From positions 630,203 to 694,202 of the forward strand of contig RHPI01000260.1 of NCBI GenBank assembly GCA_009103225.1: 64,000 nucleotides of DNA, written 5' to 3'. The notes beneath the pieces were generated by a model. That model was not told the origin of the DNA. It made no database searches and saw only the letters and a list, made by a program, of their open reading frames with translations. Positions within the stretch are counted from its first letter, which is position 1. Every line of letters begins with the position of its first letter. The stretch is from Chlorokybus atmophyticus (lineage: Eukaryota; Plantae; Mesostigma and Chlorokybus algae). Positions 1-64,000 of the stretch are shown piece after piece. The translations under genes were made by a program, and so were the position numbers.

Positions 1-99
1 TACTGTAAGTACACATGTACATGTCTGGTCTGTGCATGTCAATGCATGCCTGTGCTTCTCAGTGCTGTCACAGGCGTCGTCGTCGGCGGCGGTGGCGGC

Positions 100-1708
100 A
101 TGGACCCTCTGGCCAGCGAGTTCCTTGTCGCGGAGATCTTCTCTCAGGTTGGCGGACGCGAGCTTGCTCGGTGCTCCTGCGTCTGCCGCGCCTGGCGTCA
201 AGCGGCGCAGCAGGAGAGGCTTTGAAAGAAACTATGCGTGCAGCACTACCCTGTGGGTGAGGAGGTGTGTAGGCAGAGAAGTGTGTGATGATCAACCTGC
301 TGGCAGTAGCGTTCACGGGCAGAAGCGTTCAACTCACCAAAAGAATGTGGTGAGTTCAAAGGCAATTGCTTTGCGGTAGGAGTATGGCTTGTCGTGCTTT
401 TGCTTCAGTCACAGTGTCCACGTTGCCGGCAATGCTGCATGACTCACAAGCTGCTTAGCGTAAGTAACATGGGCCGCATGCTTGCTTTGCTCGAATTCAA
501 GTAGCATGTGACGCATGCGAGCTGTTCCGCACCATGACATCAAACGTGCAGATCCTGCTTGTAAGCATGCTTGTGGGACACTGAAGCACAAGTACGTGCT
601 TGTGCACACACAGTTGCGCTTGTGTGCATGCGTGTGCTGCCAGATAAACCGTTCCCACGCAGGCGTTGACGCGTGGACGTGCGCACGCGCACGCATACAC
701 ACACAGAGCCAAGCCTCATCGAGTCATGGAAGAGGGGGTTTTGGTTGGCTGTTGCAGTTATGTTAGCACTTGCGTGTACTACGCACATAGCGTGTATGTG
801 AGTGTGTGCGTGTAAGCGTGCGTGTCTACCATCCCAACAGCAAGGTGCTTGCAGCATGGTGCTTTCAGCGTCAACACTAATTGCCAACACTAACTCAACT
901 TGGATTCAACATGCACTGTGCACAGTCTATCCTGCAAGCTAAACCGCAGTGTCTTTGAACGTCTTCATGTCAACCCCTCTTTATACCTACTTGACCAGCT
1001 CAGAATGTTTGTCTCTCAGGTGCATAAGAAGGTAGGCACTGGATACCAGCGGTTGTATGCATAGTTTCAGAACAGACGCATGACGCGCATTGACAACCGC
1101 GAAACTGATGTAGAGGGCTATCTGTACACCATCACTGTGGTGGTGGATGGAAAAATGCGTACTGCAATACAGCTGAACAGGCAAGCCAGAAGACACATCA
1201 TTCATGTTGGTCAAAATGTGTCCAAGTATACATATATCAATGTATATATCAATGATGTGTCTGTCGGCTGTTATGCAGCTAGGATCACTGGCCATGTCCT
1301 TTGAGGATTGCCGCCTAACGTTGGAGGAGCCAAGCCACCTCCATGACCACGTTGCTGACCATGTCGATGTTGTGGTGCACATTGTGCGGCGCAGAGCCGG
1401 CAAGATGGCATGCTTGTTCAATACTAACAGAGCAGATGTTGACCGCCGCAAACTTGAATATTAGCTAACTGATGAGAGCGACAATGGTGAAGCAATCAAT
1501 GGTCACAGTTTGTGGGCCTGATGCGCAGTTTGGATAGCGCGCTGTTGTGTACTGTGCGGTGGATTTCTTTCTGAAACCTAGCGAAAGCGAGTTGGAGAAA
1601 CATCTTGCTCGGTTGAAAGTTTGCTTTTCAGACGATCAAGACGCTGCCGAGTTCTCCCCACAGCAACTCGATATATTATTGGCCAGCAATCTCATCACCT
1701 GGTGTTGA
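100..1708 (+). pseudogene. F-box protein gene with in-frame TGA (223-225) at the conserved Trp of the F-box; pseudogene, sequencing error or recoded
   Basis: ATG 100 gives MDPLASEFLVAEIFSQVGGRELARCSCVCRAWRQAAQQERL*KKLCVQHYP, a canonical F-box motif. Downstream exon-like segments are NRRMTRIDNRETDVEGYLYTITVVVDGK, LGSLAMSFEDCRL...RRAGKMACLF and RAVVYCAVDFFLKP...NLITWC* (stop 1706-1708). The 3' exon structure is uncertain. Confidence 0.6.
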
Positions 1709-2200
1709 TTGTCGCCTATGCATAGTCTGCTTTTCACACAACAGGCTGCGGCATGCCATCTTGCGTGTGACGTTTTACCACCAGCACAGAGGCGTACGCG
1801 GCGTTAGAGTAGATAGAACCGCCACTGGTGTGCTGTGCTGGTGTATGTGACTGGTATGTGTGCGCGAAGTGCAGGGAGCGACTAGGGCAGTAAGCGACTG
1901 CCGGACATGGTGGTATAGTAGTTTCTCTGATAAGGCAAGTCACAATGTTACATAGTTTCAGAACAAGTCGCGACATTGTTCTGTGCAGTAACGACTGATG
2001 CTGGTGTTGGCTCATTCACTCAAAATGCTGGCGCTTGTCTCTGTTCAACTGCTCGTGTCTGATGCTGCAGTGCATGCTGGAGTATACAGTCGATTGGTTA
2101 TGTACATGTCAAGCACACCAACAGGACAAGAATCAATCATCAATTGCAGCTCGCTAGCAGCTAGTCTAACCCCCACATCATGCAATGCGCCAGGGGGTTC

Positions 2201-5200
2201 CTACGATTGTTTCAAAACCACGCTAGGTGAGAGTTCTCCTTGAAGATCCGTCGTGAAGAAATGCGTCAAAGCGAAAAGCAGCAGCACGAACACAACCTGC
2301 GTGTTCATGATAGCAAAATGGCTGATGCTGGCGCCAATCTCCGCCCAGCTGCCGTGATCGCGCACAAGGAATAAGAAATGTAGTGCCATCACGTCGTACA
2401 ACAACAAGAGCATAAAGTAGAGGCCGAGGCGCGGGAGGCTGCGCATGCGCAAGACTGCTGCAAAGGCGCACGTCACCAACACGAAGGGCACCATCAGCTT
2501 GCCCAGCAACAACACCGTCATCAACCACGGGTCAAAAATGGTAGTGAAGCGATACACGGATGAGATCTCAAAGCTGGCCACGCTCGCGATGTTGCCCGTG
2601 CCGAAGAAGGCCACATTGACCAGAATCAGGAAGAAGAGTGCAATGCGGGCGTCCCGCAGGTGCAGCCGGCTTGCATGGGCTTTGGTGTAACGGGAAGCAT
2701 TTGACTGACTCTTTGCAGTTGCAGTTGGCAGCGCGGCGGATGTTGGGTTAGGTTCGGGAAGCCTGTCTGCCTCGTACAAGACCCACGCCATGAGTGTTGC
2801 CGCCAGCGCGCAGTAGAACAGAGACTCGTACGATATGCTGAGCATCAAGTACACGGGTGCGAAGCCAAGCATAACAGAAGTAAGCCGCGTGACAAAGTAC
2901 GGGGAAGAAAAGGCTGGAAGCACCATCGATGCGAAGGACACAGTCCAGTTGGCTAGTTGATGCGCAAGCGGCAGCCCTTGCTTCTGCGTGCGCAGGCGTG
3001 TTGTGTCATAAACCAACCATGTTGTCACGCCGACCGTTGCCAACTGAAGGCCAAGCAGCTTATACCCGACTGATAAGCCAGCGCCTTTGCCAGCTGCAGT
3101 TGCAGTCAAAGCCAGCACCAACACTAACACGCCGGCTACAACAACCAACGGCGTGTCCTCGCCAAACTCGACAGGCAAGAGCGTGAATACGCTCAGACAA
3201 CAACAGGAGATGAGGCTCAGAGACCCGAGTGTTCTCCTGTTCGGAGATGCAATAAAGGCCCACACGCCAGCAATGATGAAGAGACCCGTATAGATTTCAC
3301 GATAGAAGAAACTAAACACGATCGCCTCCAACAGTAGGAAGCCTGCCAGCCACTCAGCAAGGACACCAACAGTGAGAGCCCTGTGCTGTGATGTCCTCGA
3401 GACGAAAATGCTTCTCAGCGCCTTCAGCAGTGGCTTGCCATGATGCAGCACTTCGGTCCAGAAAAAGGCCGGCAAGGCGACATAAGCATAGTACATGGCA
3501 GGACTGCGTTCAACCAATAGCAACAGTGCCATCAGCAGGCCCACAATGCAGCCGATAAGCCTGGCCTCCGTGTACCTCTCCACACGCGCGTACTCTGACC
3601 CATGCGCCGTGTACATGCGCACGAGGTGCAGACTCAAGTATGCCATCCAGCCAAGATAACCAAGTGTGACTGTTGAAAGGAGGAAAAGCCAGTCGTACTT
3701 CTGGAAGTAATGCAGTCCCGCTTGACTCAACGCAATCAAAGCACGCGCCTTCACCTCTGCCGCTGCAAATTGTTTTCTAGCAATCATGTCTTCAATGTGC
3801 GCCACAGTTTTTTCAGCTCCATCAAGCGGCATGAACGGCCTGAATGCTAGCGCAACGGCTTGCTTTGAGCTTGATTTCTGCAACACCTGTATTCACATCG
3901 CAGTGTCAAGGATGCAACACCAGATATTGGTTGCAATGCAGTATGTAGTCTATCTTACGTTGATGTGTGCACGGCATACAACACCAACAGAGTGCTCTCA
4001 CCGCCTCACCTGCGCGAGGAGTTGCTTAGCATTCGTAAGCAGATACTCTACTCTGGCTGCAGGTGTGGCTTTCAAGTACCCGACCGGCAGCATGCCAACA
4101 GCGTTCATTGGGAAAGGTATTCCCAACACAGCCGCCATCAACGTGGCAATGTCTGCCTGGTTGACATCGCTCCGCGGCATGTCACTCAATCCCCAGTCTT
4201 CGGGCGTTGCTCTGTGCAGCTGGCAGTCGTCAACAAAGGTTGACTTCATGTCAGGCCTTTCAGCTGCCGCTCCATCATCATTTGGCTCGAAGATGAGATG
4301 GTGACCAGCAGGGCGAATGCCTGTTGCAGACAGACTGATGGCATGCTACGGTCAATATACATAAGCGATAAGACTTCTGGACGATGCGTAGAGTACACAT
4401 TGGGTTGTTATAATCTTGGACAAAGCAGCATCATGCACAAGTTCGAATGCATCATGATATGCAACAGGTGAAGGTAAGACACCTGAGCCCCAAGCCACCA
4501 AAGGCGTCTCTGTGTTTGTCGGGTGCCCATCACCATGGTTGCCCTTGTTGCTCATCCCGTGGTCTGCCGTAAAAATGTAAGCCGTCTGGTTATCCTCAAA
4601 GTGCTCCTGCACACTCTATGTTGGACAACAGCCAGGGTGGCAACATCATGTCATATGCGTGTACATACCTCCACAGCCTTGTACACCGCAGCTACTCCTT
4701 GGTCCACCAATCGAATATTGTCAAGGTACTCGTCCGAGTATGGCCGATAAGCATGTCCGTTGGTGTCCAAGCCAAGTAAGTGAAGAAACATGATCAGCCC
4801 GTCTCCAGACAGCTGGCGCGCGAGCGTGGCATTTGTCATGGCCGAGTCGAGCCAGTTGGCAAAGCGTTCGAACACCCATGTGTCGAGCTCGGATGCACTT
4901 GAACTGCCAAAGTCCTCGAGGTGAGCCGAGTAGCTGTGCGCTTCAGAGTGAGGTGTGTTCGTGCAGAAAATGGGCAGAATGTCGGGGCTGCCCCACGCCC
5001 AAGTGAACTTGCTTTCATTGAAGACGTGGTCAAACTCTACTGGGTTGGACTGCCAACCCTTAGTCACAGCGCTGGGATCCTCATAGAACCCCGCGATGAT
5101 CGACACGTGACCAGGCCTGGACTCTGTTGGTGGCCGCGCATGTGAAACACCCCACCTGAGCCAGCATGAGCAAAGTCACCACCAACAGAGTCTAGGCCTG

Positions 5201-5981
5201 CAAGCATGTCATGCATGCGCATGTAGTAAACATGTAATCATGTGTTAAGAATACAAATGCACTCAGACTGCCCTGCCTGCCAGTAGAGTTGATGATGGAG
5301 CGCATGAACGGGGCACGAGGACCGTCGCTCTCAACTTCGAACAACTTGTCTGCGCGCAAGCCGTCCCCCACAAACAGGATGAGCCGTTTTGCAAGCGGTG
5401 GTGCTATCTCCGGGCGAGGGGCCACTGGTGTCATTCCGTGAACAAGGGGTGTCTGCATTCAAAGGCTGCGCACTCAATGCATGCATACATGCCAAGTGCA
5501 TGCCGTAGTATATCCATGCTACAACATGCAAGCATTGATGTACTGTGCTGCATTGCATGCATGGGAGAGCAGGGCATGTGTTTCGGTGTCACAGTGCGTG
5601 CACCCTGGCAGACAGAGCATGAGGTAGGCAAGCTGAAACGGTAATCTGCACGACTTACACCAGCTTGCATTACATCAGGCGTACCCAATGCACAAGCAGC
5701 TTGCTCGCCAACCGTCACACATGGTGCATTGGATGCATGCAAGTATGCCGTCGAGTATAGATATCTGTAGATGATAAACACCATTAAGAGCAAAGCCATC
5801 CTCCTCGCACCTTGAAGTAGATGTCAAAAATGGAGAACAGGTACACTGCGTGCACAATGACGCCCAGCAGTATGAGCGCCCACGCCGAGGGGGTCGTGCC
5901 CAACAAAGACGACAGCCACCCATCCCGCCCCTGCCGCACCGCTCCCTTGCCGCCTCCGCCATCGCCCCGCTGGCGCACCAT
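2201..5981 (-). CDS. PIGN: GPI ethanolamine phosphate transferase 1 (PIG-N/MCD4), multi-exon
   Basis: Spliced motifs: [94 protein letters not shown], then a multi-TM C-terminus with [22 protein letters not shown]. Start could alternatively be 6017. Confidence 0.95.
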
Positions 5982-6430
5982 ACCGTCGCCGCCCACATCA
6001 CACAGCCCAACAACCACATGCGAGCTGCTGTTAATCAGTGCTCATGTGCTTGGCAGCGGCGGCGTGGGCGGTATTGAGGGCCAAGTCGGCGTCGTTCCAT
6101 GCTACCGCTATTGTAGGCCTTCAACCAGGGTCTCGGTGGCACCAAGATCGTGGCTTTTGGTGTGGCCTGCAGCTGGCTGCTGCCTGCTCTGCTGGAGCTG
6201 GACTGTGCTTAGGGTTTGCATGAGTGCTGAGGCAGGTGTTCCTCACACGTGCTCATTGCCATTATGCGCAAGCCAAGGATTTCACTTTGTTGATTAAGCG
6301 CGTCGCGCATGGCTGAGGTGGTGTTGAAGCCGTGTTGGGATAGTAAGCCTGCTGCTGCCACCCCGAAGCATCAGCTCAACGGTAGTTGAGAGCAACAGGA
6401 CGACGGCGTTCCGGCTCTGTGTGTGCTGTT

Positions 6431-9400
6431 ATGGAACCCAATAGACCATCAACGTCTGGTGGCAGGTAATGTTGCTAACATGCTTGAGGGTTAGCTGCAA
6501 CCATGCACCGCCATTGCAGTGAGCATGACAGTCTTTGACCTAGATAGCGTCAAAGTTGAGGGGACGTGATGCTGGTTATCCTATGCATTGACCTGCTTGG
6601 CTATGCATGCGTGTAACAGCCAAGCATTGCTGTGTAACTTGCAAAAGTTGCACAGTGTACCATTCACAGTAGTAGCCACCTTTCAACGAGGCAAGAGTAT
6701 GAGCTTGTTGTGAGTAGTCATGCTCGACCGTGCAGGTATGCGCCTGGGGACTTTCGTTACAATGGCCGGGCGGCGGTTGCGTTGGTGCCCTGCCTGCTGC
6801 TGCTTGCTGGTACCAGCAGCCTGGTTGGGCCCATTCTGCTTGTTGGGTTGATGGTCACGCACCTCCTAGACACGTTACACCTCAAGGAGCCCGCACTCTT
6901 ATCAGCATGGCTTGCGCTGGCTGCCACCAATCTGGCAGTGCTTTTCAGGCAAGTACTTCTTTGGTTGGAAGATGTGCAGCTTTTCTGTACGCATGCAGAT
7001 GAACGCATGCAGCTTCTCTGTTCACCATCAATGGCATTGTACGTTATGGCTGCATGCTTGCCTTCACATTATTGGTTGAGCGCATGTCAAACGCTCATAT
7101 GCTGAGCTTAAGTGATGCGTATGGCAGCGGCAGTGCATTTCCTGCAGGACGGCCGCTGCTGCTGTCGATTTTGCTGTTACTATTGAGTGGACAGGTGCTG
7201 TTTCTGTCTGGCGCGTGGGTAACTCTGCAGTTCAAGTGGGTACAGGTACTGCTACTTGTTTCGTGCAAGTTGGTTTGTGACCCGCTTCCTTTGTCAATAA
7301 TCGTGCTTCGTTTAATGGACAACCGCCCTGCTGATGAGCAAGTAAACTTTCAGGTCCAGTATCCGCAAACGGCCCTGACCTTTGAGCGGCTAATCTTTGC
7401 TGCTTCACCCTACACGGCAGCTGCTTTGCAAACATACGCACTTGCTGCTGCAACAGGCATATCCGTGGCACCTTTTTACTACTTGGCGGTTTTCACTGTA
7501 TTGTATTGGCTGTTTGCACTCCCGGCTCACTCTTCCTTCAAGACTCACGCACCTGGCAGCCTCACCCTCGGTGGGCACGTTGATCAGGATGCCATGATTT
7601 GCACAGGCGTCGACAATGCTTTGCACGCAGCGGCAATGCTCGTATTGCCACCCACGCTCCACATCGCCATCCATTGGCCGACGATGCTCAACTCCTGGGC
7701 AGACAGCAGCAGTCTATTGATACTACTGTCTGCGCCACCGCTGATCCTCATGATAGCATCAGCACGCGATGCACTATGGTGGCTGGCGAAGGATGACATA
7801 ATCGCTGCCCTGCGTGGCCCTGCCACACTGATAGCCTTAGCCGTACTGGTAGCAGGCGTAGAGGCGAGAGTGGTCTTGTACTCTCTCAGCCAGTATGTGT
7901 CTCTTCCATACCCATGGAACGTAGTTTTCGTGTCATGCGCTCTTTATGGAACGGCTGCAGCAGTGGCAGCACACTTCTTGGACCTCATCCGACAGTATGT
8001 CAACTCAGCCGCTGCCACAGTACTGGCATTGATTGTTGGCTTGGCTGCAGCTGTGGCAGTTGGCATGCCACCCCCAATGCTGCCGGCGCCAGCATTGTCG
8101 GCAGTATACTTGGTGCAGTACTACTACGGCCACAGCGTGCGGGACTATGCGGTATTTGCAATTGGAGCACTCGTGTGCGCTGCTTGGTTTGTCGCGCACA
8201 ATTTCTGGTTTCTGGATATCACGTTTGGAGAGGTCAGATTAACAACAGTCTGCCAGCTCCTCATTGGCGCTGTTGCGCTGGCTCTGGTAGTGCCTGGCCT
8301 TGTCGCCATGCGCAAAGCATCTTTGATGACACCCTTCTTGGTGTTGCAAGCGGTAATCATCTGCGTCATCGAAGACCGGCTACATGCTCAAGCAGAGGGG
8401 GAAGAAGGGCTCTACCCGACTTGGGCGGTTGTGTTCACCTCTGTACTCGGCCTCTTTTTGACTCACGCTTTGCACGTCAGTGGGCGGATCAGCAGGGTTG
8501 CACATTGGCTCGTGCAGTGTATATACGGCTCAAAGCTAGCGCTGGCGCTGTTGCCATCTGACTCGGCCCTACGGTCAGCCATAGCACTCTCTGTTGCATT
8601 CACCCCGCCGCTGCTGCTTCCAGAAGGACCGCAAAGAGCAAAGATACTGCCAGGTCGGGGGGTCCTCCAGGCTGTGGCTGTGGTTGTGGCTGTGCTTTTC
8701 AGTCGCAATACTGTCTTTGAGCTGCTGGCATGGTGGACGGGAGGACGACCCTCAGAAGGCACACTGGCGGGAACGCTGCTGCTGTTGACTGCAGCTGGAC
8801 TCTTCCCTCTTGTCACAGTGCACTATCCTCAGCAGCAGGTACTGCCTCTTTTACTCATTGGCATCACCAACATGTGGCATACCATGGTACCAGATTCACA
8901 TGGCAAATACGTGTTGTACACTTGTGTAGTGGTGTTCTATGTATTTTGCCTTCTTTTTCTGGACCTCATGCGCGTGCACATTGACTTCTGCAGGGCTTTC
9001 GAAGAGCGGTTGTTCTGCTTGGGGCTGCAGGGGTGATGTTCATCCTGCTGAAGCCGCCGCTTCCCGACTTGTTGGGGTTGGTTTGGGACCGCGAGCACAC
9101 ACCTGAGCACGACGTGGACGACATCACAATATATGGCACAACAGGGCACTCGTCAACATGGCCATCTTGGCTTCTTGTCGCATGCGTGCTGCTGTCGGGC
9201 GCAGCATTCTCAGGCGCAATACCAATCCACGAGTCCTCAGCTGCTCGCTTAGCTTATGCCATAGCAGCTGGCCTTGGCGGTGGCGTGTACCTCTCTCTGC
9301 AGTATTTTATCGTTGAACCTGTTCTGCATGTCTTGATCGTGCTGGCGTGCACGCTCACATCAATTATCATGGTGTTCACGCACCTGCCTTCCACGTCAAG

Positions 9401-10460
9401 CCCGAAGCACCTGCCGTGGGTTTTTGCCCTCCTGGTGGCACTGTTCCCGGTGTCATGGCTGACCCATGAGTTGTTTAGAGCAAAGACACACGTGCCAGCT
9501 GGCATCCGGTTGGCACTGCGCATGGGTGGGAGAGCCGGTCTGGAAGCGCTGTGGGCAACACTTCTGATGGCGATAGCCTTGCAGCTGAAGCTGAAAGTGG
9601 CCTCGTTGCTGCGAGCGACAGCAGTGAAGCACACGCGGCCGTCGCACGCCTTTGCACCGGCGCATCGAGCACTGCACTTGCAATCCACGCTCGCTGCGCA
9701 GAGGCTGAGAGAAGAAGGAGACTGGATGCCATCTGTTGGCAACGCCGCGACAATTGTCTCGTTCATACTCAGTCTGGCGCTTCTGCTCCAGCATGCCGCA
9801 GGATCGGACCTCGCGATCCTCGCGCTCGCACCCGTGCTGCTCTTGCTGCAGCAGGACGCCTTCCTGTTCAAGAACCTCACCGATCAAAGGCGCTACTTCC
9901 CTGTCGCTCTGGGCGTGACGTGTTACTTGACAATCGCTTCTGCACACCGGCTGATGCTGAACATTCTTCAAGAAGCAAGGTAATTACCACCTGTACAGTC
10001 CACCACTGCTTCAGTATCAACCCGTTCATGGTTACTCGTTGTTGGGTATATTGCATGCTGCATTCTGTTGTCAAGGACGGGTCATGTGAGCCTGTTTGCC
10101 TGACGTGTGTTAACACGTGTACGAACATTACTTGTACTGAAAATGTAACCCGCTTATGTTTGCAGTGTTGCTGCCTATGTAGCCGAAACAGGCGTTCCAA
10201 ACTACTTGCTGTACGCATTGAAGAACATCATAATGTTGCTCCTTCCTCTTCCAGTACACAGCGTGGCGCTGAAGTACTTGTGGGACTTGGCGCGCGTTCC
10301 CGACCTGTGGCTGCTGCTCCTCACGCCGATATGCGTGCCGCCTGTGATTATGGCGGACCTGTCTTCTATACGCTCACTTGCCATCATCGGCATAGTGGCC
10401 GCGGGGGCTCAGTACTTTGTATCGCAGCGGATTCGGTCGGCTGGCATGAAGTACATCTGA
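6431..10460 (+). CDS. NEF1: NO EXINE FORMATION 1-like multi-pass membrane protein
   Basis: Short exon 1 (MEPNRPSTSGGR, 6431-6465) splices in phase to RYAPGDFRYNGRAAVALVPCLL, which resembles the plant NEF1 N-terminal FxYNGRxAxALVP segment. Long hydrophobic ORFs at 7054-9036, 9033-9983 and 10206-10460 end in RIRSAGMKYI*. Confidence 0.85.
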
Positions 10461-11699
10461 TTGCAAGCATTTACGCGAAGTTATGTATACAGGAAGAGAC
10501 TCTATTTGTTGCTTTCTTTGTTTTCACAGGTGCAGAAGCCGCTGCTTCGGTTATGCATGATTGGTGCTGTGGCCTGCGAGCTATGCGTGCATGCAGGGCA
10601 TAACGTAACTGGGAATGATATGTCTAACAGTGCAGTAAATTGCCAGCTTGTGCAAAAAGGTGCAGCACAGAAGCAAATGCATTGACAAACATGCGGGCCT
10701 ATGTTCACACACCGCGCTGATCATGTGCACGCATTGCTGACAATGCGGTGCCACAAGCATTTGCGGCAAGCCCACACAAGCTGCCAGCTTGTGCATAGCG
10801 GTACTGGATGCATGACTGTAGTATGCAAGTAACTGGTGCGAGGCCAAACATAGCAAAGGAACCCGCAGTAGGTTTGGGGAGAGAAGCGCGCGCACACTGC
10901 AGGAACGGAAAGCACTAGAACCATATGAGCGCATGCCGACGTGACTGAACTGCATCAGACCTGGGAGAAGGGGGCACGAGAGAGGGAAAGACATGCCACT
11001 GGTAGAGGAGACCCACGGGACATTGGGTGACGACTTCCACATGGTATTCGTCTGCGATGTGAGGCGAGCGGTGGCTGGTCGAGGCTTGGACTTGCGTCGT
11101 CTAAGTGGCTTCGTCACGCTCTTCTGCCAGCGTATGGCGTGTGAATTGCAGCGGGCACACGCGCGGGCGAGGATGGGAGCAGGGAGCAGCAGCGGTGTTG
11201 GCCATGCCAGGATGGGCGCCATTGCTGACAGCGCCGTCGACCACAGAGGCAGACGTTGCACTCGCGGCACCGGTGTGAAGACGTGTATGTAAAGCGAATA
11301 GATGCAAAGCCCACACACTCGCACTAATACGCATGTATGCGTGTCTAACGGGGAGGTCTAGCATATTGTAGCGTATTGAGGAGAAACAAGCAGTATGTAA
11401 TAGCCCGGTGGTGATGTGCATGAGCATGCTTGCATGTTGTTTGCGGTGCGCTTGTGTGTACAAAGCATGCCTAAAACCGCCTCGCGCATATCCTGTACGG
11501 TATAGGATATGTGAAGTGGTTTTGATAGTGCTGTGGTTGTGTTGGTAGATTGGTATATGTGTGTGGTAGGTATGTTGACAAACTGCAGATCTGAACTCAG
11601 ACCACTCCGTAGTCGAGATGTATCCTGGCTGCGAACTCGTTAAGAATTCAGACCTGCATTCAGCGAATTAGGGCTGACGTTAAGGCGCGGCAGCGCAAA

Positions 11700-11721
11700 G
11701 CGGCGGCGGCGGCGGCGGCGG
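11700..11721. repeat. (GGC)n tract upstream of UTP21
   Basis: Seen directly. Confidence 0.9.
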
Positions 11722-11795
11722 TGTTGTTGGCGACCTGCGTGGCGGCTACGATGGGATAGAGCTATCTCACAGCAGCCCTACCGTTTTGGACAGTC

Positions 11796-14700
11796 ATGTC
11801 GACCCTGTGGAGGCCGTTCAGGGCGCTGGGGTACATCACGGGCCCCGTGCCGTTCTGCGTGCAGCGGCGGGGGAGGGACGTATTCGTCACGGTGTCTGTC
11901 GGCAAAGCTTGGCAAATATTCAACGTGCGTTGGCGTTTCAATCTCTCTCGGTCTCCTTTGCTCTCTCTTTGCATGCATGCTGCTCTGGAGCTGGGATCTG
12001 CTGCTTCACTACCTATAAGAAATCACATTGCCAATGTGCTGTTTGCTTATTCTGTGTACTGCTTTTGCTGCGCAGTGCGCCAAGCTGACTCTTGCCGTCG
12101 TGGGTAAGTGTTTGCTACAGAGTTGTGTTTGTGCGTGCAAATGTGTATATGATTGAGAAAATCTACTTTACTTCCCTGTTGATTGACCGCGCACTTTGTC
12201 ATTCTATAGTTGCATGCAAGTCACTGCATGTTCGCAACTTCTGGACCTGTTGCAATTTGCAAGCCACGTTATTGATGTATCCTTCAGGGCCGCAATTCCA
12301 GCACAACATACGCGCCTTAGCTGTAAAGGGCGACTACACCTTTGCGGCCGTAGGAAGAGACATTGTTGTGTGCAGAAGAGTGCACCAAGTGAGTGCATGA
12401 ACTGAACTGACCACAGCACAACATCGCACAAACTTGTCTTCCCAATCATGTATGATTCTTGCCCAATCAGGTGGCGGTTTGGAGTGGTCATAGTGGCAAC
12501 ATCAACCACTTGTTGCTTTTTGGCGAAGTGCTGCTGAGCGTTGGCGAGGACCACAAGTTGTGCGTATGGAGAACAGACACAATCTTCCCCAAAGACAAAG
12601 ACAACAACCATGACCAAACACGGCCCCCAACAGCAGTCACTACCACACACACAACCCAACCGGAGAGTGTCATCGACTTGGGCGCGGACTTCACACCGAC
12701 ATGTATCACCCACCCTGACACGTACCTCAACAAGGTGTCCACTCGCACTTGCGTCTTGTCGTTTGCTTTGTTTACCAACACCACTTGGCAGCTGCCATTA
12801 CTCACTCCATGCCTGATGACACGCGAAATGAGCCCTACACCCAGTGCATGAGAGACACCAGAGCTCAACATTACATATGCTCAACACCCACATGTCGGCT
12901 TTCAAGAGCATCATCATCATCAGTTCCTAAAACCACACAGCTATCCAACAACATAAACTGTGTCATCAGGTCTTGCTCGGTAGCGAGCAGGGCCATCTTG
13001 CCCTCTACAACATCTCTTCCCTCAAGCGCATCCACCTCTTCCAATCTTTCCAAGTCCCCGTCCGCTGCTGCGTGAACTCTCCCGCCCTCGACACTGTGGG
13101 CATCGGTCTCGCGGACGGTCGGGTGATCGTACACAACATCAAGTATGATGAGACGGTCCTCTCCTTCCAGCACACGTCGCCAGTCACGGCCATCGCGTTC
13201 AGGACGGACGGGATGCCGGTGATGGCGGCGGCGGGGGATGATGGAGCGGTGACGTTGTGGCACCTGGAGCAGAAGAAACTACATGCGGTACGGTGTGTGT
13301 GTGTGCGTGCGTGCGTGGGTGTGCTTGCATGAGTTGTTGCGGTTGGCATATGCATCTCTAGCTTGGATGTGACTGATTTCCGTCGTCATCCGTACGTTGA
13401 CGGGTTGCGTGAGCGAGTATCGGCCAACACGTTTATATGTAACAGTGTGGTCCAATGTTGCCCAGTGCTAGCGGGGACTGACTGCATTGAAAAACCATGC
13501 TCACTACTAGCATCGTGCACCTTTCTGTTCTGTTGCGTGCTATTTGCTTACAACACAGCTATCACCATTTCTCATGCTGCTGCTCGTTCACCTCATCAGC
13601 ACAGTCCACCACACCAACACTCACACCGTTTGTCATACTCACGCAGGTGATCAAGGACGCGCACGACGGCCCCGTCACCTCCCTCTTCTTCTTCCCGCAG
13701 GAGCCGGTGCTGATGTCCGCCGCCAAGGACAACGCCATCAAGCACTGGATGTTCGACACGCCGGACGGGGAGGGAAGACTACTGCGATTCAGAAGTGGAC
13801 ACAGGTGCGTGTTGAGAGCTTTGTGTGTCGGGTCATGTTGGGTTGTTTTGTGTTGAGTGCTTGTCATTTATCCAGATTTATGCGTGCGCTTGCATCAGGT
13901 TCTTGTACACAGCCTGAGACTTCTTTTGTGCAGTGCTCCGCCCACTTGCATCCGCCATTATGGCGAAAGCGGGCGCTACCTTCTGTCTGCTGGCCAAGAC
14001 CGAGCATTCCGCTTCTTCTCCACAATACAGGTATCTCAAACATGCATACAACACCACCTTGACACTCTGTTGTCCTCACAGGACACTCGCGCACTAAAGC
14101 TCGCACCGCAGCACACAACTCACACGCACGCACGCAATATGAAACCTCACATTGATTATCTCACACGACCTCTTGATACGCACGAGTCACATACTGCCTA
14201 TCTGATCATCCATCCCTTCTCTCCCTTTCAGGACCAGCAGTCTCGCGAGTTGTCCCAAGGCAAGGGTCTCGCCCGTCGCGCCAAGCGTATGAGGTTGGCG
14301 GGCGGCGCGGAGGAGCTGAAGCTGTCTCGCGTGACGGCCCTGGCGGCCTCGGAGGTCCGGGCGCGCGACTGGTGCAGCGCGGTTACGGCGCACGAGCATG
14401 ATGGGAACGTGTATACGTGGAGGGTGCAGAATTTCGTCATCGGGGAACACGTACTGCGGCCGCAGGTGAGAGGGGGATGGTTGGTAGGTTTGGTGTGTAC
14501 GCGCAGTGAATGTCGTGTTGTTGTTGCACGCGGCTTGCCATAGCTCACGTGGTTAGCCTTGGCTTAACGTCGTCGTTGTCATTGTCATCGTCATCTTATT
14601 TCTTAGAGGGCAAGATTAGGACAATTGTTGCAGCAACTCTTGCGTGAGCCCCCCCTTGTTGTGTTGCACGTAACAACCCGCGCGCATACGCGTACAACCT

Positions 14701-16819
14701 CAACCCCACTACACGCACTGCGTGTATCATGAATCCAACCCACTCACCCTCTCTTTTCAGGGTGACAATCCCTCTCCTGCCACTGCGGTCGGCATCAGCG
14801 CCTGCGGCAACTTCGCTCTTGTGGGCAGCGACGCCGGGTCCGTCGACCGGTACAACCTGCAGTCGGGGCTGCACCGGGGGTCCTACGCGCGCGACGGCGG
14901 GGATGATGGGGAGATGGTGGGACTCCTTGCGCATGACGCGAAGGTGGTGGGAGTGGACTGCGATGGGTGTAATAGGGTGATGGTCACGGCATCGACGGAT
15001 AAAACTATCAGGGTGAGAGAGAGAGAGAGTAGGGTGCGCTTCTTCACTTTGTGTGGTTGTCGGTTTGTCTGCGTGCGCGGGTGCGTGCGCGTGCGCGTGT
15101 GGATGTACGTGCATGCGCTCCTGCACGTGTGTGCGTGTGTGCACCCACGCATATTAGTGCACCCACGCACACATTTGCGCACCCATGCTCCCACGCGCGC
15201 ATGCACAAACTCGCATATGCGCACAAGCGCCCATGCATTGATGCATGCATGTGCGTACGTGCGCGCGCGCTTGCGCGTGTGTGTGTGCGTGTGCATGGGC
15301 GCACATCTATCTGCCTGCCTGTTCGTGTCACTTGTTTGAAGCAATTGGTCATCAGGCATCTTACGCAAGGGTGACGTGTTCAGGTGTGGGACTTCCGCAC
15401 GCGCCAGTTAAAGTCCACAATCAACGTGGGCGTTGCCTCCACGCGTATGTCACTCCACCGCGGCAGCGGTTTGGTCGCTGTGGCTGGATCAGACTCAACC
15501 TTACGTGTGTTCGACTTCACCGCTTCTCGCCTTGTTCGCAAGTTCAAAGGCCACACCGACCGCATCACCGACACAACATGGAGCTCGGACGGCCGCTGGT
15601 TGATATCCTCCAGCATGGACTGCACCGTGCGCGTGTGGGACGTGCCGGCGGGGAGTTTATTCAACGTCATGCGAGTGAAATCGCCCGTCACGGGGATATC
15701 CGTCTCGCCCGCGTCGGATTTACTCGCCACCACGCACGCGCATCACAACGGGATTTACTTGTGGGCTAATCAGCTTATGTATGGAGATGATGTGGCACAT
15801 GCAAAGCTGGCGAAGCGAGCGCAAGTGGTGAGTATGCCGACTGTGTCGGATATCAACCCGAGGGCCGGCGATATCGATGGTGATGGAGGGTACTATGACA
15901 GCGACGAGGAGTCGATTTTGACTCATGTGGATGCGGAGGGAGCTACCGGTGATATCGATCCCGTGAAGGTGGCAGGAGCGGCCCCAGAGCTGATATCGCT
16001 GTCCATGCTGCCTGCATCGCAGTGGCATGCGCTGCTGCATCTCGACGTCATAAAGGTGGGAACGTGTTCACGCACTCCAATGTTGTGTTACAAACTGTCA
16101 CATGCCGTGTGTTTCTGCGTCACACAGAAAACTCTGTTAGGCGGCTGTAGTGTGGCTTCTGACTTTTGGGCCTCTTGCATGTTAGTTTGTTGTGCATATG
16201 CCAACAATCATATCTTGCTTCGCAGGCGCGCAACAAGCCGATTGCGCCACCGGAAAAGCCCGCTGCAGCGCCTTTCTTCCTGCCAACGTTGCCGTCACTC
16301 ACAGACAAACCCACATTTGTCATTCCCGACAAGCCGTCTACAGATGGAACAAAGACCCCGAAGCGCGACTCGCACGTGCTGAAAGGGTCTGCCAGTGGCA
16401 ATGCACACACGCACTTGCAGCAGTCACTCCTCGACTACGCCGCGGGCACACTCGACGTGGACATCGTGTTGCAAAGGTTGCGCGACACGTCCGCTTCGGC
16501 TTTAGAGGCAGAATTGATGGAAATGGAGCCTATTGGTGGGCCGGATGATGATTATGCGGGCGATGAGGAAGCTATCCACTCCATTGATGCGGCGTTGAAG
16601 TTTATCGATGATGCGTCCGGGACCAACCGAGAGTACGAGCTCGTGCAAGCGTTCCTCTCGCTGGTGCTGAAGATACACGGCAACACCATTGCGGGGAATG
16701 AGCGCCTGAGAGGGCACTTGAATAGGCTGAAACAGCGCCAAGCGGCTGCGTGGAGTAGGCTAGACTCGCTGTTCAACTCCACGCGCTGCTTGCTAGCGTT
16801 TTTCTCAAGTACTCAATAG
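11796..16819 (+). CDS. UTP21: U3 snoRNA-associated protein 21 (WDR36), SSU processome UTP-B subunit
   Basis: N-terminus MSTLWRPFRALGYITGPVPF...VSVGKAWQIFN; ITHPDTYLNK; VIKDAHDGPVTSLFFFPQEPVLMSAAKDNAIKHWMFD...LLRFRSGH; multiple WD40 repeats; Utp21 C-terminal region LISLSMLPASQWHALLHLDVIK-ARNKPIAPPEKPAAAPFFLPT and YELVQAFLSLVLKIHG. Confidence 0.93.
15051..15300. repeat. GT/CA/GC-rich compound low-complexity tract in a UTP21 intron
   Basis: Alternating purine-pyrimidine runs (gtgcgtgcgcgtg, cacgcacac). These generate the spurious R/V/C/H/A-rich ORFs in the ORF track. Confidence 0.8.
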
Positions 16820-17348
16820 TCACTGTTGGGGATGATTGTCAGCTGCCATGTTTGTAAATCTGCTGTGTTGCAAGCAGGCCCCACCCTTGCAATCAAAGTA
16901 CACAAACAAAGTCAAGCCTCCATATATACATAACGTATCAGCAAATAACGTCAGCCCAAGGTGCGACTGCTACTGCTAAGAGCGCAAACTAGGCCCGTCA
17001 CACCCTTTAGTTCCAACATGTACAGGGCTTTTGTAGCATTTGCACTAGACCATCAGTGCTACTGCAATGCCAATGCACATATGGGCTGGCCCAAGCCGCC
17101 CTTGGCTCCACTAAACGCAATACACATATGCACACGGGTAGTCACAGAGCGAATTGCATTACAGCTATAATATGCCACGCATACAAGACACTTGCATGCT
17201 CACCCGCAATCGTTGTTGCGGATCGACCAAGCTCAAGACCAAGACGTCAAGCAATCAGCCAACCAGTTATTCACATCTACAACTTACACTTGCTATACAA
17301 CACCACATGTACACTTCTGCAGACACAGCACCACATTAACAGCAGCAG

Positions 17349-19522
17349 CTACAACTCTTTGGTCCTCCACCTTGACTCCTCATGCTGATGGTTCTCATCT
17401 ACATGCTGCATCTGGCCATTCATACCATCATCATGATGATGGACCTGCACGCGAGCGCTCCCTGCGTGTTGCAAGCGCGACGGCCGTGCGGATACGATGG
17501 AGTCGGAGCGAGACACGAGCTGCGGGGATGAGTGAGACCTTGTCATTGATGATCCGTCCGCGGCGAGCGGGGGCAACTCATGTGCTGAATTTGAGGGCAA
17601 AGCGGGTGCGGCTGGCTGCGCGATTGCGTCCCTCAGCCACACGCACATTGACTGGAAACCGCTGCTCACTTCAGAGCTCAGCTGCTTCACCTGTCAAACA
17701 AGTGGTGTTTACGTCAACACGCATTGCAGATATGCACGTCCGCGTGCGTGAACTTGCTTTGACGTGGCTGATGACAGCCACGTCAAAGCTTACCGTGTCA
17801 ACAGCAGTGCCAACCATGTCCAGCGTCGCGTCGGCGCCATTAGCTAGTCGATTGACCCAAGCTGTACAAAAGGCAGTTGATGCAAGTCCAACACAGACAT
17901 GAGCAGATGCGTGTGCACCCACACCCACACCCACACCCACACCCCACCTCAACCCAGAGACAAAATGAGGTCACCTACCAGGAATGGGGGCCACGCCAAG
18001 CTTTTCGCACAGCTCGTTGCAGAAATGGTTGCAATTGCGTGCTAGTAGATCGTACGTGCAGCCTTGCCAGTCCACACTGAGAGCCGTAACAATTTCCTTC
18101 ACCTGCACCAGCACCGGCATTACAAACCACTTTAATAAGACACCAGACGTAATGCCATACTGGCATTGGTTTGTGCCCAACAAGTAAGCGCAAGTACCAT
18201 ACCTCACCTTTGCTTGCGTCAATGCGGTCATGCCCAACGGCACCGTCTCTCTAAATGAGTACATCGGGTTCTTTGTTGGCACTGTGCAGAACACGCCCGT
18301 GCCACGCTCGCAGTACCCAAACGACCACTCCTCCCCATAAACCTGCCGCATGCAACAGATATAGTTTCAACAAAATGTGACATAAGTAGTAGAAAAGATT
18401 ATGCTGCTGCCTGCCAGCATAACACATAATTATGCTTGCAACGCCACCATCGCAACAGTTGCCAGACTGAACACATATACTAATGCACGCACTCGGCATG
18501 ACATAGTGAGAGCGCAAACTCTGCGAAGGGGAGTGTTTGGCTACAAGGGTTGAAGACCATGGCCTCACTTAGCGTGCTATCATGCGCATAACTGTGTTGA
18601 GCGGCCTACTGCCATTGTCAGCAAGCAGGAAGCAGCAATTAGTACGGACCAGAAGAGGAGCGAGCGGATCAACCAGATGACGTGGCTGCATGCTGTTGGT
18701 TAACTGAATGCGGCCAGGATGTGCCCAGAACCGCATGATGCATTGCTGATATACGCTGGTATATACATGTGCAATGTATTTGTGAACATGGCCTTGGCCA
18801 ATTTCAGCGTGTATGCGCAATACTCATCAATAACAACAAACAAAACTGTGTGCACACTTTTAGGATAAATAGTATGAGCCACCAGGGGCAGAGGATTGCA
18901 GCTATGTATTGGGTTTGCTTCATTGGGCAGACTTATACTGTATTGCAAAAGTAACAAAGCGAGCTGGACTTTGGGTATTAGAAATGTCACTGCTCGATCC
19001 TAATAACATATTGTGGCCAAAACAAAACGAGGGCAGCAAAACACATACATTTCAATAATTCATTGCGTACAATACGGGGTACAATCTCGACGAGTCAACA
19101 GTCAACACAGCAGTGGAATGCTCTTATGGTAGAAAATTACCAAATTCAGTTTTGTGGAGTAATACTATGATTTCATACGCTTATAAACCTATTCAATTAC
19201 GTAACGTATTTACTTAATAAGTAGTTAATGATGGCAATAAGCAAACAAATGACGATTTAGTTTATAACCACGATGAATGACGCATCTCAAAGTACATGGA
19301 GTATTACAACTGAGTGTGACGAGAATAGCTGTGCCTGCACTGACGACCCAACCACGATGGATTGTCATGTTATTCCATGCATACCTCAATGCCGCCGTGG
19401 AACACTCCGCCAAGACCCACGCCATCCCGCATGAGGCGGTTGAGGTGGACGATGGCGGCATTGGTGTTGCCACTGGCGCTGTTTGTCACGTCGTATACGT
19501 GCAGCAGCACCGCCGCCGCCAT
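17349..19522 (-). CDS. DeSI-like / PPPDE (C97) thiol peptidase
   Basis: Spliced MAAAVLLHVYDVTNS...GVGLGGVFHGGIE|VYGEEWSFGYCERGTGVF...YDLLARNCNHFCNELCEKLGVAPIP|AWVNRLAN, containing the catalytic His and the NCNHF Cys motif. Intron 1 is about 1 kb. Confidence 0.9.
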
Positions 19523-19598
19523 GCAAATGGATACCTGCTTGGGCCAGGCTAGCCTAGCGCAGCCTGGGCCAGGCCAGGTTAGGGGCCAACGCCCAAAC

Positions 19599-19614
19599 AA
19601 ACCCTAACCCTAAC
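19599..19614. promoter_or_regulatory. Telo-box-like motif AAACCCTAACCCTAAC in the DeSI / orphan-gene divergent promoter
   Basis: Telomere-like repeat about 80 nt upstream of the DeSI ATG. The telo-box is an established plant promoter/5'UTR element. Confidence 0.55.
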
Positions 19615-20052
19615 TCCGCCTCCGCCTTCTCCAGCTCAGCCTCCACGCCATCATCCACCTCCACCTCCGCCTCCACCGCCGTCTCCCCGCTGCCCCTGGC
19701 AATCGTTCGTCACCAAGCTATCTCACTGCTTCATCCCAGCGACGCCACCCCCACCGCCACCACCCCCACCGCCACCGCCACCGCCGCAGGCTACCGCATT
19801 AAACTCTAAATGCATACTTTCTGGTCTGGTGTTCCGTACAGTGCCTGTGAGCGTTGTCTCAGAGCGTTGCTGCCAGCATTGCAGGACAGAGGAGGCATTG
19901 TTGGCGACAATATTCTTTGTAGCCTGTTAAGATTCTTAACGCGCCGCTCAACTTGCGCTTAACTTCAGCGGACGCTCTGGTCACGTGACGTTGCTGAACC
20001 TTTTGGTTAAGTCGGCTAACTTCTCGGAGAAAACTAACCGCGGTTGTCAGGC

Positions 20053-23000
20053 ATGGCGCCACGTGGCGGAAGGGGGGCGGCGGCGGCGGCGGCGGCGGCA
20101 TCGCCACCACCCGTGTCGCCAGATTGGGATCCCAACGCCACTTGGCCCCGCAGACACGCTCGCTCGCCCCCCGCCGCCGCCTCCCCTCCACAACCACCAC
20201 CTCAACCACCGCCTCAGGACTCTGAAATTCACCTGGAAGCATCTGTCAGGTAAGGTTACACAGGTGCTATACGCAATCCAATCAGAGTGGATGTGAACAT
20301 ATTATGAATCTCAAGTGTGTATGTGTATTCAGGCGGCATGAGAAGGAGGTGGCTGCATTGTTGTGGACGCGAGTGGCTCGGCCAGGCTTGTCCTCCCTCT
20401 CCCTGGTGATAATGCAGTGCAGGATGAATAGTTCTGAGAGACTGTATAGCAATTGGCACGTATAACCATGTGCTATAAACATTGACATGCTTATATGCGC
20501 TTGCAGGAAGGGGATGGTGGCGCTGGCGCGGTGCTTGGGCGGTGGCTGGCTCGCGGGGGCGTAGCGCGCTGCAGCGTCTACCTCGCCTGCTGCGAAGTAC
20601 GTGGTGTGACGACTGAGATTCCCCACCACCTCACGTACACACACATGCGCTCACGCACACGCATACGCACACGCACACTCACAGGCGCACACGCACATGC
20701 ATATGCATACGCACACGCACACGCAGACACTCTTGCACATCCCTAAACAGGTGGTCTTACAAGACCTGCAAGAAGAAGAGCGAGAAGCACAGGAAGGAGA
20801 AGGAGAAGGAGAAGGAGCAGAAGGGCCCGGGTTTGGGTCCGTCTCCGGTTCTGGGTCCGGGTTCGGTACCCAAACACAGTTGGGTCCCGTACCCGCCAAC
20901 AGTAGCAGCACCAAGAAGAAAGGTCCTCTCTCCCCACGCATGCGCCAACTGCAGGCAAGTGCAAGTATGAGACCATGATGTTGAGAGCTGTACTGAATGT
21001 TGCTCTCTCTTTTTGTGTTGTCATTTGCACCAACAGAGGCAGGAATCAACGGACCTGCGCTACGGGCTTCTGCTGTCGGACACGTCCAGCGATGAGGAGG
21101 GACCCACGTCGGCGGGACCCGTCGCTAAAGCTGCGTGGCGAGAACTCGTCGCTGGTACGTGTGAACGATGTGCACCCGATGTGCACCCCTTGCGTCGTGT
21201 GGGAGCGTGCGTGCATGTGTGTACGTGAAACGTGTGCGCACAGCCGTATGCTCACATTTTACACACCGTACAACCGCACGACACTGTAGTACAACCATGT
21301 GCGCATGCGCGTGTACATGTATGTGCGTGCATGCGTGCGAGCATATGTGTGTGTATCATGCTACCAACACCTATCAACATTGTGCAGAGGCGGCTTTGGG
21401 AGCTGCGGTAGCGAGGGTGATGCAGAACCGGACGCTTCCCGCGCCAGCATACCCCGACAGCAACAACATCAACAACAGCTTCAGCCACCACAACAACAAG
21501 GCGAAGAGGGCGGGTGAGAGGGCGGCGAGGGCCGCGGGTGCGCTCGCGTGGGTCGTGGAGAACTATCCCAGCTACCCACTTGAGGTATGTGTGTATGTGA
21601 CAAAGTCACTCACCTTTGCCTATATTTTTCATTGATCATCAATATGTGAAACATGCAAATTGTTATGGCCAGGATGGAGCCTCTGAGATGGAGCGGCGAT
21701 GCCTCTTTGCAGTTGTGAAGTGGTAAGACAACACCATCATCATGTGTTTGTTCACCTGGATTCAGTGTGTCACATACCAATAGAACAGTACATATGGCAA
21801 TAATTTGTGGCAATGTGGCAGCTTGCATCAGCAGCCGCTGCCGGCGGACGTGCGCCAGCTGGCCGCCTGCGCTCTCGCCCTCATGCCTTGTAAGCGCATG
21901 TTGGTGTGTTTTATGTTGATGTGGTCACGAAACGCAACCACATGCCTTGCGTGTCCACACACCACCACGGCAGCCAGAAGGCAACATTTGTTGTCATGTG
22001 TGTCGAGCAACCATTGTTGTGCTCGCCTAACGCAGTGCCGGACTTGGTGGCGCTCATGTGCGTGGACGTCAAGGCGGGCTTATTGAAGGTGTGTCAGTGG
22101 GAATTGTCAACAACAACAACAACAGCACAACTATATGACCTGCATGAACTCATCACGCATGTTGTTATTCAGGGGGTTGAAAGCGACAATTCAAAGAGAT
22201 TTGCCCGCGAACAGCCAAGGCAGGCACTGATGACCGATTCATGACATGAGTTGCATATAGACCCCTCATGCTGTTACTTGGACTCAACCCCTCTCCTCAC
22301 TGATCTGTGAGGTCTTGTCATTTGTGTGACAATACTTCATTCATGTCTGTGAATGACAGGCTTCTGGAGTGGCTGCCACGGGCATGGACGGCCCGCTGCA
22401 CTCTTGCGGTAGGCAGACACAGTCCTTATCATCATACATCTATGAATTATACTCATTATTCCTCAAGAGGCCGTGTCATATACCAGCTGTAGCCGCATAG
22501 TCACGAATGGCACTGTTTTTCTTTTTTGGGGTTGAGTCATTGGAATGAACCAATTGCAGGGGTCGCTTGAGGACTTTGAGTGCAGAGAGCCCGACGCCTT
22601 TGAGGCGTGGAGATTACGGGTGGGTATCTATAGCAACGCGATGTGTGTACATAAATCTCCAAGACTACTGTGATGTGACCAAGCGCAGACGCAGTGCATA
22701 TTCATGAAATGCAACATACACCTCCACCATCAGCCGCAAGTTTTAGTTTTTTTTTGTTTTACTGCGACGGCAGGAGGTGCTCAAGACCAACAAGACACGG
22801 GCACAAGCGTACTCGCTGTTGACAGCACAACTAGGTGAGAAATGCATGGAACTCAATCCGACTTAGTAACGCACATAACAAATAAACTCCAGTTTTGGAT
22901 TTTATTTGTTATGCATTGTCATGAGTACCCCTCATTTCTCTTGCTCACAAGTAGATGACAGTAATGAATATACATGGGCAAAAGATCACATCTACTTCAT

Positions 23001-25063
23001 GTGTCGAGTCACATGACAGATGCAATGCGTTTCATCCTAAAGCAGAGCTGACCTTGAGACTGGCCTTCCTCTGATCATGATACATTCTCTTTTCTTCGCA
23101 GGTAGCATAGGGAAAAGCCTTAGTGGAGGCGGCAAAGCCCGGCTGCGGGCGCTGCAGTCCATAGCAAGGTTGCTGATAGGTGAGACGCCCCAATTGATAC
23201 ACTTTGCGTGCGATGCTTGCATCGCCCATTCAATCTACCAATCGACACATCTTGTTGACTTGATTGTTGCTGCTGTCAACAAGAAATTCAACAAAGGCGC
23301 GTGTTGACTTCTGTTCTTCAAATCTATGTGGACAGATACACTGCCACTCTACCCTCCACCACTGAAGCAAGCCAGGGAGCTCAACAGCGCAGGTAGCGCA
23401 TCATCAACGTGGTTGGCTCTTTCACTTGTACTCATCATCAACATCATCATCATCATCTTTCTTGGTCATCTTTGGATGTACACAACCTGAATTTGGCGCA
23501 GTGGTCAAGCTTGCCAGCAAGTCAGGAGGCGCGGTGGCCCCCGTAGCAACCACCCTTGCGCAGCTGCGAGGCCTTCTTGATACTGGTAGTACAATACAAA
23601 CAAAACAACACTCAACGTTGTGTGCACCATACCAAGCAAATACATTCACTTATCCACGAACACGCGCATGCATGCGCACACACACACTTTGTCTACATAG
23701 ACACTCATGGTTTGTTTCACCATTGCACATGTTCACTTTTTCACTCCATCACTTACTCACTCAAGCATTCAGTCACTAGCTCAAAGACTCTCTGACCCTC
23801 TTTGTGCAGGTGATGGAGGGCGTGTGCGCAGTAGTAGTTGTAATAGTAGAGCAACTGGCGCGTTCACACCTCGCAGGCGCTGCGTGCCATTCGCGCACGT
23901 GCCGGGTTGCACCTGCGTGAGCGAGCGCGACATCAAGGAGCTCAACGCGGCGTTGGACGAGAAGTTTGAGGAAATAAACAGTAGCAGTGAGGTGAAAGAT
24001 GACAGCAACTGCGACGAGGCGCAGGAGTCGCACCTGTACTCGGTGAAAAACTGGGCCATGACTTTGAGGAGTGGTGAGATGCTTTTAACATCAAGTGGGA
24101 AAGCTTATGGGGATGATAATGGCGTTGTCAAGTCCAAAGATGGTGTGGCGGAAGGACTTGTGGACATAGCGGGCGACACGAACAAGCATTCCATTGATAC
24201 CCTTAGCTCCATTTCCGGCAAGGAGCAGGGCCATAGCGAAGCTGGTATGAAAGGTACACACAGATGCATGTTGCTCTATCGTGTCAGGGTGCAAAGCTTC
24301 CATGGTACACTGTGAGTGCATACTGCATGTGGTGATGTGGTTTTGCAAACTGCAGTGGAGAACGGCCATGATGCTGCAACCGCCAACACGCGTATGAAAG
24401 ACAATGACATTGGGGAAGTGCAAGCTTCACTGGCCGCTGCTGGAGACATGTCATCGAGCAGGCCAAGCAACGCGACTGAAGGCTTAGAGAAAGAACGAGG
24501 ACGCCATCGCAGAGCCGCGAGCTATGTCGGTAAGTCCTCACCACATGACACTCTGATATTGTATTGGGTATCGCACCTAACCTCCCGCACATGACATTGG
24601 CATACCTTGCATCACAGAATTGTTGACATCGCGGAGGCTGCAAGGCGACCCGCCCGCATCCTTCTCTCCAGTCCTCTCCAGGGCATTAACATCCAGGAGG
24701 GAGAGCGCTCCTGAGGATATCAACAACACCATGGCCGATAGAGGCACGCCTGAGGGGAGCGGTGTTGATCTCCAGCCCGGTGGTGATCGCGAAGCACCCG
24801 CTCCGGGAAAGACTTATGAGGCATTCCTTCTAGCCAAGAAGAGTGGAGGATGCAGTAGGAGAGGGAGTCTCTCAAGCCGGAGATTAATGAGGAGGGATAC
24901 AAAGGAGACCAGATGGTCTTATGACGGGAGCGTGATGAGCACGAACAATCATGCCAAGCATGGCGAGGAGGGCGGCAGCAACAACAATGTGAAGGAACCT
25001 GCCATTGAACCTGTGATTAAAGCTTTTACAGTAGCTGAGGCAGAGGTAGGCATGATGCATTAG
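20053..25063 (+). CDS. Uncharacterised multi-exon protein (about 14 exons): helical central region, low-complexity termini
   Basis: A chain of phase-compatible exons was reconstructed: MAPRGGRGAAA...; RQESTDLRYGLLLSD; AWVVENYPSYPLE; PLPADVRQLAACALALMP; LLEWLPRAWTARCTLA; GSLEDFECREPDAFEAWRLR; ... AEAEVGMMH*. No family recognised. Confidence 0.6.
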
Positions 25064-25318
25064 GAACCGGTAGCTGGTAAGCTACAGCTTGTACACTACA
25101 CGTACAAGCTACAAACATGTACATGTAGAGCTGCATGTAACAGGTAAATAAGCCATTATTGATTGGGTTCCCAGTCGACCTACTCTCTCTCAGAAGTAAA
25201 CCCAACATCTGCGTGGGATACTTGTTCTCACGTACTTTGCATACGAATGCTAAGTGTCAAGTGATCTCCCGGACTACCCATGTAGTCAGTATGCTCTGCC
25301 GCGATAAGTTAACGCTTG

Positions 25319-28300
25319 TTAACTTGATGCAATGGGCTGCTCCTTCGAGTCCATAGCGCTTAGGAATTGCTGCAATCGTGCCACTTCGACCTCAGTGCAC
25401 TGCAATAAACTTTGCAACTGCGCTGCTTTGCCACTCGCTTTAGATGCATCTGAAAGGGCTTCTCGCGCACACCGCTCGAGTTTCGTGGCGGCATCTGTAA
25501 CAGAATTGATATAAAACTTAGGCAGCAGCACGCATGTTAACTTGTATGTCAAGGTTATACAATGGACTGACCTGCCAAAGCCATCGCGTGCAGCTGCGCA
25601 GAACCGCCTTTGAGCGAATGCGCCGCTCTATACACAACCTGCAACGATATACACATGCAACACCATGAGTACAAAGCTGCCAGGGCGCATGCATAGAAGT
25701 GAACATGACTGTGCACATGTAACTGTAAATGCTGAGATGACTACCACAAACAACGATTGCACATGTTGGTCACCATTACCTTGTACCTAAAACAAGGACA
25801 CCTACTCTCACCTCAATCTCTTCAAGAGTGACAGGCACTGTACGCAAGGCATCACGCATACTTCGGCATCTCAGTTCAGAACTCGTTCGCAGCTCGTTCA
25901 GAAGTGATGCCAAGAAGCTCTTGTCATCGCAGCATATCTCCAGCGCTGCTTCAACATCCAGTATCGCCAGCTGAGAACAGGCTGCCTGGCCACTTGTTGC
26001 ACCATTAACGAATGCAGCATCAGCTTCACTTTGCATAGCCTGCTGTGGGGATGCCGCTTCATCAACCGACCCCAATGAAGGTGTTTGCTGTTTTGAAGAC
26101 GCTTCTGAGGCGCTGCTGCTGCTTTGCATGCAGCGTGCTAATGTGGACAGCAGCTGCGTGCGCTGCACTGGTTTGGTCACGAAATCGTTCATGCCTGCAA
26201 GCAGTCTTGCATCACAACCATGCCGCATGTTGATGACAGTCAGATAATCTCTGTTTATACTGACCTGCTTCAAGGCAGCGCGAGCGATGGCCAGCGAAGG
26301 CCGTGAGGGCAACAATGGGTGTGTTTGCTGCATAGCCGCGCAATTGGCGGATGCGTCTGGTCGCTTCAAATCCGTCACAATCTGGCATCTGGCAGTCCAT
26401 TAATACAGCATCGTACGGGATGTGCGCCTGATGTTCACACACACACATAGTCAGCATATTTGTTGCATGCAATAGCGAGGCAAGTCATCACGCCCAACGC
26501 ACCTGAACGAGTTGTTCAACTGCTTCAAGACCGTTGCACGCTGTATCAATGTCCAGACCCTCCTTCTGCAACAAGTACCTAAAACGTATATATACAATGC
26601 GTGTTGCCAAGCTGGCAAGTTGGCAGATGGCTGACGGCATGCAGCCTACCTCATCAGCTTCAGGTTCTGTTCGTTGTCTTCAACAATCAGCACACGGCGT
26701 CTGGTTTGCCTTGCGGCATCACCACGCAAGACCGACAATACCAATTGCTCATCTGTTTGCGTAGTGGAAGTTTCCGTACTGCTCCCGTCTCTGAACAACC
26801 ATGATAACAAACAATCATCAAGTGGAGTGCATGATGGGTTGGTTCACATCACAATAACTAACATTAGGTATCATCGCAAAGCGCTGAGAGTCTGACTTGG
26901 TACGATAAGCACTTGCCTGGACAGCGCTGCCAGCAATGCACGGCGATGCACAGGTTTGGCAACGATAGTAAGGTTGCCTTGCCAGTCAGGTACTTCAGGT
27001 TGAAGCTGCTTGAGACTGGACTGCGGAGCCAAGATGACAACATGTATGTCGCGACCAGCACTCTTTATGATGGCTGACATGGTCTCACGCAGCGTACGTA
27101 GTGCGATGATGTCTGCTGGAGCAGGCAAGTCCATGACGAGTGCGGCAAAGCGGCCACTTGCCAGCAACAACGGCAACCTGTGAAAGATTAATTGCCATGT
27201 TGGTACCAGGCTCTGTGGTTGGACAAAGCTTTGCAAGCAGCACACTAGCAACTTGCATGCATACATACCGAATGGCAGCAACTGAAGGTGTGGCTTTGTA
27301 ACCCGCGGCTTTGATGTAATCACAAAGCACGTCGCGAACAAGCTGCCTTGGGTGAGCTACAAGGACTGCCTCCCTGCCAGTGACCTGTTCACATGCGAAG
27401 GTTACTCTATGCAAAGCTCCGTGAGACACACTTCAATGACACACTGTCCAACAGTACTCAACAGAAGGCACCCTCACTGTGTCTCAACCCAACATGTAGT
27501 GTGTTTTCAATAGCAAATAACAATCCACACGCCAGCAGCAGTGAGCGTCATTTACTACAGATTCCTCGGGATCGCCTGCTCAGATTGCACCAATGCCAAC
27601 AACGCGAATGAGGCTGCACATTGCATATTCGATCATCCATGTGCAACAATGCCAACCTCGATGTCCTCGGCTGTGCGGGTATCTATGTCCTCTGTGGCAT
27701 CAATCCACTCCACAGTGGCAATCCTATCTTCTGTGGGCTCAGGCTGTGCATTGGGCTTGCGGAGATCAACAAGCGTATCATCATCAAGCATCAGCTGCAC
27801 TTGAAAGGTGAACACGGAACCAAAGCCTTTCTTGGTGGAAACGGTTATGTCGCCACCCATCATCGCGCACAGCTGCCAGTATAGCATATGACAATTGGCA
27901 AGGTTGGCATGGACTCGACACTACAGTAAGCTACTCGATACAAGAGAAAGTGTCAAAGTGTGCGCACACGCGCACGTACCTGCTTGCAAATGACAAGGCC
28001 AAGGCCCATTCCTTCACTGCCAGAGCCTTGCACACCTTGCTGGTCTGCTATGTCGAAGCGCGTGAACAACCTCGGCATCCGGTCCGCAGCAATGCCAACA
28101 CCGCTGTCACGAACACTCACAACCAGTCTGATGGTGCCGTCCGCGCGCACTTCTTGCGCGTACGCTGCTAGGACCACTTCTCCTGTCTCTGTAAACTTCA
28201 CAGCATTTTGTAGCAGGTTGAAAATGATCTGCCATGTGACATGACACATGAGCCTTGGCAGTTGCGTTGTGTGTAACCAATGAGAAAACAAGCCTTCTGT

Positions 28301-30869
28301 GACGCAAAAGGCTAACAAGAACATGTTTGCTTCTTTTTGGCACAAACCTGTTGCAACCGGGTGGGATCACCGTACATGCGGCGTGGCATGCTGGGTTGCA
28401 CAAATGATGCTAGCTCCAAACCTTTTGAATACGCCTGAGGGGCTAACTGATCCATGCACTCTTCCACAAGCACCTGCAAGCAACATTATGTTCTTTTCAG
28501 GTGAGACGAGCAACTCAACACTAACTGGCTTACCTCTATGTCCATCTCTAAGAAGTCCAACGTGAGTTTGCCCGCCTCCATCGCACTCAGATCAAGTATG
28601 TCTTGCACTACAGATCGCAGGTCCTCCGCAGCATTTTGGATCAAACTGCACGACTGGTCTTGCTCTACAGTCAGCTGTGTCGCTGATAACAGCTGCAGCA
28701 ACCAGAGAGTGCTTGTGTGAGCAGCGACAACGCATAAGCTGTTCCATTCTGTTGAGCAGTACGAAGGTTCTGCTTGTTATGAGCTAGTTTCATGCATGCA
28801 TAGAATAAGCAGTTCCTTGCAAAACACGCCGTTCAAACCAACGGTGTCAAAGCTTTGATACCTGCACTGCAGAGATGATGCCCCCCAAAGGTGTGCGAAT
28901 CTCATGAGAAACCTGAAAAGAGTCAGTTGAAGCAACAATTACATACAGCCTTCAATGCGTGACGCTGAACAGAGTAACCGCAGATGTGATTAACGGACCG
29001 TTGCTAGGAACTGGCTCTTGGCATCTTTTGCACCCTGCAGCAGGCAATGCACCGTTTATCAGTCAGCTGTCATAAGGTGTACATGAAAAACATGCACCAT
29101 ACCTGCAGCTCGCGTATCTTGTTCTCATTGTTGGTGACGTCTCTTGACACGCCTATGACAGCTGTGGCCTCCTCGCTACCGCGCGGGACAAACGGCACCT
29201 GTGTAGCAGCAGGTTGGTTTTAACGCTCTCAGCATTAATGCAGTGAAAGGAACCAATGGCTGAATAGAGGCTGTTGCGCACAGCTCAGTCATGGCATGGC
29301 CTGTTCAAGCGCCGATGCTTGTGCTGCATGCAACAGCTTCCGTTTATGGAAGTTAAAGAAACACCGCATGTACTGGCTGCTTGTATGTGTGATATAAGAC
29401 AGTACCCACATAAGCAGCATCGTACACTCGCACGCCAGCCACTGTTGGCATCTCATGCACGGCAAAGACTTGCTCTTTCTTTGTAATGGCCTCCCTTACA
29501 AAGGGCTCAACGCCTGCAATGTAACTGCTTACACGTCAACCCACACATGAGAGCGATCACTCCAAGAATACAAGTACAATCTTACATCCTTGACACAACA
29601 ACTTACTCTTTGCCTATCACATCCTCCAGTGTTATGCCTTTGCCCACATCTTCTGACTTCACCCCCAATATCGCCGCCCCCGTGGCATTGAGATACTTAA
29701 GTTGTAGCTCCCTGACAAGTTGGCAACAAAGTCAACATCCAAGGAAACAATTGTACCTTTCAAACAGGCATGCATTGTCAACCGGTTGCTGTTGGGGGAC
29801 GCAGCAGGTTCTGCTCACCTGTCGTAGATAACAAAAACATCAGTGGATTGTTCCAGGAACTCCAGGATGCTGTCTCGCTTGACAACCTCTTGCGTCAAAC
29901 GCCTCACCGCACGCAGTATGGAACTCTGATCAAAGAGTTGAACCTGGCGTGCGAGCAGTAGCAGGTCAATCTGACTGATTAGTGGTCGTTCATTCGAGAG
30001 AAGCAGTGCTTGCCAATCAGTGTAAAATCACTGCATATCAGCCTGTGTGAATGCATGCTTTACCATCTGTCACATGTTACAATCAACCAAAAGCTGGTCT
30101 GAGTTGATGAAATACAACCGATTGCTATGGCTGACCAGCATTTGGAATGCAAGCAGAGCCAAAGGCACCACAGTGAAGAGCGCGTCGTGCTGCCGAATGC
30201 TCCAGTCCAAGCCCACCACAAGTAAGCAAACCGTAGGCCAGTAGGCATTGTGGATCTGCGCGAAAGTATGAACAGCTCTTTACAAACGACAATTGACCAT
30301 AATACAAAGTTCTTTTCACACTAAACTACCATACGACTGTGTCATAGATGGCATGGCTGGTTTTGTCGGAATGTCAATCATCATGTTTGCTCGTTGCTAA
30401 CGAACATTACACCTACATGTCGATCCATAATGCTCCCAGCGATAGCTTAACCAGCATCTAAGACCAACCCTGCTCAAAACGTACAGCATTCACTTACTGT
30501 AAGCATCCTGGCCTGCAAGCATGCAGTGAGCAAAGCAGCATGGTCCCTCACATCAGCTGACTTGGCGGAGAAGAAGGAGGCAGCCTTGCGTATATTGGGC
30601 GGGGCGCCCCAGGCCACTCGCATGGCAGAGCGCATGTCCTGCCGGCTGAGGCGGACGTCGTCGTCGTCGTCGCCGCCGCCGCCCATGTCGCCCCCGCTTG
30701 CACTCGTCACACCGTCACTGCGCCGGAGGCGCACTGCTCTGCCACCGACCTGGCTCAGCTCCAAACCCTTCAAACCCTTCGCCCTCGTCCAGCTCCGCTT
30801 CCTTCTCCTCCTCGTCCATGCTAACCCCGCCGGCCCCACCACCGCAGACACCGCCGCCGCCGCCGCCAT
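25319..30869 (-). CDS. Hybrid (tripartite/unorthodox) sensor histidine kinase: TM-PAS-HisKA-HATPase_c-REC-REC-HPt, about 20 exons
   Basis: H-box KSQFLAT|[13 protein letters not shown] (His 28904-28906); N/G1/F/G2 boxes [38 protein letters not shown]; [22 protein letters not shown]...IGVSRDVT; REC1 ALVMD...KPV; REC2 VLIVEDN...[20 protein letters not shown]...DFVTKPV; HPt [13 protein letters not shown] (His 25618-25620). The N-terminal exons are least certain. Confidence 0.9.
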
Positions 30870-31216
30870 ATCAATAGCAACCCACTTCTGCGTGTGGTTC
30901 TTGCCAAAGCCACTGTGTGCTGCAAGGCAGGGGTCAATGGTGCAAGCGACAAGTGCATGCAAAAATGGCCTGTGCAGCCTATGCTGGTTACAATGCTTGA
31001 GGTGGTGGCGTATAAGCGCTGCACGCACACGATTGCGCTTTCATTCGCACTGGAGGAGGTGAGTGTTGGGGGGTTGCTGAGGCTCGCTGGGTTTGGTGCG
31101 GGGGGAATGTCAGTGGCTGTGCATGACAATGCTAGTGCACGCACGCACGGGGGGGCCACGCGAGCATGCGTTCGGCTGTATGGGGATGTACAATGATGAA
31201 GTGTCATACTTGCAAG

Positions 31217-31218
<2 letters not shown>

Positions 31219-31258
<40 letters not shown>
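31219..31258. repeat. (CT)n microsatellite, one interruption
   Basis: Seen directly. Confidence 0.95.
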
Positions 31259-31375
31259 GCGGGGGCGCGCGCGCGCACGTGTACCCAACGTATTCCACAC
31301 CTATGGCAGATGCGGTGCTGGCAGTCACGTAGCACGTTCAGTTTGCTGCTCGTGGGAGGACGTGTTGGTGCTTGT

Positions 31376-31384
<9 letters not shown>

Positions 31385-31436
<52 letters not shown>
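31385..31436. repeat. (GA)26 microsatellite
   Basis: Seen directly. Confidence 0.95.
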
Positions 31437-31439
<3 letters not shown>

Positions 31440-31840
31440 TGCGTGCGCACACGCATATGAAGAACTACCAGCGAGGTGGTAGTCATGGGGTGGTAGATGT
31501 AACCATTTTTAGGACACTCGGGTTATATCTGTGAGTCCATGAGGGACAGTATGTGTGCGCGTTCGTGCGCCGCATTGTGTGGCCCACACACGCACATACG
31601 CATACACAGTACGGTTCTGCCTCTACCTTATCAAGTGGGTTGTGGCTGTGGTAGTGGCTGTAGTTGGGATGGTGGGTGTAGGCTGTGACATTGCATCGTC
31701 GTTCAGCCTACACCCACCTACACAGAGTAATCCTGTGTGCAGCTGCTCTTCGTCAGAGTCTCTGACTTGCAAGAGGAAAACTGAGCGTAATCTGAAGCCA
31801 TCCACTCCGTAACCTCAGGCGTAATTAGGGCGTGGCGGGA

Positions 31841-31868
31841 GCGGCGGCGGCGGCGGCGGCGGCGGCGG
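31841..31868. repeat. (GGC)n tract upstream of WDR75
   Basis: Seen directly. Confidence 0.9.
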
Positions 31869-31908
31869 GACAGCTGGCGGCATGGTGGCTTAAGGCAGTC
31901 GGGCTGTG

Positions 31909-34900
31909 ATGGCGAGGGACAACGGGTTGGGCAACGGGAATCACACGAGGCAGGAAGAGGCTGAGGCGGTGGTCAGCGAGTCGCCGGGTCCGTCGCCGCA
32001 GGCAGCGGCTACTGCGGCGGCGGCCTCTGCTGCTGCTGGGAGAAGGCAGCAGCGGAGGGGCTCCCCTATCATAGCAGGTGGACCAATTGTCTCGGACAGG
32101 CCTGTATGCTTTTCCCCCGATGGAACGAGGGCTTGCTGTAGCAGCGGTAGCACGCTGCGTGTCTTCAGCCCGGTTACAGGCCAGACGGTAAGGTTGAATT
32201 TTGGTCCATGCCTTGCTGCATGCCACATGCATGCAAGCTGCTTGCGTAATTGGTATAATTGGGCTTTTATTTGCTATGCAATTGCCCATCCAATTGACTT
32301 TATCAACCACTGCAGCTGCACATTCTCCATGGTCACACACAAAGGGTCACATCAGTTGCCTTGAACCCTTCCAATCCAACACAAGTAAGCGATTGACGTG
32401 TGCTTGCAGATGAATGGTCGTGATTATCCTGCATACAGTACAAGCCGCTTGCAGTGCAGTTGACAAGCATGCTTTGGACTGCGGCATGACTTCATTTGAC
32501 TTTGTGAATGCTAGGCGATCACGTCATCATTAGATGGTTCCTTGAGAGTTTGGGACCACACTGATGGCACCCAGATTAGGGTCATTGAAGTGGGTCTTCC
32601 AGTACATCACATGGTAAGCCAGTACTTCTCAAGGGGAGGTTTCCTTTGTTCATGCAGTGCGAGCTCTTGTCTCACATTGCACATTGTTAAGGTGTTGTCA
32701 GCGGCAACGCCAAATACAGCTTACCTGTTGACTCTTCGGCAAGATAGTGTCTGTTACTCCATATGGACTTTTGACCTGGTCGCTCAGAAAAGGCAGCGTC
32801 AACTAGGGCAGGTACGGGGAATTATCAGCTGCTGCAGTTGGTTGTAGGTACTTCAGGCACTAGTAACTTGTGCAACCTGTTAGGTTAAACAAGAAGCGCA
32901 GTTGCAAGTGAGCGGACCCGGCCACTATATTGGAATAGTGCAACACAACAGGGTTTGGTTGTGGGACGTGCGCACGTCGAAGCGAGCTGTCCTACAGCAC
33001 GACCGCAAGCTCACAGCCCTGGCTATAGACCCAACGGAGACGCGAGTAGCAGCTGGCGATGAACAGGGGAAGCTTGTGCTTTGGCACAGTATTGCAGCTG
33101 CATTCCCCACCAGTGAAATAAAGGGGAATGCACCCCAAGCTAATGGAGCAGGAGCTGTCAAGAGTGTCATGCACTGGCATGCTTTTGAAGTGACCTGCTT
33201 GCTGTTCAGTTCAGATGGCGTGCACCTGTTTTCAGGTGGGTGAAGTCATTGCTGACTAGCAGTAACAGCTCAAGATTGCCGCGTGTTATAGTATGCAGAG
33301 CATGTGCAGCGCACAGTTGATGCTCAACTTCATGCATGCAGGTGGTATGGAGGCTGTGCTTGTAAAATGGCAAGTGCGGTCAGGCAGCCGTAGCTTTCTG
33401 CCCAGGCTGGGTTCTCATCTCTTAGCCCTAGCACACACTCCCGACCCGGCAGTCATTGCTGTATCCTTTGCTGACAACTCCGTGCGTTTGATCAACGTTG
33501 CCACATTCAAGGTGAGTAGAGTTTTCTTTGTGCGTACAGTTCAGTTCAAAGACCGACTGGTGGGATGGCTCTTGATGGTCACCTCCCCTTCATAGGTTGA
33601 GGGCGGTATACAAGGCATAAAACCGCGCAGCTGGGCCAAGACAAAAGACAGTTTACCAGCTGCTGAGCAGCTTGTGGTGGACCCCAAGACTGGTTGCGTG
33701 GTGCTCTCAACTATTGGGGCATTGCTGCAGGTACATCTTTGCTGTGCGCTGTATAGTACACAAGTAAAACAACTCTGCAGACACAAGCCTGTCAGTGTGC
33801 TGCAACAAACAAGTTGTTTGCCTGCAGTTTTATAATGTTGGAGTCGATCGTTCAGAAGGCACATTCGAAGTAGCAAGTCGCAACATGGTGTCGTTGACTG
33901 ATGCGGATGGCAAGAAAACTCCACCTGTGGCGAAGGTCGGTGGTTACTCATACTTAATGTATGTGTGTTAAGGAAGTCAAGTGCTAACAAGGCATGTAAT
34001 GTTGTTGCAGAATCGGGTGGCATACGTTGCCTTCAGTGCGGACGGGTCAAAGATGGTGACAGTTGATGCTCGCCCTACTGAGACGGGGGCCAAGGGGCAG
34101 GCTGAAGATTACAGCTTGAAGTTCTTCTTGCGAGAGGGCGGTACAACCACCTTTCAGTTGAACACGCTGGTTGATGACCCGCATACCGATGCGGTCACTG
34201 CCCTTGTGTATAGCCCAACACAAGACATGGCAGTGACCACATCTGAAGATGGCGACTTCAAGGTGAGGGTTGCTGTCTCGACATGCACATCAATATCTTA
34301 TATTGTACTTGCATAAAGCATTGGTAATCTCATGCTGTCAATGCAGGTGTGGACGCTACAACTTGGGAGGGACGCGCTCAAGACTCGCGAACCATCAATG
34401 CGATGGAGTTGCAGGTCGGTCGGATTCTACAAGCACATGCCTCTACATGCAGCAGCATTCTCAGACGACGGGTCACTGCTTGCCATCGGGGCAGGTGAAG
34501 CCGTGACCATTTGGAACCCGCACACGAACAACCAGCTGGGGACGCTGAGCACAGCCTCCGGCTGGTACAGAACCATGCAGCTTGCATTCCTGCCGAAGTC
34601 AGTGTACTTAGTTGAAGTGGCCAAGAAGGACGCCTCGTACCTCAGAGTATGGAACCTGACCACCGGCAAGGTTGCATGGTGTTGCCAGCTGGACGTATTG
34701 TCCATAGCCACAGATCCCGCAACACCTGGCCGCTTTGCTGCAATTGTCCCGGCTCTTCGCGCTCATAAGAAGGTTACTCATCGGGGTGCGGTGCTGCTTT
34801 TTGATGTGAAGAACACCTCGCCCATAGCAGCTTGGCAAACTGCTGGCGATACAACATCACTTGTCTTCGCGCCCAAGTCCGCTGTGCAACATGGTGCCGA

Positions 34901-35258
34901 TGCTTTGGCTCAAGCAGGCTCCCGTCTGTTGGTGATGAATGCGCAGCGGGAGTTCACCATTGCATCAACATCATCTGATGATCAGCCGGATGGCCGAGCT
35001 AATGTATCTGGTGCTGCTGTGCACCAAGAAGATGCCAATATGTTGAAGGAGGTCTTTGGTGACGCTGAGCCGCCCAGCACGCAAGCTGAGGATGTTATGT
35101 TGGATGTCAGTTTGCAAGGGCGAGCCTTCAAGCCGTGGGGTTCGCTGCTGGACGCACCGTCGCACGTGCTGCCGTCTCTCACCAAGATTTTCCCGGCCAT
35201 GGTAGATACGATGCTGAGGAAACATTCAGCCAACTCGCATGAGATAAATGTCACGTGA
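31909..35258 (+). CDS. WDR75: WD repeat-containing protein 75 (UTP17/NAN1), t-UTP subunit
   Basis: GGPIVSDRPVCFSPDGT, VMHWHAFEVTCLLFSSDG, GGMEAVLVKWQ...RSFLPRLG, DDPHTDAVTALVYSP, WSCRSVGFYK, AAAFSDDGSLLA and the C-terminal APSHVLPSLTKIF all fit the WDR75/Utp17 pattern. Confidence 0.82.
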
Positions 35259-35980
35259 GAAGCTTGCAGTCCACTGCTGAAGGCTTTTGCAGCGACTGCA
35301 TATATGGTTGGTCTGGGCTGCCATGCGTGTGGTTGTGATGTGCGCACTTAGCTGCACGCGTTGTCATTACCTCGGCATCATAGCTAAGCTTGCATTCCTA
35401 AACATCATAATTGATTAGTAACGTATGTCTTGTCTTAGCGTGCCTACGCCAGTTGTTACAAACATCTTGAATGCAACCATTACTGCATCATAAGTAAGCA
35501 GTGATGCACCATCAGCCTGCCATGATAACTTGTCCTGTTCAGGTCATGCTTTTGCATACAACTTGCACTACACAACGCAAAACATAGCCATGAACTGCCC
35601 TTTGCCTCACTGCTGTCGGAGACGCAGCGTGGCGCAGTCTGATCAATCCTCGTACAGCTGCATGCAGCGCAACAGTAAGCAGTACAGACAACAACTTAGC
35701 ACGCCAGGGTCAGGACACAGCAGCCGAACAGAACCAACATTTGCATGCAACATACAGGCTGCGCAGCGCCCGTGTCATCCGCCTGGGCCGCCGCCGCCGC
35801 AGCGGTAGGGGTTTGTCGCTGTTCGTTTAGGCACAGGCTTGGCCAAGGCTGGGTGGTTGCTGCGCCGGAGGCGGCGGAGGAGGACGAGTAGGCCGACAGA
35901 TTGGGCAAGCACAAGCGCTGCTAGCTGCTTGCTTTGCTGTGCTGGGGCAGCCTTGAGCTTGGCTCATTCTGTGCGAAGCC

Positions 35981-38900
35981 ATGGATCTGCCGGACGACAG
36001 AGGTGAGAGACCCCTACTGCTGGTCTGCTCTGGTCTGGAGCTTCATCATCTGGCATTGCTGCTGCACAGTGCACTGGACGGCGCTGTTGCCATGCGCACA
36101 TGCATGCACGCACAGCCCTGCATGCGTATGCTTGTGCGCACATGCACGCACATGTACACGAAGCAGAGGTGGGGTCGGAGGCTTCCTCTGTGGGCGAGGA
36201 GGAGGAGGACGCCGCTGTGTGGCTGCAGGACAAGCAGATCAAGTTTGTGAGGCTCATGTGGTGCGACAGCGCTGGACTGCGCCGCTGCAGGGTAATGACT
36301 GCTGGAAGCAAGCCAGGCCAAGGCTGGTTGTCTGATCACATGCTTCATTCATTTCTGCCTCAGTTGCTGCTGCACAAGATGTGCTTTGAGCTGGTGATCG
36401 TGGTTATCGCTGTGAAAATGAGTGTGGACTGGGAATGTGTTTATGGTTGTGTTGTTGTTGGTTTGCTGCTGACAGCTGTCATGCACAACAGAGCAGCAAT
36501 GAACACATTGTGTTGACTGCTTTCTCACCGCGAGCTTCAATTGCACCAATGGTTGCAGGAACTTCAGTCGCACCCCACGTAGTAATGAAACACCACAACT
36601 AGACTATGTCATATCAACGTGTATAAATGTTGTGCAGGTGATCCCGGCCTCGCGGTTCACTTCGGCATACTCACACGGCATCGGGCTGACCAAAGCCGTC
36701 ATGTCCATGCCAGTATTCGCCGACACGTGAGTTTTGTTGAGCAGTTGCACACAACTCTCTAACACACACTTGTGTGACACGCACACACACACACACACAC
36801 ACACAGTCCAGCCGAAGGCAGCGGCCTGAGTGTCATCGGTGAAGTCCGCATTGTTCCGGACCCTCTCACCCTGCGGAGGTTGCCATGGTGAGTAGCAGTG
36901 GTTAGGTACGTCCAGTTTGATGTTGGTATGTATGTTGTGTGTGCTGCTGTTGGGTTCCCTCACCTAAGCACGGGTACGTGTGGTGTGGTGTGGTTGGAGC
37001 AGGCATCCATCCCATGCACTCTGCATCGTGGACATGCACGAGGCCCCTGGCCGTGTGTGGGACGCCTGCCCACGGAGCTGTCTGAAAAGAATCCTCTCGG
37101 ATGCGATGACTGAGTTTGGATTGGTAGGCACCCTGTTGGCACGTCATGTTGGCGAGATCACACAGCATTTGCCAACATAACGTGCGTGTGTTTTGCCCCC
37201 CAAAAAACTCACATTATCACGTGTCACGTGTCTCAATATCAGACTGTACGAGTTGGCCTGGAGTTGGAGTTCATGTTGCTTAAGCCAACTGGAAGGTAGG
37301 CACATCTGTCTCAGCTGAACGACGACAGCAAGTGAGTATAGTGAGTATACTCTGCAGCAAAGTTGCATTCGTAACAACCATCGTAAATTGGTTTTTCTCT
37401 TTTCTCTGGCAGCGGTCGCTTCGAGCCTGTTGACAATTCAGGCTACTGTCAATCTTCGGCATTCGACGCTCAAGCTGAGCTGCTGGACTCAATGATATCT
37501 ACTCTTGCAGATGTTGGCATAACCGTTGAACAGGTACAAGTTCAAAGGTTTGAGTTGTTGAGTTCATCCCAACACAACAGAAGCAACGCATCGTGGATGT
37601 GTTAAACATGTCTCGTCAGGTGCATGCGGAGTCGTGCGGGGGTCAGTTTGAGCTGTGCCTTCATCACATGCCTGCGCTGGAAGCAGCGGACGCGCTGGTG
37701 CTTATGAAAGAGACGGTGACAGCTGTCGCTCATCGGCACGGGTTAAAGGCCTCTTTCATCCCCAAGTGGGTGGCAATGTTGGTTATGTACTCACCACGCG
37801 CGTGCTTGTTAGGCATGCTAACACACTCATTGATAGGATGTATGCCAATTCAGCGGGAAGCGGTAGCCACTTCCACCTGTCCATAATGGATGATGATCAA
37901 AACGTCTTCGGTGCGCAAGTTGGTTCTGAGCGCCTTTCTTTGCATGGAGGAGGAGGCAATAGGTATGTTGGCACTCGCGCTGTCCTCCCCAACATGCCTT
38001 GTATCACCACTCTTTTAGTGACAAGCAAGGGTGTGGTATGTGTTGATGTCCGTAGCGTGCTGCGCAGATTACCAAAGGGTTCACCGTCCAACTCCCGTTA
38101 TGGCATGTCGCCGCTCGGCCAGCAGTTTGTGGCAGGCCTGCTGCACCATCTCCCTGCCATGCTGCCATTCACTTGCCCTTTGCCAAACAGGTGAGCTATG
38201 CGTGCGTGTGTGCGTGTGTGGGTGTGTGGGTGCGTGGGTCAGCTGCCTGTATATGTGTGTGACTTGACTGCACTGCACTGTGCGTTGAACACTGTGTTTG
38301 CGCAGTTACCAACGCATTACGCCTGGCACGTGGAGCGGTGCGTACTGCTGCTGGGGTGTGGAAAACCGCGAGGCCTCGATACGTGTGTGCTCACCACCCG
38401 GCAGCCCCGCACAGGTGCACTAGTGTGCGGCTTGTTGTTGTTGCACAGTTGCACAAGTGCTGCAGAGTGAGACATGCACGCGATTGGCAGGTGTGTAACA
38501 ATGTTGAGCTCAAGTGTCCCGATGGCGCGTGCAACCCGTACCTCGCGTTGGCCGCTGCAATCCTTTCTGGCATTGATGGCATACGCAAGAAACTTCCCTT
38601 GCCACCACCTGCAGGCACATTACTGATATCCCTGTATAGTCATCATACATACACGCTTGCAACCATGTCACATGGTGTTTGGCTTAAAATCAGGACACAC
38701 CGATCTTGACCTACAAGTGTGGAAATGGCAGATGAAGACCCGCATGCGTTAAGCGAGGATGAACGCGCGAGAAGCAACATCAAGAAGCTGCCGGCCACAC
38801 TTTCAGAAGCGTTGGGTTGTCTAGAAAGGGACACTTTCTTGCAGCTGGGACTGGGATCTGACCTTGTCCAAGCGTACACCGCGGTGAAACAGGTTTGCTT

Positions 38901-39063
38901 TGGATGGGCTATACGGACTAATTCGATTTCAACTATATTCTTGTTATCTGCTGATACTTTAGCTCTGCAGAGCGAGGTGAAGTTCTTTGGCAAGCTCAGT
39001 CCAGACGTTCGGGAAGAGGATGGATACACTGCAGAAGTGGCCACCCTGTTGCAGAAGCTGTGA
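35981..39063 (+). CDS. Type-I glutamine synthetase-like protein (NodGS/FluG C-terminal domain only)
   Basis: [112 protein letters not shown]. Confidence 0.9.
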
Positions 39064-39658
39064 TTCTGTTGGAGCATCACTTGAAAGGTGGTGGGACCTT
39101 GTTGATAGCTAGTGCGCGGAGCTGTCGAATGTATCTATGAGATTTACCACCGGGAGGGTCATGCTTCCTGGTTGCATGGTTTGCTTATACACGTAACAAT
39201 TGGCTGAAACAATTGACAGTATATGCCAAGTGCCAACCGCAGTAAGGATGCAGTTTCTGGTGTTGCAATTGTTTGGCCATAGCTGAGGTTGACTTACACC
39301 GAGCATGCACGCAGATAGAGATGAGGGCTGCCAGCTACAACTGTGCAGCATGCATAGAGACAAGCATCCGCTAGCATGAAATAGGTGGCTATCGGTATCG
39401 CGGCACACACCATGCTCGTGCTCGCAGATCAGCATGCAAACGTTTCCAATAATACAAGATAATGACGATCGCGCAAAATTTTGTTGCTCTCTGCCACACA
39501 ATTTACGCCATACATCCATTGGTGCAATGTGGTCAGAATCCGCTTCAGCATTAAGGACGTTGATGCTGACTGCTGAGTGCAACAACCAGACATGTATGAA
39601 TCAACAACAGCAGATGAGACGACAAGCTGTTACTAGTAGATGAAACGGTTCAACTGGG

Positions 39659-42243
39659 TCAAGTGACATGCCGAGCGCGCACATGTGCACTCAGAAAGCT
39701 GTGTACTGCGTCCAAGTACACACTGCGCACAGCCTGTGATGCTGCCTCAGCCGCGTCTTGTGCAGCCTTTGCCCTCTCATCTCTCAGCTGTGTATCAGCC
39801 AGCAGCTGCGCGACTATGCTAGCGAGCTCGCAGCCGTCTCTGACCTGCATTGATGTGTGGATGTGTCTATGCAGTCGTTTTGCTGTTGCAAATGTAGGCA
39901 ACACCATCAAGTGCAAACGCACTCGCTCACTACAGTACTCCAAACTATTGCGACTTCTGTATGCAGATATAAACATCATTCACCGAAACAAGGACAAGAA
40001 CAGGCGGACTGGATGTCGGGTAAGATGACCACGCACACAGCCTCGAGTTGACATGTTTTGCACTCATGCGTAACAAGCTTGCGTAATTAGCGCATTGCTA
40101 ACATTGGGTTGTCAATATATTGTCATGCACAAGTCATTGTGTACCTGCCATATGGCGGCCGGGACAGTACCATTGAGGGTGCGCACCAAGCTTGAGAACT
40201 GTCCCAGATGACAACCTGTGACGGACTGGATTTTAGCCACTATACTATGCTTATATCACACTGCATGCTAGCTGCAATATGCATGTGCAATGAATTGCAC
40301 TGGCTGACCTGAAGGCAGAGAATGGTGTACCTGTCATGACGGCACAGCCCAGCTGTGCTGCCTCAACAATATTGTGGCCAGTTGCTCCCTGCACGAGAGA
40401 GTTCCCAACGAACGCAATACCACACGCGGCGTAGAACGCTTTCAACTCGCCTGAAGGAGAAGACGAGTGACTGCTGTGTATGTGTGAGTGAAGTGCAACA
40501 CTCATACTGCACACTGTTTACTCACCAAGCGTGTTCACGATGTAAACATCAGCGGGTTCAGCAGCAGAGTGACCACCCGCTCGCAAGCACACAGCAAGCC
40601 CTTGTCTTTGCAAGTCCTGTACACACGTGAACACGCGTGGTTAACGCTGACTGTCAAGCATGCCAGAGTTGGGTGTCATGGCTTGCTCTCTACCTTGACA
40701 ATGCGCTCTGTCCGTGACGTATGCCGTGGGGCAATGATGGTTAGGAGATCAGGCCACTGCTGCACGAGTGCTCTGTGAACGCGGCCGGCCACTACACAGA
40801 GTGCCCTGATCAGCCAGTGTATCAGTAGCAAGAAGCACAACAAGTGCCAACACAAACATGCGCTGTACCAATGCCCATGCATGCTTCCCTCATACCTTGC
40901 TCCTCGCCCGCGTGCGTGGAAGCAGCCAGCCACACTGGCCTGCCGACAATTACAGTTGCGTGGATCTCTTCGACAGCGCTTGCCAGCATGTGGTCCTTGC
41001 TATCTGGCTTATAGACTGACAACGTATACACACATGTAAGTCACCGAGTGACTGTGCATGCATATCTCACAACATTGATGCCATTATACGTGTAATAATA
41101 CACTGCATTAGCCGATTTACCAGGGAAGAGCTTCAGGTTGCCCGGTGAACGTATCAGTCGATCGGCAGGTGCGCCCAGTAGCAGCAGCCGCTGTGCCTCA
41201 TCATCATCCTAAGCACGGAAGCACGCTTGTCCTGAGCAAAGAGTGCTCTGCATGACGCGCATGCATGCTTTGCAGCGTGAACGTGTGCGAGCTTGCTACT
41301 TACCATGGCGATAATCGATGTTATGGTTTGCAGCATTCCCTTCACCATGTCTCTCCCACCAGGCAAAGCGCACCACCGAGCTGCGCTACGAGGTGATATG
41401 CGCGCGTTGATGAGAGCTATTGGGACCTATGAGGCGCATTGAAGCAGCATTGTCTACCAATAACAGAGAAGATCACGAGCTGAAGACAGCACACAACATG
41501 CGTAGGTTTTCTAATCTCAATCTGGCGTGTTGCACGACTCCCAAACTAAGCTACGTAGCTTTTCAATTTCAAGACTAAACTCAGACTAAGAACGCCTGGA
41601 TTCAATGCATGTGGCCAAGCAAGCAGCGCACAATATGGTAGACATGCTTCAATGTAGCTGGACGACGAACGGATCCCGGGCAACATACCTTTCTGCGTGC
41701 TGCTTCGGCAATGGTGTTGGGCCAGAGCTCAGACTCGACCAGCAGCAGCGCTGAGGGTTCGGCCTGGTCGAACCAGGCTTTGACAGCTCTGGGCGTGTCA
41801 ATGGGAGCCTGGCAGGCGGCGACTGAGGCTAAGGGAGAGGTGCAGTTCAGCGGACTGGCAGCCTTCCCAGCTAGGGTTTGAGCTGCCGCAGCGTCGCAGG
41901 CGGTGAGCAGCACCCTCAGCGGGCGGCGGCGGAGCTCCTTGCGCTCTGCCACCTCCTTGACGAGGGGCAGGGCGGCGGTGACTTCTCCGAGGGAAGCGCC
42001 ATGCACCCAGAGGGTGATGGTGTCAGTGGCGTGGCTGTCGTCATCGCCGACGCCGACACCCACGCCGTCGCCGCCGCCATTGGCCCTGCGAGGCAAGCCC
42101 AGACGCAGCAGCGGCTCCAGTAGCCATGTCAGGGCATAGTACACCCTCTGCGCATTGACAGGCAGCACCACATGATGCTCCTCCTCCTGTTCTTCCTGAT
42201 CCTCCTTCCCCACCCTCGCCGCCGCCTGCAATGGCGACCCCAT
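39659..42243 (-). CDS. KDTA: 3-deoxy-D-manno-octulosonic acid (Kdo) transferase, WaaA/KdtA family
   Basis: LWVHGASLGEV, APID, LLLVESELWPNTI, ALINARIS, GNLK, VWLAASTHAGEE, IIAPRH, AFVGNSL...GHNIVEAAQLGCAVMTG. Confidence 0.92.
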
Positions 42244-42327
42244 CCACCTCACTGCGTACAGGGCGCCACCTTTCTGCGTCACACTGCTTTGCTGCAGAGT
42301 GCACTATAGAACGGTGGTAATGCGACC

Positions 42328-42406
42328 ATGCACAGGCGATAAGCGCAGCATGCACAGGCGTTGCTCTTACAAGCGCAACATGCACAGGCGTTGCTCTTAC
42401 AAGCGC
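42328..42406. repeat. Short minisatellite: 30-bp unit x2 plus a partial third copy
   Basis: CATGCACAGGCG occurs at 42328, 42349 and 42379; GCGCARCATGCACAGGCGTTGCTCTTACAA is tandemly duplicated. Lies between the Bin3 3' end and the KDTA start. Confidence 0.85.
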
Positions 42407-42855
42407 ATCGCTCCACATAGGTACCTACTGATGATGCTATGGCCAGACTAATCACAACATCAGCAGTGTACCAAGAGCCAGCAACTCCATAGGTACTCAA
42501 GTGTACAGGGAATGGTGGACCGCTTGCAGGGTGCCCTGCGGGCACCATCCTATGCCACCAGCAGCACACGCACAAGACTACGAATGCTACAAATTTAACA
42601 TATAAGTGAGAGCAGGAGAGGAACACGAAGCATTGCAAGCCTAATGCATGCATATCGATACTGGCCCAGCAAACAACGTTTGCAAACGCCATGCCACAAG
42701 TCGAGGAGTGCACAACAACCAGTCCATGTACGTATGAAGCCAATGCAGTAACCAACAGTATACTCTACAAAGCGCTCCAGACATCCACAGTTGTCTGTAC
42801 ACTGTACACTGTACAGTTACACATGGCACCTCTCAACACCCTCCAAACATAGCTT

Positions 42856-44834
42856 CTACTTGACGCATTTGTACATGGTGCGGTTGAACCCAACAGTGCT
42901 TCCCGGTGTGGCGTCCGTGATGACGTCGACGGAAGTGAAGCCCACCTCATCCTTGAGATAATCCGGGAACTGGTCTGGGTAAATTCGCATCAACTTAAAG
43001 TTCTCTTTGGCTGTCTCAGACACATTGCGCTTGGACTTGTAGGACGATATCGGCTGCGGCTCCAGGATCAGAACTCCACCAGGACTCAAACTCTGCATAA
43101 ACAAGGTACAAAGCATTTATAGCTGTAGCGCATCTGAGCTGTAGCGCATGTTGATGGTAGGTCTGAAAGGCAATGATACATAAGGCAAACTACTTGCTTT
43201 GTGTATCTTGTTGAATAGCTTCATGATGCCTTCGTCGCCCCAATTAAGGTGTATCCATTTGGTCACGCTCAAGCTGCCAAGACACCCATCAGCTATCGCA
43301 TTGTAGCACAGTGCATGAGGCCATCAATGCGCATGTTCCGGAAAAGGCAATCACTCACTTGCATTACATTAAGTTAGGGAGGCACAGAGATCAATGAGCT
43401 TGATAGTTGCGCCCCTCTCAACCACAATGACTCTGCTGACGGACCATTAACAGCAAGACGCCGACAACACGCTAACAGCATGTAAACAAGACAGCAATTA
43501 GCGTACCACAGTATGACGTCCCAGCGGCCTCCGTCGCCAGCTACATCTCGTTCCACGTAGTTCTCACGACGGAATGACACATTCTCGGGGTACGTGTCGA
43601 TTGATAGCGGCGCAGCGCCATCACTGGACGCGCGTAGCCGCTGCTGCTCTTGCCTCAAGTGAGAGCGTGCACTGGAGATCAACACTGCAGATATAGACAT
43701 ATGCGCTCAATTATGGACTGAACCGGATAAGCAAGCATTCCCTGTCACCATGAATGCTGAGTGCATCAGTAAGGCACTTGACAGCCCACACATATCTGTA
43801 CATATACATGAGCACCTGCACCAGATTCAGGCACATGCCAGCACTCCAACGCGCTACCAACCACTTCAATTTCCTACCCACCACCGCTTGCTCACCAATG
43901 TCAATGTCAATGCCGAGTGCTTCCATGCAGCTGAACCTCTCCGCTGACACATTACAAGAACAGTTGACTTGAATAACTGTCATTGCAAAACAGCACACAT
44001 GCAAGGGTGTGGTAGGACTGGGTGGGGGAGGAGCCCTTAGCTGAAGGCAAGTGAAGCAAGCTCGCTTACCAACGGCGAGCGTGATGAGGCCCTCATTGCA
44101 GCCGATATCCAGCAGGCGCTTGCCCTCAAACCACTCGCGCTGCAGCAGCCGAAGGCGAGGGTCCTCCTCCAGCGTCTTGCCTAGCTGGGCCAGGAGAGCG
44201 GAGATAAAGACATGCACTAGTCTAAATATGCTCACATGTTGTGTACATCGATGCGCCAAGTATCCTTGGGCATTTAGAGGCATGCATGCATGTGCGCGTG
44301 TTGAACGCTTGTGAGCACAGTGTTCAACCAGTACAAATGCAATACATGCTTGTGTGCAGCTCCACAGGTGACAGGTGGCAGGACGAAGCAGCACTTGATC
44401 CGGATGATCGTTGTGCTTGCTGACATGTGTTGCTCTCAAGATGCGCATGCATGCCACACTGAACTCACCCTATAGCCATAGTAGCTATGATAGTTGCCGT
44501 ATATAAACGCCTCCTTTTTGCGCTTCTGCTTGTCCTTCTGCTGCTTGGCGGTCCCAGCCTGACCTTTGCGCTGCAGTTGATGGAACAAGCTTGGGGCGAA
44601 GGCGTTGTGCTGCTCGCCTTTGCGCTTCTTGTTGTCAGGCTTGGCTGGATTCCTGTCATCCTCTTCAACAACCGTAGCCTGTTCGTCAGCAGCACCGCCG
44701 CCTCCACCGTCCTCCCTGGCCACCTCTTCCCTGGCCTGGTCACTGACCTCCACTACAGCAGCAGCTGCTGCAGCAGTAGAAGCTACTACTTCCGCACTGC
44801 TGCATACCACATGCAAACCCCGCTTCCTCCTCAT
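42856..44834 (-). CDS. MEPCE: Bin3/MEPCE-type RNA 5'-methylphosphate capping methyltransferase (At5g51130-like)
   Basis: FIYGNYHSYYGYR, EDPRLRLL...WFEGKRLLDIGCNEGLIT, YPENVSFRRENYV, LSVTKWIHLNWGDEG, PGGVLILEPQP. Start codon uncertain. Confidence 0.92.
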
Positions 44835-44968
44835 CACCTCCAAACCAGCCGACCCAACGCCGCCACCGCCACCGCCACCGCTGCCGCCGCTGCCCCAGTA
44901 CAGTGTTAAGGCACAGTGCATTGGACGCTACAGTGGCATTGCTAGTCAATACACCGCATTGACTGACA

Positions 44969-44977
44969 TTAGGGTTT
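44969..44977. promoter_or_regulatory. Telo-box TTAGGGTTT in the MEPCE / TRAPPC4 divergent promoter
   Basis: Exact reverse complement of AAACCCTAA, lying between the two start codons. Confidence 0.55.
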
Positions 44978-45112
44978 CTAACAGAAATCTTCTCTGTGCC
45001 ATTTGTTGTGGCACCTTTTGTCCAGGAGGTTGCGGCGGGGAGGCGGTGGCGGTGGATGTGTTTGTGGCTGGCATTATGCTGTCGTTGTTCAGCGTAGTTG
45101 TTGTCTGAGGGC

Positions 45113-45892
45113 ATGTCGTCGTCGTCCTCCGGGCCGTCTCTTATCTTCTCCCTCTACGTCATCAACAAGTCCGGCGGGCTGATCTACAACAAGGTGTGTG
45201 CTTTTGGGGAGGTTGTTGTGTGGTGCAGTAAGCACAGTGTTTTTCTGTCGAGCTTGAGATTGAGGGTTGCCAATGGCTGTAAGCAGGATTTTGCGGCCAT
45301 AGTGAAGCTTGACACAAACGACTGCCTACGTTTGGCATCCATTTGGCACTCCCTGCACGCCATATCCAAGGAGCTGTCTCCGGTGCCGGGTTGCACAGGC
45401 ATTGAAACGCTTGAGGCTGACACTTTCGACCTCCATTGCTATCAAACGCTCACTGGTATGAACACTGGCAATCATCACCATATATGTGTGCACGGTCTTA
45501 TTGCCGCTCCACACATGTCATCTAGCCCGGGGTAGGGTTGTTTATGGTGCACCGTGTGTCTTGTTTTGGCGTTGCGAGTGTCGTCACGCGCGTGTTGATA
45601 ACACTGGTACAGCACTTGCGCTTTGCACTGCTATGCAGGTGACACGCTCAAAACATTTTGTTATGGGATGTTTACCTGAAGTGCATACTCTTGTTATGCA
45701 GGCACAAAGTTTTTTGTGACCACAGAGCCCAAAGCGCAGAACGTCGAGGCCCTGTTGAAAGTGATATACGAGCTGTACGCGGAGTACGTGCTAAAAAATC
45801 CGTTCTACGAGGTGGAGATGCCCATTCGCGTCGAGCTGTTTGACCAACATTTGGCTCAAGCAGTGCGCCGTGACAAGGTTGCTGGGCGCTGA
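45113..45892 (+). CDS. TRAPPC4: Trafficking protein particle complex subunit 4 (Trs23), 3 exons, 146 aa
   Basis: Exons 45113-45193, 45287-45455 and 45702-45892 (441 nt): SLYVINKSGGLIY...DTNDCLRLASIWHSLHAIS...LEADTFDLHCYQTLTGTKFF...YELYAEYVLKNPFYEVEMPIRVELFD. Confidence 0.96.
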
Positions 45893-45967
45893 AGAGGGTG
45901 GGAATAGAGTTGAAGTAGTTGGGGTTTCGCCGGGCGGTTTTCCGAGTGCACAGCGATAACAGCCGCA

Positions 45968-46606
45968 ATGGATTGGGGGAATGTGACGGCAGATGAGCTG
46001 ATATCAGCGCTCCGGGAGGTTGATTGGCGCATGCCTCCGCGTCCGCTAACCGAATTTTTCAGTGTCAGTCGATTTGCCGTGCCGGGAAGCCGCGACAAGT
46101 GGCTGTCCAGGGTCAAGTGCAATGTGTACTACTACCGCACCAACTACTTTGGCATGGTGCTGTTGTGCCTCGGAGTTGCCTTCGCCCGCAACATGCTTTC
46201 CATCTTTCCGGTCTGCCTGACCGCTTTTGCCCTTCTCTGCACCAACGACACCTTCGCCATGGCCATCAATGAGCAGCTCACGCGGCTCGTGCGCTCTATC
46301 AACCCGCCGCTTGCATCAAAGCTCCGGGCTCCATTGGCAGGGCCGGGGAAGTCGGGCTCTCGGCAGTCCCTGTACATACTGGGTCAGAAGCGACAACATG
46401 TTGTTGTGGAGCTGTCGGTGGCCAGCGCGGGGCTCCTTTACTTGACGAGCGCTGTTGTCACGGTGGCCGGTGGGCTTCTGTTAGGTCTAGGTGCAACACT
46501 GCTGCACGCCTCGCTGCGCACGCCAAATCTTAAGGCCCGCCTCAGCAGCTATCGAGCTGACTTTCGTGCGGTGTGGCGCGGCAACAATTCCTTTGCAGAC
46601 TTGTAG
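45968..46606 (+). CDS. PRA1: Prenylated Rab acceptor PRA1 family protein (plant PRA1.A type), intronless, 212 aa
   Basis: MDWGNVTADELISALREVDW...PPRPLTEFFS...RVKCNVYYYRTNY...LLHASLRTPNLKARL matches the plant PRA1.A clade N-terminus. Confidence 0.95.
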   Translation: MDWGNVTADELISALREVDWRMPPRPLTEFFSVSRFAVPGSRDKWLSRVKCNVYYYRTNYFGMVLLCLGVAFARNMLSIFPVCLTAFALLCTNDTFAMAINEQLTRLVRSINPPLASKLRAPLAGPGKSGSRQSLYILGQKRQHVVVELSVASAGLLYLTSAVVTVAGGLLLGLGATLLHASLRTPNLKARLSSYRADFRAVWRGNNSFADL

Positions 46607-47343
46607 TGCGTTGTGATGGGCAGTTCTGGACACCTTCTGCTCAACTTGCCATGTTTTGGGCCTGCGTGCTTTGCTCTTAAGGGGTGCAGTTGTGTTGGTT
46701 TCAACCAATTCCTGTAACTAGTTCGTCGGTTATAGTTCGACACTATGGAGTGCAGCAAGTGGAGTGTCAGCCACACAGCTTTGAATATAATGCTTGTGCA
46801 TGTGCTTATATGTTGTCCAGCCCTTATCAGATACGCATCTGGCAGGTAAACAACTCATGACTGGTGCATGCCGTGTGCATGGATTGGTTGCATGCATGAC
46901 ATCTCCGTTGCATCTTGTGTTACACGAGATGTGTACGCAAGTTGTGTACACAAGAGTTGCATAATAGTGAATGCTAAGGTCGGTAGCTATGCAAGTGCAG
47001 CACCAGCAGACGAGATAGGTAGGCACATAGGACTCGAGTGGGACCAAGACAGAGTTAAGCACAACACTAGCACACATTGGGAGTAAAACATATAGGAGTA
47101 AGACTCTATCACTGCTAGACCCTCATGTAGCAACGGTGGGGCTGTAGCAAGCATGGAGATAGCACGGGTACGTAGAGGCAAGCACATGCAGAGCGCAGCA
47201 GGCAGATCTAGAGGTAAAGGTTAGCCCATGGAGTACAAGCGCTCGCAGCATGCACAATGACATAGACGAACACGTTGATGTCACAATATCGACATCATTA
47301 CGACCTGACAAACAAATGTATCACCTGACCTAAGACTCAAGGC

Positions 47344-47392
47344 GTTGTAAGCTTACAACACCTAAATGTTGGAATGTTGTAGCTTACAACAC
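47344..47392. repeat. Tandem pair of palindromes GTTGTAAGCTTACAAC / GTTGTAGCTTACAAC
   Basis: Perfect 16-bp palindrome at 47344-47359 and a copy with one base deleted starting at 47376. Confidence 0.85.
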
Positions 47393-48603
47393 GTTTTGAC
47401 AGAAACGGCATCACCTGTCTGAGGAAGGAAGGCCACACCCTCTGGCCTCAAGCACATCATGTGCGACACGGAGTGACGCTTGCACGCTGCGGCACGCACA
47501 TTTGAGATGGTAGGGGAGCTCCGGCCACAGTAACCGCACGGTGTGATGGGGCCTCGATTGCGGCCCTGTTGTGATATGTAAGGGCCTTTCAATATCCACT
47601 GGCAAGACACCTCACGCAGGTGGCACTATCGTAGTGTTCTGAATTGTTCGTGACGAGCAACGAGAAGATATATAGGAATTATTTCGTCAATACCCCGCAA
47701 AACTATGTTCATTGCAGTGTATATGCAATGGAATGGACTGCATACTAGGTAGTTGCTGCCGCCGAGCAGGGGGAGTTCAGTTGATACACTGCACTTGCAT
47801 AATTACTTATTTTACAAACAATTCGTGGCACTACAATAGTTTGCCACTTGCGTGGGCCTAGTCTACTGGTGCAGCATAAGATGCTCATCAGCAACCGGAG
47901 TTCAACTATTCGTTTCCAACCAGGACATTCGATGCTTATGGCTCCATAGACAGTGTGCCAACTCTAAAAGCACATATCGGATTATGCGAGCAAGTGGTAA
48001 CATGACATTTCACATACCACAGTGACGAAATCACGGCAGTACTTTTTACAAAGAGATTAATTTGTGTAAAAAGTAGCGGCCACAAAGTTACTTTGTGGCA
48101 TTTCGTCAAAACCCTGTCATACTGTGCATTTTAGTCGCAAACCAGAAAAATGCACACTTGTCATCGGTGAGACAATTTGGCAAACTTGTTGACAACTTTA
48201 CACTTAGACTCATGATGTGTTTTTACATGGGTTCCTGAACACATATACCTGTAAGTTTTGCAAATCATATCAGTTCAAGTTTAATGGCCACTTGACTTGA
48301 AGATTGTTAAAGTAATAACACTTCGAAATCCACAATATTAATACAGTTCAGCCGTTATGTGCATATACACTAACATCATACAGTAATAATTATTACCGTT
48401 GAAATGCGATTGGTGCATAAGGTTCACCAACACAGAAGGCCAAACCGCGGGCAACATCCACTCGTTAGTCGCATATCTACGCTAAGTGCATATTCTCAAT
48501 GGGTTTACTAGGGGCACCAATGTCATGCACATATCGAGGTTTGACTGTATTGCGGTTTGCCAACTTGGCTTGACCCCTAAGAATGGACACTTTGATTGGC
48601 AAT

Positions 48604-48632
48604 TTTACAATGGTTTACAATGTTTTACAATG
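48604..48632. repeat. 10-bp tandem repeat (TTTACAATG core) x3
   Basis: tttacaatggtttacaatgttttacaatg. Confidence 0.85.
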
Positions 48633-49673
48633 CAATATAACAATAACAACATACAACCATTGTACACTCGAATAACCTGCAACCGTTGTCTTGATGTACT
48701 TATTTATAGTCATGACCAAACGCTTGCATAGCTATAGGCATTAGCTCTATGCTAGGCCACATCAACACCCTTGTGTGGAGACCTGTGCAGGAGATTGGGA
48801 CGTGTGACTGTGTGCTACTTCACCAAACATCACACATCTTGATAGGTGTACATAAGTACACACACAACCACATTCTTACCATCGCAGCGAGTAATGTAGA
48901 GTGCCTTTCTCTAGCCTATCGATGTCACAACAATGTTTATACATGAGCAGCCCATCAGCAAGTACCCGTGTTGGATGCATCAACTGTACGCATGCAATTG
49001 CTTATCTTTTGGTGACAACACTCTCACACAGATTTGGGATTGGGGCAATGCACGTAGAGGTTGAGTGTTCACAAAAGCAGAATGAGGTCGCAACACATTC
49101 TCAGGTAAAGAAATGCTGAGCACCAAATGAAGGTGTACAAACATGTACAAACAACGCGTAACTGCATTGTGGTAAATCACACAGAGCAAAGGTTGCAGAT
49201 GCTGCATTATAGCATGGTTATAGCAGGTACAGCAACCATGGTGTAGTGGCGTACATAGCGCCAGAAAGGTCATGTCAACTTGAACAACAAGTTGCTCAGC
49301 CCTACGTGCTACATGTACGCACTGCATAAGAATGGGAAGGCTCCTGCAGCAAGTTGACTGCCTACAGCTACGCGTACACAGCCAGGCACGACTGCTCTGG
49401 CCAGTAGAAACAAACACTACACGCCAGGCAAATTGCTGGCAGAGTGCTGTTCCACGAAATCTCTGTGCCCATACAGCTTGGGGCATGGACACACTCGGTG
49501 CCTCCAACAAGACCTGTACAAAACTTCCTACCTATGCGCCCCCCTGGCATGGTGCAATGCGGCACAAACCGGTTCAACAGCTTGCATGTAACGACTAGCC
49601 TGCAGGCCCCAATTGGCAGCTGAATGCCACCTGGCGCTTGGTAAGAGTGATGGAATGTCATATGCGCGCGTGA

Positions 49674-52340
49674 CTAGAACTCTCTCCGCTTAGTAGGGCC
49701 ATTTACAGCAGCAGCGAGCCACTTCTCAGCTTCCATTCGGCTTCTGACCTTCCTTGGGAAAGGACATCTCAAGGTGTGCATTTGGCCATTCTCGCATATC
49801 CGGATGTCAAACCCAAGCGTGTCTACGCGGCAAATGCGTGCTTCCTGCATATAACAGTTGCTCGTGAGTACTTGCTCAAGCAGAGCAGGACATGCATCTG
49901 CAAGACTCATACGGTGACTCACAACCAACTGAAGGTCACTGACTAACAAAATGTATATATACACAAACATCCTCATGCGACGCTCTCATGCCATGCATAC
50001 CTCAGGGTCCTTCGCAAACTTCTGCCTGCATAGCGTTTGCAGTGCCTTCAGATGGCGATTCTTGGTGTTGAAAGCTTGTACAATTGCATCTGACTCTCTG
50101 GCTAAGGCATCCGCCATACCCATGGCAAACTCGTCACCTGTCAGCACAAATACTCAGCACACCTGCCTTTAAACGCGCAACAAGTCTGCACTGATGCAGC
50201 CTGTGAATGTGCGCCTGGCAAGCCTCTACGGAACAAACAACACAGTTCACCACGCGCACCAGTTAAGTCAACTTGCTCGCCGGATGCCGTGTCAAGACGA
50301 ACATTCACTGGTCGCAGCCGGTAGAACTCGTCAGTTGCGCTGCGCTTTTGAACGAATCCGTTACTGCGGACAACATCAAAGTAGGTCTGATCCTCAGCAA
50401 CGGCTTTGCGCATGTCTTTGTCCGCAGGGAAATGACGGTGCCATGCAGCTGCTGCCGCTGCTTTCTGATGGACAGGAATTGGCGATATCTGCCCAGCAAG
50501 GGTGACTCTCCAGACAGGTGTATCCAGATCCTTGGCATACTCTGCAGTTGCCGCCTGCAATTCCAACCAACTATGAGATGCATGCAAAACGGAAAGCAAT
50601 GAAGCCTGGACGCAGGATGTCTCAATATGCTGGTAGACATATGCATGGTGGTTGACCATGCCAACGTACCCTGGCTACCCCGCAGCTGAACTCCAAGGGA
50701 TGCAGCAAAGCAAGTGTAGCTAAGTCTGTCCAGGTATTATAATCCACATCATAGCCACTGGCCTCTGCGGCGGAAGTCTCCGCCTGCGCCACTTCCCAAT
50801 TGGCAGCTATCATGTCATCTGTCGAAGCAAACTGACCATCTTCGTCCTGCTCCAACATGTTCTTGTTAGCACGCTGAAGGCATGCACTTGTGCATTGGCA
50901 TTCACACACAACAGTTAAAAGTACCTCGTCATCTTCATCCTCGTCATCTTGGTCGCTATCATCGTCATCACCAAGGACTACACCTGAGTAATTCTGATAA
51001 TGGTAGTTGTGGTCATCCAAATCCACAACGCCCTCGATTTCCACCTCCACCTCTACAGCCTCCACCAGGTTAACAACTTGCTGCAGTACGACATCGTCGC
51101 AGCTGCCAAAGCCCACCATCAACTGCACAAGCCCATCGTAAGCACCTCATGACACTACAGAACAGCCGCAAAATGCGCAGGCCACTGTGCAAATGACCAC
51201 GGCAACTTCGTGCAATTCATCACACGAGCTTGTTAACAATGGCTACCGAAACAACTTGCCAATCTAACCCTTAACAATGTCTGCCGGCAACAGTGCGTAC
51301 CATGCAGTTCGGGTCAGCAGCAAGGTTTCGCAGAATCGCTTGATCAGCTGGTATTCTGACAAGAATGTCACCAGACTCCTCCACCACGTATGGCATATCC
51401 ATGCCAACCGGCAACTCCCGATCAATGACAACGGCGCAGATCAGCACGCCCTGCGAGCTAGCCTCCGCAATTGAGCGTGCCCGGTCAGCAGACGTCAGCT
51501 CCGGAAGCTTTCGCTTATCTTCACAATACTCCCTGCAAGTAGATATGTGCAACGGGCTGTCATTGTCAAGCTCAAGTAATAGCTCGTGCTGTGCTCTGCA
51601 GACATCTCATAACTAAGTCTTACCTGAAGCCATCATTCTGAAATGACCAGCCTGATGTGTAAGATTGTTGCGGGGGCGTGCGAATGGCCAAAACTTGCTG
51701 TGAATGCGGCATGCGCACGATACTCGGCTTCCTGTCACAGCATCAAAATGGGTCAACCATATTGCAAAGCAGCCCCGCACGGCTGAGCAACCAACACGCA
51801 AGAAAAGTGAATGAGTGTTTGTTGGCAATACTACTGCCTGCCTTGAACCGAAACGACGTTCCCATAGCCAACCAGATACAACGTTTTAAATTGTAAACAA
51901 AGCAATTGTGAGCCAGACTGCCCAGATTGCGCTGCAACATTGCATGGATGAGGCGATTGGTAGTGAAGGTTGCTCAGGGTGGACATAACCGCCACGCAAC
52001 GTTGCAGCGTTGTTTGTGAGATCTTGGCAGGTGAATTCAGCACAGGGAGGCATTGGAAACACATCACGCAAAGACGCCATGCGACGAGATGAGGACGCAA
52101 AACAGCGTACCAGTGCTGCTAGAGCATGCATATCAACGCAAATAACCCGGCAAGAAACAGAACCGAGCTGTCCTTCGGCCGATCTCACTTGCACAACAAT
52201 GAGCGCTCACAGCCAAGTAAGCCATACCTTGGGCGCAGCAAGACAGTGCTCCCACAAAACCCTGCAGCTGAGCTGTCCACCCGCTTGGCGATCACGGCCT
52301 GGCGAGCTAGGGCGACGGGCACGCTCGCGGCGGCGGCCAT
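49674..52340 (-). CDS. At3g49140-like plastid protein (PNPOx/HugZ-like split barrel, acidic insert, C-terminal DUF2470-like domain)
   Basis: Transit-peptide-like MAAAASVPVALARQAVIAKR...; LTSADRARSIAE; DMPYVVEESGDILVRI; a D/E-rich insert; LATLALLHPLEFS; FYRLRPVNVRL; C-terminal VDTLGFDIRIC...TLRCPF...EAEKWL. Start may be 52361. Confidence 0.75.
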
Positions 52341-53332
52341 GGTAGCAGCTGGAGTGCTCATTGTCCTCACCAGAAGCAAGAAGCACGCCCGCACGGCCGA
52401 CGACACCACCACCACCACCGCCCCCGCCGCTGCCCTTTTTCCCGCTTTCGTTGGATACACACACCCTACACACTGTAGATGGTCCCGTCAAAAAGAGATC
52501 GTGGTTATAGGCTACGAGACTGTGCGCCTCGAGTAGCGCTTCTCTCTTTTTATTGCCGCGGTTAAATCACGCCTCAAATTTTGTATTTTCGCAAAGTTGG
52601 CGGCGCGAAAGTCCAGTTGCGGCAACTCACCGGCCCGCAACTCCCACGTAGGTTTGGCTGCCCGCTCGTGATCGTTAGCTGTGGCCGCGCACCGCGCGCC
52701 TCCAGCGCGGACTGTCAGCAGCAAGCCCCAAAAAGTGTGCTGTGCGAGCGTCGCTTTCCTCGCTTTCGAAAACTCACCCGCCAATTATTACCCGCGTCAC
52801 GACAATTTCAAATGAGTTCGCTCAGTGTGGCCGGACCAAAAGCGCGACGCGCATTGCGCTTTATGGAGAGGCCTCCGCGGCAGGGCATCCTCATGATAGG
52901 CCTTGCCCATGTGCCGTGGGCGCTAGGCTCCTTTTGAATGCGCGGACCGTTCAAATTACATGACCAACGTACCGGTAATGTTTGAATAGATACCGCACCG
53001 TTTTGCCCAAAAGAGCGGGACCAATGAATTTGACGGACCCAACCAAATCAACTGCCCGCATTCTAATCGTGTTTCATGGAAGCCGATTGAACGTGTGAAC
53101 AGTTCAATCGATCCGGTTGCTGACGGGGGTTTCTCTAGACCTAGTTGTGCATCGGAGGAGGCGGCCTGTTGCGCACTGCGGATCTGCGGCCATTACGCGG
53201 GCGGGCATTGTCCTCACAGGCGACAGCCTTGTTTGCCAGCGTGTTGTCCACTGCGTCGCCTCCTTGATCGCTGGCGTGGTAGTGGATGTCGCCCTTGTCC
53301 TGGGCTATCCTGCTGCTGGCACTTTGGGCGTT

Positions 53333-56062
53333 ATGGTGACTGCATCCGTGGCTGTCTCGGCTGGTGCGGCGGCGGCGATGGCGGCAGCGGCTGCTAGATT
53401 GTCGTCGCCCGCAAGTTGCAGCAGCAGTGCGCCGCCTTTGCGCCATAGCTCAGGGCAGCACACGTGGCGTCCTGCCAGGGCTTCAGCTTGCCCTGGCCGG
53501 AAGGGGCCTTTGGAGCAGGGCGGAGGCCGGAGGAGGCGGCAGCTGCCACGTAACAGCACGCGCTGCTGCGCCAAGAAGAACCAGGATGGGGGCGAGCCGG
53601 ACCGCAGCAGGTAAGCCCTTGCCCTTGTCAGGGCAACCTGCCTGGTGCTTGCCAGCTGTTGCGCAGTATGCCTAGTCGTAATTGATTCTCGGGGTCTTGT
53701 ACTGCCATGTGCGTGCGAGTAAGCTTTGCGTGTCAACACCTGCATGCATCGCGAATGTGGCCTGTGTTTGCCTGGCCCTGATTGGGAGCGCTAGCTTTCT
53801 GCGTTTAGGTTGCGACTTGCGTTTGCCAGCGCTCAACACTCACTAGATAATTGACAGTACCAAGCAAGCACACCCGCTACCTTAGCACAGTTAACGTGCT
53901 GACTTTATACCAGGTGTACTTGGATTGTTCATGGACTAGGTCACAGCTTCCAGCCATCAGGTCCAGCGTGACAGCTAGTAGTAGATAGGGAGCTTCTACC
54001 GCTCTGCGCTTCTCATACTGGCTGTTGCTTTGCTTGAAGCACACTGCATTGTAACGGCATGGCTCACTTGAAGCATCATGGCAGTCAGGAGGAGGCCAGT
54101 TCATCCGGCTTCGAGCAGAGCATGGGTCCATTGGGCGAAGACAGCTCGAGCGTATCTATGTCCAATTTGTACAAACGCATAGAACAGTTGCGCATGCGCG
54201 AGCTTGACCACGAGCAAGTAGTGCGAGCGAACTGGCGCACTGGCAAGGGCAAACTTACAGCGTTGGTGTCAATTCAAGATTTTGTTCGGCGAGTGAAGTT
54301 TCAGGTGTGCAATTGTCACATGAAGTTGTTGGCAACGGCCCTTGAACCAAGTACCTGCAGCAATGTCTGCCTTTCTGAGGCTCTTTATAGTGTGTGTGGT
54401 GGTGTGTGTGTGTGGGGGGGTGGGGGTGGGGNGGGGGCGGGGGGGGTTTCGGGTTGCTGTGCGTTGGCTTTGCTCACAATCGCTGCTAGTAGGGTGACTT
54501 GATTGCATGCGGGACGTATCGCGGGAAGGTCTTGCTGGTGGATACACAGAATAAAAGGTAATGACAGCTGTTGTTCAAGGCTTGTTAGGTGACACAGTGA
54601 CTATCATGTACAGCGTGGCATGCGAGGCCGCGTGTCTGCGTTGCTCAATCATACCATTGGGTTTATGCTGACGTGGTGATCTCGGTGTTCTTGTGGTGCA
54701 GGCTAGTGGGACAGTTTGTCGGGCACAACACTTCGACAACATGCTTAGATTACGATGGCGTCCACTTGGTTGCGGGTAGGTTACAGCAGTTGCCATGCAC
54801 AGGAGTAGCCGCATGCCGGCCAATTGGCAAGTATGTGCCAGAGCATGGCACACTTCATTGATAAACCTGCTGTTTGTTGTCAGGCGCTGGCGATGGCATG
54901 GTGCGCGTGTGGGACACAACCATTGCAAAGAAGGGCCGCAACTATGAAGGCACTCTTCTCTCGTATGTTGAATCTGATTGTTTATTTGTCACTGACATAT
55001 GTACATGTGTACATGCATGCCTTGCATGCATTCGCAAACAGAGACAGTGTGTGAGTATACACAGCTACTGCCGGACCCTGATGTTGTTTATGTGCTAGAG
55101 CTCATACGGGTGCAGTCACTTGTGTACAACTTTATGGTGGAAAGGTCTACAGTGGGTCAGAAGATGGTTTCGTTCGGTAGGAAGCCGCATAATATGGCAA
55201 TTGTTAGCAGCTTTGCGCGCATCGTGCCCAGAGTGCATCAGCAAGACTTGTTGATCCATGCGCAGCGTGTGGGATGCGGTGACGGGGCAGCTCCTGCATG
55301 AGCTGGAGCGAGGCCGTGCGGTGCTCTGTCTACACCGCTCTGAAGATTATCTTGTCAGCGGGGATGTCAGTGGGGCTGTCACTGCATGGTCTGTGAGAGC
55401 ATGGCGTAGAATACTCAGCTTCAAGGTTGGCAGCATCTTGCCTCCACAACTTGACATTGCACAATACTGCATTTTAGACTTGATATAACCAGCATGCCTG
55501 CTGGTTATTAGGTGCACAGCGGCGGGGAGGCGGTCCACTGCTTACAGTATGACGATGAGAGCAAGGAGTTGATGACGGGCTGTGCGGATGGCTCCATTAC
55601 AGTGTGGGATTGCAGGGATGGCAAATTTGTTCGCAGCATGCGCGGTCATACTGGGCCTGTTTTGAGCCTTCAGGTTGGAGACTTTATATGTTGCTTTGAA
55701 GGTGCTTAAAATTTTCAAGCAGTGTTCTGCTCTCATGCCTGATGACCCTTTGGTGGTGTGACAGGCGGACAAGTATAAGCTTGTAACTGCCAGTTCAGAC
55801 GGCTCTATCCGTGGCTGGGATCGTCAAAGTGGGGAGCAGTTTTATTTGGTGCATGGTTACACGCCTTACCTGGGTGCATTGCAGTTTGATGCCAATCGTA
55901 TGGTGACAGATGGGGCCAATAATGTGGTAAGCATGCTGTGCTATGTATCAAGTTCACATTGCCCTAGCTTATGCAGCAAAACCGGCTTAAGATTGCAGTT
56001 GTTTAACCTTGTTGACATTGGTATGGCAGATCATTGTGCACGACTTTTCAAAGCAACCTTGA
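53333..56062 (+). CDS. WD40-repeat protein (FBXW7/beta-TrCP-like propeller, no visible F-box) with a transit-peptide-like N-terminus
   Basis: MVTASVAVSAGAAAAMAAAAARLSSPASCSSS... leader; VVRANWRTGKGK linker; WD repeats FVGHNTSTTCLDYD, GAGDGMVRVWD, LVSGDVSGAVTAW, LMTGCADGSITVWD, MRGHTGPVLSLQ, LVTASSDGSIRGWD; ends IIVHDFSKQP*. Confidence 0.8.
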
Positions 56063-57445
56063 TCCCATTGCGGGTGGGAGTGTCTTCATTGGCACTGTGA
56101 GTGCTTGTACAGTCGTATTGCACAATGTGTTCCACACAGCAGTTAGCATCGATCGCCAGTAGTCTTGCTTAGCATAGCAGTAGTTTGTTAGTTGTTTGCC
56201 CGCCGCGTTGTACATACAATAGATTGTGGTGGTAGTTGAACAAGACTGCTTGCGCAATACAGTGCGCCAATTAGTTCGCGCGGAGAGTGGTTTGCAGCAG
56301 GCAACCACCAACTGCTCACTGTAGTGCTGAAAATTGTGATCACTGTGCTACACTCTATAGTACACACACTGTAAAGTGTCCGTGGCAACCGTCTAAAGTA
56401 GTTGTTAAGCGCTTGCTCACCAACAACAAGGACCTACTCATGTTGTGCATATCTTACTTACATGCGGAGACACCATGTCAAGCGCGAACAATGCCAAGGG
56501 TATTGGATGTGCCACACAGCTAGCAGCAGCCTGGTGGTATGAAGTATTGGCATGCCATTGCATGTTGTGCTTGTCACCATGCATGTCAATAACCTAGCAT
56601 ACTATCTCTCATACTGTATCTGCATGTCGTGTTCGAAGTTGCATGCGGCTTGGTTGCTAACTGTCACTGCGATGTACTAACTGCATTGCACTTGCATAGT
56701 TGTAACTGTGCGGTTATGAGTGGTGTTTTGCTGTGCTCCCCTAATCCTGCCGTTAGAGAATGCCTGCAGGCATTCTATGTGTGCTTAGCCAAGTGCGGAG
56801 GGGTTGGGATTTGAATGGCGGCTGCAGCGCCAATGGCAGTCACAGTGTACTGGTTAATGTGATAGTAAAAAATTAAAAAAGAACAAAAATCACAGCACAG
56901 CACAACACACCAAGCACTACCTCCGCCCCCGCCCTGCTGCTGCTGCTGTCTTGGGTCCTACTGCGCTGCACCGGCCTGACACATGTCACTGCGCGACCAC
57001 AGGTGTTGTTTGACTACCTGCTACCTTGCTTGCCCTGCCTGCTCACCCGCCCCCACTCTCGCCCTTTGCGCGCACTTAGACAAGGCACTCAGCTAGTTGC
57101 TGCCCTGGCCCCTGTCTTAATTCCTTGTGCTCGAGTGCTTGTTGTGTTTGCTTTTGCCTAGTGTGTGAGTGCGCTTTGCATGCATCAGAACCACTTGGCT
57201 AGCACATACACTTGCAGAAGTAGCCATGCAACACAATCACATGCATGCGACGCACGTGCTGAAGCGGCCTACCAACATGTCCGACACATGTCAGTCTGCA
57301 TGCAGTCATGGTAACAAGGCTTCATACAGGCAGATTCTTGTTACAGCGTTAACCAAATCACAGCAACTTTACACCAACACCAAACCCGCAAAGCACATTG
57401 TCCACTCTCACTACCCAACAGCCCATGACCAGGGCACAATAACCA

Positions 57446-60400
57446 TCAGTCTCTTTCAAATGCGGAATGCAAAGCGTTGTACTCCTCTGATGAAAAGCCA
57501 GCAGCTGCAACAACCTGCAAACGATGCCAGTTAGACACAATCCGCAGGAGAAGTGGAATCAATGTTAAGCAAGTTACACATAATCTAGCATACTATCTCT
57601 TGTACACCAAAGCACCTTCGCAACAGCTGTTGGAGCCTGAAAGGTAGATTGCAGGAACGGTATGTGGTGCAGAGACAAGACATCCAACAGCAGCATTGTT
57701 ACAAGGCGCCACTGTTGTGCATTGAAAGCAGGTAATGCAGTTGTGAAGTGACATGTCTGCAGCAACTTGGCCTGCGAGCAAACTTGGCCACTGAGTCTTG
57801 GCTCATACATGCATAAGCCAAACATGGGGCAAATAACCGAAAGAAAGGCTCACCAACGTGCTTTCTAATACGGAGACAGGGGTAGCAATCCGCAAGTCGC
57901 GCACAACCACCGGCAGTGACCGCGCCACCCAAGACGAGAATGTTCTTCTAATCTCCAATGCACTCGGTTCAACTTCTACGCCAATATCCTCGGGATGTAG
58001 TTCTGCATTGAGTTCAGTGTCAGCTGGTTGACTTGCCTGCGCATTGCTCAGTGAAGCTGTTGAACAGAACATCCCACTAAGTGCGCATTGCGTGCGCATT
58101 GCAGATACCAGCACTTGGAAGCGTTCGCAGCAAATGCAAACCTGGTGGCAACCCTTGTATGTAACGACGCGTATGGACTGTGACCCACTCTTCCAGCGAC
58201 ATGTACAGTGACGCAAATGGCGACAGCTGCAGGCTGAATCCTTTTGGCGGTGGGCCGTACCACTCGCTGCGCTCAGCCTTCGGAGCCTGGTGCTGAGCCA
58301 CGAGCCGGTTGTTGCCAGTTTGCTGATATGATGTGCCTGTGAAGACATAAGCACAGCTGTCAAGTCATCATACTACATGTATACTGACTAACAACAAAGG
58401 TGCCACAGATTATCACTACAGTACTTGGCAGCTCCTGGTCATCATCGTCCGCGATTGCTTGTTCTGCCATGGATGCTAAGGCGGCTGCCATCTGCTCCGC
58501 AGACTCCAGGCGCTGCTGTGTTGGAACACCCGCAACCACAGCTGCAGGTAGAACCACTCCTGCCGGCTTTGCATCTTCTGGGCTGTAAACCTGCAGCTGG
58601 CTGGCGACCGCCTGTTCGTTTGCTGTGTCATCTGGGCGCTCAACGTGCAACTGGCTGAATGCAGTGCTTAGGCTGCTATCTTTTTGACTGTCGCCAGCAA
58701 CTTCAACCGAATCTGCACCTGTAGCACCCGCTCAATTATTCAACCAAGAGCTAACTCAACCTGAGTGAAATCGCAAAGCGGATCCTACTTACTGTCGACT
58801 GTCCGCTCTTTCACAGTTGCCTTGGGTCCATTCCAAGTCTGATCTGGTAACGGTAGCCCTTGCCCATCCTCTTTTTCAAACGGGCCACCATCAGCCCAAG
58901 ATACGCGCCGCTTGGGTTTCTCTTCCTTACTCGACATGTTGGTGTCATGGGATTGATCAACCTGCATGCTTTCAGTTGCAACCTGGGTGTCCTTGAGACT
59001 GTTGTTGGAAGCGTTGACTGGCTGTGTCTCTGCGCCCGCACTCTGTTTGTTGGCACCAGTCGCAGCATCTGTGACAGTCAAGGACTTGCGCTGACGTGGA
59101 GGCCGATGCTTCGGCATATAACCATCAACTGCTTCAGCAGGCCTGCACACGCCTCATCAGCCGCGTGACGTCGCCAACTAAGGCTTGCACATAGCAACAA
59201 AGGTGTCCAGCGCACCCGACGTGCTGGTCAAGCTGCGCATGCGCTTGCGGCTGGGCATGCTCTTGTACCGCTTGCACCAGAAGATTTGTGTCCACTCTGG
59301 AGTGCGCCTGCATTTGCTGCTCTACAGGCACACTTGGAATGGCCCTGCATTGCATGCAGCTTCTCTGTACCGTATACCATACACTGTGCCAAAGGGCAGT
59401 TGCTCACATAAACATTTACAAGATGTGCATACACACAGCAACGGTGCTTACCCGTTCTGCAAGCCTCGGCCAAAGTGGTCTGATGCAATCGCATGTTCTG
59501 GTGAACAGAACTGGTCGTCGGTGCTTGTGTCATATACTTTTTTCTCTTTGAGCGAAATCCTATACCGTCCACGTCGTTGAGGCTGCAGAACCAACCTTTA
59601 GTAATGCCACAACAAGCTTTCTTTGAATGACTTCAGCAACACCACTTGCGCTCACCAAGGTGTGTCCCCACCTGCTTGTTCAACGCGTTACCACACAATG
59701 GATAGCCGCACATGTGCGCAATGGCGCGTTCTTCAACAACATCCTTATAGTGATCCAATGTGATGTGCTTTGCGCATTCGTTCAGCACGGCCGGAGTCAC
59801 ATCCGCTTCCAACAGGCGCTCTTGCGCCTCGTAAGCCCTCCTGGCAGCCGCTACAATGGCCTCTGCAGCTTCACGCCGCTGCTTTTCTTTTGCTGCACCT
59901 GTGAGTGGGTTTGAACTTATGATGCACGGCGTTTGTTGTTACAAGGCATGTGAGAAGGGAAAGCAGCTGCACGAAGCTGGCATGCAGGGGGCTCACTGAC
60001 TTGTAGGTGGTGCTTCGTTGCGCTGGTTTGAAGGGTTGAACGATTGTTGCACTCCATCAGCTGCCTTTTGCGGCCGTTCAGCCTCATCTAATCACGCATG
60101 TGATAACGCATTCACGAACTGAAACTCATCTTGTTTCAAACGAGGAAACATGTGAATTGTTACGCATGCGTTAACAGAATGGCAGTGCACCAGGACTTGC
60201 AAACTACCACTACACGCATGTCGTGTCACCGCATGTGCCGTAGGTTGTGCAGACGTGTAAGCTAAAGAGGCTGCTCATGCCATGCAAATGGCATGGCTTG
60301 CGCAGTGTTCTTTTTGTGCCAACTTTACCGACTCGTTGTTTGAGTAACAAGCAATGCAACGAAGACACTCACAATGAAAGCACTTCATTCAAACATGCAT

Positions 60401-60506
60401 CGCGTTTTAAAGCATGCCCGACACGACTGAACGACCACAGCAGCACCAAGCACGGAATTCTTCAGCGTGTTGTAGCTACAACTGTCTTACCGGTTTCCAT
60501 GGGCAT
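57446..60506 (-). CDS. RPAP2: RNA polymerase II CTD phosphatase RPAP2/Rtr1 homologue
   Basis: Rtr1 zinc-binding domain HYKDVVEERAIAHMCGYPLCGNAL...RGRYRISLKEKKVYD...QFCSPEH; plant-like C-terminal region LPVVVRDLRIATPVSVLESTL|AKLLQTCHFTTALPAF...QWRLVTMLLLDVLS. Confidence 0.87.
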
Positions 60507-60836
60507 GCTGCCGTCTCCATAGTCAAAAACAGGCAGAAATGTCGTCATCTCGCCAGCGCTGCTGCTTGACAAATCACCAGGCTACCTCCCAGCCCGTGCC
60601 CATCCAGCAACAAAGTCATTCATTAAACCGCACTGGCAATTCTTGTGCAGATTGACAATTCGACCAAACAACCACGCAACCCACATGCACATGCGCAAAG
60701 AGCTGTGCACGCTCACGCCGCAGCCGCCTCACGAGGGTGTTTCGCAATGCGCATGCATGTGATGTTGCTCATTGCCGATCACTGCAAGCTCGCACGCTGC
60801 GTTTCGCCGCAGCGAAGCGCAGGCGGGCACCACCAG

Positions 60837-60846
60837 TTTAGGGTTT
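60837..60846. promoter_or_regulatory. Telo-box TTTAGGGTTT in the RPAP2 / SF3B4 divergent promoter
   Basis: Exact plant-telomere-type motif about 135 nt upstream of the SF3B4 ATG. Confidence 0.6.
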
Positions 60847-60980
60847 GTTGTTGAGAAAAGTGCACAACCAGCGCTGCCAGGCGACGGCGGCGGTGGTGAC
60901 AGAAGCGGCGGCGGTGGAGGTAAAGGGCGAGGAGGGGTGGAGGGTAGTGGTGGAAATAGAGGTCAAGCGCGTATCTGAGG

Positions 60981-63545
60981 ATGTCGACGCGTGTCACTGC
61001 AGGCGTTGGCGCAAACTTGATCGGGCAGCACTCGGCGGAGCGAAACCAGGATGCTACATGTTATGTTGGCAACTTGGACCCCCAGGCAAGTTCCTCCAAC
61101 CGTGCATGCAATAGATATATACAATGGCTTGAGGAGCTACGCACGTTCAAGTTGTCTGGCCCAGCAGTGTCATAAAAACCAGTAGCATAACCATGAGGCG
61201 AAGCTCGTTTCAAGGTGGAGCAGGCTTATGACGTTTGTCATATACTTACACGCATTATACAACTCACGCACTAGTTATGGGTATTGTTGTCAATTTCCTG
61301 TCTGTCATGTTCTGTGATACGACCTGACAAACGGCGCATAGCCGTCAGGTGTTTACAAGCTGCAAGCTTTGCTTCTGGACGACTTGTGACTTGTTGCTGA
61401 TTGGTATTGGCTCTTCGCTGTGGTTAGTCGCTCCTTGCCAACTTGTACTACCGCCTTGCAACATATAAATGTCACAAGAGCATGTCTCGAGATGAACCCT
61501 GGCAGGGAAATGTGGCATGGGCTTTCTGAGATGACTTAGCTAGGGAAACTCAATACGTCAAAACTCCGTGCTTGCGTCGTCACAGTGCACAGTATGTTTT
61601 GACACACACAGCACTGGTGTTATATGCACCCTGGTGTCATAATTGAGGTACTCCTGCTTGCAGTCTACAGTCACGCGTACCAGAAGCAGCGCTCTCGTTG
61701 GTTGGTACTGTCTAGTGCTCAATGTTCTTTTATTGTCAGGTGTCTGAAGAGCTGCTATGGGAGCTATTCGTACAAGCTGGGCCGGTAGGTGAGTGCAGCT
61801 GTTTACGTATACATTTCGCATTGTTCTCTTTCACAGCTGCCTTCAAGCAGGCACCAGCTGTTGCGAACTTTCTGCCTGCATATCAGGGCTGACATACCTG
61901 TCATACAGTTAATGTCTACGTCCCAAAAGACCGAGTTTCCGGTCACCATCAGAGCTATGGGTTCGTGGAGTTCCGAGCCGAGGAGGATGCCGAATATGTG
62001 AGTAGCTTCCTATGCGTAATAGCTGAAGGTTGTTGTACATATTCGTTCACCTTTGATGCTTTATTGCTCCATGACATGTTGGCTCTCTTGCTGCAAGTTT
62101 CCTCATAATGTTCTTGTCCTCTAGGCGGTTAAGATTCTAAACTACATCAAGATGTTTGGCAAGCCTATACGTGTAAACAAGGTGCGTGGTAGGAAAGCTG
62201 TTGGGCAACTGGGCATGATCTTGACATCCCTTTGTTGACATGTGTATCATGTACAGGCGTCACAAGACAGGAAGCAACTTGATGTTGGTGCCAACCTGTT
62301 TATCGGCAACCTCGATCCGGTAAGCGCTGGCTGCCTGAGGGCTGTAGTCAGCGAAAGCCTTTTCGTAATGATAACATCCTGATGTAATGCAGGAAGTGGA
62401 CGAGAAGCTGCTGTATGACACGTTCAGTGCGTTTGGCGTGATAGTACAAACACCCAAGGTGAGTGCAGTTTCCAGCCTGCATACGAGGGTTGCACATGGG
62501 AAATTGTTTACACTTGGCCCTGTGTAGATCATGAGGGACCCAGACACTGGTAACTCAAGGGGATTTGGTTTCATCAGTTACGATTCGTTTGAGGCTTCTG
62601 ATGCAGCCATTGAGGTGAGACACTCTGCCAGGTTATGGTTGCTATTGCGCAGTTTGTGATGTGCTTTGCCTCCTCCAAAACTGCCTGTGCCTGTTCAGGC
62701 TATGAACGGTCAATACTTGTGCAACCGTGCAATCACAGTCACATACGCCTACAAGAAGGACACCAAGGGTGAACGGCATGGCACACCAGCAGGTGTGTTG
62801 GGATCAGCGACAGGCATTGTGTGGTGGCTCTCCCTGCTACTATGTGTCGTGCTGTTTTGTTTGCCATGGCACTCACACTTGTCATTACTGGGCTCAGAGC
62901 GGCTGCTCGCGGCTAACAACCCTGCAGCAAGGAGTCGTCCGCACACGATGTTTGCATCAGCACCCCCAGACGCCAGCATGGCGGCTGCGCCTGCCCCTGT
63001 TCCGACTTATACAGCGCCGCACATGATGCCTCAAGGCATGCCTCCACCACCAAGTAAGTGGCACATCTGCGGGTGTGCGTTGGTTCATTGGTGGCTAGTT
63101 AAATGGACCAGCATCATACCATTGCATTGCACTTTTGTCTGGGAATGTGGCCAATGAAGGGATTATGATGCATACAGTGTGCATGCCAGTCACACAATTG
63201 TGTTGTTTGCTTCTGCCTCCAGTGATGCAGCACCATCCGGGTATGCCGCCACCGTACGCGCCTTACCAGTATGCTCCACCGCCAATGGGCATGCCGCCGC
63301 CCCCGCCGCAGCCATACCAGTATCAGCAACAGGGCATGCCGCCCCCCTTCCGGCCTCCGCCCGGCATGCCTCCACCGCCGCCGCCCCAGCAGCAACCGTT
63401 CAGGCCGCCATCAACCCCGCCCCCGCCTCCACCAGCACAAAACCAGCAGCCTCCTGGCATGCCACCCCCGCCACCCCCGCCAAGCTCAGCAGGTTTCCGA
63501 CCACCGCCGCCAGGCATGCCTCCCCCGCCGCCACCCCCTGCATAG
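60981..63545 (+). CDS. SF3B4: Splicing factor 3B subunit 4 (two RRMs plus Pro-rich tail)
   Basis: [16 protein letters not shown]|[16 protein letters not shown]|[10 protein letters not shown]...YGFVEF...KPIRVNK|AS...[13 protein letters not shown]|[15 protein letters not shown]...[20 protein letters not shown]|[29 protein letters not shown]. Confidence 0.97.
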
Positions 63546-64000
63546 AGTGTCCACACTATCAGCCGAGTGGAGTCGAGTTGCAACGATTGTGTCTCACAGC
63601 TGAGGGTACCAGTGTGGCGTTGTATTGCATAGGGTGTCAATTGTAGTCTGCATAGATGTACGTGGCACATGAGCTTGTCAATCCCCTGCTGACTAACGGC
63701 ATGACTTTGGGCCAACCCCAGCCTGCCCGTGTTACAAGTCACACTGAGCCACATCTCTGCTGTCAGCTGCTCAGCAGATGGACAGCTCAGTAAAGCAGAT
63801 GCGTTGAGCAGGCCACGCTCTCAGACATTAGCGCTGTAATTCAACTTGAGTGACACTGTTAGGGACACCATGAATCTCAGCGCTAGTAACACTCACAATG
63901 CTAAGTGCGGATCATACCATGGACGACAACGGTCGTCACACAAAAACATTGGCCCCAACATGCACAAGTCGCGTACAGCCTGACATGCCTAGCCTCCACT

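Follow-up and report, generated by a model that had tools for sequence, protein, structure and literature searches.

A nuclear hybrid histidine kinase with a fused C-terminal HPt domain in the streptophyte alga Chlorokybus atmophyticus

In the textbook view of plant two-component signalling, eukaryotic hybrid kinases pass phosphate to separate HPt shuttles. Chlorokybus, among the earliest-diverging streptophytes, belongs to the lineage to which that view applies. According to a 2021 review, hybrid kinases fused to an HPt domain are not known in eukaryotes (PMC8142344), and a 2015 census turned up none (PMC4558063). A eukaryote-wide survey from 2018 did record a few, all outside the green lineage, among them HK-REC-HPt fusions of Physarum (PpolyHK5/18) and multi-PAS kinases of Albugo, Guillardia and Emiliania (Kabbara et al., 2018; PMC6324907). 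We found no HK-REC-HPt fusion in green plants reported in the literature. Here we describe a Chlorokybus atmophyticus gene with this fusion and compare it with its bacterial and eukaryotic counterparts.

The gene and its transcripts

The window (the whole stretch of 64,000 nucleotides that was analysed) holds on its minus strand a hybrid kinase gene of 20 exons and 19 introns that encodes 1031 aa, in a model built from transcript contigs together with reading-frame and length constraints. It runs from an ATG at 30869 to a stop codon at 25322-25324 (Table 1). The gene is already in the databases as JGI Chlat1 1478 (P0001), to which our rebuilt model is 98.6% identical, the two differing in the 5' end and at 2 aa; the 5' end of the JGI model is doubtful, with a 16-nt pseudo-intron within the exon 1 region. 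Database searches were queried with P0001 and with exon sequences, standing in for the 1031-aa spliced protein.

Joints in transcript run X1 give fifteen of the 19 introns; their ends are canonical, with one GC..AG case, and several recur in X2, a run from another study. To place the remaining four, depth bins were combined with the exonic length, exactly 2850 nt; the P0001 model agrees with this placement, and in total 18 introns are GT-AG. The transcripts are represented by assembled contigs rather than by raw reads; these contigs match the window with zero mismatches, while matches from runs X3 and X4 are confined to its low-complexity, GC-rich stretches. Run X1 contains a single spliced mRNA from exon 1 through the HPt exons, and the HPt and receiver junctions recur in X2, so that the splicing of the HPt exons to the second receiver (REC2), which an earlier note on this DNA had proposed, is borne out by joints from two studies. 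Moreover, REC2 ends and the HPt domain begins within one exon, number 18, which means that the HPt domain is not encoded by an AHP gene of its own. The kinase gene is expressed, and it is one gene in which histidine kinase, receiver and HPt are fused.

Both flanking genes, Utp21/WDR36 and WDR75, are eukaryotic. The kinase gene has a GC content of 55% in exons and 46% in introns, resembling its surroundings. Together with the 19 spliceosomal introns, these features sit well with the earlier proposal of a long-domesticated gene of about 20 introns. No further two-component genes, response-regulator genes included, were found in the 64-kb window. Further kinases of bacterial style have been noted in this genome as well.

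Table 1. Position and evidence for the parts of the Chlorokybus hybrid kinase gene (window coordinates).
Feature	Position	Strand	Basis
Hybrid kinase coding region	25322..30869	-	Transcript contigs and joints, model building, identity to P0001
Exon 1: basic, Ala/Arg/Ser-rich, transit-peptide-like N-terminus, aa 1-106	30552..30869	-	X1 contig colinear over 30552-30871; composition; start codon provisional
Hydrophobic segment(s), aa 112-148; one transmembrane-like peak, aa 131-150	29938..30240	-	Kyte-Doolittle maximum 2.1
PAS sensor domain, aa 176-285, exons 3-6	29127..29856	-	Pfam PAS_4, E 1e-9
HisKA/DHp, aa 298-363; phospho-acceptor His308 at 28904-28906	28570..29022	-	Pfam HisKA, E 3.8e-17; SHEIRTPL
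HATPase_c, aa 410-527; N, G1, F and G2 boxes	27792..28371	-	Pfam, E 1e-24; motifs
Degenerate receiver (REC1-like), aa 573-697; Asp627 and Lys685 kept	26919..27384	-	Collinearity with bacterial REC1, fold; no Pfam hit
Sole GC-AG intron	26791..26916	-	Joint 26790/26917, ends CT..GC, X1 and X2
REC2, intact receiver, aa 731-843: Glu735/Asp736, Asp781, Thr812, Lys832	26139..26693	-	Pfam Response_reg, E 1.9e-27
Exon 18: end of REC2 (KPV), linker and first HPt helices	25812..26194	-	Exon table; flanking joints in X1 and X2
HPt, aa 922-994, exons 18-20; phospho-acceptor His959 at 25618-25620	25436..25904	-	Pfam Hpt

Domain content and the proposed relay

From its start, the protein consists of a basic N-terminus, a hydrophobic segment, PAS, HisKA and HATPase domains, a degenerate receiver, an intact receiver and the HPt domain. 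Single exons were too fragmentary for Pfam to call PAS, REC1 or HPt, and P0001 was therefore used for domain calls; it returned PAS_4, HisKA, HATPase_c, one Response_reg and Hpt, all five above thresholds. The motifs quoted earlier (SHEIRTPL, the N/G1/F/G2 boxes, [21 protein letters not shown] and AAHSLKGG) are all present. The transcript-consistent N-terminus begins [27 protein letters not shown]; it is rich in Ala, Arg and Ser and nearly free of acidic residues (its first 60 aa include 13 R/K and 2 D/E). The earlier note spoke of hydrophobic segments in the plural: one, at aa 131-150, has a transmembrane-like hydropathy score, but the others fall below it.

The core is that of a hybrid HisKA-family kinase: the DHp domain has an H-box His, and next to it comes a GHKL ATPase that carries the N, G1, F and G2 boxes. 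REC2 has the acidic pair, phospho-Asp, Thr/Ser and Lys of an attached receiver and is 50-56% identical to bacterial hybrid-kinase receivers. At the C-terminus of the same polypeptide lies an HPt domain with its conserved His in HxxKG, scored by Pfam at 32 bits on P0001 (E 1.5e-7, cut-off 24.6) and modelled by AlphaFold2 as a helical bundle (pLDDT 92-97); His959 falls in a nearly invariant His column of the alignment with relatives.

The first of the two receiver domains claimed at the outset requires a different description. REC1 is collinear with the intact REC1 domains of bacterial relatives, and in the MAFFT alignment with them its acidic Mg-binding pair has changed from DD to AH and its Thr/Ser to Ala. 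Pfam did not recognise it in single exons or in P0001, bacteria-only receiver profiles barely see it (2-4 bits), and a search with the REC1/linker region returned the query itself as sole match. AlphaFold2 gives REC1 a fold in which five strands alternate with five helices (pLDDT 79.5, in a model that relied on true receivers in its alignment), and Foldseek places that fold with CheY/PhoP-type receivers (E 3e-6). Two receivers can thus be spoken of only if the first is understood as degenerate, and the claim that all predicted phospho-acceptors are intact fails at REC1, which keeps its Asp and Lys and has lost the acidic pair and the Thr/Ser. Judged by sequence, the credible relay would involve only His308, Asp781 and His959.

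By analogy with its family, the juxtamembrane PAS domain would read a signal and control autophosphorylation of His308 in the DHp domain. The phosphoryl group would then pass from His308 to Asp781 of REC2, from Asp781 to His959 in the protein's own C-terminal HPt and, in the last transfer, from His959 to an Asp of a separate response regulator. REC1, its phosphorylation pocket lost, probably serves as a structural or regulatory spacer like the pseudo-receivers in ShkA and PleD. Since the HPt step is built in, the proposed relay would need no stand-alone algal HPt protein.

One further reading concerns the destination of the phosphate: the kinase might be imported into the plastid, where its built-in HPt would pass phosphate to Ycf27 (RpaB-like), a response regulator encoded in the plastid. 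In cyanobacteria, RpaB usually has a plain Hik33-type kinase as its partner. Among green-lineage plastid genomes, ycf27 is kept only in Chlorokybus, without a plastid-encoded kinase (PMC2677595, PMC1885438), and the Ala/Arg/Ser-rich N-terminus resembles an organellar presequence, in composition only and with a provisional start codon. If the idea were true, a self-contained relay would be sensible where cytosolic AHPs are absent; we regard it as a long shot.

Relatives and the origin of the gene

When the HATPase exon (83 aa) was searched by HMMER against 1.84 billion representatives, the gene itself came up at 100% identity, followed by matches of 37-51% identity; those looked up were bacterial (Kofleriaceae, Opitutaceae, Rhodocyclaceae) or metagenome proteins. 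Likewise, in a word search with aa 270-1008, every organism name among the 120 proteins listed was bacterial, most of the proteins carrying REC and Hpt. The query was the only EukProt entry among these 120, and no other EukProt protein was close to the HATPase exon. Single BLAST alignments with bacterial relatives extend from DHp through HPt at 32-34% identity; about 25 aligned relatives share the collinear HK-REC-REC-HPt order, with the same spacing in the MAFFT alignment. Exactly this architecture occurs in 47 of the 272 fetched relatives and in the nearest tree neighbours. The assignment to a bacterial "unorthodox" type was accordingly upheld. The earlier view of the HK-REC-HPt fusion as a bacterial trait agrees with the organism-named relatives, but must accommodate the few eukaryotic cases (PMC6324907). 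In a core-domain tree of 272 proteins, P0001 has a branch of 0.99 against a median of 0.37 and falls in no supported clade, and the tree consequently names neither donor nor date; the argument for bacterial origin rests on hit ranking in searches that list just the best matches, and all organism-named relatives available for the tree are bacterial.

These comparisons are best read as an old acquisition from bacteria. We consider it probable that the gene encodes a nuclear "unorthodox" hybrid kinase, expressed and predicted to be functional, which derives as a single block from a bacterial HK-REC-REC-HPt kinase and has been domesticated for a long time. Vertical descent from an ancient eukaryotic kinase or from one of the cyanobacterial plastid endosymbiont, with loss in other green lineages, would accommodate the 19 introns, the very long branch, an identity of only ~33% to any bacterium and the scatter of HK-REC-HPt fusions among eukaryotes (Physarum, Albugo, Guillardia, Emiliania; PMC6324907). 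It is nonetheless unlikely given the lack of EukProt relatives among the 120 proteins listed and among the close matches to the HATPase exon, the absence of any cyanobacterial signal among the organism-named relatives and the failure of any other protein to match the degenerate REC1, while the other bacterial-style kinases of the genome suggest repeated acquisition.

It is more doubtful still that the alga itself made the fusion, by joining one of its AHP-type HPt genes to a hybrid kinase that already existed, so that the bacterial architecture is merely mimicked. The bacterial relatives are collinear through the linker into HPt in a single alignment, and a bacteria-only profile from the relatives' HPt domains alone scores 38 bits on aa 889-969 of P0001. 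This must be set against the fact that eukaryotes own stand-alone HPt genes, Chlorokybus being listed with one HPT (PMC10338860), and against the divergence of the domain, which taken alone is weakly similar to any HPt and gives weak BLAST matches to bacterial HPt domains. Matches of the HPt region to solved structures are marginal, the best chain, 7c1i (titled "Histidine kinase"), reaching E 0.006 against 0.46 for the plant HPt structure 4g78; a search against stand-alone HPt-sized proteins returned nothing at E <= 0.01, which excludes a close AHP relative and no more. As for bacterial contamination, a chimeric assembly or a transcript artefact, the closest relatives are indeed bacterial and the transcripts assembled contigs, yet the 19 introns have canonical splice sites and two independent assemblies show them spliced out in frame, the contigs equal the window without mismatches and the REC2-HPt junction lies inside one exon. 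The ordinary eukaryotic flanking genes exclude contamination, and we give an artefact of any of these kinds next to no credence.

Comparison with known phosphorelay kinases

Plant AHK-type kinases share with the Chlorokybus protein a kinase core, a receiver-like domain, a true receiver and the host lineage (Streptophyta). Their similarity to it is, however, much lower than that of the bacterial relatives, and they are without HPt and depend on soluble AHPs. The Chlorokybus kinase, for its part, is without a CHASE or ethylene-binding sensor; with PAS_4 as its sensor, an HPt domain present and organism-named relatives that are all bacterial, it does not belong to the plant AHK/CHK type. An alga from the base of the land-plant lineage has, with this gene, a relay that is predicted from its sequence to be closed and bacterial in style alongside the AHP-based pathway. 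Taken with the other bacterial-style kinases of the genome, it suggests that streptophyte algae living in soil gained additional sensors by taking up bacterial genes. The fusions of the 2018 survey, compared by description only, are likewise eukaryotic genes with HPt after the C-terminal receiver, but come from other lineages and have multiple PAS repeats (Kabbara et al., 2018; PMC6324907); these proteins are absent among the listed relatives of the Chlorokybus kinase.

Among solved structures compared by sequence, Caulobacter ShkA (6qrj) is best at 190 bits and 7p8e (644 aa), whose sister entries bear the title "histidine kinase 4", about equal at 187 bits; this near-tie counts against the bacterial reading. 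ShkA is also the best match by fold to the REC1-REC2 tandem (Foldseek E 1.3e-11 over 278 columns), and both ShkA and PleD of Caulobacter have tandem receivers with a non-phosphorylatable receiver ahead of the active one. ShkA itself is reported to be without a fused HPt, using ShpA, and to be gated by c-di-GMP, whereas c-di-GMP is not indicated for the Chlorokybus kinase, whose HPt is fused.

The mechanism is not new: the bacterial unorthodox or tripartite class (BarA/GacS, TorS, ArcB, EvgS/BvgS) has the same HisKA-HATPase core, receiver and C-terminal HPt with the HxxKG His, and the PAS domain of the Chlorokybus kinase directly precedes DHp, as it does in ArcB. The best NCBIfam similarities are to BarA (322 bits), TorS (298) and ArcB (274). 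Orthology to a named system (BarA, TorS, ArcB, RcsC, EvgS) was considered and rejected, the scores lying far under the equivalog cut-offs of 890 (BarA), 676 (TorS) and 838 (ArcB). Relative to this class, the Chlorokybus kinase has an additional degenerate receiver and is encoded in a eukaryotic nucleus by a gene of 20 exons. Uncharacterised bacterial HK-REC-REC-HPt proteins from metagenomes and MAGs (such as P0187, P0204, P0202, P0181, and P0256 of Steroidobacteraceae) have its domains in identical order and with identical spacing. These differ in having a mostly intact REC1 (DD...D...T/S...K) and CHASE8/HAMP or multi-PAS sensors, while the Chlorokybus protein has a longer linker and insertions of 5 aa and 9 aa in its HPt domain.

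Structure and transcription of the kinase gene

On the minus strand, between ~30900 and 25300, the window carries stop-free segments with recognisable kinase, receiver and HPt (phosphotransfer) pieces, among which Pfam already detects HisKA, HATPase_c and Response_reg in single segments. Parts of the window are present in four public transcript runs (X1-X4), whose contigs were aligned to 25250-31050. In run X1, one 4510-nt contig spans the locus as exon blocks with zero mismatches to the window. Of its 15 listed joints, one is GC..AG in minus-strand terms and the rest are GT..AG (CT..AC as seen on the plus strand). Eight of these joints, among them the three closest to the 3' end, recur in shorter contigs from X2, a run from another study (2013). 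Four further joints were placed by means of depth bins, the open frame and the requirement of exactly 2850 exonic nt between contig positions 1341 and 4191. The resulting model comprises 20 exons separated by 19 introns (60-296 nt), with its ATG at 30869, its stop codon at 25322-25324 and a product of 1031 aa, matching the extent and the "about 20 introns" that the earlier note had read from the sequence. That note's fused kinase-receiver-HPt gene is likewise borne out: exon 18 alone carries the end of the second receiver (REC2) and the start of the HPt domain, and the fusion is therefore independent of any splice (see table).

Features of the kinase protein, its gene and the neighbouring genes (residues in P0001 or rebuilt-model numbering as marked; other positions in the window)
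Feature	Position	Strand	Details
PAS_4	P0001 154-263		Pfam E 1e-9
HisKA	P0001 276-341		Pfam E 3.8e-17
HATPase_c	P0001 388-505		Pfam E 1e-24
Response_reg (REC2)	P0001 707-819		Pfam E 1.9e-27
Hpt	P0001 898-970		Pfam 32 bits, cut-off 24.6
Kinase motifs	rebuilt His308; 421-430; 458-463; 472-476; 490-495		SHEIRTPL; N box; G1; F; G2
REC2 residues	rebuilt Glu735/Asp736, Asp781, Thr812, Lys832		
HPt acceptor	rebuilt His959		AAHSLKGG
Exon 18	25812-26194	minus	alone encodes last receiver helix (KPV), linker, first HPt helices
GC-AG intron	26791-26916	minus	in contigs of two runs; public model takes another donor, costing two residues
Utp21/WDR36 and WDR75 genes	13857-16819 and 34332-35258	both plus	small-subunit processome; flank kinase within 20 kb
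Glutamine synthetase fragment	37655-38194		flanking gene
Kdo-transferase domain	41602-42282	minus	flanking gene

When the 83-aa HATPase exon was run through HMMER against a database of 1.84 billion representative proteins, a single protein, P0001 (1008 aa; EukProt EP00898, Chlorokybus atmophyticus, JGI Chlat1 1478), matched at 100% identity. The fused kinase-HPt architecture is thus already in a public automatic gene model; a paper discussing this architecture of Chlat1 1478 was not found in the literature. P0001 agrees with the rebuilt model except at the GC-AG splice site, where two residues differ, and at the 5' end, where it begins at ATG 30819 and switches frame through a 16-nt GT..AG "intron" (30735-30750, minus strand) that is kept in the X1 contig. 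Numbering shifts from P0001 to the rebuilt model by +22 through aa 675 and by +24 beyond.

The kinase gene is a resident nuclear gene. Its 19 introns are spliceosomal, its GC content (exons 55%, introns 46%) lies inside the window range of 45-58%, its neighbours are the genes for Utp21/WDR36, WDR75, glutamine synthetase and a Kdo transferase, and transcript contigs show no mismatch to the window.

Several features of the surrounding sequence may be recorded here. Past 25250, downstream of the kinase (window 23900-25321), the X1 contig continues for 1340 nt. Either the 3' UTR is ~1.4 kb long or the contig has fused the kinase transcript with that of a convergent neighbour; Pfam matched neither of the plus-strand ORFs 23707-24315 and 24620-25063. 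The stretch directly upstream of the gene (31200-31460) contains long (GA)n/(CT)n microsatellites, and five upstream ATGs (31207, 31167, 31124, 31044, 30958) would open uORFs if the 5' UTR extends there. Matches of runs X3 and X4, from X1's study and under the same organism label, are confined to short GC-rich low-complexity stretches (30650-30870 and 26112-26132); either the gene is unexpressed there or the strains are divergent.

Bacterial relatives and origin of the kinase

A word-based search with aa 270-1008 listed 120 proteins, among which the sole EukProt entry was the query and all organism names were bacterial (tubeworm endosymbionts, Deltaproteobacteria, Thiotrichaceae, Steroidobacteraceae, Planctomycetes, Chloroflexota, Magnetospirillum and others). 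The remaining listed relatives are on metagenome contigs, and most of the relatives carry REC and Hpt. BLAST aligned DHp to HPt in single alignments at 32-34% identity (e.g., P0204, P0202, P0181, P0256), with 50-56% for REC2 alone and a weak similarity of 25-40% for the HPt domain. The unbiased HMMER search with the HATPase exon agrees with this: after the self match, its next matches are 37-51% identical; four of the nine looked up were bacterial by name (Kofleriaceae, Opitutaceae, Rhodocyclaceae, others) and five metagenomic. By profiles built in this analysis, 47 of 272 fetched proteins share the exact HK-REC-REC-HPt architecture. The ESM Atlas feature search returned bacterial clusters exclusively, several named ArcB, and the best NCBIfam similarities were to BarA, TorS and ArcB, each far under its equivalog cut-off.

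The most economical reading is bacterial acquisition followed by domestication: the alga would have acquired a complete bacterial HK-REC-REC-HPt gene, which would then have picked up introns as well as a eukaryotic 5' region, its first receiver (REC1) being left to decay while the His308, Asp781, His959 relay was retained intact. Fusion of a kinase with an AHP gene within the alga is unlikely, because the HPt domains of the bacterial relatives are collinear with that of Chlorokybus and no similar stand-alone HPt was found at E <= 0.01. Ancient vertical or endosymbiotic descent we consider less probable than bacterial acquisition. In a FastTree phylogeny of the kinase core of the 272 fetched proteins, P0001 sits on a terminal branch of 0.99 (median 0.37) and in no supported clade; the rows nearest to it share its architecture. 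How the phosphoryl group would travel, what REC1 would do, which signal would be sensed and which acceptor would come last are read from knowledge of the family.

Fused HPt domains in eukaryotes and a possible plastid relay

A 2015 census found no HK-RR-HPt proteins in eukaryotes (PMC4558063), and a 2021 review treated fused-HPt hybrid kinases as unreported for them (PMC8142344). Kabbara et al. (2018) noted such fusions in Physarum, Albugo, Guillardia and Emiliania and described none in Archaeplastida, with Chlorokybus outside their sampling (PMC6324907). The two-component tally for Chlorokybus stands at 1 CHK, 1 HPT, 1 RRB and 0 RRA (PMC10338860).

The transcript-consistent ORF from ATG 30869 has a basic N-terminus that differs from that of P0001; its first 60 residues hold 13 Arg/Lys against 2 Asp/Glu, which gives it the look of an organellar presequence. 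Among green-lineage plastid genomes, only that of Chlorokybus has the ycf27 response regulator, and a plastid kinase is absent (PMC2677595, PMC1885438). Taken together, these make a putative plastid-located closed relay conceivable.

The first receiver

Pfam left REC1 (aa 573-697) unrecognised, and a word search with this region found no match except the kinase protein itself. Aligned with 24 collinear bacterial relatives, REC1 sits where their first receiver sits, which is mostly intact (VLIVDDN ... LAILDMxMP ... LT(S) ... KPV). The Chlorokybus domain has Ala-His in place of the acidic pair and Ala in place of the Thr/Ser, with Asp627 and Lys685 kept; a comparable decay is seen in P0175, one of the bacterial relatives. 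Bacteria-only receiver profiles score 2-4 bits on REC1 vs. 85-133 bits on REC2. We regard REC1 as a degenerate receiver whose phosphorylation is unlikely. The earlier note, largely right in its interpretation of a bacterial-type kinase, thus erred in taking REC1 to be intact. AlphaFold2 predicts an alternating fold of five strands and five helices (pLDDT 79.5), from an input alignment of true receivers on which the model leans, and this model matches the receivers of CheY, PhoP and PhoB (Foldseek E 3e-6, TM 0.57-0.75). The best matches to the REC1-REC2 tandem are ShkA and PleD, each of which contains a pseudo-receiver.

Follow-up and report, generated by a model that had tools for sequence, protein, structure and literature searches.

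A probable TRAPPC4-PRA1 bicistron in the nuclear genome of the streptophyte alga Chlorokybus atmophyticus

In the streptophyte alga Chlorokybus atmophyticus, a spliced TRAPPC4 gene is followed by an intronless PRA1 gene, and the two assemble as one RNA, an arrangement that is well supported as a nuclear bicistron and is a new, lineage-specific example of a layout (two proteins, one mRNA) already known from green algae. TRAPPC4 belongs to the core of TRAPP, a Rab-GEF complex, and PRA1.A/ARL6IP5-type proteins are membrane proteins of the prenylated-Rab-acceptor family.

Organization of the locus and identity of the two proteins

The two ORFs lie on the same strand without overlap, both are conserved, and each has its own start and stop. 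All coordinates refer to the window, that is, the whole stretch of 64,000 nucleotides that was analysed, and X1 to X4 denote the samples whose RNA contigs were compared with the locus. The features are as follows:

44970..44977, no strand assigned: perfect copy of the telo-box word TAGGGTTT, some 65 nt 5' of where the contigs begin and within the short divergent promoter region
45038..45112, + strand: 5' leader of the bicistronic RNA, 71-75 nt (contig 5' ends at 45038 in X2 and 45042 in X1)
45056..45097, + strand: uORF1, 13 codons, weak context cggtggATGt, in the frame of ORF1 and closed by TAG; inside the X1 and X2 contigs
45076..45108, + strand: uORF2, 10 codons, ggcattATGc (A at -3); inside the X1 and X2 contigs
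45113..45193, + strand: TRAPPC4 (ORF1) exon 1; splice joint in X1, X2, and X3 contigs
45194..45286, + strand: intron 1, 93 nt, GT..AG; spliced out in contigs from three runs
45287..45455, + strand: TRAPPC4 exon 2; Sybindin match at 4e-14, covered by contigs
45456..45701, + strand: intron 2, 246 nt, GT..AG; without contig coverage
45702..45892, + strand: TRAPPC4 exon 3; sole internal ATG at 45818, stop TGA at 45890-45892
45893..45967, + strand: inter-ORF spacer, 75 nt; unbroken coverage by the X1 and X2 contigs
45968..46606, + strand: PRA1.A-type ORF2, 212 aa, intronless, full length; PF03208, end-to-end alignment
46607..46802, + strand: 3' UTR; contigs end at 46743 (X2) and 46802 (X1)

The three TRAPPC4 exons total 441 nt and encode 146 aa, and the spliced model translates into exactly the annotated protein Chrsp12S02014 of Chlorokybus atmophyticus (100% identity), which bears out the guess of the first-pass annotation that the DNA came from a streptophyte-type alga. 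The exons match PF04099 (140 positions) at 1-17, 26-81, and 84-139, and the matches of the model carry the name TRAPP complex subunit 4. Judged from its sequence, ORF1 is assigned to TRAPPC4 (Trs23) in the short plant-type form, with a predicted Sybindin domain over its whole length and without the PDZ-like insert. ORF2 contains PF03208 (109 bits, 1.4e-31), its best matches are named PRA1 family protein A1 with identities of 50-54%, and its alignment with streptophyte PRA1.A orthologues begins at M1-D2-W3, reaches the C-terminus, and contains 71 invariant columns, M1-D2-W3 among them. It is accordingly classified as a predicted member of PRA1 subfamily A (plant PRA1.A; animal ARL6IP5/PRAF3-like), with Rab binding as a putative property. 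The PRA1 gene at this locus has so far been unannotated, and the exact ORF2 protein sequence is absent from a public collection of 15 billion proteins.

Re-derivation from the sequence confirmed the gap first reported: 75 ATG-free nt separate the last base of the TRAPPC4 stop (45892) from the ATG of PRA1 (45968). The spacer also carries three in-frame stops of the TAG and TGA types, and a TRAPPC4-PRA1 readthrough fusion is therefore ruled out. The nearest plausible coding sequence 3' of PRA1 lies about 3 kb away, and neighbouring ORF fragments gave zero Pfam matches. Searching 44000-47600 against Rfam (E <= 0.1) gave no match; the folding stability of the spacer (z = -0.96) and leader is not unusual and thus lends no support to an IRES-like element.

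Spliced RNA contigs that span both cistrons

The RNA data consist of short-read assembly contigs aligned to the locus. A single contig of 1422 nt from X1 (2013, study P1) extends from 45042 to 46802, and one of 1391 nt from X2 (2021, study P2) extends from 45038 to 46743; each spans both ORFs, lacks both TRAPPC4 introns, and crosses the spacer without interruption. Two independent studies thus each provide a single contig in support of the proposed co-transcription of the two genes as one spliced RNA. In the X2 contig an Illumina adapter directly adjoins 45038, and the 5' ends obtained by the two studies, eight years apart, agree within 4 nt. No contig covers intron 2, the spacer shows no loose end, poly(A) branch, or separate contig in either sample, the flanking intergenic DNA has no contig coverage, and no spliced-leader joint was seen in the RNA contigs. 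The other two Chlorokybus samples, X3 and X4, yielded only small TRAPPC4 pieces or nothing. Such contigs represent continuous coverage and not single molecules, and they would not reveal a start specific to PRA1 if it lay within exon 3 or the spacer.

RNA contigs and genome run colinearly from 45701 onward to the 3' end, and this colinearity, together with the continuous ORF, agrees with the earlier description of PRA1 as intronless. Chara PRA1.A is intronless as well, which weakens this feature as an argument for a bicistron. Within the 3' UTR, TGTAA occurs at 46713 and the sole A-rich AAUAAA-like element, AATATAA, at 46784. Past the ORF1 stop, elements of these two types are confined to the sequence 3' of PRA1, and each precedes a contig end by 18-30 nt. 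The + strand has TGTAA at three positions only, 45278 (intron 1), 46713, and 47346. The first-pass annotation had argued from TGTAA that no poly(A) signal separates the two genes. Its observations hold, with no copy in the spacer and one past PRA1, but UGUAA has no established role as a poly(A) signal in streptophytes, and Wodniok et al. 2007 found it restricted to chlorophytes.

ATG depletion and start contexts

Exactly one internal ATG exists in ORF1 in any frame, at CDS +366 (genomic 45818), where it encodes the Met of the EMP motif and opens a frame of 25 codons ending 75 nt before PRA1. The first-pass annotation had noted this single ATG against roughly 6-7 expected at random, and mononucleotide shuffles of ORF1 agree (mean 6.0 ATG, P = 0.013). 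Synonymous-codon resampling that preserves the protein gave a mean of 4.5 (P = 0.015). Codon-order shuffles gave a mean of 3.1 at a P of only 0.09, a result that counts against the proposed reading. ORF1 and spacer together contain 1 ATG in 513 nt (P about 0.015), and of all windows of that length on the two strands of the 64 kb, only 0.03% have no more than one ATG. The ATG-free run of 363 nt from the ORF1 start to the internal ATG exceeds any on the + strand of the window. Internal ATGs number 7, 10, and 11 in three transcript-derived CDSs of monocistronic TRAPPC4 orthologues, and out-of-frame ATGs number 5-7 in orthologues compared with 0 in Chlorokybus ORF1. In the diverged X3 lineage, all 7 differences in TRAPPC4 exon 2 are synonymous third-position changes, none of which creates an ATG.

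The depletion claim nevertheless has to be narrowed in two respects. First, its in-frame share is ordinary, since 24% of 87 aligned short-form TRAPPC4 proteins have no more than one internal Met. A loss of Met in favour of Leu had been suspected at particular TRAPPC4 positions; however, Met reaches at least 25% of the 87 orthologues in only two columns, the cited positions are Met in under 25%, and Mesostigma TRAPPC4 has the same Leu residues (KLDTND, HSLHAIS), so that this suggestion is not upheld. Second, the leader has two upstream ATGs that the first-pass annotation overlooked. Leader, ORF1, and spacer together contain 3 ATG in 588 nt versus about 10 predicted by the long-ORF density of 1.8 per 100 nt in the window; the region before ORF2 is ATG-depleted, not ATG-free.

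The start contexts were quoted correctly in the first-pass annotation, although the description of the ORF1 context as weak is overstated: with G at -3 and T at +4, gagggcATGt appears to be intermediate. The ORF2 start, agccgcaATGg, has G at both -3 and +4.

Proposed mechanism and alternative explanations

It is probable that one promoter, one twice-spliced pre-mRNA, polyadenylation only past PRA1, and translation of ORF2 by leaky scanning together account for the whole locus. A single promoter would lie 5' of 45038, in the short region between the divergent genes. The perfect telo-box word TAGGGTTT in that region has 4 + 1 copies in the 64 kb, about the chance level, so that any function of it would be conjectural. 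Its pre-mRNA would undergo two splices within TRAPPC4 and polyadenylation at about 46743-46802, producing a mature mRNA of about 1.4 kb composed of ORF1, the ATG-free spacer, and ORF2. Some 40S subunits would pass over the ORF1 AUG (purine at -3 but T at +4) as well as the lone internal AUG, and would then initiate at the better-placed ORF2 AUG; leaky scanning is inferred here by analogy with chlorophyte bicistrons. ORF1 appears to have lost its out-of-frame ATGs once the two genes were joined. Two features of the RNA speak against leaky scanning in its simple form from the cap, namely the two leader uATGs, one of which has A at -3, and an ORF1 start context that is not clearly weak.

In one alternative, the same bicistronic RNA is translated at ORF2 mainly by reinitiation, so that ribosomes translate uORF2, bypass the TRAPPC4 AUG because they have not yet regained competence, and restart at PRA1. 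Some of them might first translate the short frame opened by the internal AUG at 45818, and the TRAPPC4:PRA1 ratio would on this view be governed by the uORFs. Both uATGs are inside both RNA contigs, and uORF2, with its A at -3, has a stop that ends 4 nt 5' of the TRAPPC4 ATG. The dual uORFs of the KSHV ORF35-37 mRNA reportedly allow ribosomes to bypass the first cistron, and GCN4/ATF4-type control operates by delayed reinitiation through uORFs; the Chlorokybus leader resembles both in having short uORFs that end at or near the first-cistron AUG and could divert ribosomes, although the likeness is one of analogy only. However, the true cap sites of some molecules could lie downstream of the uATGs, and experiments in chlorophytes, where bicistronic 5' UTRs are ATG-poor, favour leaky scanning (Duenas et al. 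2025, PMC11892635). Reinitiation as the main route to ORF2 is considered unlikely.

A second alternative concerns transcription, with two overlapping or abutting units in which TRAPPC4 reads through PRA1, PRA1 protein derives mainly from a shorter mRNA starting in exon 3 or the spacer, and the bicistronic RNA is a by-product ("incompletely polycistronic"). Nested or minor 5' ends of this kind are not visible in the contigs, mono- and polycistronic transcripts coexist at many loci (Gallaher et al. 2021, PMC7896298), and the linkage is not conserved elsewhere. Against these points, intron 2 is uncovered and neither study yielded a separate contig or loose end in the spacer, promoter and 5' UTR of PRA1 would have just 75 nt, and ATG depletion across ORF1 and the spacer would be purposeless if ORF2 were never reached by scanning through ORF1. 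The spacer word TTGGGGTTT, proposed earlier as a telo-box-like mark of an independent PRA1 promoter, proved not to be a telo-box; a perfect copy lies at 44970, upstream of the transcript 5' end. Two separate units thus seem a doubtful explanation. An artefactual origin of the joined contigs, through chimeric assembly or through genomic DNA in the libraries, is highly improbable even though the RNA nature of the runs is presumed, as both introns are missing at exact GT..AG borders, indicating spliced RNA, the same structure with concordant 5' ends recurs in both studies, and flanking intergenic DNA is uncovered.

Lineage-specific distribution and relationship to known systems

The linkage was found in no other alga or plant examined. 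PRA1 was sought 3' of TRAPPC4 orthologues by called genes and tblastn, and it was not downstream in transcripts L003-L007 or at loci L001/L002, L009/L010 (Trebouxia), and L011 (Chlamydomonas incerta). From the PRA1 side, the Chara locus (L008) has no TRAPPC4 within 10 kb, and the Physcomitrium locus (L012) offers nothing closer than a Sedlin-type subunit, whose gene lies on the opposite strand at a distance of 7.5 kb. Linkage is thereby absent in Chara, Physcomitrium, Trebouxia, Chlamydomonas incerta, and three transcript sets, and also, as judged by gene or scaffold names, in Mesostigma (where TRAPPC4 and PRA1 have unrelated gene numbers), Spirogloea, and Mesotaenium. The arrangement looks lineage-specific on these sequence comparisons, with Chlorokybus alone so far, and co-expression therefore has no comparative support.

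Exclusively polycistronic nuclear loci have been described in chlorophytes (Gallaher et al. 2021, PMC7896298; Duenas et al. 2025, PMC11892635), with median inter-ORF distances of 40-183 nt in bicistrons compared to 2.5-3.4 kb between colinear genes, and leaky scanning has been shown experimentally at such bicistrons (PMC11892635). The Chlorokybus locus resembles them in carrying two conserved ORFs on what appears to be one spliced mRNA with ORF1 smaller than ORF2, in its spacer of 75 nt and 5' UTR of about 75 nt, which like the relative ORF sizes agree with the published medians, in the depletion of AUGs ahead of ORF2, and in an ORF2 start context better than that of ORF1. It differs in that its host is a streptophyte (Chlorokybophyceae), its leader contains two uATGs, its linkage is not kept in other lineages, and it is known from short-read contigs and sequence. 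Neither TRAPP, PRA1, nor the pair is mentioned in the main text of either chlorophyte study or in 7 supplements of Duenas et al. 2025. A literature search returned no paper combining Chlorokybus with bicistronic, and the papers combining it with polycistronic were, by title and abstract, mostly on organelle genomes or unrelated.

In the streptophyte line, the documented case found is CDC26-TTM3, a deeply conserved bicistron that land plants share with green algae (PMC11892635). TRAPPC4-PRA1 shares with it a small ORF1 ahead of a larger ORF2 on a bicistronic mRNA; in contrast, it is so far restricted to Chlorokybus, and its ORF1 is a 146-aa housekeeping protein instead of a very short, peptide-like one. 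The operons of nematodes and kinetoplastids are transcribed as precursors that are cut into monocistronic mRNAs by trans-splicing. Co-transcription of neighbouring genes from one promoter would be common to these operons and Chlorokybus, whereas the mature spliced Chlorokybus RNA still has both ORFs.

Implications

The Chlorokybus locus adds a well-supported case from the earliest-branching streptophyte class, and a lineage-specific case of this kind can show how bicistrons arise and how ORF1 adapts. The public protein set lacks Chlorokybus PRA1.A, probably as a result of gene callers accepting a single ORF per transcript, and inferences of gene loss in Chlorokybus may accordingly be wrong wherever a second cistron has escaped notice. 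That both genes act in membrane traffic is suggestive but may be chance, and many algal bicistron pairs are functionally unrelated (Duenas et al. 2025, PMC11892635).

A broader and quite speculative idea, to which we give little credence, is that Chlorokybus repeatedly builds bicistrons by the landing of an intronless copy (here PRA1.A) within the 3' UTR of an intron-containing gene, followed by an ATG purge of ORF1. Intronlessness of ORF2 would be selected because no exon-junction complex would then lie past the ORF1 stop, allowing the mRNA to escape nonsense-mediated decay, and short uORFs ending at the ORF1 AUG would tune the number of ribosomes continuing to ORF2. If true, recurrence of intronless second cistrons would constitute a general rule for the building of eukaryotic "operons" in the plant lineage.

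Transcript evidence for a TRAPPC4-PRA1 bicistron

TRAPPC4 (ORF1) and a PRA1.A-type gene (ORF2) lie in tandem on the plus strand, and the coordinates and counts of the first-pass annotation, which had proposed a bicistronic transcript here, were all correct (three-exon TRAPPC4, stop at 45892, 75-nt ATG-free spacer, PRA1 at 45968). Two Chlorokybus RNA runs, X1 and X2, from different studies (P1 and P2), contain contigs spanning both genes.

Features of the locus (window coordinates)
45056-45097, plus: uORF1, 13 codons, weak context
45076-45108, plus: uORF2, 10 codons, A at -3, ending 4 nt before the TRAPPC4 ATG
45113-45193, 45287-45455, 45702-45892, plus: TRAPPC4 (ORF1) exons, 441 nt, 146 aa
45892, plus: end of the TRAPPC4 stop
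45893-45967, plus: inter-ORF spacer, 75 nt, zero ATG
45968-46606, plus: PRA1 (ORF2), unbroken 639-nt ORF; PF03208 PRA1, 109 bits
45042-45191, 45285-45454, 45701-46802: X1 contig (2013, study P1), single, 1422 nt
45038-45191, 45285-45454, 45701-46743: X2 contig (2021, study P2), single, 1391 nt
44060-44921, minus: divergent spliced gene; first ATG 44921, RNA contigs 44469-44771, intron 44183-44468

TRAPPC4 exons 1, 2 and 3 match positions 1-17, 26-81 and 84-139 of the 140 in Pfam Sybindin and the two introns between them, both GT..AG, measure 93 and 246 nt. In the X1 and X2 contigs both introns are removed at these GT..AG borders, so the contigs derive from spliced RNA; they run unbroken over the spacer and both ORFs, which bears out the placement of TRAPPC4 and PRA1 on one transcript. 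Two of six RNA runs contain two thirds of the sampled words, the share expected of a spliced transcript from this stretch. An Illumina adapter adjoins 45038 in X2, so a real fragment ends there, and no contig covers intron 2, 44772-45037 or the DNA past 46802 (to 47400). A third run, X3, yielded a 96%-identical TRAPPC4 piece whose splice joints agree; it differs at seven positions, every one a synonymous third-position change that creates no ATG. The bicistronic RNA is very probably the main product of the locus.

The proposed lack of a poly(A) signal before PRA1 holds, although the UGUAA argument behind it does not, as UGUAA is confined to derived chlorophytes and shows no positional preference in streptophytes, while AAUAAA-like signals are found in Mesostigma (Wodniok et al. 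2007). Downstream of the ORF1 stop a single A-rich sequence is AAUAAA-like, AATATAA at 46784, and the X1 contig ends 18 nt beyond it; the spacer offers just AATAGA. The X2 contig ends 30 nt past the TGTAA at 46713. Folding was not unusual in the spacer (z = -0.96) or leader (z = -0.44), and an Rfam scan gave no match.

Depletion of ATG in ORF1

The claim that ORF1 holds a single internal ATG against roughly six to seven expected was confirmed: the only one, at 45818, is in frame, none is out of frame, and mononucleotide shuffles contained a mean of 6.0 (P = 0.013). Synonymous-codon resampling, with the same protein and the window's codon usage, gave a mean of 4.5 (P = 0.015), and codon-order shuffles 3.1 (P = 0.09). 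At most one ATG occurs in only 0.03% of all 513-nt windows (both strands, 64 kb), and the ATG-free 363 nt from the ORF1 start codon to the internal ATG exceed every ATG-free run on the window's plus strand. Because three orthologous TRAPPC4 CDSs, each from a monocistronic transcript, contain 7, 10 and 11 internal ATGs, with 5-7 out of frame where ORF1 has zero, the depletion signal resides in the out-of-frame ATGs. Its in-frame part is not special; internal Met residues in 86 other short-form orthologues have a median of 2, with at most one in 24%. The suggested Met-to-Leu losses were not sustained, the positions in question being Met in less than a quarter of sequences and Mesostigma having the same Leu residues.

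The window's other ATG-poorest stretches are 52200-52880 (both strands) and 19540-20270 (plus), with at most 2 ATG per 513 nt and GC about 0.6; its longest ATG-free run is 52359-52852 on the minus strand.

Translation of the second cistron

In the best-supported reading, one promoter would give one spliced, polyadenylated mRNA of about 1.4 kb encoding two proteins, with ORF2 reached chiefly by leaky scanning. The locus resembles chlorophyte bicistrons (Gallaher et al. 2021, PMC7896298; Duenas et al. 2025, PMC11892635) in that the inter-ORF and the 5' UTR are short, ORF1 is the smaller of the two ORFs, AUGs are depleted upstream of ORF2 and ORF2 has the better start context, whereas their 5' UTRs are ATG-poor and the 71-75 nt Chlorokybus leader contains two uATGs, overlooked at first pass. 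Since leaky scanning has been demonstrated by mutagenesis in that family and, in view of the discussion in PMC11892635, reinitiation past an ORF of 146 codons should be inefficient, we somewhat favor leaky scanning as the main route. That ORF2 is translated from a bicistronic RNA, taken as a whole, is probable.

The ORF2 start context is indeed the stronger (G at -3, G at +4), and that of ORF1, first described as weak, ranks as intermediate with its G at -3 and T at +4; both were graded by the general Kozak rule and not a Chlorokybus consensus.

A live alternative is that reinitiation after the uORFs, bypassing the TRAPPC4 ATG, contributes to ORF2 translation, a route opened by the two uATGs. 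It is also possible that a nested PRA1-only transcript starts in exon 3 or the spacer, as short-read contigs represent continuous coverage and not single molecules; no RNA contig has a loose end within the spacer. The two ORF ATGs share one frame, and a readthrough fusion is excluded by an in-frame TAG and TGA after the ORF1 stop.

TRAPP is a Rab GEF, and PRA1 family members are prenylated-Rab acceptors. Their family names suggest a functionally coherent pair; among named proteins, ORF2 is closest to the PRA1.A/ARL6IP5 type. In many bicistrons the partners are unrelated in function (Duenas et al. 2025, PMC11892635). The feature is real and adds to a phenomenon already described; what is new is the gene pair, the streptophyte host, a conserved gene hidden from annotation and the apparent youth of the unit.

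Protein identities and distribution

The spliced TRAPPC4 model is identical at 146/146 residues to its best match, jgi/Chlat1/1482/Chrsp12S02014 (EukProt EP00898, Chlorokybus atmophyticus), which validates the suspected streptophyte-type host; Chlorokybus and Mesostigma form the earliest-branching class of streptophyte algae. No close match was found for PRA1, the best being PRA1.A proteins (50-56% identical) of Mesotaenium, Chara, Physcomitrium, Mesostigma and land plants. It aligns with PRA1.A orthologues from M1-D2-W3 through the C-terminus, with 71 invariant columns. Its exact sequence is absent from a 15-billion-protein collection in which its partner from the same mRNA does occur, as the EukProt Chlorokybus entry. 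The orthologue is thus intact, yet seems to have escaped public annotation, and genome annotation may systematically overlook second cistrons.

The linkage is not conserved in the compared algae and plants, so the unit is, as far as can be seen, restricted to the Chlorokybus lineage. No TRAPPC4 lies within 10 kb of Chara PRA1.A, the two Chara genes being on separate contigs; unrelated genes follow TRAPPC4 in Trebouxia and Chlamydomonas incerta; and gene or scaffold names place the two separately in Spirogloea, Mesotaenium and Mesostigma. Five TRAPPC4 transcripts of other taxa each carry a single cistron and have ATG-rich 3' UTRs. PRA1 is intronless as described, but this is not peculiar, since Chara braunii PRA1.A (L008:10001-10633, BFEA01000001.1; 633 nt) is likewise intronless; Physcomitrium PRA1.A1 has at least 6 introns and no TRAPPC4 nearby.

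In Physcomitrium patens (CM009328.2), the DNA upstream of PRA1.A1 (L012:8001-11165, plus) holds, about 7.5 kb away and on the other strand, a gene for a Sedlin_N-type TRAPP small subunit (L012:1-547, minus); a PIG-L gene separates the two. The translation of the subunit gene (MIVCVAVVGHN... and ...KFHYIVHCSLDVIEEK) is presumably TRAPPC2L-like. A TRAPP subunit beside PRA1.A in a second streptophyte is curious and may be chance.

Flanking DNA

The first ATG of the divergent gene is about 117 nt from the TRAPPC4 transcript 5' end. Its Gly/Ala-rich N-terminus is encoded by a GCC/GGC repeat (44851-44898), which was left out of RNA-read placement. Fragments of this gene had no Pfam match; we take its motifs YGNYHSYYGYR and LLDIGCNEGLITL to be reminiscent of Bin3/MePCE methyltransferases. 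The spacer word TTGGGGTTT, once considered telo-box-like, is not a telo-box; a perfect one, TAGGGTTT, occurs at 44970, between the transcript 5' end and the minus-strand gene.

About 3 kb 3' of PRA1 (46800-50100) is without a long ORF, compared with the 75-nt gap within the bicistron. At 47344-47391, apparently non-coding DNA holds a perfect 16-nt palindrome, GTTGTAAGCTTACAAC, and, 17 nt beyond it, a near copy, GTTGTAGCTTACAAC.
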